Notes under the pieces: generated by a model
Told to the model about the DNA's origin: nothing
Databases searched by the model: none
What the model saw: the letters and a program-made list of their open reading frames with translations, nothing else
Assembly (NCBI GenBank): GCA_021372615.1
Contig: JAJFUB010000018.1
Coordinates: forward strand, 8,193-72,192
From: a bacterium
GTDB lineage: Bacteria; Armatimonadota; Zipacnadia; Zipacnadales; UBA11051
Direction: 5' to 3'
DNA: 64,000 nucleotides
Program-made: the position numbers and the translations under genes
In this document: positions 1 to 64,000 of the stretch, in pieces
Position numbering within the stretch: position 1 is the first letter of the stretch
Layout of the letters: each line of letters opens with the position of its first letter

Positions 1-1
1 G

Positions 2-310
2 GTGTGCGTGGCGTGCTATGAGGCGGAGATGAACGTGGTGCTGCACGCGCGTTCGGGGTATGTGGCCGTGGACCTGTTCCCCGACCGCGTGGTGCTGCAG
101 ATCCTGGACCAGGGGCCGGGGATCGAGGACGTGGCGTTGGCGATGACGCCGGGGTGGTCGTCGGCCTCCGAAGAGGCCCGGGCACTCGGGTTCGGCGCGG
201 GCATGGGGCTGCCGAACATCAAGGCGCAGGCGGACGCGATGGAGATCGAGAGCGAGCCAGGGCAGGGCGTGAAGATGCGCCTGGTGTTTGAAATGAGGGC
301 GAACCCGTGA
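2..310 (+). CDS. histidine kinase-like ATPase / anti-sigma-regulatory-factor-like protein, hydrogenase-associated (5' end truncated by window edge)
   Basis: HATPase_c-like C-terminal motifs (LDQGPGIED, GFGAGMGLPNIK, GQGVKMRLVFE). The stop overlaps the next start (translational coupling). It sits in a hydrogenase operon context. Confidence 0.55.
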   Translation: MCVACYEAEMNVVLHARSGYVAVDLFPDRVVLQILDQGPGIEDVALAMTPGWSSASEEARALGFGAGMGLPNIKAQADAMEIESEPGQGVKMRLVFEMRANP

Positions 311-648
311 GCGTGACCGTGTCCGCAGTGATCGAGCGGCTGGGCCTGCAGGCGGCGGGGGGCGCCGACAATACCGAGACCGAAGTCACCGGCGCGCAGG
401 TGTGCGACCTGCTGAGCCACGTCATGGCCCAGGGACGCGCGGGGCAAGTCTGGATCACGATCCAGACCCACGCCAACATCATCGCCGTGGCGGCGCTGGC
501 CAAGCTGGCGGCGGTGATCGTGGCCGGCGGTTTCGCGCCCGAGGAAGAGACGATCATGCGGGCCGAGGAGGAGGGCATTGCGCTGCTGCTGTCGCGGGAG
601 AAGGCGTACACGCTGGCGGGGCAGTTGTATGAGATGGGAGTGAGGTGA
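307..648 (+). CDS. DRTGG domain protein (hydrogenase-operon accessory)
   Basis: 113 aa with a DRTGG-like pattern (HVMAQGRAGQVWITIQTHANIIAVAALAKLAAVIVAGG). GTG start overlaps the upstream stop. Confidence 0.55.
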   Translation: MSVTVSAVIERLGLQAAGGADNTETEVTGAQVCDLLSHVMAQGRAGQVWITIQTHANIIAVAALAKLAAVIVAGGFAPEEETIMRAEEEGIALLLSREKAYTLAGQLYEMGVR

Positions 649-845
649 GGGGCGGGGGTTGGGGATTGGGCATTGGGGATTGGGGACGGCGGAGGCAACG
701 GCTCGGATCTGCCTCACCCCCGGCGGCGGGGCCCGCCGCACACGTGAGACCGCAAGCGGTCTCGGCGGCACCCGCCGCCTGAGTGTTGCCCTACATGCCC
801 GGCCTTCACCAATGCCCAGTACCCAATGCCCAATCCCTAATGCCC
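649..845. repeat. G-tract spacer GGGGTTGGGGATTGGGCATTGGGGATTGGGG (649-690) and an inverted C-tract copy (812-845) flanking an intergenic region that also carries the ATCTGCCTCACCCCCGGC and GGCACCCGCCGCCTGAGTG motifs
   Basis: Four or more G-runs of 3-4 with 1-4-nt loops (canonical G-quadruplex motif) immediately after the DRTGG stop. The reverse-complement arrangement occurs 120 bp downstream. Confidence 0.6.
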
Positions 846-1706
846 AACACCTCCCTAGACCTGCATATCCATTCGGCGCTGTCACCGTGCGCTGACGAGG
901 CGATGCGGCCACCAGCGGTGCTGCTGACAGCGGAGCGGCGGGGGCTGGACGTGGTGGGGATCGTGGACCACTCAACGGGGCGGAACGGGTGGGCGTTTCT
1001 GACGGCGGCGGCGGCGTTTGAGGTGCAGGTGCTGGCGGGCCTGGAGATCGAGAGCAGTGAGGGCGTGCACCTGCTGGCGCTGTTCGATGGTCGCGAGGCG
1101 TTGGAGGATTTCGACGGGCTGGTGGCGCAACATCTGCCCGGCGGGTTGAACCGGCCGGAGGTGCTGGGGCCGCAACTACTGCTAGATGAGTGGGGCGAAG
1201 TGATCGGGGAGGAGCAGCGGCTGCTCATCACGGCGGTGGACCTGGGGCTGGAGCGGCTGGTGGCCATGATCGCCGATCATGGGGGGCTGAGCATCGCTGC
1301 TCACGTGGACCGGAATGCGAACGGGCTCCTGCCGACGCTGGGGTTCGTGCCGCCGAAGCTGCAGGTGGACCTACTGGAAGTGTCGTGGCGCATGACGCCG
1401 GCGGAGGCGCGGCGGCGGTGGCCGGAACTGGAGGCGTGGCCGCTGATCCGTAGCTCGGATGCGCATGTGCTGGAGGAGATCGGGCAGGGGAGCACGGTGG
1501 TGGAGGGGGGAGGCAAAGGCGACGGCTCCTCACCCCTACCCCTCTCCCTCGCGCGCGGTGAGGCTGCGCGCTCCGGAGAGGGGAACGGCAACGGCAAAGG
1601 CAACGGCAGCGACAACGGCTTGCCGGCTGGAAGCCGGCGCTCCTACGGCCTGCGGCAGTGGGTAGGGGAACTGGCGGAGGCGGTGCGGGTGAGCGAGGAT
1701 GCGTGA
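840..1706 (+). CDS. PHP (polymerase/histidinol-phosphatase) domain protein. The C-terminal region carries an in-frame palindromic repeat insertion.
   Basis: N-terminal LDLHIHSALSPCAD, VGIVDHST and later AAHVDRN motifs typical of PHP metal sites. The six-frame ORF starts at 783 but an internal Met at 840 precedes the PHP motif. The ORF runs through repeat element 1528-1650. Confidence 0.6.
   Translation: MPNTSLDLHIHSALSPCADEAMRPPAVLLTAERRGLDVVGIVDHSTGRNGWAFLTAAAAFEVQVLAGLEIESSEGVHLLALFDGREALEDFDGLVAQHLPGGLNRPEVLGPQLLLDEWGEVIGEEQRLLITAVDLGLERLVAMIADHGGLSIAAHVDRNANGLLPTLGFVPPKLQVDLLEVSWRMTPAEARRRWPELEAWPLIRSSDAHVLEEIGQGSTVVEGGGKGDGSSPLPLSLARGEAARSGEGNGNGKGNGSDNGLPAGSRRSYGLRQWVGELAEAVRVSEDA
1528..1650. 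repeat. family-1 palindromic element (CCTCACCCCTACCCCTCTCCCTCGC...GCTCCGGAGAGGGGAACGGCAACGGC) plus family-2 element (GCCGGCTGGAAGCCGGCGCTCCTACGG), lying inside the PHP ORF
   Basis: Near-identical copies at 10560-10650, 11440-11500, 20090-20150, 27860-27900 and 27990-28050. Family-2 copies at 34875-34905, 53600-53650, 30775-30810 and 56672-56700. Confidence 0.8.
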
Positions 1707-2244
1707 GCTGGCCCTGCACCTGTTGGATATCGCGCGGAACTCGATCGAGGCCGGGGCGACGGCGCTGGAGCTCGAGGTGTGTGAGGAGCCGGCGGCCGAT
1801 GAGTTGACATTCCGCGTGCGGGACAATGGGCGGGGGATGGACGCGGAAGCCCTGCGGCGAGCGACCGATCCTTTTTTTTCAACTCGCACGACGAGGAAGC
1901 AGGGATTGGGTCTCTCGTTGTTGAAGGAAGCCTGCGAGCGGAGCGAGGGGGGGCTCGAGGTGGAGTCGGCGCCAGGGGTCGGAACTACGGTGCGCGGGCG
2001 GATGCGCCTGTCGCATTTGGATCGGCCGCCGCTGGGGAAGATGGGGGGCGTGATCCAGGCGCTGGCATGTGAGGGGGAGCGGGTGAGCTTGCGGTACCGG
2101 CACGTGGTGGGGGGCCGGGAGTTCGTGCTGGATACCGAGGCAGTACGCCGGGAGCTAGGCGGGGGGAGGGTGGATGACCCGGCGGTGCTATGCTGGATTG
2201 AGCGGAGTGTAGAGGAGGGACTGACCGCGCTACACTCGGTTTGA
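1699..2244 (+). CDS. histidine kinase-like ATPase (HATPase_c only, no sensor domain), hydrogenase-operon accessory
   Basis: N/G1/G2-box-like motifs (LLDIARNSIEAGA, VRDNGRGMD, GLGLSLLKEACE, GVGTTV). Its start overlaps the PHP stop. Confidence 0.65.
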   Translation: MRELALHLLDIARNSIEAGATALELEVCEEPAADELTFRVRDNGRGMDAEALRRATDPFFSTRTTRKQGLGLSLLKEACERSEGGLEVESAPGVGTTVRGRMRLSHLDRPPLGKMGGVIQALACEGERVSLRYRHVVGGREFVLDTEAVRRELGGGRVDDPAVLCWIERSVEEGLTALHSV

Positions 2245-2362
2245 GACGGCAGGCGGTGGGGTCGGCAACAGGCGTGAAAGTCGTGGATCAGCGACTGTGA
2301 CCGTGCTCGCAGAAGGGTGTATGCGAGCCGGGAGCAGTCGCTACGGTTGGTGGTGTAGCCAC

Positions 2363-2380
2363 TTGTGACTTTTTTCACAA
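2363..2380. promoter_or_regulatory. Rex-type (redox-sensing repressor) operator-like palindrome upstream of the hydrogenase structural genes
   Basis: TTGTGAC-TTTT-TTCACAA has one mismatch to the Rex consensus TTGTGAA-N4-TTCACAA. It also contains TGTGA-N6-TCACA (CRP-like). It lies 47 bp upstream of the ferredoxin/hydC/hydB/hydA block. Confidence 0.5.
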
Positions 2381-2426
2381 TCTCAATCAGTTTGCATCGC
2401 ACCGTATCGGAAGGAGGCAGTACCAG

Positions 2427-2801
2427 GTGAAAACGCGTCAAGACCTGCAGGCTCTGCGTGAGAAAGCCAGAGCGGCCCTGGCTGTCCGAGACAGCCAGGG
2501 CGGGGCACGGGTGGTTATCGCCATGGGCACGTGCGGGATCGGGGCCGGGGCCCGAGAGGTGCTGGGAGCGCTGCTGGACGAGCTGTCCTTGCGGGGCCTG
2601 AGCGAGGTGACGGTGTCCCAGACAGGCTGCAAGGGGCTGTGCGACCAGGAGCCGCTGGTGGAGGTGCACATGCCGGGGATGCCGTCGGTGAGCTACGGGC
2701 GGGTGACGCCGCAGATCATGCGGCGGATCGTGGCCGAGCAGATCGTGAATGGTCAGGTGGTATCGGAGTATGCCATCGCGACCGGAACGGAGGCGGGTTA
2801 G
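2427..2801 (+). CDS. thioredoxin-like [2Fe-2S] ferredoxin (small hydrogenase subunit, HydD-like)
   Basis: 124 aa with a CxxxxC...CxxC pattern (GTCGIGAGA...GCKGLCDQEP) as in the NuoE C-terminal/2Fe-2S Trx-like fold. GTG start with GGAAGGAGG RBS at 2411-2419. Confidence 0.7.
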   Translation: MKTRQDLQALREKARAALAVRDSQGGARVVIAMGTCGIGAGAREVLGALLDELSLRGLSEVTVSQTGCKGLCDQEPLVEVHMPGMPSVSYGRVTPQIMRRIVAEQIVNGQVVSEYAIATGTEAG

Positions 2802-3281
2802 ATGGCTGCGGCCGAGAACATCTGTTGCGAGACCTTCGGCAAGATTGACGAGATCATCGCCCGCAAGGGGAGCACCCCGGACAGCCTGATCGAGGTGCTG
2901 CACGGGGTGCAGGAGGAGCTGGGCTACCTACCCCAGGCGGTGCAGGAGTATGTGGCCGGGAAGCTGGGGCTGGCCGTGGGGGCCGTGGAAGGGGTCATCA
3001 CCTTCTACAGCTTCTTCACGACCGTGCCGCGCGGGCGGCACAGCATCAAGGTCTGCCAGGGCACGGCCTGCTATGTGCGCGGCGGCAAGCGGGTGCTGGA
3101 GGCGGTGGCGAAGCACTGCGGGTGCGGCGTGGGCGAGACCTCCGAGGACATGCGCTACAGCCTGGACGTGGTGCGCTGCGTCGGGGCGTGCGGGCTGTCA
3201 CCGGTGATGACGGTCGGCGAGGACATCTACGAGCGGGTCAAGCCGACGAAGGTCACGGACATTCTGAACAAGTACGAGTGA
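2802..3281 (+). CDS. hydC: NADH:quinone oxidoreductase subunit E-like [2Fe-2S] protein (hydrogenase HydC/gamma)
   Basis: NuoE signature CQGTACYVRGG...CGCGVGETSEDMRYSLDVVRCVGACGLSPVMTV. ATG immediately follows the upstream stop. Confidence 0.85.
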   Translation: MAAAENICCETFGKIDEIIARKGSTPDSLIEVLHGVQEELGYLPQAVQEYVAGKLGLAVGAVEGVITFYSFFTTVPRGRHSIKVCQGTACYVRGGKRVLEAVAKHCGCGVGETSEDMRYSLDVVRCVGACGLSPVMTVGEDIYERVKPTKVTDILNKYE

Positions 3282-3332
3282 GGTGGGGGTTAGGCATTGG
3301 GGATTGGGCTTTGGGGCTTTGGGATCGGCAAT
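3282..3332. repeat. G-tract spacer (GGTGGGGGTTAGGCATTGGGGATTGGGCTTTGGGGCTTTGGG) between hydC and hydB
   Basis: Same motif family as 649-690, directly after a stop codon and before the RBS. Confidence 0.6.
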
Positions 3333-3345
3333 CAGGAGGATACAG

Positions 3346-6300
3346 ATGCCTGCGTTTAGATCACATGTGCTGGTGTGCGCCGGGGCCGGTTGCGTCTCGT
3401 CGGGGTCACAAGCCGTGGCGGACGCGCTGGAACAGGCGATTGTCGAGAGCGGCCTGAGCGGAGAGATCAAGGTCATCCGCACGGGCTGCATGGGATCGTG
3501 CGACCTGGGGCCGGTGGCCGTGGTGTATCCCGAGGGCGTCTTCTATCAGAAGCTGACGCCGGACGACTGCGCGGTGCTCGTCGAGGAGCACCTGCTGAAG
3601 GGGCGACCGGTGGAGCGGCTGATGTACATGCCGACCGAGGAGTACAAGCCGGCGCTAAGCATGGACGAGATCCCCTTCTTCTCGCTACAGCAGAAGGTCG
3701 TGCTGCGCAACTGCGGCGAGATTGACCCGGGGAACATCGAGGAATACATCGCGCGCGACGGCTACGAGGCGCTGGCCAAGGCGCTGACCGAGATGACGCC
3801 GCAGCAGGTCATCGAGGAGGTCAAGCAGTCGGGCCTGCGCGGGCGCGGGGGCGGCGGCTTCCCGACGGGGCTGAAGTGGGAGCTGACCGCCAAGAGCGCA
3901 GAGACGCCCAAGTACGTGGTGTGCAATGCGGACGAGGGCGACCCGGGCGCGTTCATGGACCGGAGCGTGCTGGAGGGCGACCCGCACAGCGTCATCGAGG
4001 CGATGACCATCGCGGGCTACGCCATCGGGGCGAACAAGGGCTATGTGTACGTGCGGGCGGAGTACCCGCTGGCCATCGCGCGGCTGGGCATGGCGCTGGA
4101 ACAGGCGCGGCAGTTGGGCCTGCTGGGGCAGAACGTCTTCGGGTCGGAGCACAGCTTCGACATCGAGATGCGCATGGGCGCCGGGGCGTTCGTGTGCGGC
4201 GAGGAGACGGCGCTGATGGCCTCCATCGAGGGCCGGCGCGGCGAGCCGCGGCCCCGTCCCCCCTTCCCCGCCCAGAAGGGCCTCTACAACAAGCCCACGC
4301 TGCTCAACAACGTGGAGACGTACGCGAACATCGCGCCGATCATCCTCCACGGCGGGCAGTGGCTGGCGAGCATCGGCACCGAGAAGAGCAAGGGGACGAA
4401 GGTGTTCGCGCTGGCCGGGCATGTGAACAACACGGGCCTGGTGGAGGTGCCCATGGGCACGCCGCTGGGCACGATCATCTACGAGATCGGCGGCGGCATC
4501 CGCAACGGGCGGAAGTTCAAGGCGGCGCAGTCGGGCGGGCCGTCGGGCGGGTGCATCCCCAAGGAGCACCTGAACACGCCGGTGGATTACGAGAGCCTCA
4601 AGGAGCTGGGCTCGATCATGGGCTCCGGCGGCCTGATCGTGATGGATGACACGACGTGCATGGTGGACCTGGCGCGGTTCTTCCTGGAGTTCGTGCAGGA
4701 CGAATCGTGCGGCAAGTGCCCGCCGTGCCGCATCGGGACCAAGCGGATGCTGGAGATTCTCGAGCGCATCTGCGCCGGGCAGGGGCGGGAAGGCGACATC
4801 GAGCTGCTCATCGAGCTGGGCGAGCAGATCAAGCTGACCAGCCTGTGCGGCCTGGGGCAGACAGCGCCGAACCCGGTGCTGAGCACCATCCGGTACTTCC
4901 GCGATGAGTATGAGGAGCACATCCGCGACAAGCACTGCCGCGCGGGAGTGTGCACCGAGATGATGAAGGCGCCGTGCGAACACGCCTGCCCGGCCGGGGT
5001 GGATGTGCCGGCGTACGTGGCGCTGATCGCCGAGGGGCGCTTCGACGAGGCCTACGACGTGATCCGCGACACGAACCCCTTCCCGTCGGTGTGCGGGCGG
5101 GTGTGCACGGCGTACTGCGAGCTGCAGTGCCGGCGGGGGCAACTGGATGACCCGGTGGCCATCCGGCTGCTGAAGCGGGCAGCGGCGGACCACCACACGC
5201 GGCCGTGGCAGCCGCCCCTGGAGCCGCAGCGGCACCAGCGGGTGGCCATCGTGGGAGGAGGCCCGGCGGGGCTGACGGCGGCGGCGGACCTGGTGCGCAA
5301 GGGGTACGAGGTGACGGTGTTCGAGAAGGAGGCGCTGCCGGGCGGGATGATGATGCTCGGAATCCCCGAATACCGCCTGCCCCAGGATGTGCTGCAGCAG
5401 GAGATCCAGGAGATCGTGAACCTGGGCGTGGAGCTGAAGACCGGGGTGAGCTTCGGACGGGACATCACGCTGCAGAGCCTATCTGACGACGGATACGGGG
5501 CGATCCTGCTGGCGGTCGGATGCCAGGAGGGCATGCCCCTGGAGGCGCCCGGCAGCGAGGCTGAGGGCGTCATGGACGCAGTCAAGTTCCTGCGGGACGT
5601 GAACCTGCAACGCCCGCCGGCGATCGGCAAGCGGGTGGCGGTGATCGGGGGCGGAGACACGGCCATCGACTCGGCGCGGTCGGCGCTGCGGTTGGGGGCC
5701 GACGAAGTGCACCTGGTGTACCGGCGGACCGAGGAGGAGATGCCGGCCCATGCGGCCGAGATCGCCGAGGCGCGGCATGAGGGAGTGCAGTTCCACTTCC
5801 TGGCAGCGCCCAAGGAGGTCACGGTCGAGGACGGCAAGGTGGTCGGGATGGTGTGCCAGCAGATGCGGCTGGGCGACTTCGACCGCAGTGGCCGGCGGCG
5901 GCCCGAGCCCGTAGAGGGCGCGGACTTCGCGCTGGAGGTGGACACGATCATCCCGGCCATCGGCCAGAAGATCACCACCGACTGCCTGTGCGTGGAGGCG
6001 TCGCGCGGGAAGCTGTGCGCCGACCCGCGGACCCTGGTGACCAACCTGCCGCACGTGTTCGCGGCGGGCGACGCGACCGACGGGCCGATGACCGTCGTGG
6101 ACGCGATCGCGGACGGGCACAAGGCGGCCCGGGCCATCCACAGCTTCCTGTCCGGCGAGCCGCTGCCGGAGCCGAAGCGGCGAGCCAAGACGAAGGTGAT
6201 GGCCGAGGCGATGGCGGCGCTGGAGGAGGCGACGGAGGAGGAGCCCGCGGCGGAGCCGCAGCGTGTGTCGGATGCCTACCGGCGCTCAGGGTTCTGCGAG

Positions 6301-6387
6301 GTGGAGCTGGGGTACTCGATGCCGGTGGCGTGCCGAGAGGCGTCGCGGTGCCTGCACTGCGACTTCGTGATGGTGGAGGAGGAGTAG
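3346..6387 (+). CDS. hydB: NuoF-like flavoprotein subunit of [FeFe] hydrogenase (HydB/beta). It has an N-terminal Trx-like [2Fe-2S] domain and a C-terminal glutamate-synthase-small-subunit (GltD/NfnB/DPD-like) FAD/NAD(P)H domain.
   Basis: The ATG at 3346 has an AGGAGG RBS; the six-frame ORF start at 3283 lies in a G-tract spacer. NuoF motifs are present (GRGGGGFPTGLKWE, CGKCPPCRIG, SLCGLGQTAPNPV). GltD/DPD-like Fe-S helical domain (CEHACPAGVDVPAYV, CGRVCTAYCELQC). Rossmann folds VAIVGGGPAGLTAAADL and VAVIGGGDTAIDSAR. Confidence 0.85.
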   Translation: MPAFRSHVLVCAGAGCVSSGSQAVADALEQAIVESGLSGEIKVIRTGCMGSCDLGPVAVVYPEGVFYQKLTPDDCAVLVEEHLLKGRPVERLMYMPTEEYKPALSMDEIPFFSLQQKVVLRNCGEIDPGNIEEYIARDGYEALAKALTEMTPQQVIEEVKQSGLRGRGGGGFPTGLKWELTAKSAETPKYVVCNADEGDPGAFMDRSVLEGDPHSVIEAMTIAGYAIGANKGYVYVRAEYPLAIARLGMALEQARQLGLLGQNVFGSEHSFDIEMRMGAGAFVCGEETALMASIEGRRGEPRPRPPFPAQKGLYNKPTLLNNVETYANIAPIILHGGQWLASIGTEKSKGTKVFALAGHVNNTGLVEVPMGTPLGTIIYEIGGGIRNGRKFKAAQSGGPSGGCIPKEHLNTPVDYESLKELGSIMGSGGLIVMDDTTCMVDLARFFLEFVQDESCGKCPPCRIGTKRMLEILERICAGQGREGDIELLIELGEQIKLTSLCGLGQTAPNPVLSTIRYFRDEYEEHIRDKHCRAGVCTEMMKAPCEHACPAGVDVPAYVALIAEGRFDEAYDVIRDTNPFPSVCGRVCTAYCELQCRRGQLDDPVAIRLLKRAAADHHTRPWQPPLEPQRHQRVAIVGGGPAGLTAAADLVRKGYEVTVFEKEALPGGMMMLGIPEYRLPQDVLQQEIQEIVNLGVELKTGVSFGRDITLQSLSDDGYGAILLAVGCQEGMPLEAPGSEAEGVMDAVKFLRDVNLQRPPAIGKRVAVIGGGDTAIDSARSALRLGADEVHLVYRRTEEEMPAHAAEIAEARHEGVQFHFLAAPKEVTVEDGKVVGMVCQQMRLGDFDRSGRRRPEPVEGADFALEVDTIIPAIGQKITTDCLCVEASRGKLCADPRTLVTNLPHVFAAGDATDGPMTVVDAIADGHKAARAIHSFLSGEPLPEPKRRAKTKVMAEAMAALEEATEEEPAAEPQRVSDAYRRSGFCEVELGYSMPVACREASRCLHCDFVMVEEE

Positions 6388-6404
6388 GTGGCAAGTGGGG
6401 CGCG

Positions 6405-6495
6405 ACGGTCGCGGTCGGTGACCGACATCTGCCTCACCCCCGGCCCCTCTCCTTCGCGCTCGATACGGCTGAGCGCTCAGGAGAGGGGGGAGCGA
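6405..6495. repeat. family-3 palindrome (GTCGCGGTCGGTGACCGAC) plus a family-1-like hairpin (CCCCTCTCCTTCGCGC...GCGCTCAGGAGAGGGG)
   Basis: Intergenic region between hydB and hydA. Shared motif ATCTGCCTCACCCCCGGC also at 706-723. Confidence 0.7.
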
Positions 6496-6567
6496 CGTGG
6501 AACGGCCCCGCCCACTGCGGCACCTCAGCCGAGCGCCGGCGGGGAGAAAGGCAAAGGAGACTGATCC

Positions 6568-8304
6568 ATGTCAGGATTGAGCATAACGATCAACGGTCAG
6601 GCCGTGCAGGCAGAGCCCGGGATGACCGTGTTGCAGGCAGCCAAGGGCGCCGGGCTGAAGATCCCGACGCTGTGCCACCACCCGGACCTGCCGCCGATGG
6701 GGGCGTGCCGGGTGTGCCTGGTCGAGATCGAGGGCGAGCGCGCACTGCAGCCCTCGTGCACGTACCCGGTGCGGGAGGGGATGGTCATTCAGACCCACTC
6801 GCCGACGGTGCGGCAGGCGCGGCGTACGGTGGTGGAGCTGCTGCTGTCGGACCACCCGTCGGACTGCACGGCGTGCGCGCGCAACAAGAACTGCGAACTA
6901 CAGTCGCTGGCGGAGGAGTTGGGGATTCGCGAGGTGCGAGTGAAGGCGCCGGCGCCAGGCCACGCGGTGGATGACTCGAGTCTGGCCGTGGTGCGCGACC
7001 CGGACAAGTGCATCCTGTGCCGGCGGTGCCTGCAGACGTGCGACCAGATCCAGGGCGTGTCGGGGCTGCGCATCAAGGGCCGCGGGTATGATAGCGTGGT
7101 CGGGGCGCCGTTCGATACGCCGCTGGGCCACGCGCTGTGCGTGAACTGCGGGCAGTGCATCAACCGGTGCCCGACCGGGGCGCTGACAGAGAAGACGCAG
7201 ATCCCCGAGGTCTGGGCGGCGCTGGAAGACCCGACCACGTTCACCGTGGTGCAGACGGCGCCGGCCGTGCGCATCGCGCTGGGCGAGGCGCTGGGGATGC
7301 CGGTGGGCGAGATCGTGACCGGGAAGATGACCTCGGCGCTGCGGCTGCTCGGGTTTGACCGAGTGTTCGACACGGACTTCACGGCCGATCTGACCATTAT
7401 GGAAGAAGGCTTCGAGCTGATCAAGCGGGTGAAGGAGGGCGGGGTGCTGCCGCAGCTCACCTCGTGCAGCCCGGGCTGGATCAAGTTCATCGAGCACTTC
7501 TACCCGGAACTGCTGCCGAACGTGTCGAGCTGCAAGTCGCCGCAGCAGATGTTCGGCGCCCTGGCCAAGACGTATTTCGCCGAGCAGGCGGGTGTGGACG
7601 CGGCGAAGATGAAGGTCGTGTCCATCATGCCATGTGTGGCCAAGAAGTTCGAGGCCGCCCGACCGGAGATGTGCGACTCGGGCTACCAGGACGTGGACTA
7701 TGTGCTGACCACCCGCGAGTTGGCGCAAATGATCAAGGAGAAGGGCATCGAGTTCGCGGCGCTGCCGGAGAGCGACTACGACGACCCGCTGGGCGAGTCC
7801 ACCGGGGCGGCGGTGATCTTCGGGGCGACCGGGGGCGTGATGGAGGCGGCGCTGCGTACGGCGTACGAGGTGCTCACCGGCGAGAAGCTGGAGGATGTCA
7901 ACATCGAGGCGGTGCGCGGGATGGAGGGCGTCCGCGAGGCGACGGTGATGGTCGGCGACCTGCCGGTGAAGGCGGCAGTGGCGCACGGGCTGTCCAACGC
8001 GGCGCAGGTGCTCGACAAGATCGTGGCGGGTGAAGCGGACTACCACTTCATCGAGATCATGTGCTGCCCGGGCGGGTGCCTGGGCGGGGGCGGGCAGCCG
8101 ATCCCCACGTCCCCGGAGATCCGGAAGCAACGGGCGGCGGCGATCTACCAGGCGGACCGTGACCTGCCCATCCGGCGCTCGCACGAGAACCCGTCCATCA
8201 AGGCGATCTATGAGAAGTTCCTGGGTGAGCCGCTGAGCCACAAGTCGCACCACCTGCTGCACACGGAGTATACGCCGCGGACGCGGGAGGCGGTGCAGGA
8301 GTAG
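6568..8304 (+). CDS. hydA: [FeFe] hydrogenase catalytic subunit (M3-type, HydA/alpha)
   Basis: N-terminal 2Fe-2S (CHHPDLPPMGACRVC). His-ligated and 2x[4Fe-4S] motifs (CTACARNKNCELQ, CILCRRCLQTC, CVNCGQCINRCP). H-cluster motifs L1 TSCSPGW (7459-7479), L2 MPCVAKKFEAARPEM and L3 EIMCCPGGCLGGGGQP (8053-8100). Confidence 0.9.
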   Translation: MSGLSITINGQAVQAEPGMTVLQAAKGAGLKIPTLCHHPDLPPMGACRVCLVEIEGERALQPSCTYPVREGMVIQTHSPTVRQARRTVVELLLSDHPSDCTACARNKNCELQSLAEELGIREVRVKAPAPGHAVDDSSLAVVRDPDKCILCRRCLQTCDQIQGVSGLRIKGRGYDSVVGAPFDTPLGHALCVNCGQCINRCPTGALTEKTQIPEVWAALEDPTTFTVVQTAPAVRIALGEALGMPVGEIVTGKMTSALRLLGFDRVFDTDFTADLTIMEEGFELIKRVKEGGVLPQLTSCSPGWIKFIEHFYPELLPNVSSCKSPQQMFGALAKTYFAEQAGVDAAKMKVVSIMPCVAKKFEAARPEMCDSGYQDVDYVLTTRELAQMIKEKGIEFAALPESDYDDPLGESTGAAVIFGATGGVMEAALRTAYEVLTGEKLEDVNIEAVRGMEGVREATVMVGDLPVKAAVAHGLSNAAQVLDKIVAGEADYHFIEIMCCPGGCLGGGGQPIPTSPEIRKQRAAAIYQADRDLPIRRSHENPSIKAIYEKFLGEPLSHKSHHLLHTEYTPRTREAVQE

Positions 8305-8345
8305 AAACCAGGGTTCAGGGGTCAGGGGTCAGGTATCAGAGCAAC
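8305..8345. repeat. G-tract spacer (CAGGGTTCAGGGGTCAGGGGTCAGG) directly after the hydA stop
   Basis: Seen directly. Confidence 0.6.
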
Positions 8346-8508
8346 GGCGAGGATTGGGTGAGGGGGCGCGCTACGCGAGTGGCGCGCCCCCCTTTGTGTG
8401 TGCGGGAGCAGGAAAAGCGGATGAGGATAGCGAAAGGCTGCAATAGCAGTGAACCAGACGACCGGTCCAGTGAGGGGTACGCCCCCCACCATCCAAGGAG
8501 GAGTTGCC

Positions 8509-9180
8509 ATGAGCAGGCGTGGGTTCACACTGATTGAGTTGCTGGTGGTCATAGCTATCATCGCAATCCTGGCGTCCATCCTCTTCCCAGTGTTCGCGCG
8601 GGCGCGGGAGAAGGCGCGGCAGACGGCATGCGTGTCGAACATCAAGCAGCTCGGCATGGCGTGCGCGATGTATACTCAGGACTACGATGAACTGATGCCA
8701 ACGGAGGACTACGACATCAACAGCAACGGGGACGGCAACGAGGTAGGGATTGACGCGAGCTGGCGCGGCGTGATCATGCCGTACTGCAAGAATGCCCAAC
8801 TCTTCCAGTGCCCCAGCTACCGGCCCTCGCCCGGGACGTATGGCCTGTTCGACGGCCGCATCAATGACAAGGGGCAGGTCGGCGGCTACGCCATCAATGA
8901 CGCGCACCAGGACTCGGGCTCGCCAACCCCGCCAGAGGCCCAGGCCCTGGGCTCGGTCGAGGACGCCTCTTCGTGCATCTTCCTGGTAGAGGGCAACGGC
9001 AGCGAGGCCGAGATCATGCCGAACGCGAACGAGCATGTGACCCTCAACATTGCGTCGCTGCGGCGACACAACGACGGCGCCAACTACGCCTTCGTGGATG
9101 GTCACGCCAAGTGGCTGAAGCAGACGGTCGTGTGCAAGGCGTCCGGGGACTGCCTGCTGAGCATGGAGATCGAGCCGTAA
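8509..9180 (+). CDS. prepilin-type N-terminal cleavage/methylation domain protein, DUF1559 (H-X9-DG) family
   Basis: GFTLIELLVVIAIIAILASILFPVFARAREKARQTACVSNIKQLGMA is the classic type IV pilin-like N-terminus. C-terminal HNDGANYAFVDGH is the H-X9-DG motif. RBS AAGGAGGAG. The family is typical of Planctomycetota/PVC genomes. Confidence 0.8.
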   Translation: MSRRGFTLIELLVVIAIIAILASILFPVFARAREKARQTACVSNIKQLGMACAMYTQDYDELMPTEDYDINSNGDGNEVGIDASWRGVIMPYCKNAQLFQCPSYRPSPGTYGLFDGRINDKGQVGGYAINDAHQDSGSPTPPEAQALGSVEDASSCIFLVEGNGSEAEIMPNANEHVTLNIASLRRHNDGANYAFVDGHAKWLKQTVVCKASGDCLLSMEIEP

Positions 9181-9204
9181 GTAGACAGAGAGACAGGACA
9201 CGCA

Positions 9205-9240
9205 GCGCCGGAGGAGAGATCCTCCGGCGCTTTCGTTTCC
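9205..9240 (+). terminator. rho-independent terminator after the DUF1559 gene
   Basis: GCGCCGGAGGAGAGATCCTCCGGCGC hairpin followed by TTTCGTTTCC. Confidence 0.65.
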
Positions 9241-9440
9241 CGAGGGGGCGGGCGGGGCAACGGCGGCCCACCCCCTGGCCCCCTCCCCGCGGGGGAGGGG
9301 GGGAAGGCCAACGGCGACCCACCCCCTGCCCCCTCCGGAGACGCTGCGCGTCTCACGGGGAGGGGGAACGGCAGACGGCACCCGCCGCCTGCCCCCTCCC
9401 CGCAGGAGAGGGGAACGGCAACGGCGGACGGCAGTCAGGG
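9241..9440. repeat. three tandem family-1 hairpin modules (CCACCCCCTGGCCCCCTCCCCGCGGGGGAGGGG / ...CTCCGGAGACGCTGCGCGTCTCACGGGGAGGGGG / ...CCCCCTCCCCGCAGGAGAGGGG), each followed by AACGGC hexamers
   Basis: Seen directly. Related copies throughout the window. Confidence 0.8.
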
Positions 9441-9546
9441 AGGTGGAGGATTCTTTGTGAAACTTCGTTCACAAATGCTAGTTCTGGGGTTTTGCTGTAC
9501 CTGCGATTATGGAGAGACGAATCAACACACACGCCGGGGACCTGTG

Positions 9547-11313
9547 ATGGAGCATGTGGATGAAGCGCGCACCAGAGCTGAACATGGGGGGCGGCACCGG
9601 AGGGTCTATGACGAGTGGCCGGTCGGGGTGCGGAGGTTCACGCAGGAGCGGCAGTACCTGGGGCTCGGCGACGAAGTGTACCCCCGCATCCTTGATACGC
9701 TGAGCCGCATCTTCCACGGGAAGTATGAGGAAGCAGCGCTGTGCTGGGGGATTGGATCGGGGAAGTCGTTCCTGTGCTCGCTGGCGCTGCTGTACATGGT
9801 GTACCGCACGCTGTGTCTGCGGGACCCGCAGCAGTACTACGGCCTGGCCGAGGGGAGCCCGATCCATATCGTGACGGTCGGGCCCACGGCACGCGTGGCC
9901 GAGAAGGCGATCTATGGCCAGATCCGCGGCATGGTGTCGCGGTCGCCGTGGTTCGCCGACAAGTACCCGGCCGACACCCGGACACGCCGCGAACTGCACT
10001 TCCCCAAGCATGTGGAGGTGCTGCCCGGGAACTCCAGCGACCTGTTCCCGCTGGGGCTCAATGTGCTGTGTGCGACCATGGACGAGGCAGCCTTCTTCGT
10101 CGAGACCCAGAGCGGCGGGCAGGAGGCAGCCGAAGAGGTGTACCTCGCACTGCAGCGGCGCATCAAGTCGCGGTTCGGTAGCCGGGGGCTCGTGCTAATC
10201 GCGTCCTCCCCACGGCACGGCGAGGACTTCATCATGCAGAAGCTGGCCGAGGCTGAGACGAACCCGACCGTCTTCGCGTCGCGCAAGGCCACCTGGGAAG
10301 TCAAGCCCGGCTTCAGCGGAGAGACGTGCGTCGAGGGCGGCCTGGAGGTGCCTGTGGAGCTGGCCGGGGAGTTCCGGCGCAACCCGCAGAAAGCGCGCCG
10401 TGACCTGGCCGCCCAGCCCGGAGCGGCGTACCAGCCGTTCTTTGTGGACATGGGGGCGCTGGAGGCGGCGTGCGGTGGGGCGCGGGACGGCGACGGCAAC
10501 GGCGTCCCACCCCCTGCCCCCTCCGCACGGGGGAGGGGGAACGTCAACGAGAACGTCAACGTCAACGGCGACGGCGTCCTCACCCCTACCCCTCTCCCTC
10601 GCCCGCCTTCGCCCTCCGGGCTACGGCAGGCTCCGGAGAGGGGAACGGCTGACGACAACGGCGGCCTACCCCGTCAGCGCTGCGCGCTGACACCCCTCCC
10701 TGGTAGGGAGGGGAAGGGCAACGGCGTGGAGGTGCGGCATCCGTTTGCGGAGGAGGGGAGGCTGGCGGATTGGTTCCGGCCTGATGATGCGGTGCCGCGC
10801 TATGTCCATATAGACCTGGGCCTCAAGAAGGACGCCTGCGGCATGGCCATGGCCAAGGTAGTCAGCGAGGGCGGGCAGCCTGTCGCGGTGGTCGAGCTGA
10901 TGCTGCAACTAACGGCACCGGCGGGCGGTGAAGTGAACCTCGCCACGCCACGGGAAATCGTGCTCGCTCTGCGCCGGCGAGGGTTCCCCATCGGCCAGGT
11001 GAGCTACGACGGATGGCAGAGCGCCGATAGCCTGCAGATCCTGCGCCGACACGGCGTGCGCGCGGTGACCGTGTCCGTGGACCGCGACCTGGGAGCGTAT
11101 GAGACGCTCAAGGAGCTGGCCAATGACGGGCGGCTGCGCATGTACCCCTTCAAGCCGTTCCTGGAGGAGTGCCGTCGGCTCGAACTGATCCAGGGGACCA
11201 AGGTGGATCACCCGGCCCATGGGTCCAAGGATGTGGCCGACGCGGTGGCCGGGGCGGTGAGCGAGGCGGTGAAGGCCTGGGGGGGGACGGATGTGAGGGG
11301 GAGGATCGTGTGA
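9547..11313 (+). CDS. terL: phage terminase large subunit (ATPase plus RNaseH-like nuclease). The inter-domain linker carries an in-frame palindromic repeat insertion.
   Basis: Walker A GIGSGKS, Walker B/catalytic VLCATMDEAAFF, C-terminal nuclease-like domain (YVHIDLGLKKDACGMAMAKV...DGWQSADS...DHPAHGSKDVADAV). The ORF track starts at 9457 and the first ATG is at 9475. An internal Met at 9547 (MEHVDE) is preferred but the start is uncertain. Repeat segment 10486-10725 translates as a low-complexity G/N/P-rich linker. Confidence 0.8.
   Translation: MEHVDEARTRAEHGGRHRRVYDEWPVGVRRFTQERQYLGLGDEVYPRILDTLSRIFHGKYEEAALCWGIGSGKSFLCSLALLYMVYRTLCLRDPQQYYGLAEGSPIHIVTVGPTARVAEKAIYGQIRGMVSRSPWFADKYPADTRTRRELHFPKHVEVLPGNSSDLFPLGLNVLCATMDEAAFFVETQSGGQEAAEEVYLALQRRIKSRFGSRGLVLIASSPRHGEDFIMQKLAEAETNPTVFASRKATWEVKPGFSGETCVEGGLEVPVELAGEFRRNPQKARRDLAAQPGAAYQPFFVDMGALEAACGGARDGDGNGVPPPAPSARGRGNVNENVNVNGDGVLTPTPLPRPPSPSGLRQAPERGTADDNGGLPRQRCALTPLPGREGKGNGVEVRHPFAEEGRLADWFRPDDAVPRYVHIDLGLKKDACGMAMAKVVSEGGQPVAVVELMLQLTAPAGGEVNLATPREIVLALRRRGFPIGQVSYDGWQSADSLQILRRHGVRAVTVSVDRDLGAYETLKELANDGRLRMYPFKPFLEECRRLELIQGTKVDHPAHGSKDVADAVAGAVSEAVKAWGGTDVRGRIV
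10486..10725. repeat. family-1 composite element inserted inside terL
   Basis: CCACCCCCTGCCCCCTCCGCACGGGGGAGGGGG. (AACGTC/AACGGC) hexamers. CCTCACCCCTACCCCTCTCCCTCGCCCGCCTTCGCCCTCCGGGCTACGGCAGGCTCCGGAGAGGGG. CACCCCTCCCTGGTAGGGAGGGG. Confidence 0.8.
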
Positions 11314-11319
11314 AGGAGG

Positions 11320-11570
11320 AGGCCGACCCTCACCCCCGGCCGCTCTCCCAGAGGGAGAGGGGAGCAGACGGCGGGGGTTGAAACCCCCGCCTGACGGGGA
11401 GGCGTCCCTCCGGGACGCCGGGACGGCAACGGCAACGGCGTCCTCACCCCTACCCCTCTCCCTCGGCCCGCTGCGCGGGCCTCCGGAGAGGGGAACGGCA
11501 ACGACGGCCTACCCCAGCCCTGCGGGCCACCCCTCCCTGAAGGGAGGGGGGAACGGCAACGACGGTGACG
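11320..11570. repeat. family-1 composite element between terL and portal (modules A, B and C)
   Basis: GGGGGTTGAAACCCCCGCCTGACGGGGAGGCGTCCCTCCGGGACGCC (module A, two short hairpins). AACGGC hexamers. CCTCACCCCTACCCCTCTCCCTCGGCCCGCTGCGCGGGCCTCCGGAGAGGGG. CCACCCCTCCCTGAAGGGAGGGGGG. Confidence 0.8.
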
Positions 11571-11719
11571 ACGGCGGTGTACGGGCGGCTCGGAAGCGAG
11601 GCGCTCTGTTCGGTTCTGGTGGGACGATGTGATGCTCTGACGGGGTCAGCCCCCCAGAGGACCGGATGCAGCCGGTCTTCCGGGGACGGACCCCACCCCG
11701 TACAGGTGGAGGCGAGGCA

Positions 11720-13090
11720 ATGTCGGATCTCGTGAAGGCGCAGGTTGTGGGGACGGACGGCAGAGGCGTGAGCAAGCAGTTGCCCGACTCGCCCTGGCAT
11801 GAGGCCTACGCACGGGGGGAAGTGGTGGAGCCCCCGTATGATCTGGAAGCGCTGGCAGCGCTGTATGAGACGAACTCGACCCACAAGGCGTGCGTGGACG
11901 CCAAGACCATCAACATCGTGGGGCTCGGGTACCGGTTCGTGCCCGTCGGGGGCGAGCGTGAGGCCGACAGCGGCAACCTGGCGCTGCTGCAGCACCTGTT
12001 CGACAACTCCAACCCCGAGATGACCTTCACCGAGGTGCTGCGGGCCGTGTGGACCGATGTGGAGTGCCTCGGGAATGGGTACCTGGAGTTGACCCGCAAC
12101 AGCCGGGGGCAGATTGACGGGATGTACCACGTGCCCGGGACGACGGTGCGGGTGCTGGCCGACCGATCCGGGTTCGTGCAGGTGCGCGACGGGAGGAAGC
12201 GGGTCTTCCGGAATGTGGGTGGAGAGCCGGTCGCGGTCGGTGACCGCTCCCACAACAGCACACAGGACGGGGGCGACGGGGGGCGGGGGGCGACTGCCAG
12301 CCTGGCAGATCATAGCGGGCGGGGTACGAGCGCCGCCCTGGCAGACCACAGTGGGCGGGGTACAAGCCCCCGCCCTACAGGGGACGCGGGCGAACAGAAT
12401 GAGGTGCTGCACTTCATGAAGTACACGCCGCAGTCCTCGTACTACGGGGTGCCCGACATCATCCCGGCGGTGTCCGCAGTGGCCGGCGATAAGGCGGCGC
12501 GCGAGTACAACATTGACTTCTTCAGCCACAACGCAGTGCCCCGGATGGCGATCATCGTCGAAGGGGGCGAGCTGTCCGAGGGCGTGGTGACGCAACTCAA
12601 GCACTTCATGGAGAGTGAGATCAAAGGGCATGGGCACAAGACGCTGGTGCTCGAGGTGCCCGGCGGCGGCGCCAACGTGAGGCTCGAGAAGCTCACCGTC
12701 GGAGGCTGCGAGGATGCGGCGTTCCTGGAGTACCGTCGGGCCAACCGGGATGAGGTGCTGCTGGTGCACCGCGTCCCGCCCAGCAAAGTGACCGTGGTCG
12801 AGAACGCCAACCTGGCCAACAGCAATGACCAGGACAAGACCTTCCGCGAGCAAGTCGTGCGGCCGGAACAGCGGCGGATCGAGTACCGGTTGAACCGGCT
12901 GGTGCGCGAGCAGCTCGGGATCGGGGACTGGGCCTTCCAGTTCAGGGAGATGGACCTGTCCGAGGCGCGCGAGGAGGCCGAGGTGGCTGCCATCTATGCC
13001 GGGATCGGAGTGCTGAGCGCGGAGGAAATCCGGGGGCGGCTCGGGATGGTGGCGTCGCCTGTGGCCCAGGCCGTCAGCGCTGGGCGGTGA
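11720..13090 (+). CDS. phage portal protein (HK97-like family)
   Basis: Immediately downstream of terL. 457 aa with a portal-like central region (KTINIVGLGYRF, YYGVPDIIPAVSAVAGDKAAREYNIDFFSHNAVPRMAIIVEGG). GGTGGAGG RBS before the ATG at 11720. The ORF contains a family-3 palindrome and an imperfect 36-bp tandem duplication (12234-12375). Confidence 0.7.
   Translation: MSDLVKAQVVGTDGRGVSKQLPDSPWHEAYARGEVVEPPYDLEALAALYETNSTHKACVDAKTINIVGLGYRFVPVGGEREADSGNLALLQHLFDNSNPEMTFTEVLRAVWTDVECLGNGYLELTRNSRGQIDGMYHVPGTTVRVLADRSGFVQVRDGRKRVFRNVGGEPVAVGDRSHNSTQDGGDGGRGATASLADHSGRGTSAALADHSGRGTSPRPTGDAGEQNEVLHFMKYTPQSSYYGVPDIIPAVSAVAGDKAAREYNIDFFSHNAVPRMAIIVEGGELSEGVVTQLKHFMESEIKGHGHKTLVLEVPGGGANVRLEKLTVGGCEDAAFLEYRRANRDEVLLVHRVPPSKVTVVENANLANSNDQDKTFREQVVRPEQRRIEYRLNRLVREQLGIGDWAFQFREMDLSEAREEAEVAAIYAGIGVLSAEEIRGRLGMVASPVAQAVSAGR
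12234..12375. repeat. family-3 palindrome (GGTCGCGGTCGGTGACCGCTCCCACA) plus an imperfect about 36-bp tandem duplication, inside the portal ORF
   Basis: Encodes ...SLADHSGRGTSAALADHSGRGTS... Family-3 copies at 6405, 35704, 37690-37765 (two inverted copies) and 51395. Confidence 0.7.
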
Positions 13091-13300
13091 GGGGCGGGGG
13101 GCAAGGGCGGGGGTTGAAACCCCCGCCTGACGGGGAAGCGTCCCTCCGGGACGCGGACGGAGGACGGCAACGGCGGCCCACCCCCTGCCCCCTCCCCACA
13201 GGGGAGGGGGAACGGCAACGGCAACGGCAGCAACGACGACCTACCCCCTGCCCCCTCCCTACAGGGAGGGGGGACGGCAACGACAACGGCGAACGGCGGT
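13091..13300. repeat. family-1 composite element (modules A, B and C twice) between portal and protease
   Basis: GGGGGTTGAAACCCCCGCCTGACGGGGAAGCGTCCCTCCGGGACGC. CCACCCCCTGCCCCCTCCCCACAGGGGAGGGGG. CTACCCCCTGCCCCCTCCCTACAGGGAGGGGGG. Confidence 0.8.
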
Positions 13301-13324
13301 GGCGCGCAGGCGAGCTGAGAGACA

Positions 13325-13801
13325 TTGGCGGGCTTGGAAGGTGATGGAGTGGCGGACGAGACGACCGCGGCGGAGTGGCAGTTCGAGGGCGTCGCGTCCA
13401 GCACCAGGCTGGACCGGCAACGGGAGAAGATCAGTAAGGGGGCGCTGCGACAGGTAGCGCAGAGAGGGCCCGTGGACCTGGTCGCGGCGCATAACGAGCG
13501 AGAGGTTGTGGTCGGCAGAATCGAGACGTGTGAGGTCGAGGGGGAGCTGCTGCGGGTCCGCGGGCGGCTGCGCGTGGACGCGCCCGAGGCCCGGGAGCTG
13601 CGACAACGGCTCGCGCGGGGCGAGAGGCTGGGGCTCAGCCTGGGCGGCAAAGTGAGCCGGGCCCACTGGGGCTGGGACAGCAATACCGAGGGACCCGTCC
13701 GGCATCTGGATGAGGTGGCCGTCGAGCATGTGGCGGTGTGCCGAGCGGAGCAAGCCGTGAACCCGGATGTGCGAGTACGACTAGTTGAGGGTGAGCAGTG
13801 A
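13325..13801 (+). CDS. prohead protease, HK97/U35-S78 family (start uncertain)
   Basis: FEGVASSTRLDRQREKISKGAL and LVAAHNEREVVVGRIE resemble the conserved S/H blocks of HK97 gp4-type proteases. It sits between the portal and major capsid genes. Confidence 0.5.
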   Translation: MAGLEGDGVADETTAAEWQFEGVASSTRLDRQREKISKGALRQVAQRGPVDLVAAHNEREVVVGRIETCEVEGELLRVRGRLRVDAPEARELRQRLARGERLGLSLGGKVSRAHWGWDSNTEGPVRHLDEVAVEHVAVCRAEQAVNPDVRVRLVEGEQ

Positions 13802-14217
13802 ACGGTGTGGTGCGCCGGATAGCCGAGAAGCTGCGGTGGGCGTGGCGGAGGCGACGAGGTGAGGACAAACGAGGGGACGACCTGGCCGAACGGCTCGGAC
13901 AGATCGAGGAGAAGCTGAGGGAGATCGAGGCGAGCATGCAAGCCGATGGCGGAGGCGCGACAGTGACGACGGGCAGCCAGCAGGCGCAGGAAGAGCGGGG
14001 ACCGGAGGTGTGGGAGGCGGCGGGGACGACGCCCCGGCCGCTGGTGGAGCGCACCGCAGTGCTGGCGAAGGCACAGCGGGCCGGAGACATCGTCCTGGCG
14101 GGCGATGAGGACGTGGCAGACGAGACGATGGTCGAGGTCAGGCCCGGAATGCCCCAGGGGCTACCGGGACAGCAGGCGCGGCGGAAGGCGGCGCGATTCT
14201 GGGAAGGGGTGCTGTGA
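13798..14217 (+). CDS. hypothetical phage protein (possible scaffold/decoration), charged and helical
   Basis: GTG start overlaps the protease stop (GTGA). Stop overlaps the capsid ATG (TGAATG). EKLREIEASMQ coiled-coil-like segment. Confidence 0.35.
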   Translation: MNGVVRRIAEKLRWAWRRRRGEDKRGDDLAERLGQIEEKLREIEASMQADGGGATVTTGSQQAQEERGPEVWEAAGTTPRPLVERTAVLAKAQRAGDIVLAGDEDVADETMVEVRPGMPQGLPGQQARRKAARFWEGVL

Positions 14218-15159
14218 ATGAGTGTCGAGGAGATGCTGCAGAAGGCCATTGACACGACGGATCTGGCGGCCGGTGGGCTGCTGGGGCCGGAGCAGTCGCG
14301 GAAGTTCACCGACTTGGTCATTGACCAGTCGGTGATGCTGCAGGAGGCGCGCGTGGTGCGGATGCGGTCGGCAGTGACCGAGATCGACCGCATCGCCACC
14401 GCCGGCCGGGTGAGCCAGCTCAAGAGCGAGGGCGTGGCGCCGAGCACGCTGGCCGAGCCCGCGTTCTCGAAGGTGACGCTGACGGCGGTGGATATCATCA
14501 CCCCGTTCGAGCTGACCTTCGAGGCGCTCGAGGACAACGTCGCAGGCGGGAACCTGGAGGATACGGTGATCCGGGTCATGGCCAAGCAGACGGCGACGGA
14601 CCTGGAGGAGCTGGCGATCAAGGGCGACGTCACGTCGGGCGACACGTTCCTGGCGGGCATGAACGGCTGGCGCGTGCTGGCTGACGGCGGCCACGTGGAG
14701 GACCTGGCGGGCGCGACGCTGGACAAGGGCGCGCTGAGCGCGATGTTCCGGGCATTGCCCGACAAGTACAAGCGCAACTACGGGGACCTGCGCTTCTACT
14801 TCGCGCCGACAGTGACCCAGGACTGGCATGACACGTTCGCCGACCGCGGCACCAGCGCGGGCGACAAGGCGCTGCTGGGCGCCCAGGTGCCGCCGTACAT
14901 GGGCGTGCCGCTGGTGACCGTGCCGACCATCCCCACGAACCTGGCCGGGGTGAGCGGGACCACGGGCACGAACCTGAGCTACGGGTTCCTGACCCCGCGC
15001 GACAACCTGATCTTCGGCATCCACCGGGAGATCCGCATCGACAAGGACCGCGACGTGCTGCGCGGTGTGAACATCTACGCGATCACCACCCGTGTGGCCG
15101 TGGAGTTCGAGAATGACGATGCGGTGGTGCTGGCGGTGAATGTCGGGAAGACGGCGTAG
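14218..15159 (+). CDS. phage major capsid protein, HK97 fold
   Basis: 313 aa. Gene order is terminase, portal, protease, capsid. HK97-MCP-like blocks are present (TATDLEELAIKGD, GMNGWRVLADGG, PTVTQDW, DVLRGVNIYAITTRVAVEFENDDAVV). Confidence 0.75.
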   Translation: MSVEEMLQKAIDTTDLAAGGLLGPEQSRKFTDLVIDQSVMLQEARVVRMRSAVTEIDRIATAGRVSQLKSEGVAPSTLAEPAFSKVTLTAVDIITPFELTFEALEDNVAGGNLEDTVIRVMAKQTATDLEELAIKGDVTSGDTFLAGMNGWRVLADGGHVEDLAGATLDKGALSAMFRALPDKYKRNYGDLRFYFAPTVTQDWHDTFADRGTSAGDKALLGAQVPPYMGVPLVTVPTIPTNLAGVSGTTGTNLSYGFLTPRDNLIFGIHREIRIDKDRDVLRGVNIYAITTRVAVEFENDDAVVLAVNVGKTA

Positions 15160-15335
15160 GGGCGGGAGAGGGAGAGGGCGGGGGTTGGCCCCCCCGGGAA
15201 GCGGGGCGGCAACGGCGGCCCACCCCCTGGCCCCCTCCGGAGACGCTGCGCGTCTCGCAGGGAGGGGGAACGGCAACGGCGACGACAAGGGCGGGGCCTG
15301 CGGCTCGTTCTGGGCCGCAGGCCTCTGCATGAGTG
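15160..15335. repeat. family-1 element plus an extra hairpin (GGCCTGCGGCTCGTTCTGGGCCGCAGGCC) after the capsid gene
   Basis: CCACCCCCTGGCCCCCTCCGGAGACGCTGCGCGTCTCGCAGGGAGGGGG. Confidence 0.75.
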
Positions 15336-15345
15336 GAGATGCGTG

Positions 15346-15729
15346 ATGAGACGGAAGCGATGGGCAGGACTGATTGCGGCAGTGTTGGTGCTGAGCTGTA
15401 GCGTCGGGCTGGCTGAGGATCTGGTGCTGTCGGTAGGGGCGGTTGGTGGGATCGCGCCGGATGGTGTGGTGGGGCCTGAGCTGTCGCTGCGGCTCCTGCC
15501 GCTGAAGGGCAGCACGACAGGACAGGGAACGCCATATCTGTGGCTCGATGTGGCGGCGACGACTGACGACTTCTCGCAGTGGGGCGTGATGACAGGACTG
15601 AGCGCGGACCTCGCGGCGGTGAGCAGTCTGACAGCCGGGATCGCACAGCGAGGCGGGTTCGGACGGGACTGGACGCGCGAGGTGTGGGTGCTGTATGTCA
15701 GCCGGAGCTTCTCGTCGCTGTTTGAGTAG
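15346..15729 (+). CDS. small secreted hypothetical protein (signal peptide)
   Basis: N-terminal MRRKRWAGLIAAVLVLSCSVGLA signal-peptide-like segment. GGAG RBS. Confidence 0.4.
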   Translation: MRRKRWAGLIAAVLVLSCSVGLAEDLVLSVGAVGGIAPDGVVGPELSLRLLPLKGSTTGQGTPYLWLDVAATTDDFSQWGVMTGLSADLAAVSSLTAGIAQRGGFGRDWTREVWVLYVSRSFSSLFE

Positions 15730-15762
15730 TACCGGCTTGCGGGAGTTCGCGTCACAAGGGCG

Positions 15763-15851
15763 GTGGGTGTCGCGGCGAGGACGCGCAGCGGTCTCCGAGC
15801 GGCGGCCCCACCGCTGGTCGTGGGGCCCGTCGCACACGACGCGACACCCAC
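15763..15851 (+). other. nested stem-loop structure (GGTGGGTGTCGCG...CGCGACACCCAC enclosing GGCCCCAC...GTGGGGCC) upstream of the LamG structural gene. Candidate structured RNA, attenuator or terminator.
   Basis: Two nested inverted repeats of 12 and 8 bp seen in sequence. The intergenic region spans 230 bp. Confidence 0.35.
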
Positions 15852-15958
15852 GACCTGTCACCGTTAGCATGCGAACCTAGTCAAGTCGGCACCAGGCCGG
15901 TGGCGAGGCGAGTCGGGACGAGCGGACGGACCGAGCTTGAGCGGAGGATCAGTCGAAC

Positions 15959-18900
15959 ATGCGTAAGCAATTCCTGTATCTGGATAAGGCAGGCTTCTAC
16001 TACAACGCGCCGGGCAACATCAGCATGGGCTCGGGAGCGAAGGGGAGCGTGTTCTTCTGGTACCATCCGGCGCCGTGGAACGACGGCAACCAGCCGGTCT
16101 GGGAGGCCACGTTCGACAGCAGCAACTACCTGCGGTGTGGCTTTACGGGCAACTCGCGCTTCAGCTTCGTGAGCTGCTCGAACGGCGTATGGTACGCCGC
16201 ACACTGGAACGACTTCTTTGTGAAGGACTACCAGCGCTGGCTGCCAGTGCTGTGCACGTGGGACTTCACCACGGCCGGCGCCGGACAGCTGCGGCTGTAT
16301 CTGGACGGCCAGGAAGCGCCGACGCAGTCGAACACCGCCGAGGCGCCCCTCGGCGAGGCTCTGCGGCTGTACCTGGGGGCGCGGTCGGACACCACGGCGG
16401 TGGGACTGGACGGGTACCTGGACAACATCGCGATATGGGACGGGGTCATGACGGCGACCCAGTACGCGGCGCTGACCCGGGGCGCTGCCACGTACGCCGA
16501 GCGGCAAGCGGCGCGACGACGCCTGCCCCGACAGAGCGACGGGAATGGGACGCTGACTTTCCTGGCACCGTTCGACGGGACGTTCGCGGCGCAGATCGCC
16601 GGGGGCGACCCGCAGGCGTACTGGATGGTGGGGGCCAGCGACTACCACCACTTCGCGCGGCTGGATGACGGCTCGCGGAGCCGGGGTCGGCGGCAGATGT
16701 TCCGGTTTGGCATCCCGCGTCACGATGATTCGGATGACGACCGGGTGCCGCTGCGCGCGGTGCTGGGGCTGCTGCGCGACCAGGGCGCGTCGCAGTACAC
16801 GACGCTCGTGGACCAGGCGACGCACTCGGAGATCAACGTCAGCCAGTACAAGGCGATCTCGGGCTATGGGCAGGGCGTGGGATGGCTGCGCTCGGCCATA
16901 GACCCCGGTGACCTGCCGTACCCGACGACGGTGCGCATGCGCGTGAACCTGCCGGATGCGACGAACCCCAAGAACACGAGGATCTGCCTGGGCCCGCTGA
17001 CGTACATCAGCGGCGGGATGCACGGGAACAACTTCACGACCTGGGGCACGGGCGAGAGCTTCATGGTCGTCGCCGACGCCGGGAACACCGCGGGGACGAT
17101 CAAGACGAGCCTGAGCGCCCGGACGGATGGATACTGGGCGGCGGCCGAGATCTCCATGCAGACGGGGGCGTGCGCCGGCTGCCGGCTGAAGGTGAGCGGG
17201 TACACGGCGAGCACCGGAGTGCTGACGCTGTCGGGGACGTTGCCGGCCACGCCGGCGGCGGGCGATGTGGGCGTGGTGGACTTCCGGGGCCGGCTGGTGC
17301 CGACCGGCAATCCGTGCGATGAGACCCAGAGCATGGAGGCGTGGCTGTGGGAGGAGTATGGGGAGGACAGGCCGTGGATCGAGCTGGAGGCGGTGTACGG
17401 GGCGACCAGCGGCTTTGGGATGGCGCGCTACCAGCGGGGCCGGTCCACATGGATGAACCTGACGCGAGCGAACGGCGGCCTGCAGGGCGCGTACCTGATG
17501 ATGGGGCGGAACGCCTGGGAGACGCCGGAGAGCTTCAGCTGCAACATCCTGATCGAGAGCCTGGCCATTGACGGGCCGGGCAGCTACCAGGTGATGTCGC
17601 CGGAGACGACGCGTTCGGGGCGGGGGTTCGAGCTGGCGGACCACTTCCTGCTGCGCGACATGGGCAACGGGCATAGCTGCCGGGTGTGGCGGGCGGAGAA
17701 CTGCGGGTGGAACAGTGCGGCCCCCACCGTGAACGCCGACGCGAGCACGGCGGTCGCGGACCTGCAAGTCGCAGGGACGTGGCGGGAGGAGGCCTTCTTC
17801 CACAGCGCAGTGCGGACAGGCGAGGGGACCGACGCGGTCGTGGCGGTGGTCAGAGGTACGAGTTCTGAGGGGATTGACCGGCTGGGATACGTGCGAGGGC
17901 AGTGGAATGCGTCCACCCAGCGCATCACCTGGCAAGACGAGACACCGCCGACGGGCAAGAGCAACCCGTTCCTGGACATGAGCCTCCTGCGGCCGTGGGA
18001 AAACCGTGACTCTACCTGGGGCCTGGAGGGCGACCCCGGGCTGGCGCGGATCTTCAGCAACGCGGGGAGCGAATGGGCGCTGCTGCTGGGCGGGAACGAG
18101 GACAACCCGGATCATTACTATGTGCGGGCATATCACGGCGCTCCGGACCGCTGGAGCTTTGACCCGCAGCAGCACTGGTGGCCTGAGAACCCGGTGGTGC
18201 CGGGGTTCGGGGGCGTGGACATGATGCCGCCGAGCGGCGGTGGGGTGAACTGCTTCGGCAACCGGGACGCGGAATGGATGGTGCTGCAGAACCCGTACGC
18301 GCGGGACGCGAGCCGGCGCTTCGCGGCCTACGCCCGGTTCAAGACGATCCTGCCGCTGACGGGGATGATCGGGGGCAACCGGCGCCCGTTGGCGGGGTGG
18401 ACCAGCCCAGACCTGAAGAGCTTCTTCCTGCTGCCCCATGGCAACAGCCTGTCGCCGCTGGGGATCGGCGAGGGGTTCACGATGTGCCCCTATGCCGTGA
18501 GCGATGACGTGATCGCGATGGTGGTGCAGTTCTACGGCGGCGTGGATCGGCTGTGGGCGTCGGATGATGACCGGCACTTCCAGCAGGTGATCTACAGCTT
18601 CATGCCCGACAGCAACCCGCTGGACGTGTTCCGGCTGGGCGACAGGCGGATCTACTACTCTGCTACCTCCGGCAGCGTCTTCAACCTAGCGTACCAGGAC
18701 TACAACCGCGAGACGTTCTACCAGCTCAGCTCGGGGCAGGTAAGCGGGACCCTGGAGACAGCAGCGCTGGTCAAGCCGGCGGACGGATGGGGCGGCCTGA
18801 TCGTGAACGTCGCGCCGCAGCAGGGCGCAGTGCGGGTCGAGGTGCTGAACGCCCTGACGGACGAGGTGGTCGCGGGGTTCGGCACCGAGGACTGCGACAG

Positions 18901-19369
18901 CCTGACGGACGGCGTGGAGCGCCAGGTGACGTGGGGCACGCTGGCGCTGTCGGAGCTGACGACCGAGGCGGTGCGCCTGCGGTTCGTGCTGACGCGGAGC
19001 AGCGCCGATGATACCTCGCCGCAGCTGTTCAGTTGGCAGATCGGGGAGGCGGAGGGCATTGCGGCGCCCCAGGTCAGCAGCCTGCAGGTGGAGGGTAAGG
19101 CGAACCCCACGGGGATCCTGGACGACACGCCAACGCTGAGCTGGAGCTATGCGGATGCGCAGGGGTACGCGCAGGCCGCCTACCAGGTGCTGGTGGCATC
19201 CAGCCAGGGCAGTCTGGACCTGAACGAGGGCGACCTGTGGGATAGCGGTGTGGTGGCGGGGCCGGCGACGTCGGTGGTGTATGCCGGCACGGCGCTGGGC
19301 GATGAGGCGATGTACTTCTGGAAGGTGCGGGTGCAGAACTCCGAAGGGGTGTGGTCCGAGGAATGGTAG
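15959..19369 (+). CDS. large phage structural protein with an N-terminal LamG/concanavalin-A-like lectin domain and a C-terminal rhamnosidase-N-terminal-like (FN3-like) domain. Candidate receptor-binding or fibre protein.
   Basis: LamG pattern (RLYLDGQEAP...GYLDNIAIWDGVMTATQY). C-terminal PTLSWSYADAQGYAQAAYQVLVASSQ...YFWKVRVQNSEGVWSEEW resembles the Bac_rhamnosid_N family. GGAGGA RBS. 1136 aa. Confidence 0.55.
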   Translation: MRKQFLYLDKAGFYYNAPGNISMGSGAKGSVFFWYHPAPWNDGNQPVWEATFDSSNYLRCGFTGNSRFSFVSCSNGVWYAAHWNDFFVKDYQRWLPVLCTWDFTTAGAGQLRLYLDGQEAPTQSNTAEAPLGEALRLYLGARSDTTAVGLDGYLDNIAIWDGVMTATQYAALTRGAATYAERQAARRRLPRQSDGNGTLTFLAPFDGTFAAQIAGGDPQAYWMVGASDYHHFARLDDGSRSRGRRQMFRFGIPRHDDSDDDRVPLRAVLGLLRDQGASQYTTLVDQATHSEINVSQYKAISGYGQGVGWLRSAIDPGDLPYPTTVRMRVNLPDATNPKNTRICLGPLTYISGGMHGNNFTTWGTGESFMVVADAGNTAGTIKTSLSARTDGYWAAAEISMQTGACAGCRLKVSGYTASTGVLTLSGTLPATPAAGDVGVVDFRGRLVPTGNPCDETQSMEAWLWEEYGEDRPWIELEAVYGATSGFGMARYQRGRSTWMNLTRANGGLQGAYLMMGRNAWETPESFSCNILIESLAIDGPGSYQVMSPETTRSGRGFELADHFLLRDMGNGHSCRVWRAENCGWNSAAPTVNADASTAVADLQVAGTWREEAFFHSAVRTGEGTDAVVAVVRGTSSEGIDRLGYVRGQWNASTQRITWQDETPPTGKSNPFLDMSLLRPWENRDSTWGLEGDPGLARIFSNAGSEWALLLGGNEDNPDHYYVRAYHGAPDRWSFDPQQHWWPENPVVPGFGGVDMMPPSGGGVNCFGNRDAEWMVLQNPYARDASRRFAAYARFKTILPLTGMIGGNRRPLAGWTSPDLKSFFLLPHGNSLSPLGIGEGFTMCPYAVSDDVIAMVVQFYGGVDRLWASDDDRHFQQVIYSFMPDSNPLDVFRLGDRRIYYSATSGSVFNLAYQDYNRETFYQLSSGQVSGTLETAALVKPADGWGGLIVNVAPQQGAVRVEVLNALTDEVVAGFGTEDCDSLTDGVERQVTWGTLALSELTTEAVRLRFVLTRSSADDTSPQLFSWQIGEAEGIAAPQVSSLQVEGKANPTGILDDTPTLSWSYADAQGYAQAAYQVLVASSQGSLDLNEGDLWDSGVVAGPATSVVYAGTALGDEAMYFWKVRVQNSEGVWSEEW

Positions 19370-20016
19370 CACAGGGCGTATTCACGACCGGCAACCTGAG
19401 TTCGTACTGTACGGCCGAGGACGTGGTCCGGGTCCTGACGGGCTATGATCTCGAGCCGCTCGGCGGCGAGGAGGAGCTGGTAGCCCGCGTGGCCGAGCTG
19501 CTCCCCCTGACGCACGGGATGGTGGACAGCAGCGCCGGGCGGGACTTCCGCTGGCACGCGGACCAGACGATCGTTGTGGACGGGAACGGGATGGATCGGC
19601 TCCTGCTGACCGAGGCCGCGGTGGCCCTGCCGGTGCAGGTGCGGGCGCTGCGCGTGGAAGGCACGACGCTCGAGGCGGAGGCCTACCACGCGTATCCCGA
19701 GACGGGGCTGCTGAGGCTCAAGCCACAAGCGACGCCGACACGGTTCCCCGCGGGCGTGCAGAATGTGGCGGTGGACCTGGACTGGGGGTTCGAGCAGACG
19801 CCCACGGAGATCGCGCTGGCCCAGGCGAAGCTGACCGCGGCGGAGCTGCTGGCGGAGCTGAGCGGCGAGGGCGGCGCCGTGCGGGAGACGCGGATCGGGG
19901 ACTACACGGTGCGGTACGCCGAGGAGGGTCGGTACGGCGCGGCGGTCCGGCGGCTGTGCGCCGAGGCGATGGAGTTGCTGCGGCGGTACCGGGTGGTGCG
20001 CGTGGCGGCGGTGTAG
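19363..20016 (+). CDS. hypothetical phage protein
   Basis: ATG overlaps the upstream stop (ATGGTAG), suggesting coupled translation within the structural operon. Confidence 0.4.
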   Translation: MVAQGVFTTGNLSSYCTAEDVVRVLTGYDLEPLGGEEELVARVAELLPLTHGMVDSSAGRDFRWHADQTIVVDGNGMDRLLLTEAAVALPVQVRALRVEGTTLEAEAYHAYPETGLLRLKPQATPTRFPAGVQNVAVDLDWGFEQTPTEIALAQAKLTAAELLAELSGEGGAVRETRIGDYTVRYAEEGRYGAAVRRLCAEAMELLRRYRVVRVAAV

Positions 20017-20018
20017 AC

Positions 20019-20190
20019 GAGGGCGGGGGTTGAAACCCCCGCCTGTCGGAAGCGTCCCTCCGGGATGCTGACGGAGGACGGCGACGGCAACGGCGTCCTC
20101 ACCCCTACCCCTCTCCCGCGCTACGCGCCGGAGAGGGGAACGACTGCAGCAGCGGCGGGCTACGGAGAGGGGAACGCCAACGGCGGAAGG
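20019..20190. repeat. family-1 composite element
   Basis: Module A GGGGGTTGAAACCCCCGCCTGTCGGAAGCGTCCCTCCGGGATGC followed by CCTCACCCCTACCCCTCTCCCGCGCTACGCGCCGGAGAGGGG. Confidence 0.8.
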
Positions 20191-20200
20191 GACTGCGAGT

Positions 20201-20548
20201 ATGGAGGATGTGAATCTGAGGATGGTGCTCAGTCAGGCGGCGTATGTGGACCGGGCCGAGACCGCTATCGGGACTGGACTTGATCCGCTCAGCCCGCGGT
20301 ATGCCAGAGACGCTGCGGCGCTGCCCGCGCTCGTACAGCCGCTGCGCGGGGACCTCGTGGTGACCGTGGCCGGGAAGCTGCCCGAGGCGACCCATGTGGT
20401 GTACCTCGAAGGCGGAGTGCAGCTCAGGCCGGGCGATGTGCTGGCCGTGGCGGAGGGTGCGTCGGAGAGGAAGTATGAGGTGCTGGACGTGGAGGATGAG
20501 GGAGGACAGGGGCACCATCTGCGGGTGGTCGTGAGGAGCAGGGGGTAG
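20201..20548 (+). CDS. hypothetical phage protein (possible head-tail adaptor size class)
   Basis: 115-aa ORF between two palindromic repeat islands, in the structural operon. Confidence 0.3.
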   Translation: MEDVNLRMVLSQAAYVDRAETAIGTGLDPLSPRYARDAAALPALVQPLRGDLVVTVAGKLPEATHVVYLEGGVQLRPGDVLAVAEGASERKYEVLDVEDEGGQGHHLRVVVRSRG

Positions 20549-20800
20549 GACGGCGGCCCACCCCCTGCCCCCTCCCCGCAGGGGAGGGGGAACGGCTAAT
20601 GGCGGCCTCGCCCGGCAGCGGAACGCGGGGGTTCAAGCCCCCGCCTGTCAGAAGCGTCCCTCCGGGACGCAGGACGGCGACGGCGGCCTACCCCGGCCCT
20701 GCGGGCTACCCCTCCCTGAAGGGAGGGGTAAAGGCAACGGCGGCTCAGCCTCTGGCCCCCCTCCGGAGACGCTGCGCGTCTCACAGGGAGGGGGGACGGC
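20549..20800. repeat. family-1 composite element (module C, module A variant GGGGGTTCAAGCCCCCGCC, module C twice)
   Basis: CCACCCCCTGCCCCCTCCCCGCAGGGGAGGGGG. CTACCCCGGCCCTGCGGGCTACCCCTCCCTGAAGGGAGGGG. GGCCCCCCTCCGGAGACGCTGCGCGTCTCACAGGGAGGGGGG. Confidence 0.8.
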
Positions 20801-20829
20801 ATGGCACACGATAGCATGCGGAGGGACGT

Positions 20830-21513
20830 ATGGGACTGGACATGTATCATCACAACGAGATCGCGCGGGCGCTGCGGATGCTGGTGCAGGGGGCGTCGGG
20901 GCTGACCGCGGATGCTGACGGCAGCGACCTAGTGAACATCGAGGCCAGCCCGCTCTTCGAGGTGGGGGCGGCGGTACGGTTAGTGGATGACCACGGCGTG
21001 ATCGAGAACCACACGGTGGCGGAGAGGCTGTCGGGGCTTCAGGTGCGGCTGGAGGCGCCCGTGGCGGGGGCGTTCACCGTGGCGGCCGGGGCGCGGCTGC
21101 AGCTCGCCACCGGGGCCGGAGCAGGGCTGAAGTGGGTAGCGCAGGGGCGCCCGGAACTGATGCCGCGGGCGCAGGCCATGCAGTTGCCGGCGGTGGTCGT
21201 CGAGCCGGTGTCGCTGGAGCAGCCGCCGCAGGCCGGGACGAACCGGACCTATCAGCAGGACTACACCTTCCACCTCTACTACATCCGCAAGATCGCGGAG
21301 GGGGAGCAGGCGAGTGTGGAGCTGCAAGACGAACTCGCCGACCTGTTCAACCTGGTGATGGCCGACCCGTACCTGGGCGAGACGTGCTGGCATGCGCAGG
21401 TGACCGGGGTGCAGATGCGGCCCCCGGAGGAGGAGAAGCTGCGGGCAGTCGCGCCCGGCGTGCAGGCGGTGCGGATGGAGGTCGTGGCGCGGCGGTCGGA
21501 GGTGTGGGGGTGA
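20830..21513 (+). CDS. hypothetical phage structural protein
   Basis: GGAGGGA RBS. 227 aa. Followed by a G-tract spacer. Confidence 0.4.
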   Translation: MGLDMYHHNEIARALRMLVQGASGLTADADGSDLVNIEASPLFEVGAAVRLVDDHGVIENHTVAERLSGLQVRLEAPVAGAFTVAAGARLQLATGAGAGLKWVAQGRPELMPRAQAMQLPAVVVEPVSLEQPPQAGTNRTYQQDYTFHLYYIRKIAEGEQASVELQDELADLFNLVMADPYLGETCWHAQVTGVQMRPPEEEKLRAVAPGVQAVRMEVVARRSEVWG

Positions 21514-21585
21514 GGCAGGGGCGAGGGTCGAGGGGCGAGGGTCAAGGGTAACGGCGACGGCGGAGGCGACGGCAGGGGCGACGGG
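21514..21585. repeat. G-tract spacer (GGCAGGGGCGAGGGTCGAGGGGCGAGGGTCAAGGGTAACGGC...) after the stop of 20830-21513
   Basis: Seen directly. Confidence 0.55.
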
Positions 21586-21659
21586 GACTGACACGGAGAG
21601 AGGCGATCTGCGGATCGGCTCTCTTCGCACTTCTGGTAGACGGCAAGGTGGTGCGGACA

Positions 21660-22562
21660 ATGGCAGTGGCACTGGCCCAGGAGGGCGCTTTCGGGTTTGG
21701 CTTGCAGACGCAACAGGGGACGGCTGTCGCGCCCAGTGTGTGGCTGCCGCTCATGGGCGGCGGCAACCGGGGCGAGACGCTCAAATGGCACAAGAACTAC
21801 GTGACGCTGGACATGGCGGACACGAACGACTTCGAGAGCCGGTACTTCAGCGTGGGCGAGTGGGTGGAGGGGCAGATCACCGTGCCCATGGTGCCCGGGT
21901 CGCTGACGGCCCTGCTGTCCTGGATCCAGGACCGAGACCAGGACAACCAGGGGAAGTGGGCGTCGCTGGTCGTGGACTGCGTGAATGAGGTCAAGCAGGT
22001 GACCGATGCCAAGGTGCGGCGGGTGACGCTGGACATGCTCAAGGGGCAGCCCGTGACCTGCACGCTCGACGTCGTGGCGCTCAAGATGCAGAGCGGGGCG
22101 GCGGCAGCGGTGACCATGCCGACGGCGGCGCCGTATCTGTACCGCGAGGCGATGGTGCAGATCGGCGATACCGGCGGCACGCTGGCGGAGGACGTGTCCT
22201 GCGAACAGATCCGCATCGTGATCGAGAACATGGTCGAGCCGCCGGCAGAGGGGCTGCGGCTGGTCAGCGGCGTCAACCCCCGGCACCTGTATAACCTCAG
22301 CGGCGTGCGGTGCCGCGGGGCCATCAGCCGCGACTTCGCGGACACGACGCTCTACGCCGACTTCGCGGCCGGGCAGGAGGCGGCGCTGCGGCTCGACCTG
22401 ACCCGCGGGGCCAGCACCGCGAGCATCTCCCTCCCGCGCGTGCTGTACACCGAGAGCGACCTGGGGCTGCCCGGCTCGCACGAGCAGCGGATCGTCGAGA
22501 CAGTGCAGTTCCTGGCACTCGGCAGTACGGATGGGCTGACGGCGCCGGTGGTGTTGGCCTAG
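21660..22562 (+). CDS. hypothetical phage structural protein (candidate major tail/tube protein by position)
   Basis: AAGGTGG RBS before the ATG at 21660. 300 aa. Positional inference only. Confidence 0.35.
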   Translation: MAVALAQEGAFGFGLQTQQGTAVAPSVWLPLMGGGNRGETLKWHKNYVTLDMADTNDFESRYFSVGEWVEGQITVPMVPGSLTALLSWIQDRDQDNQGKWASLVVDCVNEVKQVTDAKVRRVTLDMLKGQPVTCTLDVVALKMQSGAAAAVTMPTAAPYLYREAMVQIGDTGGTLAEDVSCEQIRIVIENMVEPPAEGLRLVSGVNPRHLYNLSGVRCRGAISRDFADTTLYADFAAGQEAALRLDLTRGASTASISLPRVLYTESDLGLPGSHEQRIVETVQFLALGSTDGLTAPVVLA

Positions 22563-22597
22563 CGGTCACCCCCGGCTCTGCCTGGTGGCGGGGAGGG

Positions 22598-22705
22598 TCG
22601 GCGGTTGAAGCCCCCGCCTGTGGGAAGCGTCCCTCCGGGACGCGGGACGGCAACGGCGTCCTACCCCCTGCCCCCTCCCTGAAGGGAGGGGGAACGGCAA
22701 CGGCA
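22598..22705. repeat. family-1 composite element (modules A, B and C)
   Basis: GGCGGTTGAAGCCCCCGCCTGTGGGAAGCGTCCCTCCGGGACGC. CTACCCCCTGCCCCCTCCCTGAAGGGAGGGGG. Confidence 0.8.
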
Positions 22706-23196
22706 TGCGGGATGCGGAAGGGTGGCGGTGGAGGGTGATGAGTTGGGCGGCGTGGGGTGACGGGGTTGAGGAGGCGGTGGTGGTGGAGGCGTCTGTTGAG
22801 ATCAGCGGGTGGGCGCGGAAGCCCTGGTTGAGGCTGCGGGCCCTGACTGAGGCGGAGGCGCTGGAACGAGAGAGCCTGGGGCTGGCGGAGGAGTATGAGC
22901 TGGTGAGCGGGGGCCTGCAGGAGCCCGCGGTGCGCGTGCGGCGGACGTATGACCTGCTCGTGATGGCTGAGTACGACTACGAGCACTGCGTCCTGGAGTT
23001 CTGCCTGCCGGAGCTGCAACGGGATGGGAGCGTGGCCGAACGGTGGATGGGGCGGGACGCTGAGCCCGGTGAGAAGGCGGCGTTCCTGGGACGGATGCAG
23101 CCGGCGATGGCGGAGTGGGTGCGCACCGAGATCGAGCGCGTGAACCATAGGCAGCCGGCGCAACGGGCGGCCATGGAGCTGGCGAAAAAAAACTGA
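22705..23196 (+). CDS. hypothetical phage protein
   Basis: 163 aa, acidic. Position is compatible with a tail assembly chaperone. Confidence 0.3.
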   Translation: MRDAEGWRWRVMSWAAWGDGVEEAVVVEASVEISGWARKPWLRLRALTEAEALERESLGLAEEYELVSGGLQEPAVRVRRTYDLLVMAEYDYEHCVLEFCLPELQRDGSVAERWMGRDAEPGEKAAFLGRMQPAMAEWVRTEIERVNHRQPAQRAAMELAKKN

Positions 23197-23234
23197 GGGG
23201 CCTCGCCCGCCAGGAGCATGGAACGGCGGCGGGG

Positions 23235-23519
23235 TTGGCGGAGGTGCTGGAGGGTGAGCTGCCGGCCCCGACCGTGCGTGTGCACGAGGGGGTGGACTTC
23301 ACCGACGCCCGGGAGGCGGCGGCGCTGCTGGGGACGGAGAAGCCAGTGGCTGTGCGCGTGCCGGCGTGGGCGCTGATGACGGTGGCGGTGCTGCGCGAGC
23401 TGTGGAGGCATGAGGTGACGGGGCAGTTGCCCGGAGGCAGGGCGTGCACGGAGCAGCCGGCGTGGAAGGTGGCGCTGTGGGAAGCGTACTGGCAGGCAAG
23501 GGGAGTGAGGCTGAGGTGA
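23235..23519 (+). CDS. hypothetical phage protein (candidate upstream ORF of a -1 frameshift pair)
   Basis: 94 aa. Its 3' end overlaps ORF 23444-24187, which lies in the -1 frame relative to it. Confidence 0.3.
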   Translation: MAEVLEGELPAPTVRVHEGVDFTDAREAAALLGTEKPVAVRVPAWALMTVAVLRELWRHEVTGQLPGGRACTEQPAWKVALWEAYWQARGVRLR

Positions 23520-24187
23520 GAGTACAGGCCACGATCAGTCCCCGCGCGCCGGCCCTGATGCTGCCCCGGTGGCTGCCGACTGGGGTCCGTGAGGCGCGCA
23601 GTGAGGCGGAGGCAGCGGCGGCGGAGGAGAGTGCGGAGGCGATCCAGGTCGCTGACGCACGGCCGAGGGCGGCGGGGGAGGGGGCGGCAGTGGGACGAGG
23701 GGCGCCAGGGAAGGCTCTCGCCCCGGGCAGTGTGGCCGAGAGGCTCACCCCCGGAGAAGGCGCCCCTCTCCCCCACTCCCGGGCGTGGCAAACGAGGCGG
23801 CGGGAGCTGACGGAGCTGCGCGAGAGGCTGCGGGCGCGGGCGATGCGGCGAGCGGCGGAGCCAGGCGGGCAGCGCGGGGTCGTCAGGCGCGGTGAGGCGG
23901 ACGAGGATGGGCGGAGTCTGGAAGGGCACGCTGTGCCGGACGTGGCGGCGGCGGCGTCCGTCGCGCCGCCGCCGAGCGCTGATGACGGCGGCCGCAGCGT
24001 GGCCGGAGGCTACGGCCATGGGGTGGCGGAGCGACGGCAGGTGACGCCGCTCGAGCCTGGAGGGCTCAGTGTGGCTGAGCGGGCTGCGGCAGGCGCGGCG
24101 ACCTGCGGCGGGCGTGAGGCAGCGGCGGCGATGCGGCGGGCTGTGTTTGACCACGATGGGGATGTGCGGCTGGAGCTGAGTCGGTAG
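23444..24187 (+). CDS. Ala/Arg/Gly-rich ORF, possibly the frameshifted extension of 23235-23519. It may be non-coding.
   Basis: Low-complexity translation, so a GC-driven spurious ORF is plausible. It is retained only because of the classic overlapping -1 frame geometry. Confidence 0.15.
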   Translation: MHGAAGVEGGAVGSVLAGKGSEAEVRVQATISPRAPALMLPRWLPTGVREARSEAEAAAAEESAEAIQVADARPRAAGEGAAVGRGAPGKALAPGSVAERLTPGEGAPLPHSRAWQTRRRELTELRERLRARAMRRAAEPGGQRGVVRRGEADEDGRSLEGHAVPDVAAAASVAPPPSADDGGRSVAGGYGHGVAERRQVTPLEPGGLSVAERAAAGAATCGGREAAAAMRRAVFDHDGDVRLELSR

Positions 24188-24274
24188 CGGGGTGGTGGTA
24201 GTAGGCGGCAGGCGAGGCGGGCAGGCGGGGTGGAGCCCCGTCCCGGCGCAGTCGGCGCGAGCGGCGCGGGAGGG

Positions 24275-24450
24275 GTCGGGGGTTGAAACCCCCGCCTATG
24301 GGAAGCGTCCCTCCGGGACGCGGACGGCGACGGCGACGGCAACAGCGACGGCGGCCTACCCCGGCCCTGCGGGCCACCCCTCCCTGAAGGGAGGGGTAGA
24401 GGCAACGGCTGCCTACCCCCTCCCTGAAGGGAGGGGGGAACGGCAACGAC
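24275..24450. repeat. family-1 composite element upstream of the large structural gene
   Basis: GGGGGTTGAAACCCCCGCCTATGGGAAGCGTCCCTCCGGGACGC. (GGCGAC)n. CTACCCCGGCCCTGCGGGCCACCCCTCCCTGAAGGGAGGGG twice. Confidence 0.8.
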
Positions 24451-24479
24451 GGGAGCTTGTGAGAGGCGGTGGCGATGGC

Positions 24480-27329
24480 ATGGCACCTGAGGGGCCCGGG
24501 CAGTGGGAGCAGGAAGTGGTGCGGCTGGGATCGGCGCAGGGCGTGACGGTGCTCCGAGACTTCACCACGGCCGGGCAGGTCACGTTCACCACGGCGGGGG
24601 GGGGCATCGCGGCGACCGTGTACAAGGCGCGGACGCCGGATGTGACGCTGGAGAACGTCGCGGTCTATCTCGTGCAGAAGCTGGCGGATGACTGGCAGAC
24701 GGGGCAGCCGTATGCACTCGTCGAGCAGTATGTGGTGATGGTGGATGACCCGTACTGGGGTCGGTGCATTCAGCCGGCGGGATTCGCAGCGGCGCCGCTG
24801 AGCCAGACGTTCGTGATGGGGTACCGCGTCAAGGGGCGCATTCTGCAGGACGGGGAGGCCGTGGCGGAGGCCAACGTGAGCCTGGAGGGGGTGTGCGCCG
24901 GAGGCGGCGGTGAGGCGGTCTTCTGGGACAGCCAGGAGTTCAATGAGCTGATCTGGTCAGATACGCTCGCGACGTACGTGGAGGGGTCCACTGTCCATGC
25001 GCCGATCATGACGGATGCGGAGGGACGGTGGTCGTTCATCTGCCCCAAGGGCCACGGGGCAATCTACCAACGCGAGGGCGACCGGCGCGATGGTACGCCG
25101 GAGACGGCGGCGGAGGCATTGCCCCGGCAGCTCACGAGGCTGTCGGCAGTGTACCACGGGCGGCGCGCGGAGCTGACCGAAGAGGTGGAAGCGGTCATTG
25201 ACGTGCTGAGTGGCAAGCTGAACGTCAGTGGCGAGCCGGGGGCATGGGTGAAGGTCGGGGCGCTCGATGAGGATGGCGAGGGGTACCCGATCCCCGAGGG
25301 GGGCAGCGTGCTGGTCGAGGGGCTGCCCGCCGGGGAACATGCGGTGGTGCAGTTCAAGCTGGCCGACGGGTGGGACTCGTCGTGGGGGTGCGCGCGGCAG
25401 GTCCTCGAGGTGGTCGAAGGCGCGACGGCCAGCGTGGCGATGGGGGCCATGCAGCAGTATGACCCCGGTGGTAACACGATCGCCGGGCGGGTGTATGAGC
25501 GACCAGGGGTGCCGGCCGCCGGCATCGCGATCGTGCCGATCAACTTCGAGACGATGGAAGTGCTGGACCCGATCGCCAGCACGGACGGCGGGGGGTACTG
25601 GGAGGTCGAGATCCCCGAGGAGGGCCTGGGGGGCGACCCGTGGGTGTATGACGGGACGTGGGGGTGTGTGCCACTGATCGGCTTCCCGTACTCGGATGTG
25701 GTGCTGGGGGCGAGGGCGTACAGCGGGTTCGCCGAGATCTACAAGCCGGAGGCGTGGCGGAAAGGGACGCGCGGTCACGCGAACTTCCAGTATGTGCCAG
25801 AGGGCGTGTGGGTCCAGGACAACGAGACGAACGAGGTGTTCGCCACCGAGGAGGCGGCGCACGGGGGGTACGTCACCACCGAGACGTTGCCGAAGTTCAA
25901 GTTCGTGGGCGATGTGAACGCGCTGCTGACGTCGGGGCCGCAACTGCGGGAGTATAGCCTGCGGACGAACGGCGAGGTGCTGCTGCCCGAGTTCACGCTG
26001 CGGTCGCAGAACTTCGAGGGGTATGAGACGCTGGCCGGGCAATACCGGGCGGCGGGGTTCTACCCGGAGATCAAGTTCCTGATCGGCGGGAAGGTCCACG
26101 GGGGCGTGGTGACGGGGTGCCAGGCGGAGATTGGCCTGACGCTGCCGGAGGCGTACCGAATCGGGCTGGAGTTCGGGGAGCATGAGTGGTTCACCCAGGT
26201 GACGGCAGTGTCCGGGGGGCGGCGGGCATGCTTCGCCGACCTGCTGTGCCCGTATTGCGGGGGGCCCACGTGGCGGGACCCGGACGCCAATGGCTATGTG
26301 CGCGGGTTCTGCTGGCAGTGCGCGCAGATGTTCGGGACCGGGGAGGCCATGGACGGGCGGACGCATTTCCAGACGCCGACGCTGGCGCCCGGGGTCGGGA
26401 AGACGCTGCAAGGCCTGTGTGTGCCGAGGAACGGGGGGAGCCGGGCGTACCCGGTCAACTACCACTGGCGGCCCGACCTGTATGACGAGAACGACAACTA
26501 CCTGGTGCAGAGCGGCACCGGGCAGACGACCAATGCGCCACGGTGGTTCGCCAGGCATGTGAGTGAAGTTGGCGATGGGCTGGGGTTCGGGCGGCTCGAT
26601 ACGAGCCTCTCCCCTGCCTTCACCGCCGGGCATGACCTGGAGTGGTTCGGAGCGCTGCCGGAAGTGGATCGTGACCTGGGGGTCACGCAGATGAAGCTGG
26701 TCTTCGCCGCGGGATACACCCAGGCCGAGGACGTCACCGTTGAGTTGGTCTGCCGGCTGCTGGCCGGGGGGACGGAGACCGTGCGGGTCGCCATCCCGGC
26801 AGGGACGGCGGGGCCCAGCGAGAGCCAGGCGATCAGTGACGTGGTGCGGATCAAGAAGGTCGGGAAGTGGACGGCCGAGCGGCGGGGGGCGCCGTACACG
26901 GGGTCGGGGCTGTATGTGGCCGTGACGGAGGCCCGAGTGGTCGAGCCGGCCGGGGCGACGTGTGAGTTCGTCATCGTCAACGATGCGCCGCTGCTGGCCA
27001 GCGCAGATGGGGTGCCCGTGGAGAGACAACGGGCTACGCCAGCGGCGCTGCAACTGGGGGCCAGCGGCGCGAGCGGGCCGCACCTGATGGATGACGCCGT
27101 GGGGCAGGTGTTCCTGTTCTACGCGCGCGAGGGTGAGGTGTGGATGCGCCGGCGAGCGGGACTGCCCGCCGCGTGGCGTGGGGCGGTGCAGGTGACGAGC
27201 GACGGGGACAACTCGGAGCCGTGCGCGGAGAAGGATGACGCGGGGCGGCTACGGCTGCTGTGGCAGCATGGCGGCGACGTGCGCAATGCCGTGTCGGTGG
27301 ATGACGGCGCGAGCTGGGTGGAGGTCTGA
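24480..27329 (+). CDS. large phage structural protein (about 950 aa) with an internal zinc ribbon and a C-terminal BNR-like repeat. Fibre/spike-like, not tape-measure-like.
   Basis: Start moved to the ATG at 24480 (MAPEGPGQW) because the upstream part of ORF 24192 translates repeat elements. CPYCGGPTW...CWQCAQ zinc-ribbon. Terminal SVDDGASW BNR-like motif. Beta-rich and W/Y/G-rich composition. Confidence 0.5.
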   Translation: MAPEGPGQWEQEVVRLGSAQGVTVLRDFTTAGQVTFTTAGGGIAATVYKARTPDVTLENVAVYLVQKLADDWQTGQPYALVEQYVVMVDDPYWGRCIQPAGFAAAPLSQTFVMGYRVKGRILQDGEAVAEANVSLEGVCAGGGGEAVFWDSQEFNELIWSDTLATYVEGSTVHAPIMTDAEGRWSFICPKGHGAIYQREGDRRDGTPETAAEALPRQLTRLSAVYHGRRAELTEEVEAVIDVLSGKLNVSGEPGAWVKVGALDEDGEGYPIPEGGSVLVEGLPAGEHAVVQFKLADGWDSSWGCARQVLEVVEGATASVAMGAMQQYDPGGNTIAGRVYERPGVPAAGIAIVPINFETMEVLDPIASTDGGGYWEVEIPEEGLGGDPWVYDGTWGCVPLIGFPYSDVVLGARAYSGFAEIYKPEAWRKGTRGHANFQYVPEGVWVQDNETNEVFATEEAAHGGYVTTETLPKFKFVGDVNALLTSGPQLREYSLRTNGEVLLPEFTLRSQNFEGYETLAGQYRAAGFYPEIKFLIGGKVHGGVVTGCQAEIGLTLPEAYRIGLEFGEHEWFTQVTAVSGGRRACFADLLCPYCGGPTWRDPDANGYVRGFCWQCAQMFGTGEAMDGRTHFQTPTLAPGVGKTLQGLCVPRNGGSRAYPVNYHWRPDLYDENDNYLVQSGTGQTTNAPRWFARHVSEVGDGLGFGRLDTSLSPAFTAGHDLEWFGALPEVDRDLGVTQMKLVFAAGYTQAEDVTVELVCRLLAGGTETVRVAIPAGTAGPSESQAISDVVRIKKVGKWTAERRGAPYTGSGLYVAVTEARVVEPAGATCEFVIVNDAPLLASADGVPVERQRATPAALQLGASGASGPHLMDDAVGQVFLFYAREGEVWMRRRAGLPAAWRGAVQVTSDGDNSEPCAEKDDAGRLRLLWQHGGDVRNAVSVDDGASWVEV

Positions 27330-27331
27330 GG

Positions 27332-27640
27332 ATGGCGACCATAGCCGGCCTGACGTACCCCACGATGGTCGAGCACAACGGGGTCATGTATGTGACCGGG
27401 TACCGCGAGGGCGGGGTGTATGTACGGCGGACCGCGGACGGCGGGGTGACGTGGCTGAAGTTCAGCGACGGAGCGGAAGAGCGGCTGGTGTGCGCGCCGG
27501 CGGATGAGGCACGGGCGGGGCTGGTCAAGATGGAGAGCCAGGGGCGGCGCCTGATGGCCGCGGTGTCGGTGGCGCCGGATATCGCCATCTATGTGAGTGC
27601 GGATGATGGGGAGACGTGGGGGTTCGAGGCGACGGTGTGA
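27332..27640 (+). CDS. BNR/Asp-box repeat protein. Possibly a C-terminal continuation of the upstream gene, separated from it by a single TGA.
   Basis: TADGGVTW and SADDGETW Asp-box repeats. The ATG lies 2 nt after the stop of 24480-27329, which itself ends in an Asp-box. Confidence 0.4.
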   Translation: MATIAGLTYPTMVEHNGVMYVTGYREGGVYVRRTADGGVTWLKFSDGAEERLVCAPADEARAGLVKMESQGRRLMAAVSVAPDIAIYVSADDGETWGFEATV

Positions 27641-28115
27641 GGGCCCTCACCCCCTGGCCCCCTCTCCCAGGGGGAGAGGGGGGAAAGGCGAACGGCGGGA
27701 GCGGGATGCCATGGCACAGCGTGCAGAGGACTCTTGACGCGACTCCGCCCGTCTTCGCCCTGTGGCTACTACGGCGGAGCGCGGGGGTTGAAACCCCCGC
27801 CTGTCGGAAGCGTCCCTCCGGGACGCGGGACGGCAACGGCAACGACAACGGCGTCCTCACCCCTACCCCTCTCCCTCGCCCGCCTTCGCCCTGCGGGCTA
27901 CGGCGGCGGAGCGCGGGGGTTGAGACCCCCGCCTGTCGGAAGCGTCCCTCCGGGACGCGGGACGACAACGGCAACGACAACGGCGTCCTCACCCCTACCC
28001 CTCTCCCTCGCCCGCCTTCGCCCTGCGGGCTACGGCGGGCTCCGGAGAGGGGAACGGCAACGACGGCCTACCCCGGCCCTGCGGGCCACCCCTCCCTGAA
28101 GGGAGGGGAACGGCA
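27641..28115. repeat. largest family-1 repeat island, containing a near-perfect tandem duplication of an about 127-bp unit (27769-27900 and 27896-28030)
   Basis: The unit is CTACGGCGGAGCGCGGGGGTTGA[A/G]ACCCCCGCCTGTCGGAAGCGTCCCTCCGGGACGCGGGACG[G/A]CAACGGCAACGACAACGGCGTCCTCACCCCTACCCCTCTCCCTCGCCCGCCTTCGCCCTGCGGG. Only 2 mismatches between copies. Confidence 0.8.
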
Positions 28116-28157
28116 GGCGGTGACGATGGACTGCGGTGACGAGGATTGGAGGGGCTT

Positions 28158-30449
28158 GTGAGTTCACGAGTGCATCCCATAGCGCGGTTGCGGGTGTATG
28201 AGGCCGGGGCGGAGCCGCGGGTGCGGTATGACGGCTTCGGTCAGTATGATGTGGCCGGGGAAGTGATGCAGAACGCCGAGACGCTCGTCAGCCCGGTGGA
28301 CCCCGTGGCCCTCGGGCTGTGGGAAGGCATGGGCTATCCGGCGCTGCTGCCGTCCGCGCTCCATGTGCCCGCCGAGGGCATCAACAGCGTGATCTGTCGG
28401 CCCTTCGCCGACACGTCGCAGAGCATCGGCCTGGGGCACTTCGACACGGTGGGGGGCACGTGGGAGGCGCTGCGCGGACTGGGGCTCAACCAGGAAGTCA
28501 AGCTGTACCAGTCCGACGGCACGAGCAACATGACCACCGGGCTGGTGAGCCGGTTTGCCTTGCCGCGCAACCCCATCTTCGCCGTGTCGCTCTACCGGGC
28601 CGAGCCCGGGCCCGACCATGACTGGTCGCAGCCACCATACACGGAGATCCACTTCGGGGTGAATGGCAACGACGAGTGGGCGATCCTGCTGCCGTACACG
28701 CAGAGCCTGGAGGTGCTGCGACGCACGCAGGCGGGATGGCGGGTGGTGCCCAGCCGGCGGACCAGCGCACCGCTGGGGCTGACGGAAGGCCATGCGCGCG
28801 GGCAGCGGCTGGTGCTGTGGGTGGCGGTGCTGCGCAACAAGCTGGCGCTGTCCACGGATGGGTTCCAGCGGCATGTGTGGACCTATGAAGACAGCGAGCC
28901 GGCCGTGGTGAAGAGCGGGAAGCTGACCGTGTGGCACAACGCCGGACAGTGGGCCGTGTCGCTGCTGCCGGCCAAGATGGCGCCGGCGGTGGTCTACAGC
29001 CCGCCGATTGAGACGGGGTTCCTGACCCGGGCGTCGAGCGGAGCAGTGCTGGTCGAGGGGCGGATGATGCCGGTGCTCGATGACGACCTGCAGATCCTGG
29101 CCACGCCCCTCATCATTGATGACAGTGGGACGCGAGCGGGGCTGAGCGAAACGCAGCGGTCGTGGAAGGTGCAGATCAACCCGTTCCGGTACCGGCAAGA
29201 GGCGGTGGGGGTGGACCCGGACACCGAGGAGACGGTGGACTTCGAGACGTGGCTGTCGCCGGAGTGGCTGTCGGCGCAAGTGGCCCAGGCGGCAGAACTG
29301 AGCGCCGGCGAGGAGCCCGTGTATCAAGACCTATCGGCCGATGCGCTGGCCGTGGAGGGGGAACACGCGGCAGACAAGGTGACCGCGAAGTACCGAGTGG
29401 CGCTGGACAACCAACAGGGGCAGCACAGCACGCTGCAGGAGAACCGGCGGACCAGCCTAGCGCTCGGGTGGCGGATGAGTGACGGAACGGAGGCGCTGGC
29501 GGGGATCGTGGACGGGCACCTGGTGGAGCCGCCGGTGCGGATGGCCGCCGGCGGGATGAGCGAAGCGGTCATCAACGTGCTGGACCCGATGCTGCGCCTG
29601 CGGGACGAGAAGGCCGATGGCCGCACGCCAGTGTTCGACGGGTGGCTGGTGCGCGAGGTGTTCCGGTGGGTGCTGGGGCGGTGCGGTGTGCCCGAGAGCG
29701 AGCAGGACCTGGAGGACACCGGGACCGTGCTGAGCACCGGCACGGTGGAGGAGCCAGCCTGGCAGGTGGAGCCTGGGCGGTCGTGGGCGGAGTTCCTCGA
29801 GCAGGTGGCTGAGTTCGACTACGGCGCCGCGATCCACTTCGATGAGGTCGGCGCGTTCCGCAAGACCTGCGGGTACTGCCGGCAGAAGCGCACCGCCGCC
29901 AATGTGACGACCCATGACGGGACGCTGACCGGGGCGTGCGACAATCAGGTGCGTTGGGAGCTGTACACGCGCGCGCAGGCCGCGCCCCAGAGCCAGGCGC
30001 CGGGCGAGGTGCTCGGTCTGCGGCGGACCCGGCGAAGCCTGGCGCCCGAGGAGTACGCCAACTACGTCGTGGTGTGCGGCGTGGACGAGGACGGGCGGCC
30101 AGTGCGCGCCACGGCGTTCGACGCGGCGTCGCTCTATGACCCGCAGTCCGAGCGGTATGTCGGCTGGCGGAAGATGGATGTGACGACCGTGCCGGGGTAC
30201 ATGACGCCGGCGGAGGTCAACCGTCTGGCGCTCGACCGCCTGCAGGAGCTGGGCACGCGGCCCGAGCACGTGACCGTCGTGACGCCGCTGCTGCCGGAAG
30301 TGCGGATCGGCCAAGTCATGCGGATCCACGGCGGCGAGACCGTGGGCGTCGCCGGAGAGCTGTACCGGGTGCAGGCGGTGCGGCATGAGGTGCGGCGGCG
30401 ACCGCATGAGGTGGCGGTGACGACGTTGGAGGGGCGCTGGCTGGGGTGA
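28158..30449 (+). CDS. large hypothetical phage structural protein (about 760 aa)
   Basis: GGAGGGG RBS then GTG at 28158; the ORF track uses TTG at 28146. Long ORF with ordinary, non-low-complexity amino-acid composition. Confidence 0.5.
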   Translation: MSSRVHPIARLRVYEAGAEPRVRYDGFGQYDVAGEVMQNAETLVSPVDPVALGLWEGMGYPALLPSALHVPAEGINSVICRPFADTSQSIGLGHFDTVGGTWEALRGLGLNQEVKLYQSDGTSNMTTGLVSRFALPRNPIFAVSLYRAEPGPDHDWSQPPYTEIHFGVNGNDEWAILLPYTQSLEVLRRTQAGWRVVPSRRTSAPLGLTEGHARGQRLVLWVAVLRNKLALSTDGFQRHVWTYEDSEPAVVKSGKLTVWHNAGQWAVSLLPAKMAPAVVYSPPIETGFLTRASSGAVLVEGRMMPVLDDDLQILATPLIIDDSGTRAGLSETQRSWKVQINPFRYRQEAVGVDPDTEETVDFETWLSPEWLSAQVAQAAELSAGEEPVYQDLSADALAVEGEHAADKVTAKYRVALDNQQGQHSTLQENRRTSLALGWRMSDGTEALAGIVDGHLVEPPVRMAAGGMSEAVINVLDPMLRLRDEKADGRTPVFDGWLVREVFRWVLGRCGVPESEQDLEDTGTVLSTGTVEEPAWQVEPGRSWAEFLEQVAEFDYGAAIHFDEVGAFRKTCGYCRQKRTAANVTTHDGTLTGACDNQVRWELYTRAQAAPQSQAPGEVLGLRRTRRSLAPEEYANYVVVCGVDEDGRPVRATAFDAASLYDPQSERYVGWRKMDVTTVPGYMTPAEVNRLALDRLQELGTRPEHVTVVTPLLPEVRIGQVMRIHGGETVGVAGELYRVQAVRHEVRRRPHEVAVTTLEGRWLG

Positions 30450-30828
30450 GAAGGCAGTGCAGAACGCTGAACGATGAATGATGAATGGGGTGGTGGGTGA
30501 TGGAGCTGGTGCAGATCGTGCGGCGGGTGGTGGACCGGCAGGTGCGGCCGGCGCTGGGCGGCGGGGCGACGACCGCCAGTGGGCGCGCTGCGGGCGCGGC
30601 CAAGGGGGGAGGGAACCGCTTCCTGATGCGGGTGGCGGCAGACGGGGCGGTGCTGAGGCGAGCGGTGTATGGGCGAGGGCGGTACGGGGTGGAGCGGTAC
30701 CTGTCGGGGTAGCGGCAGGTGAACGGCGGAGGCAACGGCGGGCGGGCTGGGAAGCCCGCGGTCCCAGTAACGACATGCGGCGTGCCGGCGGGAAGCCGGC
30801 GTGCCTACGGCACACGGCGAGGTGAGCC

Positions 30829-31530
30829 ATGGCGGGAACGACAGAGCATTACGGGTTGGCGGTCGGTGTAGTGACCGATGACATTGTGGAGCCGGACCAC
30901 CACAACCGGGTGGCGGCGACGCTGGACCGCGTGCTGGGCGGGGCGCTCAGAAGCCTGGTCGCCGACGGGGCGTACAGCGGGTGGCTGCTCAACACGTCAG
31001 GCGCGGTGACGGCGGGCGAGGGGCTGGTCGCGGGGTGCTGGTGCAAGACCACCGCCGACGCGGCCATTACCGGCCTGACGAGCGGGGCCACGAACCATGT
31101 GTTCGCCCGGAGCAACAGCGGGTCGGCGCCGGATGGGACGGTGGACTTCGCGGCGCAGTTGTCCGCGGAGAAGCCAGCCGGTGCGGTGTACCTGGGGACG
31201 GCCGAGGTGGACTCGGGCGGCGTGGTGACGGCCGTGGACAATGCGGCGGCCGGCGTGGACCGGAACTGCCTGAGGCTGGAGATCGGCCAGGCGGCCGGCA
31301 GCGGGACCGTCGCCAGTGTGCCGGCGGCGGGGACGTTCAGCGTTGAGATCACCCATGCGCTGAGTCTGCTGGTGCCCGGGGCCATCGCGTTCAGCTCGCA
31401 GAGCGCGAACTTCACCTGGGAGCTGCAGGAGACGTGGCGGGGCGATGGGTTCAAGGTGAGCGGCACGAACAACGGGGCCGAGGCCGCGGACCTCGTGTAC
31501 GCGTGGACGAGGCGAGGGCTGGTGGGGTAG
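30829..31530 (+). CDS. hypothetical phage protein (tail-fibre-like, G/A/S/T-rich)
   Basis: 233 aa, rich in small residues, last large gene before the lysis cassette. Confidence 0.35.
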   Translation: MAGTTEHYGLAVGVVTDDIVEPDHHNRVAATLDRVLGGALRSLVADGAYSGWLLNTSGAVTAGEGLVAGCWCKTTADAAITGLTSGATNHVFARSNSGSAPDGTVDFAAQLSAEKPAGAVYLGTAEVDSGGVVTAVDNAAAGVDRNCLRLEIGQAAGSGTVASVPAAGTFSVEITHALSLLVPGAIAFSSQSANFTWELQETWRGDGFKVSGTNNGAEAADLVYAWTRRGLVG

Positions 31531-31555
31531 CGAAGGCGAGTGGGGCGGGGGCAGT

Positions 31556-31610
31556 CGGGGGTTGAACCCCCCGCCTGGGGGGAAGCGTCCCTCCGGGACG
31601 CCGGGGGGAG
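31556..31610. repeat. family-1 module A solo copy
   Basis: GGGGGTTGAACCCCCCGCCTGGGGGGAAGCGTCCCTCCGGGACGCC. Confidence 0.75.
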
Positions 31611-31628
31611 GGCGGCGGGAGGTGAGAG

Positions 31629-31964
31629 ATGGCCGAGATGACGCGACTGTGGGAGCAAGTGGGGCCTGAGGTGCGGAGCTTCCTGTGGCTGACGCTGGCA
31701 GGGGTGCTCGGGGCGCTGGCGACCGTGGCGCTGGAGCGCAGGCCGATCGTGCCGCCACGGGTGCGACGCGGGGCGCTGCACCTGGGGTTCGCCGGCACAT
31801 GCATCATCTCGCTGGTGGCGGCGCATGCGGTGGATCACAGTTTCAGCACGGCGCTGGTGGCGGCGGTGTGCGGCGGGGCGACCCTGCGGCGACTGAAGGC
31901 ACAGATTGATCGGGGCTTTGAGCGGGAGCACCGGCGACTGGACGGTGAGGGCGATGGGACATGA
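31629..31964 (+). CDS. small membrane protein (holin/lysis-accessory candidate)
   Basis: Two hydrophobic segments (FLWLTLAGVLGALATVAL and LGFAGTCIISLVAAHAV). Stop overlaps the next ATG. Confidence 0.4.
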   Translation: MAEMTRLWEQVGPEVRSFLWLTLAGVLGALATVALERRPIVPPRVRRGALHLGFAGTCIISLVAAHAVDHSFSTALVAAVCGGATLRRLKAQIDRGFEREHRRLDGEGDGT

Positions 31965-32292
31965 GGCGCTCACGGCACTGGTGCCCGGGGCGGCGGAGGC
32001 GCTGCTGGTGGGGCTGGGCCTGGCCGTGTGGGCGAGGCTGCGGCAGCTCGGCGTCGGCGGCGTGTATCAGGTGACGGCGGCTGCCATCGTCACGGACGCC
32101 GTGAGCCAGACATGGCAGTTGTGGCTGCGACTGGGCCGGCCGGCCGGGGTAGTGTGGCTGCTGCACACCGCGGTGTGCGCCTTGCTGCTGTATGTGCTGT
32201 ACCGGCTAGGGTACCTGCTGGCGCGCAGGCGGCGGATGTGTCCGCCGGTGGCGCTGATCGAGGAGCAAGTGCTGGCGGAAGAAGGAGGCTAG
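31954..32292 (+). CDS. small membrane protein (holin/lysis-accessory candidate)
   Basis: Hydrophobic helices (ALLVGLGLAVWARL and VVWLLHTAVCALLLYVLYRLGYLL) followed by a basic tail. Start at 31954 is coupled to the upstream stop. Confidence 0.4.
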   Translation: MGHEALTALVPGAAEALLVGLGLAVWARLRQLGVGGVYQVTAAAIVTDAVSQTWQLWLRLGRPAGVVWLLHTAVCALLLYVLYRLGYLLARRRRMCPPVALIEEQVLAEEGG

Positions 32293-32296
32293 GCGA

Positions 32297-32590
32297 GTGG
32301 CTGAGATGGTGAAGGAGTGGTTGGTGCAGGTGGTCGTGCCGGGGCTGGGCGCGGCGCTGCTGGTGGCGGTGATCTCGTTCGTGCGGCAATACGCGGCGCA
32401 ACTGAAGGACGAGAAGATGCGCCAGGCGCTGCTGGCGCTGGTGCAGGCCGCCGAACAGCTCTATGGCGCAGGCAAGGGCGAGGCGAAGCGGCGGTTCGTG
32501 CGCGAGAAGATGAAGCAGAAGGGCCTGGAGGACCTGGGGCGTGAGGAGCTGGAGGCGGCGGTGTACAAGCTGAAGGCGGAAGGCAGTTAG
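32297..32590 (+). CDS. holin-like protein (N-terminal TM helix plus charged C-terminal helix)
   Basis: WLVQVVVPGLGAALLVAVISFV TM segment, then a Lys/Glu-rich tail. Immediately upstream of the endolysin. Confidence 0.45.
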   Translation: MAEMVKEWLVQVVVPGLGAALLVAVISFVRQYAAQLKDEKMRQALLALVQAAEQLYGAGKGEAKRRFVREKMKQKGLEDLGREELEAAVYKLKAEGS

Positions 32591-32625
32591 GAGTTAGGGG
32601 TTAGGAGTTGGGAGTGAAGGCGGGG
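32588..32625. repeat. G-tract spacer (TTAGGAGTTAGGGGTTAGGAGTTGGGAGTG) after the holin-like gene
   Basis: Seen directly. Confidence 0.5.
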
Positions 32626-32668
32626 CCGCTGCCGAGAGGTGGCGGCCCCGTATTGTTGGTTCCGGAGG

Positions 32669-33568
32669 ATGAGGATGATACGGCTTGAGGGGCTGTCGCT
32701 GGTGGTCGAGGCGTTCCTGCGCGACCAGGGCTTCCGCGTGGACAGCGAGGCGGCGGGGTCGGCGCAGATCGTCGGGATTCGGGGAGCGCGGATCGTGCGC
32801 GCGGCAGACGGGGAGGTCCAGGGCCTCAGCATCCTTCCGAGCCCGACGGCCATCACCGATCGCTATGATGACGCCATCTTCGTGTGTGGCCGCAAGGCCG
32901 GCGGCGAGCGCTACGCAGATGTGTTCCAGGCATCGCTGCAACCCGGCCGGGCGAGCTTCGCCCTGGCGCACTACCGGAACCGGGGCTGTCCCATCGTGCA
33001 GCCGGGGCAGTACCAGTATGGCAGAGGCCTGCACAACCCGCCCAGCGGTCAGTCCTACCCGGCGCTGCGGCAGCGGGCCGCCATCGTCGTCGTGCGCGAC
33101 TACGACCAGGATGCGCTGCAGGAGGCGACCGACCGGTGGGACTACCCGGCCAGCGGGCTGAACATCCACGCCGGCGGCGCGTCCGAGAGCGTGGGGCGCT
33201 GGTCAGAGGGCTGCCAGGTGATCCGGGGGGGACGCGGTGCCGGGAGTCCCTGGAGCCGGTTCCGCCGCCTCGTCTACGAGGTCGCGGCACCCCAGAGCGT
33301 GTTCCACTATGCGCTGGTGGACGGCGAGTTCTTCGGCAAGTGGTTTGACGCGGGGGGCGCATCGCGGAGCGATGCGGGCACGCGGAGAGCGGTGCGGCGG
33401 CTGTGGTTCGGGTCGCACGGGGAGCGTGTGGCGGAGCTGCAGGAGCGGCTGGTGAAGCTCGGGCACTACCATGCCGGCGGCGTGGACGGGGAGTTCGGCG
33501 TGAAGACCCACATGGCGGTACGGCGGTGGCAGGCGGCGGAGGGGAAGGCAGTGACGGGAGTCGTTTGA
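32669..33568 (+). CDS. endolysin: cell-wall hydrolase with a C-terminal peptidoglycan-binding (PG_binding_1) domain
   Basis: C-terminal RRLWFGSHGERVAELQERLVKLGHYHAGGVDGEFGVKTHMAVRRWQAAEGKAVTGVV matches the PG_binding_1 pattern. The N-terminal catalytic fold is not assigned. GGAGG RBS. Confidence 0.6.
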   Translation: MRMIRLEGLSLVVEAFLRDQGFRVDSEAAGSAQIVGIRGARIVRAADGEVQGLSILPSPTAITDRYDDAIFVCGRKAGGERYADVFQASLQPGRASFALAHYRNRGCPIVQPGQYQYGRGLHNPPSGQSYPALRQRAAIVVVRDYDQDALQEATDRWDYPASGLNIHAGGASESVGRWSEGCQVIRGGRGAGSPWSRFRRLVYEVAAPQSVFHYALVDGEFFGKWFDAGGASRSDAGTRRAVRRLWFGSHGERVAELQERLVKLGHYHAGGVDGEFGVKTHMAVRRWQAAEGKAVTGVV

Positions 33569-33690
33569 GGGTCAAGGGTCGAGGGTCTGGGGTGAAGGGT
33601 AGCGGCAACGGCAACGACAACGGCGCAGCCCCACCGTGAGGGACTGCGCCGTTACCCTAGACCCTATACCCCAGACCCTTCACCCTTTCC
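33569..33690. terminator. G-tract/C-tract imperfect palindrome between the convergent endolysin and oxidoreductase genes (bidirectional terminator candidate)
   Basis: GGGTCAAGGGTCGAGGGTCTGGGGTGAAGGGTAG ... CTACCCTAGACCCTATACCCCAGACCCTTCACCC. Confidence 0.4.
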
Positions 33691-33691
33691 C

Positions 33692-34735
33692 CTACTCCAC
33701 CTTCACCGCGCAGCCGGTGCGGGCCGATTCATAGCAGGCGTCGATGACCTTGTGGCTCCAGATGCCGTCTTCGCCCGGGATCGGCACGGGCGTATCGTTG
33801 GCGATGGCATCGCAGAAGGCCTGGACGTGGGCCTGGTACATGTTCGTCACTGCCGGCTCGATGATCTGCTCGCCGGTCTCCTCGCGCTTCTGGCCCGCGT
33901 CGTACCCCCTGTCGCCCTGCTCCACCACGGCGTGCAACTGCCCCGCTGAGCTCTGGCCGATGGTGCCGAAGGCGTAGACGCTACCCTTGGAGCCGTAGAC
34001 TTCCAGGGCGTTGCGCGCCGCCGCGTCCGGGACGTTGAAGAGCGCGTCCACCACCCCGATGGCCCCGTTCTCGAACTGCAGCATCGCCACCGCCGTGTCC
34101 TCGGTCGCGTAGTCCTGGACGAGGTTCCCGGTGTAGCACTTCACCTCGCGCACCCGGCCGAAGAACTGCTCCAGCAGGTCCACGCAGTGGTTCCCCATGT
34201 CAATGAAGCTGCCGCCGCCGCCCAGCTCGGGGTCCTGACGGAAGGCGCCGGGGATGGGCGGATACCAGCAGGTCAGCTCGGCGCGGCCCATGACCAGCGT
34301 GCCCAGGTCGCCGGCATCCACCATCTGCTTGAGCGCCAGGTGGCAGGCGTGGAAGCGCATCATGAAGTTGATGCCCAGCTTCACGCCGCGGGAAGCGCAC
34401 TCCTCGACGATCTCCTCACACTGCGGCAGCGTCAGCGCCAAGGGCTTCTCGCACAGTACGTGCTTGCCGGCCTCGGCAGCGGCCATGACCTGGCTATAGT
34501 GCAGATGGGTCGGGGTGGCGATGTAGACCGCTTGCACGTTGGGGTCGTTGAGCAGGTCGTACTCGCTGGTGTAGACCGCCTTGACGCCGTGCCTCTCGGC
34601 GACCGCCTTGACCCGATCTTCGGCGACATCCTGGACGGCGACGAGGGTGGCGTCGGGGCAGGGCATGATGCCCTCGGGTATGGTGCGGCGATCGGCGATG
34701 CCACCGGCTCCGATGACTCCCCAGTTGATGGACAT
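33692..34735 (-). CDS. Gfo/Idh/MocA family NAD(P)-dependent oxidoreductase
   Basis: N-terminal GVIGAGGIADRRTIP Rossmann motif and the EKPLALTLPQCEEI signature of the family. Confidence 0.85.
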   Translation of the reverse strand: MSINWGVIGAGGIADRRTIPEGIMPCPDATLVAVQDVAEDRVKAVAERHGVKAVYTSEYDLLNDPNVQAVYIATPTHLHYSQVMAAAEAGKHVLCEKPLALTLPQCEEIVEECASRGVKLGINFMMRFHACHLALKQMVDAGDLGTLVMGRAELTCWYPPIPGAFRQDPELGGGGSFIDMGNHCVDLLEQFFGRVREVKCYTGNLVQDYATEDTAVAMLQFENGAIGVVDALFNVPDAAARNALEVYGSKGSVYAFGTIGQSSAGQLHAVVEQGDRGYDAGQKREETGEQIIEPAVTNMYQAHVQAFCDAIANDTPVPIPGEDGIWSHKVIDACYESARTGCAVKVE

Positions 34736-34849
34736 GGTTGGATACCTCGCTCACATGACGTAACGACTGCAGCAGAAAGGAACTATTCGGCACGTTCCAG
34801 CGGTTTCCCTGCAGGGGGCGGATGTGTATAATGGGCAGGTTTGCCGGGC

Positions 34850-34925
34850 GGTGAGGGGGAAGGGAACGGCGAACGGCTTGCCGGCTGGAAGCCGGCGCTC
34901 CTACGACAACGGCAATGGCGAAAGG
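34850..34925. repeat. family-2 element (GCTTGCCGGCTGGAAGCCGGCGCTCCTACG) with flanking AACGGC hexamers, upstream of the aldolase gene
   Basis: Same sequence as 1618-1650. Confidence 0.75.
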
Positions 34926-34934
34926 CAGACGACG

Positions 34935-35708
34935 ATGATTGATCGGAAAGAACGGTTGGCGGAACTGGTGGCCATGTCGCGGGCGCTCGGACATCCGGCG
35001 GCCGACTGTGCCATGATGGGCGAGGGCAATACCTCCACGTGCGCCGGCGAGGGCACCTTCTGGGTCAAAGCCAGCGGGTTCCAACTGCCCTGCATTGACG
35101 AGGATGGCTTCACCGAGTGCCGCTTCGACAAGGTGCTGGAGTTGCTCGAGGCTGACGACATCTCCAACGAGAACGTCAAGCGCGTCCTGGCCGCCTCGCA
35201 GGTCAACCCCGAGGCGCCGCGGCCGTCGGTCGAGACGATCCTGCACGCCCTGCTGCTCCGCCTGCCCGGTATCGAGTTCGTCGCCCACACCCACCCGACG
35301 GCCGTCAACTCGATCCTGTGCGCCAAGAACGGCAAGGAAGCGTTCGCCGGCCGGATCTTCCCCGATGAGATCGTGTGCTGCGGGCCCAGGTACCTGTGGA
35401 TCCCCTTCACCGACCCGGGCGCACCGCTGGCGCGGGCCGTCAACCAGGCCGTGCGGCAGTTCATCGAGGACAACGGGATGCCGCCCAAGGTCATCCTGAT
35501 GCAGAACCATGGCTGCATAAGCCTGGGGCCGACGCGGGCCAGCGTCGAGAACGCCACGTTCATGCTCGTGAAGACGGCGCGGGTCATCCTGGGCACGTAC
35601 GCCCTGGGCGGCCCGAACTTCATGAGCGAGGAACTCGTGGACTACATCTACGCCCGGCCGGATGAGAAGTACCGCGAGGCGCTGCTCGAGGCGATCAAGA
35701 AGGGGTAG
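34935..35708 (+). CDS. class II aldolase/adducin-family protein (rhamnulose-/fuculose-1-phosphate aldolase-like)
   Basis: Start moved to the ATG at 34935 because the upstream ORF portion translates a repeat element. AHTHPTAVNSILC metal-binding His cluster typical of class II aldolases. Confidence 0.7.
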   Translation: MIDRKERLAELVAMSRALGHPAADCAMMGEGNTSTCAGEGTFWVKASGFQLPCIDEDGFTECRFDKVLELLEADDISNENVKRVLAASQVNPEAPRPSVETILHALLLRLPGIEFVAHTHPTAVNSILCAKNGKEAFAGRIFPDEIVCCGPRYLWIPFTDPGAPLARAVNQAVRQFIEDNGMPPKVILMQNHGCISLGPTRASVENATFMLVKTARVILGTYALGGPNFMSEELVDYIYARPDEKYREALLEAIKKG

Positions 35709-35916
35709 GTCGTCGCGGTCGGTGACCACTCCCGCAGGGCGGCGCCCGGAGGCCGCTTCTTCCCAGTAGGGCAGGCGGCCTCGCCTGCCTACCCGTCCCG
35801 CGCGGGCGGGGCCGCCCGCGCTACGCCGGGGGCGGCAGGAGTTGACTAATACTTGCGGCGGGGGCCATGTCTGCCTGAGGCAGACGCCCCGCCCTGATCG
35901 AGAGAGGCTGATTGGC

Positions 35917-37632
35917 ATGTCCAAGTTCTCTGATTTCCGCACGGGCGAGGGCCCGCTCAACGAGTTCCAGCAGGTCTGGCACCTGTATGGCCAGGGCCTC
36001 GACAAGCTGCAGCAGGACCCGCAGACGATGCCCTCCTACGGGCCGGATGAGCTGCTGGCGCGCATTGATGCCTGCGGCCTGTGTTTCTCGGATGTCAAGG
36101 TCATCCGGCAGGGCGGCGCGCACCCGCGGCTGTTTAGCCGCGACCTGGAGCATGACCCGGTCATCCTCGGGCACGAAGTGGCCCTGACGATCGTCGGCGT
36201 GGGCGCGAACATGGCGGACCAGTACGCGATCGGCCAGCGCTTCGTCGTGCAGGCCGAGATCTACTACCAGGGCAAGAACCTGGCGTTCGGGTATATGCTG
36301 CCGGGCGGACTCGAGCAGTATGTCACGCTGTCCAATGAGGTCCTGCGCGGCGACGACGGGTGCTACCTGATCCCCGTGCACGCCGACACGGGCTATGCCG
36401 AGGCGGCGCTGGCCGAGCCGTGGGCCTGCGTGGTGCGGGCCTATCGCGATACCCGGCGCAAGAGCCTCAAGCCCGGCGGGAAGGCCTGGGTCATCGGCAC
36501 CGCCGAGGGTGAGAAGCTGAGCTATGGGATGAGCGATTTGGACACGTCCGCGCTGCCGGCGGAGATCGTGCTGACCAATTGCCCGGCGTCCTTCGCCCAG
36601 ACCATCAAGACCATTGCCAGCGTCACGAGCATCAAGGTCACGACCGCTGACGGCGCGGACCTGCCGGCCATCGCCGCGGCGCAGGCCCCCGACGGCTTTG
36701 ACGAGATCTTCGTCCTGGGCGCGGACGTCGCGGTCGTCCAGGCAGTGGCCCCGTTGCTGGGCAAGGAGGGCGTGATGACCCTCGTCACCGAGGGCGCCCT
36801 CGACCAGATGATCGAGATTGACGTGGGCCGCGTGCACTATGACGCGCTGCAGTATGCGGCGACGAGCCCGGGCCGGCCGCTGGGCGGCTACAAGGCGCCG
36901 CGTCCGCTGAAGCTGCAGCAGGACGGCCAGTGCTGGATCTGCGGGGCTGGCGGGCCGATGGGCCAGATGCACGTGCAGCTCGCCATCGAGGCCTCCGATG
37001 GGCCGCGCACAGTCGTATGCACGGACATTGACACCGAGCGCCTCAGCCGCATCCCCATCCGCTTTGGCGAAGCTGCCCAGCGACGCGGCTGCAAGCTCGT
37101 GCTGCTCAACCCCAAGGAACTCGGCGACCAGTTTGAGGCCGAGCTGAACAAGATCGCGCCTGAGGGCTTCGACGATGTGGTCTGCCTGGTGCCTGTCCCG
37201 GCGATCATCAGCCAGTGCAGCCGCTTCGTGGGCAAGCGCGGGGTCTACAACATCTTCGCCGGCGTCGGCCGCGGCACGATGGCCCAGATGGACATGAACA
37301 AGGTCATCGCCAACAACGCTCGCTGGTTCGGGTCCAGCGGCTCGTTCATTGACGACCTGAAGATGACCCTGACGCTGGCCGAAAAGGGCGAGTTGTCGCC
37401 CAACATGGCCGTGGCGGCGGTCGGTGGGATCGAGGCCGTGCAGGACGGCCTGACCGCCGTGTCCGAGAGCGCCATGCCTGGTAAGATCGTCATCTACCCG
37501 CACATCGCGCACCTCCCGCTGACGACGCTGCCGCAGTTGCATCAGAAGATGCCGGCCGTGGCCGCGAAGCTGGGCCCCGACGACACATGGACCCGCGAAG
37601 CGGAGGAGGCGTTGCTGGAGGAGTTGCTGTAG
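35917..37632 (+). CDS. zinc-binding medium-chain dehydrogenase/reductase (polyol/sugar-phosphate dehydrogenase-like) with a C-terminal extension
   Basis: CGLCFSDVKV and GHEVALTIVGVG catalytic-zinc motifs. Rossmann fold CGAGGPMGQMHVQLAI. ATG at 35917. Confidence 0.7.
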   Translation: MSKFSDFRTGEGPLNEFQQVWHLYGQGLDKLQQDPQTMPSYGPDELLARIDACGLCFSDVKVIRQGGAHPRLFSRDLEHDPVILGHEVALTIVGVGANMADQYAIGQRFVVQAEIYYQGKNLAFGYMLPGGLEQYVTLSNEVLRGDDGCYLIPVHADTGYAEAALAEPWACVVRAYRDTRRKSLKPGGKAWVIGTAEGEKLSYGMSDLDTSALPAEIVLTNCPASFAQTIKTIASVTSIKVTTADGADLPAIAAAQAPDGFDEIFVLGADVAVVQAVAPLLGKEGVMTLVTEGALDQMIEIDVGRVHYDALQYAATSPGRPLGGYKAPRPLKLQQDGQCWICGAGGPMGQMHVQLAIEASDGPRTVVCTDIDTERLSRIPIRFGEAAQRRGCKLVLLNPKELGDQFEAELNKIAPEGFDDVVCLVPVPAIISQCSRFVGKRGVYNIFAGVGRGTMAQMDMNKVIANNARWFGSSGSFIDDLKMTLTLAEKGELSPNMAVAAVGGIEAVQDGLTAVSESAMPGKIVIYPHIAHLPLTTLPQLHQKMPAVAAKLGPDDTWTREAEEALLEELL

Positions 37633-37798
37633 GGATTGCTGGTTGTGCGGTCGGAAGCGGGAAGCGATGGCGCTGTTCGCTGCGGGCACGACGTGGGAGC
37701 GGTCACCGACCGCGACCGGCCCGGACGGCTGTCGCGGTGGGTGACCGCTCCCACAGCACACATTGCGGCAAGATGATCGCTGGAGCGTGGAGATAGAG

Positions 37799-38593
37799 AT
37801 GTCTGAACCGAAACTAGCAGGGAAGTTCGCACTCGTCACCGGTGGCGCGCAGGGCCTGGGGGCGGCGCTGTCGGAGCGTTTGGCCAAAGAGGGCGCGAAT
37901 GTGGCCGTCCTCGACCTCAACGGCGAGGGCGCGCAGGCAGTAGCCACGAAGCTGGCAGCCGACTACGGCGTCAAGACGCTCGGGGTCGGCTGCGACATCA
38001 CTGACGAGGCCAGCGTGGCGGCGGCGTTCGAGCAAGTCAGGAGTGCGTTCGGCCGCCTCGACCTGTGCATCAGCAATGCCGGGATCCTCATCTCGGGGCC
38101 GATCGCGGACTTCGATGTCGCCAAGTGGCACAAGGTCGTCGAGGTCAACCTCGTCGGCTACATGATCATTGCCAAGTACACGGCGCAGATCATGATCCCG
38201 CAGGGCTCTGGCGTCATCGTGCAGATCAACAGCAAGTCGGGCAAGAAGGGCAGCAACAAGAACAGCGCATACGCCGCCAGCAAGTTCGGCGGCATCGGCC
38301 TGACCCAGTCGCTGGCCCTGGAACTGGCCGAGTATGGCATCCGCGTGAACGCCCTGTGCCCGGGCAACCTGCTGGACTCGCCGCTGTGGCAGGACAGCCT
38401 GTACGAGCAGTACGCCAAGCGCTGGGGCCTCACCGTCGAGGAAGTGCGCCAGAAGTACGTGGATCAGGTGCCGCTCAGGCGCGGGTGTGTGTACGAGGAT
38501 GTCGCCAACGCGATGGTCTTCCTGTGCCTGGACGACAGCTCGTACATCACCGGCCAGGCGCTGAACGTGGACGGCGGGCAGACGATGCATTGA
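37799..38593 (+). CDS. short-chain dehydrogenase/reductase (SrlD/sorbitol-6-phosphate dehydrogenase-like)
   Basis: TGGAQGLGAALSERL cofactor motif, NAG and YAASKFGGIGLTQSLALEL (YxxxK) active site. Followed by a rho-independent terminator. Confidence 0.85.
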   Translation: MSEPKLAGKFALVTGGAQGLGAALSERLAKEGANVAVLDLNGEGAQAVATKLAADYGVKTLGVGCDITDEASVAAAFEQVRSAFGRLDLCISNAGILISGPIADFDVAKWHKVVEVNLVGYMIIAKYTAQIMIPQGSGVIVQINSKSGKKGSNKNSAYAASKFGGIGLTQSLALELAEYGIRVNALCPGNLLDSPLWQDSLYEQYAKRWGLTVEEVRQKYVDQVPLRRGCVYEDVANAMVFLCLDDSSYITGQALNVDGGQTMH

Positions 38594-38640
38594 CGGCAGG
38601 GGTCAGGTGACGGGGAACAGGGGACAGGAACGGCAACGAC
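38594..38640. repeat. G-tract spacer (GGCAGGGGTCAGGTGACGGGGAACAGGGGACAGG) after the SDR stop, preceding the terminator hairpin
   Basis: Seen directly. Confidence 0.55.
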
Positions 38641-38642
38641 AA

Positions 38643-38676
38643 GGCGCCCGGCGATGAGCCGGGCGCTTTCGTTTGT
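38643..38676 (+). terminator. rho-independent terminator after the SDR gene
   Basis: GGCGCCCGGCGATGAGCCGGGCGC hairpin followed by TTTCGTTTG. Confidence 0.65.
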
Positions 38677-38854
38677 GGGAGGAGGGTGGGAGGGGGGAGG
38701 CGAAGGCTGATCAGGTGTGGGAGATGCGGCGATTGCTGGCGCTATTCAACGCAGATTCTGCGGCGAATAGCTGTTCATGCGGCGAATAGGGGCGTTATTC
38801 ACCGCAAGAGACGCGGCGAAGGGCTTCTGAGCTACAACCCACGGGAGGGCGGTC

Positions 38855-41800
38855 ATGAGAAGCTGCGCTTGTCTGTTGGCGGTCATGCTGGCGGTGGGGG
38901 CCCTGGCGGCGCCGGGGGCGAAGCCCATCGGTAACGAGGTGTGGATCAACCACCTGCTGCCGCTGCCCAAGCAGGTCAAGATCGAGGGGGTCGTGACGGT
39001 GCGAGCCGCGGCCGTGGCTGTCCGCACGGCGGCCAATGCCACGGATGTGGAGCTGCAGGCAGCGAAGGAGGTCGAGGCGGCGCTCGCGGGCGCTCCGCCG
39101 ATCTCTCCTGCGAGCGCGGGCGCCACGTCCGCGCCGCCCCCTGCCCCTCCGGCGGCCGGCGGGGGAACGGCTGCGGCCGGGCCCGGGAAGGTGAAGCCTC
39201 AGTTCGAGATCACCCTGGGCCGGTGTGATGAGAAGGGACGCCTCGAGGGCAAGGTCATCCCGGAGGCCGCGACCCTCGCCAAGAAGCCCAACTCCGACCA
39301 GGCGTACTGCATCGTGCCCGCCGGGAAGGGCAGGCTGGTCATCACGGCGCTGAACCCCAAGGGGCTGTACTACGGAGCGCTGACGGTGGGGCAGCTAGTG
39401 ACGGCGGGCCGGATGATATCCGGCCCCTCCACTGTCACCCTTCCCCTGGTGCGCGTGGTGGACTGGCCGGACTTGTCCGAGCGCGGCGTGTGGGGCGGCT
39501 ATGCCGTCCCCGACCTGGAATGGATGGCCGCCCAGAAGCTCAACCTCATCGAGAACCACTCGACCCTCACGCTCGATGCCGACGGCAAGGGGGTGGCGAC
39601 GTTCGACCCCGAGGTGGTGACGCGCGGGCGGCTGCGGGCGATGAAGATCGTGCCCATCATCACCCACATGGACCAGATGCAGGGCAGCGGCATGTTCACC
39701 CGCTACCCGGAACTCAAGGGCGTCGGGCCCAAGACGCAACTGGTGCCCTCGCTGCAGACCGCGTGCTGGTCCCAGCCGCTGGCGGTCAAGATCCTTGGCG
39801 ACTGGGCCACCGACCTGGCGCGCAACCCCGACATCACCGACCTGTGCATCTGGCTGAGCGAGGACCCGGGGTACTGCGAGTGCGACAAGTGCAAGCAGAG
39901 CAACCAGTTCGTGCTGGAGACGCAGGCCTGCATCGCGGCGTGGCAGGCGGCCCAGCAGGTCAACCCCAGGCTGAAGCTGCGCATCCTGCTCACCCAGGGC
40001 ACCTACAGGGACAATGACAAGGTCCTGGCCGCCGTCCCCCCCGACGTCTACGTCAGCTACTATGACGGTGGGCGGACCTATGACTCCTCGCGCGACCCGA
40101 TGATCTACCCGCTGCTGGAGGACTACGCCAAGCAGGGCCGCTGGCTCGGCGTATACCCGCAGATCACCGCCTCGTGGCGCATCGTCTGCCCCTTCAGCTC
40201 CCCGCAGTTCATGCGCTCCCGCATGACTGAGTTCGTGGACAAGAAGCTGTCGTGCCTGTGCGGGTATGCCACGCCGAGCATGCGGTTGTGGGACTTCAAC
40301 TCCGCGGCCGCGGCCGAGTGGGGCTGGAACGCCCACGGCCGCGATGAGCGGCAGATGGCAGTGGCCTGGGCCACGACGCGGGGGCTGTCCGACCCGCAGA
40401 AGGCGGCGGACTGGGCCATGGCGCTCGGCGACGTGAGTTGGGATGTGTACGGCTCGCGGGTGCCCTATGGCGCGTTCTTCGGCGAAGCCGGGAACATGAT
40501 CAAGAACCGCGCCAGGCCGGTGCTGGGCAAGGGCATGTACCGGTACTTCGACTCCGAGCAGAAGCTGACGCAGAGCCTGGCGGCGTGTGAGAAGGCCGGA
40601 CAGCTTGCGGCGGCGCTGCAGTCGCCGGCCATCACGGCCGAGACGCAGGCCGTGACCGGGTATGTGAAGATGCTCGACCAACTGTACCGCATGGGCACGT
40701 TCATCACGCGCGCGACGCCGCCGACCGACGCCGAGCGCCTGGTCCTGCAGCAGGACCTGATGGCCTTCGCGGAGAGTGGCGAGAGCGTGAAAGCGGGCCT
40801 GCGGGCGTGGGCGGAGGCGTGCCTGCCCGGCCGGGCCATCGGCGGGCGCCTTACCGATACGCTCGACATCACCGACAAGACCGTTGCGACTGTCAGCGAG
40901 GCACTGGCGCCCTTCGGGGTGCGCAACCCGGTGTTGCCGTACCTGCGCAAGCGCGTCGGGGGCTGGCAGGACGACGACTTCGAGGCCAAGCAGCGGCTCA
41001 CCAAGAGGTGGGACGTGACACCGTACATCCAGGGGCCGGGGGAGTACCGCCTCGATCTCGTTCACGAGAGGGGCTGGCACGGGATCAGCGGGTACTCGGT
41101 AGCGTTGGCCACGGCGGCGGGGCCCGTCACAGGGATGTTACCAGACGGCGTCAACGTGACAACCACCGTCTTTACCGTTGTCGCGAAGGATGAGCACACC
41201 AGCTCCATCGGCTACACGCCGCGCGACCCGGTGTATGTGCTGAAGCTGCCGACCTATGACCCGCAGGCGAAGTACTTCATCGTGGCGGACATCCAGGGCG
41301 TGAAGTCCAGCGACAAGCCACCGGAACGGCGCGGCTGCCAGGGGAACGCGAACCTGTGGCGGGTCCGACAGCCGGACGAGAAGATCGAGATGCCACCGCT
41401 GCTGCCGATGTCCGACGGCGAGAAGGCGCGCTACGGCGGCCCGCAGTTCGGCAAGAGCGGGCTGCGCGTGGGCGTCGCCCAGGGCGGCTATGGGTCAGAG
41501 AGCCTCCTCCAGGCGGCACAGGCCCTCAGCGGCGTGGACGCCCAGCCGGTGTGGCTGATCTCGGACAAGAACCTGCAGAACTGCCAGGTGCTGATCGTGA
41601 CGCAGCCGCGCGCGGGCACGGCGATCAGCGAGGAGGCGGCCAAGGCGCTGGGACGCTTCGTGGAGCGAGGCGGCGGCCTGATCGCCACCCATGACGCGGT
41701 CGGCTATCGGCAGTGCCCGGTGGCCTTGCCGCAGGTAGCCAGGGGCATCCGGCACGTGCGCGTGGAGCAATGGGCGATGCAGGGAAGTCATCCGGTGTGC

Positions 41801-42061
41801 GCGGGCTTCACCGTCGGCCAGGGAGGCCGACAGAGCTACTACGACGCCATCGTGCTGGAGCCCGGGGCGGGGGCGACGGTCGTCGGCGTGGTCGGGGAGG
41901 AGAGCAGCCCGGTCATCGTCTGTGGCGAGGTCGGCAAGGGGCGCGCGGTGCTGTGCGGGCTGGGCCTGGCCTTTACGGCGACGGACGACGCGGACTGTGC
42001 GCCGACGGCCGACGAGGCACGACTGCTGGGCAACATGATCCACTGGTGCGGGCGGCAGTAA
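38855..42061 (+). CDS. large secreted protein: glycoside-hydrolase-like TIM-barrel region plus a C-terminal ThuA/class-I glutamine-amidotransferase-like domain
   Basis: Signal peptide MRSCACLLAVMLAVGALAAPGA. Low-complexity A/P linker. C-terminal ...QVLIVTQPRAGT...GGGLIATHDAVGY... ThuA/DJ-1-like pattern. Catalytic family not assigned. Confidence 0.5.
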   Translation: MRSCACLLAVMLAVGALAAPGAKPIGNEVWINHLLPLPKQVKIEGVVTVRAAAVAVRTAANATDVELQAAKEVEAALAGAPPISPASAGATSAPPPAPPAAGGGTAAAGPGKVKPQFEITLGRCDEKGRLEGKVIPEAATLAKKPNSDQAYCIVPAGKGRLVITALNPKGLYYGALTVGQLVTAGRMISGPSTVTLPLVRVVDWPDLSERGVWGGYAVPDLEWMAAQKLNLIENHSTLTLDADGKGVATFDPEVVTRGRLRAMKIVPIITHMDQMQGSGMFTRYPELKGVGPKTQLVPSLQTACWSQPLAVKILGDWATDLARNPDITDLCIWLSEDPGYCECDKCKQSNQFVLETQACIAAWQAAQQVNPRLKLRILLTQGTYRDNDKVLAAVPPDVYVSYYDGGRTYDSSRDPMIYPLLEDYAKQGRWLGVYPQITASWRIVCPFSSPQFMRSRMTEFVDKKLSCLCGYATPSMRLWDFNSAAAAEWGWNAHGRDERQMAVAWATTRGLSDPQKAADWAMALGDVSWDVYGSRVPYGAFFGEAGNMIKNRARPVLGKGMYRYFDSEQKLTQSLAACEKAGQLAAALQSPAITAETQAVTGYVKMLDQLYRMGTFITRATPPTDAERLVLQQDLMAFAESGESVKAGLRAWAEACLPGRAIGGRLTDTLDITDKTVATVSEALAPFGVRNPVLPYLRKRVGGWQDDDFEAKQRLTKRWDVTPYIQGPGEYRLDLVHERGWHGISGYSVALATAAGPVTGMLPDGVNVTTTVFTVVAKDEHTSSIGYTPRDPVYVLKLPTYDPQAKYFIVADIQGVKSSDKPPERRGCQGNANLWRVRQPDEKIEMPPLLPMSDGEKARYGGPQFGKSGLRVGVAQGGYGSESLLQAAQALSGVDAQPVWLISDKNLQNCQVLIVTQPRAGTAISEEAAKALGRFVERGGGLIATHDAVGYRQCPVALPQVARGIRHVRVEQWAMQGSHPVCAGFTVGQGGRQSYYDAIVLEPGAGATVVGVVGEESSPVIVCGEVGKGRAVLCGLGLAFTATDDADCAPTADEARLLGNMIHWCGRQ

Positions 42062-42128
42062 GGCCGCTGCGACGACACAGGTGTAGCCGGCGAGTAGGGA
42101 GCAGGACTGCGCAACCACATTCCGGGAG

Positions 42129-42584
42129 GTGTTAGTGATGGGACGCAGGCTGGTGTTGCTGATGGCCGTCCTGGTGGTCACGAGCAGTATGGCGATGGCC
42201 CAGGAGTGGATTCAGAACCCCGCGGGTTACATGGAGATCTCCATCCAGCGGGTGGAGGAGGGATCGCGCCTGCTGATCCAGATGCGTCCCATCTTCGAGG
42301 CGCTCGACTGGGTCGTGGACTGGGCGGCCGGCAGCCAGACGATCACCGCCACCCACCAGAGCGGCCAGTACCGCATGACCATGCAGATTGACAACCATCT
42401 GGTGCTCGTTAATGGCGAGCAGTTCAACCTCGACGTGCCGCCGCGCCTGATCTACGGCAGCACCTTTGTGCCGCTGCGCTTCGTGGCCGAGGTGACCGAC
42501 TGCCAGGTAGACTACATGGTGAGTGATGTGAAGATCACCGGGCAGGACGGGACGGTGCTGGTGGTGCACCTGATTGAGGACTGA
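42129..42584 (+). CDS. secreted protein with a copper-amine-oxidase-N-terminal-like (stalk) domain
   Basis: Signal peptide. IYGSTFVPLRFVAEV motif characteristic of the Cu_amine_oxidN1-type domain. Confidence 0.5.
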   Translation: MLVMGRRLVLLMAVLVVTSSMAMAQEWIQNPAGYMEISIQRVEEGSRLLIQMRPIFEALDWVVDWAAGSQTITATHQSGQYRMTMQIDNHLVLVNGEQFNLDVPPRLIYGSTFVPLRFVAEVTDCQVDYMVSDVKITGQDGTVLVVHLIED

Positions 42585-42611
42585 CGCGATACGAGGGGAC
42601 GAACGCACTAC

Positions 42612-42640
42612 GAACGCCCGGCTGATGCAGCCGGGCGTTC
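42612..42640. terminator. bidirectional hairpin between convergent genes
   Basis: GAACGCCCGGCTGATGCAGCCGGGCGTTC is a perfect 10-bp stem between 42129-42584 (+) and 42656-43129 (-). Confidence 0.4.
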
Positions 42641-42655
42641 GCGTTCGGGAGGAGA

Positions 42656-43129
42656 CTACTTACTGCGGCTGCCCTGGGTGCCTGCCTTGCCGCCCGCTCC
42701 GCCCGGCCGCATGCGGCTGTGCATGGCGGCCTGCTCGGTCTGCCACCTCTTCCACGCCGTCTTCTGCGCGGCGGTCAGCACGTTGGGGATGCGAGCGTCC
42801 AGGGTGCTCTTCACGTAGTCAAGCGTCTTGGCCGCGCTCTGGAAGTCCCGCTTCTCACGGGCGGTCTTCAGAGCGGTGTTGCGGGTCTTGTAGGCCCAGG
42901 CGTAGCTGGGCTTGAGCTTGGCGATCTGCGCGGCGCTGAGGTTGACCTCAAAGCACAGCGCCGTCCACGACTGCTCGACGTACATCATCGAGCCCATCAT
43001 GCCTCGTCCCCCGCCGCCCGGTCCCTTGCCGCCGGGTGGCTGGGCGAAAGCCACCCCTGCCAAAGCAGACGCCGCCAGCACAGCGACGATGAGTCGCGTT
43101 CTCATTTCGAAACTCCTCCTGTGTTGCAA
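42656..43129 (-). CDS. secreted hypothetical protein
   Basis: N-terminal signal-like RLIVAVLAASALAGVAFA. Gly-rich then helical. Convergent with the upstream gene across a hairpin. Confidence 0.4.
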   Translation of the reverse strand: MQHRRSFEMRTRLIVAVLAASALAGVAFAQPPGGKGPGGGGRGMMGSMMYVEQSWTALCFEVNLSAAQIAKLKPSYAWAYKTRNTALKTAREKRDFQSAAKTLDYVKSTLDARIPNVLTAAQKTAWKRWQTEQAAMHSRMRPGGAGGKAGTQGSRSK

Positions 43130-43133
43130 GACC

Positions 43134-44396
43134 TCATCGGTATGACGCGGGTCGGGTTACCGCCATTCCCCCTCCCGCGGGGAGCCGCGGGGTCGCCCGC
43201 TCCAGCTCCAGGTACAGTAGCGCCACCATCGCCAGGCTGACGAGATCGGTCAGGCCGCCGATGAGATGCCCGATGATGCTGGCGCCCATGGGAGCCTCGA
43301 ACGGCGAGAGCGTGGCGTGGAGGGCCTGCAGGGGGAAGAGGATGAGTAGGGCGCGGAGGGCGAAAACCAGCAGATCGGGAGCGTGCGCCCGAAGCAGTTG
43401 CCAGTGGCGCCGTAGCGCGCACGTGATGTCGGCGCGGTCGCGCAGGATGATCCAGGGCACGAAGAGCAGGGCGAGCTGCAGCAGCACCGGCAAATGCCAT
43501 AGCAGCCCGGCGCTCCCCGCGAGGGAGTCACTGCGCACGGGAAGGGCGCCCTGAAGCAGCGACCACGCCAGGGCCGGGGCGACGAGGACGAGGGCCAGGA
43601 ACCCCGTGAGGGGTATGAGGCACGCCATGGTCCCGCGGAGGGCCAACCCCAGCGACAGGTGGCGCCGCCCCTGGGCGACTTGCAGCAAGACGTGCCACAA
43701 CGGCCCGTACAGCGGGATACACGCCAGCATGGTCAGCGCGTGCACCAGGGGTGGCAGCCACCCGGGGAACCCCTGGCCCTGCAGGCGCACGAGCACGGCC
43801 ATCAGGGCCAGCGGAACCAGCAGGTAAGCCAGCGCAAGGCGTGGCTGCAGCACGTTGGCCCGGCCCAGCCAGTCAGGACGATGCCAGACCAGGGAGGCGA
43901 GGCACAGGAGCACGAGGGTGGTGAACAGCAGTTGCGAGTAGCCGCCCCACAGGTCAGCGCGCAGGGAGTTGGGGCCGGGTACGCTGTCGTCGAGTGCCTG
44001 TCCCGGTAGCCTGCCGTGGAGGGTGCGGAACTGCTCCCAGCCGTCCCTGAGCAGCACCCCTACCGGCCTCTCCTCGAAGCGGAAGCCGCCGAGGCGACGC
44101 TGTGCCATGTCGGGTCGGTGGGGCCGGGAGTCGTGCGCCGGGGCTCCGAGCTGGCGCATGAGTGCGGGCCGCTGGAAGCCCCAGTAGACCACCCCCGAGA
44201 GCAGCCAGAAGCCCAGCAGCGGAAGCATGAACTGGCGCGCGCGGGCCAGTTTGCCGATGGCCTGCACGAAGAGGAGGGCCGGGTGGCGCAGCGGCGAGAG
44301 GCGCCTGCCGCCGGACCGCGCCTGGTCCCATTCGGCGAGATACCACAGGAGGATCGCAACGGCGGCCAGCGCGAGCCATGGTCCGGGGCCGGGCAC
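43134..44396 (-). CDS. polytopic membrane protein, function unknown
   Basis: 420 aa with at least 8 hydrophobic helices. Confidence 0.45.
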   Translation of the reverse strand: MPGPGPWLALAAVAILLWYLAEWDQARSGGRRLSPLRHPALLFVQAIGKLARARQFMLPLLGFWLLSGVVYWGFQRPALMRQLGAPAHDSRPHRPDMAQRRLGGFRFEERPVGVLLRDGWEQFRTLHGRLPGQALDDSVPGPNSLRADLWGGYSQLLFTTLVLLCLASLVWHRPDWLGRANVLQPRLALAYLLVPLALMAVLVRLQGQGFPGWLPPLVHALTMLACIPLYGPLWHVLLQVAQGRRHLSLGLALRGTMACLIPLTGFLALVLVAPALAWSLLQGALPVRSDSLAGSAGLLWHLPVLLQLALLFVPWIILRDRADITCALRRHWQLLRAHAPDLLVFALRALLILFPLQALHATLSPFEAPMGASIIGHLIGGLTDLVSLAMVALLYLELERATPRLPAGGGMAVTRPASYR

Positions 44397-44577
44397 AGGC
44401 TCTCCCCCCTTCGGGGCGATAGTAGTGAGACTGTGTTCACTTGCAGTGTAGACTGCGCCGGGCGGCGGGCAAGGCAGCGCCAGCGGCGCGAAGCTGCCTT
44501 GCCCGGTCGCGGGGCCCCGCCCGCCTGCGCGCTGCGCGCTACGGCGGGCACCCCGCGACTCTCCTACTGCTGCCCTC

Positions 44578-45693
44578 TCAGCCTCTCCGCGCCTCCCACG
44601 GCTCGGGCTCGGGGATGCCGAACATCGCGCGCTTCTCGCGCAGGTAGTACAGATAGTCCTCGTAGGTCACGTCGGGCGGGCAGCGGTGGTCGCAGTGCGG
44701 GATGAGGCCGCCCTCGTTCACCAGCGGCTCCAGGCGGCGCAGCTCGGTGTCAATGGCCTCCTGGCCCGCGGCCATGGCGCGCTTGTTGACCCCGCCCATC
44801 ATCGGGCAGTCCTTGCCGTAGAGGCGGCGGATCGCCAGCGGGTCGCTGCCGCCGGCCACCTCGACCGGGAACATCACGTTCACGCCGCCCTCGAGCCAGC
44901 AGGGCAGTACGTCCATGATGTTGCCGTCGCAGTCCACGTAGAACAGGTCGCAGCCCGACTGGCGCACGAAGTCGGTGATGCGCTTGTAGCGCGGGGTGAG
45001 GAACTCGCGGAACATCTTGGGGCTGATGATGCAGCCGTGGTTGAAGCAGATGTCTTCCCAGAAGGCGCCGGCGTCAATCCGGACCTCGCGGACGGCGCGC
45101 TCGAGGACCTTGAGGACCAGGTTGGTGTGGGTCTCAACCATGTCCTCGATCAGGTCGGGCTGGTCCAGGCACATCATGGCGATGTTCTCGAAGCCGACCC
45201 AGTTGCGGAAGGTGCCGAAGAGCGAGCCGAGGCCGACGACGACGGGGCAGTCGGAGGCATTGAGCTGGGGGACGATCTCGTCCCAGTTGTCCGGGTAGCG
45301 GCCCGGCGTGTCGGGGTCCATGCGCTCCTTGAAGCGCTTCCAGCTGTCCCAGTCCTTGATGGGGAACTCCAGGTAGCGCGGGATGGACGAGTGGCCGTCC
45401 TTGAAGGTGATCTTCTTCACCCCGTCGGCGTCCTGGCTGATGATGTGCTCGTCGGTCTCTTCCAGAACCTGTCCGCCCTGGAAGCCGGGGAGCAGTCCGA
45501 CATTCACCGGCACGCCACGGCGCGGGGCAAAGCCGAAGAAGCGGTCAGCGATACCGTTGTTATTGATCTCGCGGGGGAGGCCCTGTTCATGCCAGACGGG
45601 GAAGGTCTCCTCCCAGTAGCCGAATTCCTCGTCGGGGACGTGATCCACAGGCTGGAAATGCAGGGCGTTCAGCCAACGTTCGCGATGGGTCAT
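44578..45693 (-). CDS. uroporphyrinogen decarboxylase (URO-D)-family protein (MtaA/CmuA-like methyltransferase fold)
   Basis: 371 aa with a URO-D-family-like organisation. Paralog of 60873-61943. Confidence 0.7.
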   Translation of the reverse strand: MTHRERWLNALHFQPVDHVPDEEFGYWEETFPVWHEQGLPREINNNGIADRFFGFAPRRGVPVNVGLLPGFQGGQVLEETDEHIISQDADGVKKITFKDGHSSIPRYLEFPIKDWDSWKRFKERMDPDTPGRYPDNWDEIVPQLNASDCPVVVGLGSLFGTFRNWVGFENIAMMCLDQPDLIEDMVETHTNLVLKVLERAVREVRIDAGAFWEDICFNHGCIISPKMFREFLTPRYKRITDFVRQSGCDLFYVDCDGNIMDVLPCWLEGGVNVMFPVEVAGGSDPLAIRRLYGKDCPMMGGVNKRAMAAGQEAIDTELRRLEPLVNEGGLIPHCDHRCPPDVTYEDYLYYLREKRAMFGIPEPEPWEARRG

Positions 45694-45881
45694 GGCAGTG
45701 TAGGTTCCTCTTCGCCGGGTTGTGGACGCTGGTTCGCTGTCCGTGCGACAGGCACCTGCCGGGATCGGGGGCTACGGAGGACCGCAGCGGAGTTGTGCGG
45801 AAATGCCATATGTAACCCTGGCGTCGCCGGAGGCTCATCGCCATCCACGTATGTCACACTAGCTACTGGAAGCAGCGTCCC

Positions 45882-47300
45882 GTGTTAGGCCTGTTGTGCC
45901 TGGCGGCATGGGCCGGCAGCGCGAGCGGCGGGCCGGCGCAGGCGCGCTGGGCGGTGGAGGGCGCGGAACTGGCGCCCATCCACGCCAGCTTCCACGTCCA
46001 CACCCAGTGGGGCGCCTGGCGGCACGGGGAGGGACAGGTGGACACCGTGGACCACGGACAGTGCGAGACCCCTGACCGCGTGCGGGTCCGGGCGGCGGCC
46101 ACCGGTTTGCAGCTCATCGCCTTCACCGACCACTGCTTTCAGCTAGACCCGTGGGAGTGGGGGCTGCGGCCGTGGAATGCGGTCCGGCTGCCGCACCCGG
46201 AAGCGGATTGGCGCAGGCTCACTATCCTGGGCAACAGCGGCGGCGAGAGCAACCCCGACCAGTGCCTCGCCCTGGCGGGCTTCGAGTGGACACCCGGGGC
46301 AGACTGGTGGGACATCGCCAACCTGCGCTGGGGACATGGCAGAGTCGGGCACATCAACGTCTTCTATCCCGATCTGGGCGCGGACGACATCGGCAACGAC
46401 GCGAAGGCCAGGACCCACCCGGTGCTGTACGGGCGACGGGTGAACTCCGGCAGCAAGGCCTTCGCTCGCGAGGCGCCCATGGCGGCCGTGGACTGCCCGG
46501 ACCTCAAGTCCCTGTATGCTCGCCTGCGGGAGCAGGTGAAGCGCGGCAGCAAGCCGTTGGCGCAGTTCAACCACCCCGTGACGAGGCTGGGCGGCGGACA
46601 GCGCAGCCGCTCGGTCGAGGCGTTCCCCGGTCACTTCAATGACTTCGCCTTCGACCCTCAGCTCGTGGACTGCTTCGTGCTGCTGGAGATCGCGACGACC
46701 ACCGCACGCAAGCTCGGCACCAAGCGCATCGTCTGGTGCGACATGCTGGACAATGAACCGGCGTACCAGCGAGCGCTGGCGGCCGGGTGGCGCCTGGGGC
46801 CCGCGATCGGGGTGGACAACGACGACGAGCGATTGGCTGCGGCCGCCTCGTCCTACACCGGGGTGTGGCTGCCCCCAGGCCCCTTCACCCTTGCCGACGT
46901 GGCGGCGGCGCTGCGGCAGCGCCGCGTGTTCGCGACCGAGATCCCCGGCCTGGCAGTGACCCTCCAGGCCACGGACGGTAGCGGCAAGGTCACGCCCATG
47001 GGGGGAGAAGCCCAGGCGCCGCAGGAGGGCAAGCTGCAGCTGCAGGCGGACTTCCTGATGGAGGACGGCAGTGCCGTCCCGACGCTCCTGTACGTGCGGG
47101 TCGTCGAGGTGCGGTCCAGCGGCGACAGCGCCGTGACCGACACACAGGTGGAGGACGGCCGGGCCACCGCCGAGGTCACCCCCGGCGCGCACACCCGCTG
47201 CTACTACGTGCGCGCGGCGTGCGCACCCGCAGACCACGGCCCGGAGCGGGGCCTCATCTCGGCGCCGATCTGGGTCAGGAGGCCGGCTCCCCGTCGGTAG
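45882..47300 (+). CDS. secreted PHP-like / CehA-McbA-family metallohydrolase-like protein
   Basis: Signal peptide. HASFHVHTQWG and IAFTDHCFQLD His motifs reminiscent of the PHP fold. Weak assignment. Confidence 0.4.
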   Translation: MLGLLCLAAWAGSASGGPAQARWAVEGAELAPIHASFHVHTQWGAWRHGEGQVDTVDHGQCETPDRVRVRAAATGLQLIAFTDHCFQLDPWEWGLRPWNAVRLPHPEADWRRLTILGNSGGESNPDQCLALAGFEWTPGADWWDIANLRWGHGRVGHINVFYPDLGADDIGNDAKARTHPVLYGRRVNSGSKAFAREAPMAAVDCPDLKSLYARLREQVKRGSKPLAQFNHPVTRLGGGQRSRSVEAFPGHFNDFAFDPQLVDCFVLLEIATTTARKLGTKRIVWCDMLDNEPAYQRALAAGWRLGPAIGVDNDDERLAAAASSYTGVWLPPGPFTLADVAAALRQRRVFATEIPGLAVTLQATDGSGKVTPMGGEAQAPQEGKLQLQADFLMEDGSAVPTLLYVRVVEVRSSGDSAVTDTQVEDGRATAEVTPGAHTRCYYVRAACAPADHGPERGLISAPIWVRRPAPRR

Positions 47301-47315
47301 GGCGCGTGCCTTCCC

Positions 47316-48698
47316 CTAAGCCCACAATTCCCCGATCATCTCCAGCAGCCGGTCCACCAGCACCTGCCCGCCGATGGGCCCCACGGGCCCGTCCACGACC
47401 TCGGCCCCATAGCTGCGCGAGGCGAGGGCGCGCGCGGTGGGCAGATAGCCGCCGGAGCGGGGCCCGGCCACCTCCGAGAGCTGGACGACGAAGGTCTGTG
47501 TGGCCGGGCTGCGCGCCTTGATCCTCTGGCCATGGTCCAGGAACAGTTCGAACGGGCACGTGCACATGGCGATGTCGCCCAGGCGCAGGACGTGCACCCG
47601 CACGGCGTAGGTGGGCTCGGCGTCCTGGCTCATGTAGCGATCCATGACGCGGCGGTTGCGGTTCAGCATCATCATCCGGGTCGAAACCTGGGCCAGGTTG
47701 TCGGGGTCCACCTCGCGCTGTTCGTGCTCAGCGTGCTGCTGGGCGGCTTCCTCGTACTGGGCCCGCGTCACGCGCCGGACGGGCAGATCGAGCGTCCGCG
47801 TCACGTGCGCGAAGGGCGGGTCCTGCTGGACATCCGCAGCGACCAGGGGCAGCACGTCATCCACGGCGTTGGCGATGCGCCGGCCGATCTCCTGGCGCTC
47901 CGTCAGCCCGCGCCGCTGCAGCATCAGCTTCTCCGCCGGTTTGTTGAGTAGCAGGTGGGGCGACTGGTCGCCGGCGGCGGCACACTGGGGGAGGACGAAG
48001 AAGTCGCTGCCGTGCCGCTGCCATAGCTCTTCGCGCACCTCGTGCCAGAAGTCGGCCGAGACGTACAGGGCGCCCTCGGTCTCCTGCGACGGGCAGGCGA
48101 GGTTCACGAGGACGCCCGTCGGCTTGCCGGTGGAGTCCCACGTATAGAGCAAGTCTACCCCGTGGTCTTCGTAGCCCTCGATGCACTCAAAGTCGGGCAC
48201 GGCGGTCTGGCCGTACATCTTGGAGAAGCCGCCGGCGTAGTGCGCGCGGCGGTTGTGGCCGACGACAGCCTGTCCGTAGCCCCAGCTCACGCCGCCGGGC
48301 GCCCGACCTTCCCAGGCGCGGACCGCGGCGTCCGCCATGCCTTCGATCAGCAACTGGGCGTACTCGGTGGGCGTCATGGCCCCGGCCGGAGGCGGCGGGT
48401 AGATGCCCTCGGTGACGCACGAGGCGGTATGGGCGTGCGTCGCACTGGCGGTAACGCACTCCGGATCGAGGCCCGGCAGGCGCTCGGCCAGCTTCGCCCG
48501 CACGCCGCTGATGATGTGCGCGGGGACGCTGACCGAATCGATGGAGAGGATGATGGCCTGACCGTCCTGGCTCTCCAACGCCAGGGCCGTGGCCCGCAGC
48601 GGGTCGTTGACATGAGTGGAGATGCGCGAGTGAAACTGCCCGTGCAGGATCACGGGCCTGTCCGGTGTGACGTCTGCCATGGCCCAACCGATGTGCAT
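47316..48698 (-). CDS. hypothetical hydrolase (possible neutral/alkaline ceramidase-like N-terminal domain)
   Basis: Start set at the ATG at 48696-48698 (MHIGWAMADVTPD), since the upstream ORF part covers a repeat. Weak family resemblance only. Confidence 0.4.
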   Translation of the reverse strand: MHIGWAMADVTPDRPVILHGQFHSRISTHVNDPLRATALALESQDGQAIILSIDSVSVPAHIISGVRAKLAERLPGLDPECVTASATHAHTASCVTEGIYPPPPAGAMTPTEYAQLLIEGMADAAVRAWEGRAPGGVSWGYGQAVVGHNRRAHYAGGFSKMYGQTAVPDFECIEGYEDHGVDLLYTWDSTGKPTGVLVNLACPSQETEGALYVSADFWHEVREELWQRHGSDFFVLPQCAAAGDQSPHLLLNKPAEKLMLQRRGLTERQEIGRRIANAVDDVLPLVAADVQQDPPFAHVTRTLDLPVRRVTRAQYEEAAQQHAEHEQREVDPDNLAQVSTRMMMLNRNRRVMDRYMSQDAEPTYAVRVHVLRLGDIAMCTCPFELFLDHGQRIKARSPATQTFVVQLSEVAGPRSGGYLPTARALASRSYGAEVVDGPVGPIGGQVLVDRLLEMIGELWA

Positions 48699-48723
48699 GT
48701 GCGTGCTCCCTGGTGCTTGTGTG

Positions 48724-48795
48724 AACGGCGGCCTACCCCCCAGCCCCCTCCCTAAAGGGAGGGGGAACGGCAACGGCAGACGGCGACGGCTCAGT
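48724..48795. repeat. family-1 module C solo copy
   Basis: CTACCCCCCAGCCCCCTCCCTAAAGGGAGGGGGAACGGCAACGGC. Confidence 0.75.
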
Positions 48796-50182
48796 ACGCG
48801 CCCTTGCCCAGGATCACGATGGGGAGGGTGCGCAAGAAAATGGCCAGGTCCAGCAGCAGCGACTGGTTGCGGATGTAGTAGAAGTCGTACTCGATGTTGT
48901 CGCGCAAGGGCAAGTCCTTGCGGCCCAGGATCTGCCACAGGCCCGTCAGGCCCGGCAGGGCTTCCAGGCGGCGGCGCTGCCAGGGCTCGTACTGGCTCAC
49001 CAGAAAGGGCATCTCCGGCCGCGGGCCAACGATGCTCATGTCGCCCTTGAGGACGTTGAGCAACTGCGGCAGCTCATCCAGGCTGTACCGCCGCAGCCAC
49101 CGACCCACCGAAGTGATGCGCTCATCGTCGGGCGTGTCGGGCGAGGGCGCATAGGCGTCGGTGTCCGAGCGCATGGTGCGGAACTTGTACATCGTGAACT
49201 CCCGGCCGTGCAGGCCCACCCGCTGCTGCAGGAAGAGTGCCGAGGCGCCGGTCTGGCGGCGGATGGCCAGCGCAATGCCGAGCAGGAGCGGCCCCGTCAG
49301 GACGAGCAGGATCGCGGCGCCCAGGACGTCGCACAGGCGCTTGGCGGTCTGCTGCACCGGGCCGAAGGCGCGCCGCCGCATCTCCAGAACCGGCAGGTCG
49401 GCCGGCCCGGCCAGCTCAGTGGCGGCGGTCAGCACCTGCAGCGGCCCGGCGATGATGAGGAAGTCCACATGCGCGACGTCGCTCTCGCCGATCGCCCGCA
49501 TCAGCGCCTGGCCGGGCAGCTCGGGGTCAGCCACCAGCACCTCGTCCACGCGATGCTCGGCGATGAGCCGCGGCAGATCGTGTAGGACGCCCAGCACCGG
49601 TACCCCCTCGATGGTGGCAGGGGCGCTCTCGCTCACGGTCACGAATCCGGCAACGTCCATGCCAAAGCGGCGATCCTGCAGGCGTGAGAGCACGATGCGG
49701 CCCAGATCTCCGGCGCCGATGATGATGGTGCGCGAGAGCATCTGGCCGCCGGTCAGTACCCGCTGGCGGTAGCGCCCCAGCGTGTAGCGCTCCGCCCACG
49801 TGAGCAGCAGACCCAGGGCCCAGAACTCCAACAGGATGGCGCGCGAGTAGTTGTGGTGGGCCAGGAAGCTGGCGGCGGCGATCATCAACACCGCCAGCGA
49901 GACGGCGCGCAGGTCATCGCCACGGGCGGCGATGGCGTTGAGCGTCCGCCGGGGCTCATACATGCCGACCAGGGCGAACACCACGAACCAGATGGCCATG
50001 ACGATGGGCAGGGCGCGCAGATAGTGGGTGACGGGGTGGCGCAGGGGCTCGAGGAACCAGGGGGCGTAGTAGGCCCGCAAGGCGAAGGCCAGTAGCACCG
50101 CCAGGGCGCAGACGACCAGATCGCTGAGCACCAGGAGCGCGATGAAGTTGTTCTCGAATTGCCGGCGCGGAGAGGCCAACAT
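48791..50182 (-). CDS. polyprenyl-phosphate glycosyl-1-phosphate transferase (bacterial sugar transferase, WcaJ/EpsB-like). Exopolysaccharide or glycan initiation enzyme.
   Basis: Multi-TM N-terminus. C-terminal bacterial sugar transferase signature (LDELPQLLNVLKGDMSIVGPRPEMPF...GLTGLWQI). Confidence 0.8.
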   Translation of the reverse strand: MLASPRRQFENNFIALLVLSDLVVCALAVLLAFALRAYYAPWFLEPLRHPVTHYLRALPIVMAIWFVVFALVGMYEPRRTLNAIAARGDDLRAVSLAVLMIAAASFLAHHNYSRAILLEFWALGLLLTWAERYTLGRYRQRVLTGGQMLSRTIIIGAGDLGRIVLSRLQDRRFGMDVAGFVTVSESAPATIEGVPVLGVLHDLPRLIAEHRVDEVLVADPELPGQALMRAIGESDVAHVDFLIIAGPLQVLTAATELAGPADLPVLEMRRRAFGPVQQTAKRLCDVLGAAILLVLTGPLLLGIALAIRRQTGASALFLQQRVGLHGREFTMYKFRTMRSDTDAYAPSPDTPDDERITSVGRWLRRYSLDELPQLLNVLKGDMSIVGPRPEMPFLVSQYEPWQRRRLEALPGLTGLWQILGRKDLPLRDNIEYDFYYIRNQSLLLDLAIFLRTLPIVILGKGAY

Positions 50183-50196
50183 GACGGGTCAGGGCC

Positions 50197-51384
50197 CTAC
50201 CACTGCTCTTTGGTGGCGCGATCCAGCTCGCTGCCCAGGGCACTGAACATGCCGTCGAGCGCTGCATTGGACAGGCCGTCGCCGATCGTCTGCTTGAGGC
50301 GGTCGGCCAGATCGCGCGGGTGCTCCGCCGCGAACTTCTCATCGAGCACGACCGGCAACAGACGGTCCCACAACTGGTGGAACTGCAAGGCGGTGCCGGG
50401 CGCGCGCAGCTTCAGATCAGCCAGTTCGGCGTGCATGTCCTGCTCCTGCTTGACGCCCTTGACGCTCTCGGCCATGCGCTGGAGCCCCTCGGCCACGCCC
50501 TTCGTGATGCCCATGAGCTCGGCCACCTGCGCGATGCCCCGCTGCAGGTCCTGGGTCTGGTCGTGCAGGCTGACCATCTGCGCCAACAGGGCGTCGAAGT
50601 CCGGCGCGTCCCCGTGCTTGGCCTCGGCGATGGCCTCAAGGATCTCATCCAGGGCCGCCTCGCGGCAGGCGCCTTCCAGGTCGGTCTGCAGGCGGTGTTG
50701 CTCGCGCTTGAGGCGCGCGATCTCGGCGGTGCGCAGCCGCCAGGCCTGCTGGAGGTTGGTTTCCTCCTCCGCGACGTTGGTTTCCATGGTGTGCCACGAG
50801 TTGCGCACTTCGGTCAGGCGAGCGTTGGCGTCGGCAAGCTGGCCGCCGAGGGCCTCGGCCTGGTTGCGTAGCTGCTTCACCTTGCCGGACTGCAGGAGCC
50901 AGCCCAGGCCGCTGCCGGCGGTACGCCATTCGGCCATCTTCGCTTCGAGGGCCTGCTGCAGGTCGCGCTCCTTGACCTTGAGCTCCTCTTCGCGGGCGTT
51001 GAGGCGGGGGTTGTTGGTCTTCAGAGCGGTCAGGCGGGCCCCGTTCTGGTCTTCCACGGCCCCCCGCTGCTCCTCCAGGCCGGAGAGCTCCCGGGCCAGG
51101 TCGTCCAGGCGCTGACGCTTGGCCTGCTCCACTTTGGGCAGACGCTCAGCGATGGCTGCGGCCAGCCACGCCGGTTGCTGCCAGCCGTGCTGCTCCACCC
51201 AGACGGCCACCTGCGCCTTGGTGTTCTCGAACTGCTGCTGGGAGTCCACCAGCCGGGTCTCGAAGGCGCGCTGAATCTCGTCAATCTCCTTCACCAGGCC
51301 GGTGATCTTCTGGCCCTGCGCGTCCATGTACTGCAGCATGGTGGCGAGGTCGTGGAAGGCCTCGGGGGTGGCAGTGGTTGTCAT
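50197..51384 (-). CDS. coiled-coil protein of unknown function, co-operonic with the rSAM enzyme
   Basis: Start at MTTTATPEAF; the upstream ORF portion covers a family-3 palindrome. Long heptad-like Q/E/A/L/R-rich sequence. 14-bp gap to the sugar transferase and 37-bp gap to the rSAM gene. Confidence 0.5.
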   Translation of the reverse strand: MTTTATPEAFHDLATMLQYMDAQGQKITGLVKEIDEIQRAFETRLVDSQQQFENTKAQVAVWVEQHGWQQPAWLAAAIAERLPKVEQAKRQRLDDLARELSGLEEQRGAVEDQNGARLTALKTNNPRLNAREEELKVKERDLQQALEAKMAEWRTAGSGLGWLLQSGKVKQLRNQAEALGGQLADANARLTEVRNSWHTMETNVAEEETNLQQAWRLRTAEIARLKREQHRLQTDLEGACREAALDEILEAIAEAKHGDAPDFDALLAQMVSLHDQTQDLQRGIAQVAELMGITKGVAEGLQRMAESVKGVKQEQDMHAELADLKLRAPGTALQFHQLWDRLLPVVLDEKFAAEHPRDLADRLKQTIGDGLSNAALDGMFSALGSELDRATKEQW

Positions 51385-51472
51385 GTCAGATCGTCCTTCG
51401 CCGGTGGTCGCGGTCGGTGACCGCTCGTACAGCAAGGCCAGGCGGCATCCGCGTGGGCGGCTCAGTTGCGTA

Positions 51473-52861
51473 TTAGCTTACGTTCACGCCCTGTAGGCGG
51501 CCGATCAGCCGCCGCTTCAGTTTCCACTTCAGCTCCGCCAGCGGGCTCTTGCGCGCGGCGCAGGGCAGCTCGCCGAAGCCATGCTGCTCGTCCCAGTACA
51601 GCGGGCACGCGCCGCAGCAGATACGGCTCATGTCGCAGTCCTCGCAGGCGGGTGGCAGGTACTCCTTGTTGCGCCAGTACTTCGCGGCGCGGCGGTTCCA
51701 GATCGTCGCGAAGGGCTCATGCACCAGGTTGCCCAGCCCGTGCTCGAACGAGGAGCAGGGCAGCACCTGCCCATCCGGCGCCACCGATAGCAAGCCGCTG
51801 GCCGCCGCGCAACTGTTGCTCCCCAGGCCGATGCTGAGGGGGTTGAACAGGCAGTACGGCAGCGGCGAATACCAGACCATCTTCAGGCTCAGGGCCTGCG
51901 CGCGCTCGTGAACGCGCGTGACGATGTCACCGATCTGTGTGTAGCCGACCTCGTTGCCATCGCCCGCCGCGCCGCCGGTGCGGATGACCATGTTCATCGA
52001 GAAGTAGCCGTTGCCCAACCCGCAGGCGAGGTCGGGCAAGTTGACTACATCCTCCACGTTCTGCGGGCAGATGGTCGTGTTCGTGTGCGTGTGGATGCCC
52101 CGCGCCTTGAGGTTGCGGATGCCCTGCAGATTTCTGTCGAACGAGTCGGGCGTACCGGTGACAGCGTCGTGCACCTCTGCCGTCGAGCCCTCGATGCTGA
52201 CCTGGGCCGAGTCGAGGCCGGCTGCGGCGAGGGCGTCGGCCAGCGTCTCATCGCTGCAGCGCACGCCGTTGGTGATGAGGTTGGCCCTCATGCCGAGGCT
52301 CTTGGCGTAGGCGATGAAGTCGGGCAGCTCGCGCCGCAGTGTCGGCTCGCCGCCGGTGAAGGAGACGGTCGGCACATGGGCCTCGTGGCGGATGCGGTCC
52401 AGGACCCGCCGCACCTCATCGGCCGTCATCTCCGGCACTTGCCGCCCGCGCTGGGGCGCATCGGCATAGCAGAACGGGCACTTGTGCTGACAGCGATAGG
52501 TCAGCGCGATCTCCGAGAGCACCGGGTACTTGATCTCGTGGCTGCCAAAAGGCGTGAACTTCACGGCCTCGGCGCGCGACCAGTCCTCCTGCAGCAGGCC
52601 CGAGAGGGTGCTCAGCAACTTGCGCAGGTCCTCGGCTACGCGCTCGGGCGCGGTGTCATACTCGGCCGCGACGTCGGCGACGAGGCGAGCCGTGTCCACT
52701 TCCTCCTGCGCATACAGGCGGCCGAGCAGCTCGCAGGCCGTCTCGTTCAGATGGTGCGTCTTGTTCGGACGCATGATGACCAGCCGGTCCTGCGGCCGGA
52801 TGAAGATGTAGTCGCGGGTGGAAGCGACGAACTGTTGGGCGAAGCGTTGTAGGTCGGTCAT
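51473..52861 (-). CDS. radical SAM/SPASM-domain enzyme with an N-terminal PqqD-like RRE-type domain (peptide/protein-modifying maturase)
   Basis: CQHKCPFCYA is the CxxxCxxC rSAM motif at about residue 95. Cys-rich C-terminal SPASM region (CAAASGLL...CSSFEHG...CEDCDMSRICCGACP). The about 85-aa N-terminal leader-binding-like domain is inferred from its PqqD-like pattern and position. ATG at 52859-52861 (MTDLQRF). Confidence 0.85.
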   Translation of the reverse strand: MTDLQRFAQQFVASTRDYIFIRPQDRLVIMRPNKTHHLNETACELLGRLYAQEEVDTARLVADVAAEYDTAPERVAEDLRKLLSTLSGLLQEDWSRAEAVKFTPFGSHEIKYPVLSEIALTYRCQHKCPFCYADAPQRGRQVPEMTADEVRRVLDRIRHEAHVPTVSFTGGEPTLRRELPDFIAYAKSLGMRANLITNGVRCSDETLADALAAAGLDSAQVSIEGSTAEVHDAVTGTPDSFDRNLQGIRNLKARGIHTHTNTTICPQNVEDVVNLPDLACGLGNGYFSMNMVIRTGGAAGDGNEVGYTQIGDIVTRVHERAQALSLKMVWYSPLPYCLFNPLSIGLGSNSCAAASGLLSVAPDGQVLPCSSFEHGLGNLVHEPFATIWNRRAAKYWRNKEYLPPACEDCDMSRICCGACPLYWDEQHGFGELPCAARKSPLAELKWKLKRRLIGRLQGVNVS

Positions 52862-52973
52862 GTTCTGAATGCGGAACGATGAATGATGGGGGCGGAGGCC
52901 GTTGGAGCGCGGCTCTCCAGAGCCGCACCTGGGCCGCAAACGGCTGCGGCTCTGGAGAGCCGCGCTCCGACGA

Positions 52974-53543
52974 CTAGGCCTGTGCCATCTCCACGCACTT
53001 CCCCCCCAACTCGCGTGCCGCCGCCAGGACCTCCGGCTTGCTCGCCACGAGGCCCTTCTTCTGCGCCACCACTGACACGTGGCCGGCCCACGGCGCCTCG
53101 AAATGCGCCGCCCATACCTGGATCGGGTCGGTCACCCACTTGTGGTGGTGCGGGTCCGGCGCGCCATGCGCGACGAGGGCCGCAAAGATCTTGCCCTTCA
53201 TGCCGTCCACCAGCAGCGGGTTGACGTAGTAGCACGACCAGCGGTCCACGAAGGCCTTCAGTTGCGCCGGCAGGCCCTGCCAGTACACGGGCGCGCCGAA
53301 GACGAGGATGTCGGCGGCCAGCACGCGCTCCAGTGTGGGCATGAAGTCGTCATCGGCGTGCACGTCCACGCGTTCGGAGAGCACATCGCCCACCGGACCG
53401 ATGGGGTGAATGTTCAGATCATCCACGAAGATCTTCTCCCCGTCGCCGCCGGCCTCGCGGACGCCCTCGAGGAAGGCGTCGGCGAGTAACTCGGTATTGC
53501 CGCCCTTGCGGGGTGAGCCGATGAGGATGATGGCGGTGGGCAT
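52974..53543 (-). CDS. flavodoxin-like fold NAD(P)H-dependent FMN reductase
   Basis: MPTAIILIGSPRKGGNTELLADAF is the flavodoxin-like P-loop for FMN. 34-bp gap to the rSAM gene. Confidence 0.75.
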   Translation of the reverse strand: MPTAIILIGSPRKGGNTELLADAFLEGVREAGGDGEKIFVDDLNIHPIGPVGDVLSERVDVHADDDFMPTLERVLAADILVFGAPVYWQGLPAQLKAFVDRWSCYYVNPLLVDGMKGKIFAALVAHGAPDPHHHKWVTDPIQVWAAHFEAPWAGHVSVVAQKKGLVASKPEVLAAARELGGKCVEMAQA

Positions 53544-53574
53544 GGTTGGGTCTCCTTGCGTCGCGGTGCCGTAG

Positions 53575-53655
53575 GAGCGCCAGCATCCTGCTGGCAGCCG
53601 TTGCCGTCCGCGCTTGCCGACGGCCTGTGCCGGCTGGCAGCCGGCGCTCCTACGG
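53575..53655. repeat. family-2 element variant (GCCGGCTGGCAGCCGGCGCTCCTACGGC) between the flavodoxin-like gene and the DUF2207 gene
   Basis: Perfect 8-bp stem GCCGGCTG/CAGCCGGC. Related to 1618-1650 and 34875-34905. Confidence 0.7.
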
Positions 53656-53656
53656 C

Positions 53657-55387
53657 TCAGAAGCTACTCACACAAGCACTGTGGCACGCGCTATGGCACG
53701 CCGAATGGCATACACAGGCGCTATGGCACGCGCTGTGGCAGGCATCGTGGACACAGGCGCTGTGGCAGGCGTCGTGGACGCAGGCGCTGTGACAGGCCGA
53801 GTGGCAGGCGCTGTGGCAGGCGTCGTAGCCGACGGCGGAGGCCACGCGGTCAGCCAGGCTCTGGGCGCTGTCGGCGACGGCTGCCGCCGTGCTCTCGACC
53901 TTCTGGGCCGCGCCGCGCGCGAAGTCCTCGACGCCGCTAGCGATGCTGTCGGCACCACGGGTGAGGGCGTTGTCGCCGCCAGTGTACACCGTGTCCAGGT
54001 TGTTGTCGCGCCAGCGCTGGTCGTAGTCGTCGTGCAGGATCAGCCACGGCAGGTTCTGGTTCCAGCCGTCCTGCGACCGCGTCCAGGTGTCGCGGCGTCG
54101 CGCTTCGTCCCAGCGCCGCTCGATCTCGTCCTGGTAGTGCTGCCGCGTGGCCGCCTTGTCGGCGTTCCAGACCTTGATCTCCAGTGACTTCGCTACGGCG
54201 TCGAGCACATAGGGCACCCGCGCCTTGTCCAGCGTGCCGTCCTCGGCCACAGAGGCCAGCAGAGCCTTCTCGTAGTCGGCCAGGTCCGGCGCCTGCGGCT
54301 GAAGGATCTCCAGTTGCATGGGCCGCCGGTTGACGATGTTGACGATCCCGCGCGCCGCCAGCGACATCACGAGCAGCGTGAGGACCTTCGCCGAGTCGCC
54401 CAGGTACATCGCCGCCTCAATGGCGTTGAGGTCCGGCACGACGCCGGGGGTCTCGTACGTCTCGATCTCGATCTCCGGCGCCTCGTAGAGCTTCTTGGTC
54501 GGCGGGGGCTTGTGCCCCAGCACCCACAGGCGCGAGACGCCGACGGTCAGGAAGGTGAGCAGGCCGAGGGCCAGCAGTATCTCCAGGGGGCTCAGGCCCG
54601 GGCCGCGGCGGCCCTTCTCGGCCTGCTCGCCCTGCGGGTGCCGCCGCATGTCCTCGATCTGCCCCTGCGTCGGCACGGAGAGGCCTGCGGCGGGGACGTA
54701 GAACTTGACGACAGCGTCGGCGCGCAGCGAGGTGTTCCGCTGCTTGAGTTGCACCGACAGGTATGCCTTGCCGGTGTTGTCGGGCGTGGGGTAGAAGTCC
54801 ACGTCGTCGAAGCCGCCAAACGCCTGCTTCTCGGTCAGCAGCCCTGCCGCCTCGACGACCTGCTGGGTCACTTGCTCGGGCTTGTCTATCCCGGCGGGCA
54901 GCTCGAAGGGGGTGATGAGGTCAATCTGCTGCAGCGTGATGGGCAGGTCCCACTGCGGAGGCGACCAGGCGACGGCCAGGTAGTCCTTGCCGTTGACGGT
55001 GGTGTGGTCCACGATGGGTGTGACAGCGAGGTACTTGATGGTGACGGTGTAGACGGTGCCGCGCTCGGTGGTGAGGCCCAGGTCCGCGCGGTACTTGCCG
55101 TCACCCAGGGGCTCCAGCGTGACCTTGGAGGTGCCGCTGTCGGACGCGATGGTGCTGCTGACGATCTTGTGGGAGGGGCGGAAGGGCCCGAGGGTCTTGA
55201 TCTGCGAGCGCCCGCCCTCGAGGTCCTTGAACACCAAGTCATACGCCACGGTGCAGGCGCCGTCGGAGTGGATGACCACGCGGCTGTGGGTCTTCTGCAG
55301 CTCGACCGGGGCGGCGTGCACGAGGCCGCTCGCCACCGTGAGGAGGATGAGGGTGAGCAGGCAGAGCCTCAGGTGTGACATGCGCAT
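53657..55387 (-). CDS. DUF2207-like membrane protein (signal peptide, extracellular domain, TM helices) with a C-terminal Cys/His-rich (A-C-H-S)n tandem-repeat tail
   Basis: Signal peptide MRMSHLRLCLLTLILLTVASGLVHA. Central hydrophobic helices (LEILLALGLLTFLTVGVS, VLTLLVMSLAARGIV). The last about 50 residues, DACHSACHSACHSACVHDACHSACVHDACHSACHSACVCHSACHSACHSACVSSF, are encoded by a 12-nt tandem repeat at 53676-53826. Confidence 0.6.
   Translation of the reverse strand: MRMSHLRLCLLTLILLTVASGLVHAAPVELQKTHSRVVIHSDGACTVAYDLVFKDLEGGRSQIKTLGPFRPSHKIVSSTIASDSGTSKVTLEPLGDGKYRADLGLTTERGTVYTVTIKYLAVTPIVDHTTVNGKDYLAVAWSPPQWDLPITLQQIDLITPFELPAGIDKPEQVTQQVVEAAGLLTEKQAFGGFDDVDFYPTPDNTGKAYLSVQLKQRNTSLRADAVVKFYVPAAGLSVPTQGQIEDMRRHPQGEQAEKGRRGPGLSPLEILLALGLLTFLTVGVSRLWVLGHKPPPTKKLYEAPEIEIETYETPGVVPDLNAIEAAMYLGDSAKVLTLLVMSLAARGIVNIVNRRPMQLEILQPQAPDLADYEKALLASVAEDGTLDKARVPYVLDAVAKSLEIKVWNADKAATRQHYQDEIERRWDEARRRDTWTRSQDGWNQNLPWLILHDDYDQRWRDNNLDTVYTGGDNALTRGADSIASGVEDFARGAAQKVESTAAAVADSAQSLADRVASAVGYDACHSACHSACHSACVHDACHSACVHDACHSACHSACVCHSACHSACHSACVSSF
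53676..53826. repeat. 12-nt tandem repeat (about 12.5 units; consensus plus-strand GCGCTGTGGCAG / GCACTGTGGCAC), coding for the (A-C-H-S)n tail of the DUF2207 protein on the minus strand
   Basis: Seen directly. The unit length is a multiple of 3, so the reading frame is preserved. Variant units encode ACVHD. Confidence 0.85.
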
Positions 55388-55610
55388 GGTTGTGCCTCGC
55401 GGTTGATTGCCGGTGGCCGAGTGCCTGACGGAGGGAGGAACGCGAAGGGCTGCGGGGTGATGGGGCCGCCGCCGCGTACGTAGTGCGGGCTTCCAGCCCG
55501 CCGCAGGTCAGGCCCGAGGACTCAGGGCGGGCTGGAAGCCCGCACTACAACCTCCCCGCTGACCGCGTTCCCGCCTCACCGTTCCCGCCTCACCGTTCCC
55601 GCCGTCGCCG

Positions 55611-56654
55611 CTACACTGCCTTGCCGCACTCCGGGCAGAACTTCGCGCCCGCCGGCATGGGCTTGCCGCAGCCGGCGCAGAAGGCCTGGCCGACGGGCTT
55701 GCCACACTGCGGGCAGAACTTGGCCCCCGCTGGGACCGGATGGCCGTCGGGGCATGTTCCCCCGCCGGCAGCGGGCGCGGTGGGGGCCGCTGCCGGAGCC
55801 GGGGCGAAGGCGTCCTTCATGGCCCCGGCCATGGCGGCGCCCATGCCCACGCCTGCGCCCATGCCCACGCCGACGGAGGCCGCATCGCCTGCGCCGCCCC
55901 CGGCCTGCGGCATGTCGCCGATGGCCTGGGCGGTGCGGAACTGCAGGAACTTGCGCAGATCGCCCGCCGCCTCCATCCCGGCGCGCTGGTCAATCATCGC
56001 CATGACTTCCTCGGGCGGGGTGATCGCCTCGACGAGGAAGTCCACCAGCTCCAGACCGTAGTTCTCGAAGTCCTCGCCCACGCGGGTCTTCACCCCGGCG
56101 GCGATCTCATCGTACTGGGTGGGCAGGTCGAGGATCGTCTTGAGCTGGCTGCCCAGGATGTCATTGAAGCGCGAGACGATGAAATCGCGCAGCCAGGAGG
56201 TGATGCTGTCGGTGTCGTAGCGGTTCTCGGTGCCCACGACCTCGTTGACGAAGAGCTGCGGGTCCTGCACACGGCAGGTGTACGCCCCCAGGGCGCGCAG
56301 GCGCACCATGGCCAGCTCACTGTCGCGGAAGATGATCGGCTGGGCCGTGCCCCACTTCAGCCCCGTCAGCGTGCGCATGTTGACGAAGTAGACCTCGGCC
56401 TGGAAGGGCGTCTGGCCGCCGAAGGGGATCTTGATGAGCTGCTCGAGGAGGGGGATGTTGCCGGTGGCCAGCGTGTGCCGTCCGACCCCAAGCACATCGA
56501 GGGCCTTGCCGTCGCGGAAGAACACGGCAGTCTGGCTCTCGCGCACGGTGAGCTGCGCGCCCAGACGGATCGTGCCCGGCCCGTACGGTGGCCAGCGATG
56601 CACGATCTCCTGGCCGCTGACGTCCTGCCATTCTATGACATCGAGAAGGTCCAT
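55611..56654 (-). CDS. SPFH (band-7/flotillin-like) domain protein with C-terminal tandem zinc-ribbons (YdjI-like)
   Basis: Start at MDLLDVIEWQ with a GGAGG RBS. SPFH core. The C-terminus CPDGHPVPAGAKFCPQCGKPVGQAFCAGCGKPMPAGAKFCPECG has two zinc ribbons. Confidence 0.75.
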   Translation of the reverse strand: MDLLDVIEWQDVSGQEIVHRWPPYGPGTIRLGAQLTVRESQTAVFFRDGKALDVLGVGRHTLATGNIPLLEQLIKIPFGGQTPFQAEVYFVNMRTLTGLKWGTAQPIIFRDSELAMVRLRALGAYTCRVQDPQLFVNEVVGTENRYDTDSITSWLRDFIVSRFNDILGSQLKTILDLPTQYDEIAAGVKTRVGEDFENYGLELVDFLVEAITPPEEVMAMIDQRAGMEAAGDLRKFLQFRTAQAIGDMPQAGGGAGDAASVGVGMGAGVGMGAAMAGAMKDAFAPAPAAAPTAPAAGGGTCPDGHPVPAGAKFCPQCGKPVGQAFCAGCGKPMPAGAKFCPECGKAV

Positions 56655-56739
56655 CGTGTGCCTCCTGGGAGCGCCGGCTGGCAGCCGGCGAGGTCGTCCT
56701 CCGTAATGGTCGCGGCGCGTCACCGCCCACACAGTGCGG

Positions 56740-57204
56740 CTAGTCGTATACCCGGAGTACCCGCAGGTCCATCTCCTCGCCGCCCAGGCGCTGTACCACG
56801 CCGTGCACATCCATGAACAGCAGCACGTGGCCCTCGCGCTCATAGTGGCGGTACTGGCCGACCCAGAAGTCGGCGTGGCCGTCGCGGCCGGAGCGCTCGC
56901 CCCGGGCCTCGCCATGATGGCGCAGGCGGTAGATCATGTGCTCGACCGTCAGCTCGGCCTCATCGGGCAGTGTCTCGACTTCGGTCGCGGTGATGCTGTA
57001 GAGGCGGTCACCGATGAGGGCGAGGGTGGAGACGGCGGGCGGGCTGGTAGCCGGCCCCGCCAACGGTTCCGCCCCCTGCTCCGCCGCCAGTCCGAAGACG
57101 AGCCAGGTCAGGGCCGTGGCGCGGCAGTGCATGACGCTGTCCAGGGCGTAGACCCCCTCGGGCAGCTCGATGGCATCGCCTGGGCGCGCGGCTGTGAGGT
57201 CCAT
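56740..57204 (-). CDS. hypothetical protein
   Basis: 154 aa. Start overlaps the upstream stop (operon with the SPFH gene). Confidence 0.35.
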   Translation of the reverse strand: MDLTAARPGDAIELPEGVYALDSVMHCRATALTWLVFGLAAEQGAEPLAGPATSPPAVSTLALIGDRLYSITATEVETLPDEAELTVEHMIYRLRHHGEARGERSGRDGHADFWVGQYRHYEREGHVLLFMDVHGVVQRLGGEEMDLRVLRVYD

Positions 57205-57205
57205 G

Positions 57206-57724
57206 TCAGGGCGCCAGTTCCGCCGCGACTTCGCTGCGCTGGTCGAGCATGCTGCTGAACTCCTCGATCTCATCGCCGAGCTGGCGCAGCATCTGGTCGA
57301 AGTTCTGCTGGGTCCCGCCGGTCACGGCGTCGGCGGCGGCCTCAATCTGCGCCAGAGTCTCCTTGAGGGACAGGTCGTAGTCATACATGCGGCCCAGCTC
57401 GGCTTCGTTCACCTGCGCGGCGTCCAGGAAGCCGGCATAGCCGTAGGGCGCATGGTCGAGGCGGTCGCGGGCGCGCGTGAGGCGCCGGCCGATGCGGTCC
57501 AGATCCGTCACCGGCTTGAACTCCCCGCGCGATTGCAGCTCGCGCTGGAAGCCGATCAGCTTCTGCCGAATGCCGTCCACCAGCCCGACCAGGTGGTCGC
57601 GCAACAGGCGGTCGGCGGTGCGGCGCTCCTCGCGCTCGCGGTACCCCTTGTAGCCGGGGATGCGGTCCAGCAGCTTCTTCAGGGCGTTTGCATCGTGGGG
57701 AATGCGGTCGAGCAGGTCTGCCAT
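57206..57724 (-). CDS. hypothetical helical protein
   Basis: 173 aa, charged and helical (ADLLDRIPHDANALKKLLDRIPGYKGYREREERR). Confidence 0.35.
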   Translation of the reverse strand: MADLLDRIPHDANALKKLLDRIPGYKGYREREERRTADRLLRDHLVGLVDGIRQKLIGFQRELQSRGEFKPVTDLDRIGRRLTRARDRLDHAPYGYAGFLDAAQVNEAELGRMYDYDLSLKETLAQIEAAADAVTGGTQQNFDQMLRQLGDEIEEFSSMLDQRSEVAAELAP

Positions 57725-57788
57725 GGACGCGGCCTCCTCACGTCGTGCTGGGAGGCTGTTCGCCGGGGCGGGCGGGAGGACCTGCCTG

Positions 57789-58601
57789 TCAGGGCGACGC
57801 ACCGTCGTCGCCAGGGCGATGCACCCAACGGCAGTGCCCGTCCACGTAGCCGACGTTGTAGCCCTCGCTGTGCGGCGGCGGAGCAGAGCCGTCCAGGAAG
57901 CCCTTGTCGAACAACTGAAGGACCTCGGAGGGGGTCTTCACGCTCCTGGCCTCAAGGCCATAGAGCTGCTCGCCGAACCCGTAGCTGTCGGGAGCCTGGC
58001 TGGTCGGGCACAGGAAGATCTCGCGGTTCCTGACATAGGGGTAGATGCGTTGCCGCCAGTCATCTGGTGCGAAGGGCGCGGGCGTGGCCCCCGCTGCGGG
58101 ACGCGGCGGGAGGCAGCCGTCGTTGTCCGCGCAGTACTGAAGCATGGCGAGGGACAACTGCTTGACGTTGCTCAGGCAAGACGACTGACGCGCCTTCTCC
58201 CGTGCCTTGGCGAAGACCGGAAAGAGGATGGCGGCGAGTATGGGGATGAACACCAGCGCCAGGAAGCACACCGCCCCGACAATGATGAGCGCCTGCATGC
58301 TGTCCCGCTGCCGCGGGCGCGACGCGGCATACTGCACCGGCGGGGGCGGCGCGACCGGGGGCAGGCTGGCGGCCTTCAGGACCGCCGCCAGAGGCTGCCA
58401 TTCGCCCTGACCGATCTTCACCTGATCCCCCGGCGCGAGCCGCCGCTGGACTCGGGCCTCCTCGAGGTCCTGCCGCGTGTACGGGCCGTATACCTGACCC
58501 GCCCGCGCGAGCCAGAACGACACCTCGGCCTGGCAGGCAGGGCAGGTGGCGGATGTTGGCGGCAGCTCGGTGCCGCACTGCGGACAGGTGGCCATCGTCA
58601 T
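57789..58601 (-). CDS. fusion protein: N-terminal zinc ribbon, GYF-like/DUF4339-like segment, then a prepilin-like TM helix with a DUF1559 (H-X9-DG) C-terminal domain
   Basis: MTMATCPQCGTELPPTSATCPACQ zinc ribbon. GQVYGPYTRQDLEEA. LIIVGAVCFLALVFIPILAAILFPVFAKAREKARQSSCLSNVKQLSLAMLQY pilin-like segment. C-terminal HSEGYNVGYVDGH. AAGGGGG RBS. Confidence 0.6.
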   Translation of the reverse strand: MTMATCPQCGTELPPTSATCPACQAEVSFWLARAGQVYGPYTRQDLEEARVQRRLAPGDQVKIGQGEWQPLAAVLKAASLPPVAPPPPVQYAASRPRQRDSMQALIIVGAVCFLALVFIPILAAILFPVFAKAREKARQSSCLSNVKQLSLAMLQYCADNDGCLPPRPAAGATPAPFAPDDWRQRIYPYVRNREIFLCPTSQAPDSYGFGEQLYGLEARSVKTPSEVLQLFDKGFLDGSAPPPHSEGYNVGYVDGHCRWVHRPGDDGASP

Positions 58602-58618
58602 GTCCCCCTTGGTGATGG

Positions 58619-59521
58619 TCAGTCGGCTGGCAGTCTGAGCAGGCGGGCTGCGTTGTCCCACGCGATCATGCGCACAGTGTCCTCGTCGGCCCCCGCCGCG
58701 CGCAGCAGGTCGGCCATCGCGGCGACGCTGGGCGGGTAGGGGTTGTCCGCGGCGCTGGTGGCCGGGAAGAGCACGCCGTAGGGCGGGAAGGGCGGGCCGA
58801 CGCGCGTGACCCAGTCCGTCCCTGCGATGATCCGGTCGTGCGGGATGCGGTCCAGGGCGCTCTTCACGCCGGGCGAGCTGAAGTCGCGGATCTCCGCCCA
58901 CATGTTGTCCGGGAAGCGCCCGTAGCGGCGGTCGAGGTCATCCAGGTAGCCATCCACGACCGGCGGGAGCTTGTCGGTGCCCACGAAGTGGGCCAGGATG
59001 TACCGCGCCTCCGGGACCTTGTCAACCAGGTCGCACAGGTCAGCGAGTTCCTCGTTCCCCGAGGTGAAGAGCCCCTGCGCGCTGTTGGAGGTGGAGATGT
59101 GCACCTGCACCGGCACGCCAAACTCCACGGCCCGCCGCACGAGCGTCTCGACCGCCGGGCTGTCCATGCGGAAGTCCATCATGTACTGGAGCATCTCGCC
59201 AAGCAGCGGGAAGGCGAACTCGCCGCAGCACAGGTCCATGGCCTGCAGCGCGAAGTCCAGGTGATGCGGGTTGACGCAGCACGCGCCGTAGAGGCGGCCG
59301 GGAGCGCGGCTGACCAGACTCTGGATGAAGCGCGCGGTATGGAGCTGCCCGTCGGGCTCGTTGATGATGCGGGAGAGATCGGCACTGTCGGGGCTGATGA
59401 CAAGCCGCAGGTCGGCCTCGTCGGCGTCGAGGACAGCCAGCAGGTCCTCCAGCAGGTGCTCGCGCCGGCTGTCGTCGGGACCGAAGCTGCTGACGTGGAC
59501 ATGGGTGTCAAGCCAGGTCAT
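58619..59521 (-). CDS. amidohydrolase-family (TIM-barrel metal-dependent hydrolase) protein
   Basis: MTWLDTHVHV N-terminal HxH metal motif. Later HISTS... and D residues typical of Amidohydro_2. Confidence 0.7.
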   Translation of the reverse strand: MTWLDTHVHVSSFGPDDSRREHLLEDLLAVLDADEADLRLVISPDSADLSRIINEPDGQLHTARFIQSLVSRAPGRLYGACCVNPHHLDFALQAMDLCCGEFAFPLLGEMLQYMMDFRMDSPAVETLVRRAVEFGVPVQVHISTSNSAQGLFTSGNEELADLCDLVDKVPEARYILAHFVGTDKLPPVVDGYLDDLDRRYGRFPDNMWAEIRDFSSPGVKSALDRIPHDRIIAGTDWVTRVGPPFPPYGVLFPATSAADNPYPPSVAAMADLLRAAGADEDTVRMIAWDNAARLLRLPAD

Positions 59522-59634
59522 GCCTCTCGTTTCGGCCTCCGGGCCTCGGGGACCTTGCGGCCGAGAAGACAAGTCGCCCCATGGCGGGCGCCATGGGGCG
59601 ATCTGGGAGGTCAGGTGCGGCAGTCAGGAGGCGG

Positions 59635-60177
59635 CTACGCGCCGAAGTAGCGCTTCAGCAGGCCGTAGAACCCGGCCGCATGGCGCGCCTCGTCCTTGCA
59701 GGCCTCGTGGACGCAGTCGTGGATGGCGTCCTGGTTCTCGGCCTTGCTGCGGGTCGCGATGTCCTTCTTGCCAGCGTTGGCGCCCGACTCGCCGGCCACG
59801 AGCTTCTCCAGGTTCTCCTTAGTGCTCTCGGACACGCCGCCGAGCAGTTCGCAGAACTGGGCGGCATGGTGCGCCTCTTCCCACGCCACGCGCTTCATGG
59901 CGTCGGCGATCTCCGGATAGCCCTCACGCTCGGCCTGCCGGGCCATGGCGATGTACATCCCCACTTCGGCGCACTCGCCCTGGAACTGCATCGTGAGGTC
60001 CTGCTCAAAGCCCGTGCCCTTGGCCACGCCGAGCTTGTTCCAGTCCACGAGCTGCAGCAACTCAGCCGCCGCGGCCAGTTGCTCGAACTTGGTGCTCGGG
60101 GCCTTGCAGTTCGGGCACTCCTTCGGCGCCTCCGACCCTTCGTGAACATACCCGCAAACAGTGCAGCGCCACTTCAT
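59635..60177 (-). CDS. reverse rubrerythrin (N-terminal rubredoxin-like, C-terminal ferritin-like di-iron domain)
   Basis: N-terminal CTVCGY...CPNC rubredoxin-like site. Di-iron E...ExxH motifs (ECAEVGMY, EEAHHA, EACKDEARHA). Confidence 0.85.
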   Translation of the reverse strand: MKWRCTVCGYVHEGSEAPKECPNCKAPSTKFEQLAAAAELLQLVDWNKLGVAKGTGFEQDLTMQFQGECAEVGMYIAMARQAEREGYPEIADAMKRVAWEEAHHAAQFCELLGGVSESTKENLEKLVAGESGANAGKKDIATRSKAENQDAIHDCVHEACKDEARHAAGFYGLLKRYFGA

Positions 60178-60204
60178 GTTCGTTCCGTCTCCCTTGTGTG
60201 TGGT

Positions 60205-60648
60205 CTATGGTGTCTCGTGGGCGCAGCGCCCACATGTTCCCTGGATCAGGATGTCGCGGACCGTGAAGCCTTCCGGCACATCGGGCGGCTCGGCCATGGG
60301 CCCCAGGTCCCAGACGGTCCCGCACTCGGTGCAGATCGCGTGCTGGTGGTCGGAGGTGTCGGGGTCGAAGTGGGCCTTGCTCTCCAGGCCGTCCAGACGG
60401 CGCACGAAGCCCAGTTGCTCCAGCGTGTCCAGCGTATTGTAGATCGTGGCCGGCGCGACACACCCAAGCCGCTCCCGCACCTCGGCCACGACGGCCTCGG
60501 CGGTCGGGTGGGTGCGGTTCCCGGCCAGTATGTTGAGCACCGCCCGCCGTTGGGGGGTCATGCGCGCCCCTCGCTCGCGGAGCCGCTTCTCGGCTTCCCG
60601 GGGGCTCAGCATCGTGCCGTAGACATTCGCTCGTTCACTGTTGGGCAT
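60205..60648 (-). CDS. Fur-family transcriptional regulator (PerR-like peroxide sensor by context)
   Basis: Winged-helix Fur fold (TPQRRAVLNIL...HPTAEAV). C-terminal HxH...CxxC...CGRC metal sites. Adjacent to rubrerythrin. Confidence 0.8.
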   Translation of the reverse strand: MPNSERANVYGTMLSPREAEKRLRERGARMTPQRRAVLNILAGNRTHPTAEAVVAEVRERLGCVAPATIYNTLDTLEQLGFVRRLDGLESKAHFDPDTSDHQHAICTECGTVWDLGPMAEPPDVPEGFTVRDILIQGTCGRCAHETP

Positions 60649-60699
60649 GTTCGATCAGCGCCTTGAGGGTTGCGTCATCTACTGAGGCTTGCACAACTC

Positions 60700-60870
60700 A
60701 GGGAGCCAGGCCGTGGGTGCCGCGTCGTGTGCGGCGGCACCCGCCGCCTGAGTGCTTCCTTACTTATCTGGATGGCTTCTTTAATTAGAACGACTTCATC
60801 TTAGCGCCAGCAACCGGGGCTGTCAAGGGCTTTTCTGCGGCAGGTGCGGCGGGCGTCGGGGCCGCCCTGG
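60700..60870 (-). promoter_or_regulatory. promoter/operator region of the Fur(PerR)-rubrerythrin-amidohydrolase minus-strand gene string
   Basis: The only AT-rich stretch of the window (CTTACTTATCTGGATGGCTTCTTTAATTAGAACGACTTCATCTTAG) lies upstream of the Fur-like gene. It also holds a copy of the GGCACCCGCCGCCTGAGTG motif seen at 750-780 and, without the terminal GAGTG, at 9378-9393. Confidence 0.3.
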
Positions 60871-60872
60871 GT

Positions 60873-61943
60873 TCAGAAGGAAGCGGCGAAGTCGTGGATG
60901 GCGCGGACGATCTCGGGATAGCTCGTGCGCCAGACGCCGGGCGGAACGTTCTCGGAGATCTGGATCTGCAGCCGTCCCGAGTTACCCGCCTGCTGCACAA
61001 GGCCCAGGGCCACCTCGTAGATGTGCTGCGGCTCGGCTATGTGGACGGACGAGGGGAAGTTGGCGAACAGACGCATGTGTGGCCACATCGCCAGGGCCTG
61101 CGCGACCGAAGTGTCGTTGTCCGGCGGCGGGGAGAACGAGTCAATGCCCTGCAGGCCCGACTCGCCGATGGCCGCCCACAGCGGCTGCAGGTCGCCATCC
61201 ATGTGGCAGAACGTCCTGATGTCCTGTTCGGCGAGCATGGCGGCAAAGCGCTGGTACAGCGGGAGGCAGTACTGGCGGAAGTAGCGCTGGCCGATGGTCG
61301 GGGCGGTGATGTTGTCGGGAATGTCCACGAAGGGGACCGGGACTGTCCGCGCGGCCGCGCAGACGGCCTCGAAGACCTGCACCTCGATGCGCTCCAGTTC
61401 GCCCGTGACCTCTGCCATCAGCTCCGGTTCGTCTACCAGGTGCAGTGCCAGGTCCGTCAGGCTGACCCACTGAATCCAGAGCTGCTGGTAGGGCGTGCGC
61501 ATCACGGCGGCCATGGGGAGGCCGTCCTCGCCGAGCGCCTGCCATGCGGACAGGTAGCCGTCCGCGTTCACCGTCACCGACACGTCGCGCAGGTAGGACA
61601 GCAGGAGGTGGTAGTCCGCGACCTCGGTGACGTAGTGCTTGTGAGCGGCGGTGGTGTTGTAGGTCGGCTCGTAGAGGCGCTCCTCGGTCAGCGCACCGGC
61701 GGGGGTGATGAGCGTGTTGCGGACGGCGCGGCGGCCCCCGCTCTCGAACTGCTCGGTCTCGGTGTGGCAGTGGGGGGCATGGAGCGCATGGAGCGCCGAC
61801 CACTGCAGCACGCCCATGTTCCCGCGGCCCACGTGCGCCCAGACTTCCTCATTGGGCGCCGCGATGCCGCTGTACTGCACGAAGGGCACGCGGTCCACCT
61901 CGTGCCCGGCGATGACGGCGAGAATGCGCTCACGGTTGGTCAT
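60873..61943 (-). CDS. uroporphyrinogen decarboxylase (URO-D)-family protein
   Basis: ATG at 61941-61943 (MTNRERIL). URO-D-family-like sequence. Paralog of 44578-45693. Confidence 0.65.
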   Translation of the reverse strand: MTNRERILAVIAGHEVDRVPFVQYSGIAAPNEEVWAHVGRGNMGVLQWSALHALHAPHCHTETEQFESGGRRAVRNTLITPAGALTEERLYEPTYNTTAAHKHYVTEVADYHLLLSYLRDVSVTVNADGYLSAWQALGEDGLPMAAVMRTPYQQLWIQWVSLTDLALHLVDEPELMAEVTGELERIEVQVFEAVCAAARTVPVPFVDIPDNITAPTIGQRYFRQYCLPLYQRFAAMLAEQDIRTFCHMDGDLQPLWAAIGESGLQGIDSFSPPPDNDTSVAQALAMWPHMRLFANFPSSVHIAEPQHIYEVALGLVQQAGNSGRLQIQISENVPPGVWRTSYPEIVRAIHDFAASF

Positions 61944-62038
61944 GGTTGGGTGTAGCGGCGCCATTCATGGCGCCCCTTGGTGTGTTGGGCGCGATGAATC
62001 GCGCCGCTACGGCACGCCCGGCAGGGCAGGTCGTGCCA

Positions 62039-62911
62039 TTAGGAGCCCACAGCGTCGTGCAGCCACTCCAGGAACGAAGGGACGCTGAACCACTGCTCCG
62101 GCTCGGCTTTGAGGATGGCCAGGATGTTGTCCACCATCACTTGCGCGCGGACGCAGCGCAGTGTCGCCGAGCCGATCTTGCCGAAGCGCACCAGGCCCAT
62201 CTCGGCGAGCCTCTCCCCCATCTTCTGGAACGGGTAGCGCGCCCACACCAGCGGCGGCACGTTCGGGTCGCCGCTGCTCAGCATGGGGTACCACTTCATG
62301 AGCGTCTCGAGGTCCCACAGCCGGGCCGCCAGCGCCTCGCGCTGCTCGGGCGGGGCCTGCTTTAGTGCCCACTCCTGGAACCGCACCTCGCAGTAGTGGC
62401 TCATGGTGTTGACGGTGAAGTCTACACCGATGAAGCAGTAGGCCGCGTTCCAGTCGTAGAGCCGCTGCCACGGGCTGGCCTCGGCGAAGGCCTTGTCGCC
62501 GTAGACGCAGTGGCGCAGCCCGTAGGCGCCGTGATCGGCGGTCAGCTCGGCGGCGCGCTTCCCGATGGCCGAGACCGAATGCGTGGGGTTGTTGCTGCGG
62601 ATACTGTCGGGGCGCTGGCGGAAGGTCTCGGTGATGATCCCCGGATACGAGGGGGAGGTGTTCACATCGAAGTCGGCCAGGTTCTGCTTGCCGGTCCACC
62701 ACAGCGTCGGACAGGCGACCGTGCCCTCGGGCCCCACCGCCTGCAGGAAGCCCTCGATGACGGTGTTCGGCCCGCCGACGACATCGCCCATGGACGACAA
62801 CGAGCTGTGGAACATGACGGTGTCGCCGGGCACGACGCCGACCTCGCGCAGTCCCTCCGCGACGGTGTCGGCGGTTACCTTGAGCTGCTTGTCTCCGCGT
62901 TCGGGGTCCAT
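62039..62911 (-). CDS. AAC(3)-family aminoglycoside N-acetyltransferase-like protein
   Basis: VMFHSSLSSMGDVVGGPNTVIEGFLQAVGPEGTVACPT matches the conserved N-terminal block of AAC(3) enzymes. Confidence 0.65.
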   Translation of the reverse strand: MDPERGDKQLKVTADTVAEGLREVGVVPGDTVMFHSSLSSMGDVVGGPNTVIEGFLQAVGPEGTVACPTLWWTGKQNLADFDVNTSPSYPGIITETFRQRPDSIRSNNPTHSVSAIGKRAAELTADHGAYGLRHCVYGDKAFAEASPWQRLYDWNAAYCFIGVDFTVNTMSHYCEVRFQEWALKQAPPEQREALAARLWDLETLMKWYPMLSSGDPNVPPLVWARYPFQKMGERLAEMGLVRFGKIGSATLRCVRAQVMVDNILAILKAEPEQWFSVPSFLEWLHDAVGS

Positions 62912-62992
62912 GTTGCCTCCTGAAGGCGCCGGCTCGCCGCCGGCCTGCCAGTGTCTCGGTCGCTCGTGCGGACAGTTCGCGTCTGTGGCCTG

Positions 62993-63880
62993 TCAGTCCT
63001 CGAAGAACCCCCGCAGGAAACCATCCATCGGCCCGTCGTACGTCGCTTCGGCGAGGAACTCCGTGCCCCGCTGGTTGCCCCAGGAGTACGTGATGACCGT
63101 GCGCCCCGCAAACTCGCAGAAGTCAATGTCCGAGTTGTTGATGTTCAGCGCGCCCGCGATGCGCTCCCGCTCGGCAGCGGTCAGGCGGTCGTTCGCGATG
63201 ACCTTGTCTTCATCCGAGGCGGCCAGCACCGGGTTGAGCGGACTCGCCTCCCATGTGATGAGATCGCGGGAGCGGACGACCCGCTGGTCATACTGCGGCC
63301 CTGGCAGGGCCTCCAGGTAGAAGTTGTAGTAGAAGCCGTCGAGGTAGCGCAGGGCGTGGGGCGCGGTGTAGCGGTCCTTGGAGTAGGTGCACTCCGGGGG
63401 CGTCAGCGTCCACGTCCGCAGGTCGCGCGAGGTCGCGAAGCGCGCGGTGAAGGGCACCCCGGCGACCTCCGGCGGCTTGCCGACCTCGAACATGAGCACA
63501 TACTCGTCCTCGGCCCGGCACATCGAGGTGTTGAATATGCCCCAGCCGGGCAGGTTCAGCGCCGGGCGCGTCTCCCAGTTCTCCATGTCGTCCGAGACGA
63601 ACAGGTCCACGCGCTCCCCGTCCCAGATGTTGGTCCCGGTGACGTACAGAACGTCGTCCTCAGCAAACACATTGCCCAGATGGTAGCCGACTGCGAAGCC
63701 AGCCGACGGCGCCCCGGTCGCGTGGTCCACGAAGCGGAAGTACGAGTCACCCGTGGTGTTGCCCGCATAGCGGGCGCGGACGTACTCGAAGCGGTAGAGG
63801 CGCTCGCGGAAGACGACGGGCGTGGTCTCCACGAGGTCACAGTCAATGGTGCCGAGTTTGCGGATGAGGGGTGCGGGCAT
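62993..63880 (-). CDS. glycoside-hydrolase-like five-bladed beta-propeller protein (GH43/GH32/GH130-like), family not resolved
   Basis: 295 aa. Repeated blades inferred from recurrent aromatic/Asp-containing beta-strand motifs (TNIWDGERVDLFVSDD, ITWEASPLNP, TVITYSWGNQRG). Confidence 0.4.
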   Translation of the reverse strand: MPAPLIRKLGTIDCDLVETTPVVFRERLYRFEYVRARYAGNTTGDSYFRFVDHATGAPSAGFAVGYHLGNVFAEDDVLYVTGTNIWDGERVDLFVSDDMENWETRPALNLPGWGIFNTSMCRAEDEYVLMFEVGKPPEVAGVPFTARFATSRDLRTWTLTPPECTYSKDRYTAPHALRYLDGFYYNFYLEALPGPQYDQRVVRSRDLITWEASPLNPVLAASDEDKVIANDRLTAAERERIAGALNINNSDIDFCEFAGRTVITYSWGNQRGTEFLAEATYDGPMDGFLRGFFED

Positions 63881-63888
63881 GTCGGTGC

Positions 63889-64000
63889 CTTTCTCCCCCT
63901 CCCTGCAGGGAGGGGGTCGGGGGGTAGGACGCCGTTCATCACCGCCACCAACGGCTGCCCACCCCCGCCGCTGCGCGGCGACCCCTCCCTAAGGGGAGGG
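63889..64000. repeat. family-1 module C copies at the window edge
   Basis: CCCCCTCCCTGCAGGGAGGGGG and CGACCCCTCCCTAAGGGGAGGG. Confidence 0.7.

Follow-up and report, generated by a model that had tools for sequence, protein, structure and literature searches.

A probable copy of an interspersed GC-rich repeat array lies in frame in the hinge of a large terminase gene in Armatimonadota

The gene for the large terminase subunit (TerL) in the 64,000-nt stretch of Armatimonadota DNA analysed here (the window) carries an in-frame segment that is very probably a copied piece of the GC-rich arrays interspersed in this genome, landed in the TerL hinge and tolerated there as a loop. The wider reading, that a genome-wide repeat lies in frame in the TerL, portal and PHP-domain genes without inactivating them, is supported by orthologue alignments, selection tests and structure prediction. 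The event is of a known kind, well documented here, and reveals no new mechanism.

TerL occupies a stop-free reading frame of 618 codons (9457..11313, +) that stays open across 10486-10725, in agreement with a first-pass annotation of this DNA, which had described the frame as unbroken. The NCBI annotation treats the gene as one CDS (P0001) starting at 9628, and conserved residues upstream of that position suggest that the start is instead the ATG at 9547. A local copy of Pfam gave no match to the protein, which was therefore identified by PHROGs (phrog_2, terminase large subunit, 4.3e-10) and by fold search with Foldseek, in which its AF2 model matched HK97 TerL (6z6d, E = 9.8e-16) and also the D6E, T4 gp17 and Sf6 TerL structures. 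PF27249 is present in 85 TerL homologues. As the definition of a TerL requires, the protein has an N-terminal ASCE ATPase with Walker A and B motifs and a C-terminal RNase H-like nuclease. The model also matched structures of each domain separately, the C-terminal half matching the nuclease domains of G20c and P74-26 TerL, and residues D453, D518 and D584 of the nuclease are invariant in the orthologue alignment. With catalytic residues intact and both flanks of the insert under strong purifying selection (see below), the gene is judged to be functional.

Alignment with repeat-free orthologues placed the insert between the ATPase half and the nuclease half, as had been proposed, and revealed an addition of a multiple of three nucleotides (249 nt) in the TerL hinge. 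The earlier figure of an added linker of about 80 residues was close, the insert having 83 where orthologues have 11-12; the extent given for it (240 nt, 10486-10725) describes the array proper, but nine further bases on the 5′ side belong to the whole insert. It is missing in 17 of the 25 aligned TerL orthologues, namely all 13 outgroup TerLs plus P0005, P0010, P0013 and P0014, and relatives in IMG/VR match over ~1,450-1,560 nt, that is, without the insert. In the AlphaFold model the insert is an unstructured loop flanked by two confident domains, with pLDDT values of less than 50 over residues 342-423; the loop is rich in Gly, Asn, Pro and Arg, and the enzyme probably tolerates it. A search of the 83-residue peptide against 1.84 billion representative proteins returned seven matches, all to unrelated repeat proteins (e.g. 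EF-hand DxNGDG, FN3); the insert peptide has no protein relatives and is therefore not a protein domain.

The insert had been taken for one palindromic element, but in it three distinct hairpin modules (H2, H3 and H4) follow one another head to tail with (AACGGC)n spacers, preceded by a truncated fourth module, H1 (Table 1). A repeat search found in it families D1, D2, D3, D5, D7, D8, D10, D12, D14, D15 and D18, other copies of which lie mostly between genes. The sequence at the 5′ junction, GGGGCGCGG, corresponds to the 3′ arm of the second hairpin of H1, GGGACGCGG, and the junction aligns with intergenic copies at 22620, 13131 and 27803 (H1 3′ arm and spacer). H2 is supported by families D1 and D2 and by a three-block regular-expression match at 10506-10537. 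H3 is identical at 72 of 74 positions (97%) to an intergenic copy at 27986-28058, 17 kb away, while H4 consists of CCTACCCC, an inner hairpin GTCAGCGC-TGC-GCGCTGAC and then CCCCTCCCT-GGT-AGGGAGGGG (inverted repeats I13 and I19). The order spacer-H3-spacer-H4-spacer is that found at 11422-11563 (from H3 onwards, 11440-11563) and 27986-28110, and most of the array lies between two copies (10495-10505 and 10717-10727) of an 11-nt direct repeat, GGCAACGGCGT (D3). Folding energies were computed with ViennaRNA, which models hairpins only: the insert, at 72% GC, reached -140.8 kcal/mol (z = -4.18), with 0 of 200 shuffles as good, compared with z = +1.34 for another 249-nt stretch of the TerL gene.

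Table 1 Coordinates of the TerL, portal and PHP genes, their in-frame inserts and the intergenic arrays of the window
Feature	Position	Strand	Description
PHP-domain phosphoesterase gene	840..1706	+	adjoins [FeFe]-hydrogenase operon; PF02811, PF13263
PHP in-frame insert	1512..1649	+	46 codons; precedes conserved C-terminal helix LRxWxxxLAEALR
Array upstream of TerL	9245..9432	+	intergenic; three TM-type modules
Large terminase (TerL) gene	9547..11313	+	likely real start, ATG at 9547
TerL ATPase domain	9607..10476	+	~residues 51-340; pLDDT mostly 80-96
TerL Walker A, GIGSGKS	9748-9768	+	G102/K103/S104 nearly invariant in orthologue alignment
TerL Walker B, MDEA (D209/E210)	10081-10086	+	D209/E210 invariant in orthologue alignment
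TerL in-frame insert	10477..10725	+	249 nt = 83 codons, residues 341-423, GGARDGDGNG...GREGKGNG
Predicted TerL insert junction peptides			...LEAACGGARDGDGNG... and ...GKGNGVEVRHPF...
5′ junction of TerL insert	10477..10503	+	GGGGCGCGG = truncated H1, then spacer GACGGCGACGGCAACGGC
Module H2 in TerL insert	10504..10539	+	GTCCCACCCCC-TG-CCCCCTCC-GCAC-GGGGGAGGGGG; third-strand block, then hairpin
Spacer in TerL insert	10540..10575	+	(AACGTC/AACGAG/AACGGC/GACGGC)x6; encodes NVNENVNVNGDG
Module H3 in TerL insert	10576..10649	+	GTCCTCACCCC-TA-CCCCTCTCCC, inner hairpin, then GGAGAGGGG-AACGGC; BoxC/PIT/TM-type
Spacer, module H4 and terminal spacer	10650..10725	+	H4, then AAGGGCAACGGC
TerL nuclease (RNase H-like) domain	10726..11313	+	frame kept past insert; pLDDT mostly 80-93
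Array downstream of TerL	11326..11572	+	intergenic; TM module, H1, spacer, H3, spacer, H4, spacer
Portal gene	11720..13090	+	start as P0086; ORF opens at 11666; PF04860 2.4e-39, phrog_12 2.9e-57
Portal in-frame insert	12233..12394	+	54 codons, AVGDRSH...DAGE
Array after portal gene	13100..13300	+	intergenic; H1 and two H2 modules
Largest array	27645..28112	+	intergenic; 132-nt tandem duplication 27764-28027; H3 copy closest to that of TerL (D3, D10, D18)

In the window, ~87% of which is coding, 14 of the 17 strict TM modules are intergenic and three lie inside TerL and PHP; the gene strand carries 16 of the 17 TM modules and all 25 H1 modules. Compared with L130, a contig from a relative, the array downstream of TerL shows module-level indels of 2, 13, 2, 6, 20 and 4 nt, and the array after the portal gene has one H2 more (a 69-nt indel). 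No Rfam family matched any module, at gathering thresholds or at E-values up to 1, and a Pfam scan of ~44 window ORFs detected no transposase domain. A 596-aa ADH-like ORF (35842-37632) was considered as a further insert carrier and rejected, the gap between its two Pfam domains being ordinary sequence and not repeat-derived.

By its sequence, H3 is the reverse complement of the BoxC/PIT/TM 'intrastrand triplex' motif of E. coli, which is present in over 260 further bacterial genomes (Holder et al. 2015, NAR, PMC4666352; Hoyne et al. 2000, cited there). When reverse-complemented, the blocks of the TMECO consensus, CCCTCTCCC-loop-GGGAGAGGG-NNN-GGGTGAGGG (PMC4666352), agree exactly with those of the H3 arrangement CCTCACCCC-NN(N)-CCCCTCTCCC-loop-GGGAGAGGGG, and the modules have the three G/C-rich blocks of the motif, a hairpin (B, loop, B′) with a third block mirroring one arm. 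These blocks are CCTCACCCC, CCCCTCTCC and GGAGAGGGG in H3, CCCACCCCC, CCCCCTCC and GGAGGGGG in H2, and CCTACCCC, CCCCTCCCT and AGGGAGGGG in H4; H2 and H4 are variants of the consensus (CCCCCTCC replacing CCCTCTCC), and the H3 block CCTCACCCCNNNCCCCTCTCCC occurs across bacterial phyla. The copies in the window and their flanks are prone to indels, in line with the local instability reported for the motif. In E. coli the motif is described as 'always intergenic', in single copies or inverted pairs and with no strand bias (PMC4666352), whereas the modules of the window have inner hairpins, follow each other head to tail with (AACGGC)n spacers, almost all on one strand, and lie in frame in three genes within 64 kb (TM-type modules in TerL and PHP); 'always intergenic' is a property reported for the E. 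coli copies and not part of the structural definition of the motif.

The first-pass annotation had likened the insert to Rickettsia palindromic elements (RPEs), in which each element family has a conserved peptide (Ogata et al. 2000, as summarised in PMC10969869) and which a 2024 review treats as the extreme case of in-frame intragenic repeat fusions (PMC10969869). The likeness holds for behaviour, in that an interspersed hairpin-forming repeat sits in frame, without inactivation, in three unrelated functional, even essential, genes at tolerated positions; it fails for kinship, as there is no sequence relation and the blocks are of BoxC/PIT/TM type. Rickettsia genomes are AT-rich, whereas the array in TerL is GC-rich; the comparison is with published descriptions of RPEs. 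An RPE is one palindrome of 100-150 bp, whereas the TerL insert is an array of three short hairpins and hexamer spacers; the repeats are read in all three frames across genes and lineages, with no conserved peptide, and the TerL insert has an omega of 0.56; and the host is a free-living or environmental member of the Armatimonadota rather than a reduced intracellular genome. The insert thus behaves like an RPE and is not one. REP/BIME sequences of Enterobacteria and Pseudomonas are likewise short, GC-rich, imperfect palindromes clustered in mosaics after genes within operons, with copy numbers that differ between strains. REPs are extragenic by definition. BIMEs alternate the orientation of their REPs, whereas the arrays here run strictly head to tail on one strand. 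Neither a GTAG-type head nor a RAYT gene was seen in the 64-kb window, but a RAYT or another transposase may lie elsewhere in the genome. Intragenic MITEs (ERIC, BOX, QMITE1, Anabaena MITEs; PMC10969869) resemble the TerL insert in that a non-autonomous repeat within an ORF is read through as added residues, and such fusions are not unusual (PMC10969869), so the earlier description of in-frame insertion as otherwise rare was overstated. The TerL insert differs from a MITE in being a truncated array segment and not a unit with defined ends, and identity with one was rejected: no arms pair the insert ends, there is no target-site duplication, and apart from the spacer motif GGCAACGGCGT itself no direct repeat flanks the insert.

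We propose the following course of events. Modules made of a C-rich 'third-strand' block and a C-rich/G-rich hairpin, strung together with (AACGGC)n spacers, normally lie between genes; a piece of such an array would have entered the flexible hinge that joins the ATPase domain to the nuclease domain, would have survived there through a length that was a multiple of three and a frame free of stops, and would be translated as a disordered 83-residue loop that the enzyme tolerates. Copying probably took place by recombination, template switching or slippage between arrays, not by transposition, to judge from the truncated 5′ module, the lack of both terminal inverted repeats and a target duplication, and the gain and loss of modules among close relatives. 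The inserts would be neutral or slightly deleterious passengers filtered by selection and not functional parts of the protein, and the most likely account is that segments of arrays are copied passively into loops that permit them, with selection as the filter.

Substitutions between the window and a 94%-identical relative gave an omega of 0.05 for the 5′ flank and 0.096 for the 3′ flank, compared with 0.56 for the insert, a value based on 16 substitutions. Differences by codon position were 3/6/7 in the insert and 12/5/83 in the flanks (Fisher p = 0.0016). The insert diverged by 7.0%, intergenic arrays by 6.4-7.3%, 4-fold sites by 16.7% and codon positions 1 and 2 by 2.9%. Indels in coding arrays (12, 3, 36, 24 and 72 nt) were multiples of three in five of five cases, compared with 3 of 21 intergenic indels, which points to a reading frame of the coding arrays maintained by selection; apart from such indels, these comparisons show the insert evolving as non-coding array DNA does. 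The H3 block is read as CTC-ACC-CCT in TerL, TCA-CCC-CTA in PHP and CCT-CAC-CCC in the TerL of L008, and since frames differ across genes and lineages, no peptide encoded by the repeat is under conservation. Arrays diverged at about half the rate of 4-fold sites (p = 1e-6), and this slow divergence, together with the gene-strand bias, hints at some nucleotide-level constraint or gene conversion; 'purely passive' may therefore be too simple.

To a further reading we give an outside chance: the H1 head motif and the TM-type modules would be an orientation-locked nucleic-acid signal system of a head-tail gene cluster of Armatimonadota that is conserved and may be domesticated (gene-transfer-agent-like), with candidate roles in segmental mRNA stability or processing or in translational pausing, and the recurrence at the hinge and in portal loops would reflect targeted insertion or positive selection rather than tolerance. 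A search of the literature on gene transfer agents in Armatimonadetes yielded nothing relevant. It is also unlikely, and a little more so, that the array is kept for a function of its own, either as mRNA structure that pauses ribosomes or regulates the cluster or as a usefully longer hinge. The slow nucleotide divergence, the nearly uniform orientation with the genes and the very stable RNA fold are what such a role would lead one to expect, as is the recurrence of arrays at the TerL hinge in at least five lineages. However, the recurrence is equally explained if the hinge is the one permissive site, non-array intergenic DNA diverges similarly (9-10%), close and distant relatives work without the array, and near-identical alleles vary in the presence of H2 and by 12 nt of spacer. 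In E. coli, PIT/TM motifs showed neither promoter nor terminator activity (PMC4666352).

We consider it improbable that TerL is broken at the array, as a pseudogene or as two separate proteins, and that the frame is open simply as a consequence of high GC. From base composition, 249 nt free of stops in the given frame at 68-72% GC has a probability of ~0.15-0.2, and the 16 arrays of the window have 48 sense frames, of which 27 are open, which bears out the caution, voiced at the outset, that open frames are to be expected here. A GTG follows the array (GVEVRHP), and the portal ORF of L008 is indeed frameshifted within an array. What goes beyond chance at the TerL insert is that the downstream domains are conserved and in frame, not the mere stop-free reading: purifying selection acts strongly on both halves, catalytic residues are intact, indels within the genes are all multiples of three, which separate translation of the halves would not call for, orthologues that lack the insert are single-chain, and the frame used is the only one open in the TerL array.

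Very improbable is an ancestral or locally expanded low-complexity linker whose likeness to the repeats is incidental. Hinge length does vary in several relatives, eight ingroup lineages having 36-104 residues there, and the 55-residue insert of L006 / P0004 lacks recognisable hairpin modules. The first-pass annotation had named such a linker as the case that would undo its reading, and it is contradicted by the short hinge shared by all outgroups and four ingroup lineages, by the near-identity of H3 to a distant intergenic copy and by a module order that matches intergenic arrays. Moreover, the long hinges are unrelated in sequence to each other but match repeats of their own genomes; the TerL insert of L004 is the same module as its intergenic 15975-16034 and 20912-20975, and L005, L007 and L008 have other module combinations. 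Comparable inserts built from a genome's own modules also recur in tolerated loops of the portal and PHP proteins. Four assemblies made independently (the window, L001, L130 and L212) contain the TerL insert with slight differences, and it is therefore not an assembly artefact. The spacer at 10540-10575 is 12 nt shorter in L001 and L130, and L212, the sole contig recovered when JGI metagenomes were scanned for the occupied 5′ junction, lacks H2 and its spacer (a 72-nt deletion). A scan of the JGI metagenomes for an empty-site allele, with flanks joined within 0-30 nt, found none; with no empty site in close relatives, no recent insertion event was caught, and the history may instead have been a single gain long ago, with later turnover of modules and exact losses. 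L001 departs from the window sequence past 11560, and L130 keeps the normal TerL-portal order.

Removal of the insert as an intein, an intron or by translational bypass, leaving a mature TerL without it, is the least probable reading of all. Some TerLs of the family do carry inteins (P0074-P0076, P0080), and the in-frame sequence GGC-AAC-GGC-GT occurs identically on either side of most of the array, an arrangement with a superficial likeness to take-off and landing sites. But no Pfam or intein domain is found in the protein, the junctions have no Cys/Ser/Thr nucleophile or His-Asn (the insert begins GG and ends GNG, followed by V), Rfam gives no match to an intron or any other RNA family, there is no stop codon that would make a bypass necessary, and the sequence is the ordinary intergenic repeat of the genome.

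Copying of array segments into permissive loops would extend the presence of selfish DNA within genes for proteins, for which Rickettsia is the best-known case, to a GC-rich free-living phylum, to the BoxC/PIT/TM family reported as strictly intergenic in E. coli, and to core virion-assembly genes (TerL and portal). Its recurrence at one hinge over many lineages offers a natural map of the tolerance of a packaging motor for 30-100 extra disordered residues. The arrays also have practical consequences: they break metagenome assemblies (L130 and L212 end in arrays), yield split or frameshifted gene calls (as in the L008 portal) and swell 'hypothetical protein' families with repeat-derived peptides.

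The portal and PHP genes conform to what had been claimed for them. The portal insert has 54 codons where most orthologues, of 395-415 aa, have ~8 residues ('xDPETGxx'), and it contains a family-3 hairpin (GCGGTC-GGT-GACCGC) as well as G-rich DNA; a tandem duplication of 36 bp in it (12311-12346, again at 12347-12382) includes an H1a-like hairpin. The portal of L130 has exactly one 36-bp unit fewer, P0087 lacks 24 residues, and 12226-12253 is 100% complementary to 37693-37720 (I8). In PHP, 46 codons stand where orthologues have ~7 residues (homologues, n = 495, are typically 245-250 aa), and the conserved C-terminal helix follows in frame. The insert comprises an H3 module (1527-1589), spacers and a family-2 hairpin (GCCGGC-TGGAA-GCCGGC); the relative P0207 / L129 has 24 nt of spacer fewer, and at the same site other relatives carry a family-3 module (P0210, P0212) or an H1 module (P0211).

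The segment of the large terminase (TerL) gene that the first-pass annotation had flagged as a palindromic element is repeat DNA. A repeat search of the window placed 10486-10725 in a dozen overlapping repeat families, with most of the remaining members in intergenic gaps of the surrounding cluster. These gaps are arrays of a few hairpin modules linked by (AACGGC)n-type hexamer spacers, arranged head to tail throughout and on the same strand as the genes. The order spacer-H3-spacer-H4-spacer is common to the TerL insert and two intergenic arrays, and its H3 is identical at 72 of 74 positions to the copy at 27986-28058. The nine bases preceding the array and its first spacer can be aligned as one stretch to the 3′ arm of the H1 module of intergenic arrays, indicating that the insert begins with a truncated module. 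Folded as RNA, the 249-nt insert reached -140.8 kcal/mol (z = -4.18, with 0 of 200 shuffles as good), compared to z = +1.34 for a control piece of the TerL gene.

Repeat modules, inserts and related features of the window
Feature	Position	Strand	Description
TerL ORF	9457-11313	+	618 codons
TerL insert, first spacer	10486-10503
TerL insert, H2	10504-10539		CCCACCCCC-TG-CCCCCTCC-GCAC-GGGGGAGGGGG
TerL insert, second spacer	10540-10575
TerL insert, H3	10576-10649		CCTCACCCC-TA-CCCCTCTCCC, inner hairpin, GGAGAGGGG; spacer follows
TerL insert, H4	after the post-H3 spacer		CCTACCCC, inner hairpin, CCCCTCCCT-GGT-AGGGAGGGG
TerL insert, terminal spacer	after H4, ends at 10725
Intergenic arrays sharing the TerL order	11422-11563, 27986-28110
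Tandem duplication in the largest intergenic array	27764-28027		132 nt, 97% identical; unit H1 + spacer + H3
H1 copies	11370-11418, 13105-13154, 20022-20068, 20626-20670, 22599-22643, 24277-24321, 27782-27826, 27914-27958, 31557-31601
Portal insert	12233-12394		54 residues
PHP insert	1512-1649		46 residues
Outlying three-block modules	48722-48792, 63894-63938		beyond the phage-like cluster
G-rich runs	646-702, 815-845, 21517-21573, 33568-33693		two sites are long inverted pairs
Coding tandem repeat	53714-53837	-	in gene 53657-55387; 12/27-nt spacing (ACAGGCGCTGTGGCAGGCGTCGTGG...)

When 185,579 species genomes were scanned with CCTCACCCCNNNCCCCTCTCCC, at least 155 matches were returned, those listed including Chloroflexota, Planctomycetota, Cyanobacteria, Acidobacteriota, Bacteroidota, Pseudomonas, Xanthomonas and Armatimonadota, and GGGAGAGGG came next in 94 of the 155 listed. 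Read as its reverse complement, CCTCACCCCNNNCCCCTCTCCC followed by GGGAGAGGG is the E. coli BoxC/PIT/TMECO 'intrastrand triplex motif', CCCTCTCCC-loop-GGGAGAGGG-NNN-GGGTGAGGG, described in more than 260 genomes. The motif folds into a triplex in vitro, has only intergenic copies in E. coli and is associated with local sequence instability (PMC4666352). The three-block layout is shared by H2 and H4, and the strict pattern occurs 17 times in the window, 16 times on the + strand and 14 times between genes, with ~87% of the window coding. The modules are assigned to the BoxC/PIT/TM class; compared with what was described in E. coli, their arrangement in arrays, preference for one strand and copies within genes are new. 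The earlier comparison with Rickettsia palindromic elements is upheld for the behaviour of the TerL, portal and PHP (phosphoesterase gene) inserts, but the modules fall outside that family in sequence, composition and unit structure and encode no conserved peptide; to call such in-frame insertion otherwise rare is an overstatement, as read-through of intragenic repeats is already known (PMC10969869). One of the two outlying three-block modules is a + strand copy, antisense to the - strand genes on either side of it, and the other is the sole - strand copy in the window, so module orientation is not simply set by the direction of transcription at every locus.

The ORF carrying the insert encodes a large terminase. 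It matched phrog_2 of PHROGs ('terminase large subunit', 4.3e-10, residues 85-614), and an AlphaFold2 model built with 26 homologues was matched in a structure search by HK97 TerL (6z6d, E = 9.8e-16) and by the D6E, T4 gp17 and Sf6 gp2 structures; isolated ATPase and nuclease domain structures each matched it separately. As proposed from the sequence, the frame is stop-free across 10486-10725, with confidently modelled domains on both sides. An alignment of 26 TerL sequences placed an 11- to 12-residue hinge, '...LEAAC' to 'xxxRHP', in 13 outgroup and four ingroup proteins (P0005, P0010, P0013 and P0014; identity 66-73%), and the window TerL has 83 extra residues (249 nt; residues 341-423, 10477-10725) exactly at that hinge. 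The insert is also missing from viral-contig relatives. With only the short hinge in the outgroups and the four ingroup proteins, the segment is not ancestral linker.

Eight other ingroup lineages carry 36-104 residues at the TerL hinge, mutually unrelated in sequence, and most of these, as DNA, are arrays of like modules in differing composition. Among related contigs, L004 has one H3-type module, which recurs in its intergenic DNA at 15975-16034 and 20912-20975, L007 and L008 carry two modules apiece and L005 four or five, and in the L006 insert no hairpin is recognisable. In a neighbour-joining tree of TerL, insert-bearing and insert-free lineages interleave, for which several independent gains of hinge arrays would be the simplest reading; one old gain, followed by module turnover and two precise losses, is a conceivable though less simple history. 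Separately, TerL homologues P0074, P0075, P0076 and P0080 (796-893 aa) contain intein and homing-endonuclease domains (PF14528, PF05203/PF05204, PF14890, PF13392).

Selection was assessed by the Nei-Gojobori method against the TerL of contig L001, which is 94% identical as protein and has the same insert, 12 nt shorter. Omega was 0.05 in the 5′ flank (dS 0.36), 0.096 in the 3′ flank (dS 0.24) and 0.56 in the insert (dS 0.11), with differences per codon position of 3/6/7 in the insert and 12/5/83 in the flanks (Fisher p = 0.0016). Across 9.7 kb compared with contig L130, divergence was 16.7% at 4-fold degenerate sites, 2.9% at codon positions 1+2, 7.0% in the TerL insert, 6.4-7.3% in intergenic arrays and 9-10% in other intergenic DNA. 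Every indel within coding arrays (12 nt in TerL, 3 and 36 nt in portal, 24 nt in PHP, 72 nt in the L212 TerL) is a multiple of three, compared to only 3 of 21 intergenic indels; in the L212 allele (2610-2694) the missing 72 nt are exactly H2 and one spacer. The Walker A and Walker B motifs show no variation, nor do the nuclease aspartates, and residues 342-423 are modelled with pLDDT < 50 and no secondary structure between confident domains. The low flank omega, invariant catalytic residues and 3n-only indels bear out the suggestion that TerL is not inactivated and indicate a working gene. The omega of the insert and its differences per codon position show that this segment does not evolve as a protein sequence. 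The same insert was found in four independent assemblies and is therefore no assembly artefact.

The portal and PHP genes likewise run in frame through their elements, as had been described. Portal orthologues, mostly 395-415 aa, have 'xDPETGxx' in place of the insert, which opens with a short family-3 hairpin, GCGGTC-GGT-GACCGC, recurring at 6405 and, inverted, at 37693, and includes a 36-bp tandem duplication absent from L130; relatives P0105 and P0112 have 120-residue arrays at another portal site. In PHP (orthologues 245-250 aa), the insert replaces ~7 residues and the conserved C-terminal helix continues in frame after it, while at the same site relatives have a different module, H3-type, family-3 hairpin or H1. 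For TerL and portal, identical proteins were returned from the NCBI record, and none was for the PHP product (840-1706, +), which may be unannotated or pseudogene-flagged in the source record, perhaps due to the insert. The L008 portal (4887-6411) is split into two gene calls by a frameshift inside a ~100-residue array insert, reflecting either an artefact of sequencing or assembling the hairpins or a gene truly broken by the array. At L131 48-977 the portal is identical to that of L130, yet the upstream gene encodes a CxxCxxCC protein, not TerL, through either rearrangement or chimeric assembly at an array. A single 467-aa ORF in L004 (13390-14793) covers two window genes, the protease and the next, and has three H1-bearing units with a period of 219 nt (73 codons); a tandem array may have fused them.

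Array segments would be copied from site to site, with selection retaining only insertions in loops tolerant of extra disordered residues. Of 48 sense frames of the window arrays, 27 are open, usually at least one per array, from which we estimate that ~1 in 5 insertions would keep an ORF. The H3 block is read in all three frames across different cases and a protein database search found no relatives of the TerL insert peptide, so the peptide itself is incidental. From the truncated 5′ module, the lack of terminal inverted repeats or target duplication at the TerL insert, the spacer-level direct repeat GGCAACGGCGT at both its ends, and the gain or loss of whole modules between near-identical alleles, we infer spread via recombination, slippage or template switching, not transposase; none was found among ~44 ORFs of the 64-kb window. 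The TerL insert is a well-supported case of a known kind of event, and its main value lies in the recurrence of arrays at a defined hinge of the packaging motor.

TerL starts a 24-kb head-tail cluster (9457-33568), followed by portal, S78 protease, capsid, a 1136-aa LamG/Ig protein, head-tail adaptor, tail tube, two large proteins and an endolysin-like protein, with closest relatives in MAGs labelled Armatimonadota or Armatimonadetes. The order from TerL to endolysin is kept in many Armatimonadota MAGs (L002, L004, L006, L007, L130), flanking host genes vary between MAGs, every gap holds host-type repeats, and there are no integrase or replication genes near the cluster; it may be less an ordinary prophage than a domesticated element resembling a gene transfer agent. 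H1 is a bipartite motif, GGCGGGGGTTGAAACCCCCGCC, 6-10 nt, then GCGTCCCTCCGGGACGC, usually the first module past the stop codon; its 25 copies, at 12 loci, all share the strand of the genes. It occurs also in L004, L005, L007, L130 and L131; the copies in L004 and L007 have GACCGGCAyTGAArTACCGGTC as their first stem, changed on both sides, with an identical second hairpin. H1 lacks a U-tract, matches no Rfam family and could be a protein- or RNA-level signal. Separate G-rich heptad/decamer runs (GGGGATTGGG, GGGTCGAGGG) ahead of (AACGGC)n spacers could form G-quadruplexes. The coding tandem repeat at 53714-53837 is unrelated to the hairpin arrays, and several metagenome contigs end inside arrays (L212, the start of L130, the end of L129).
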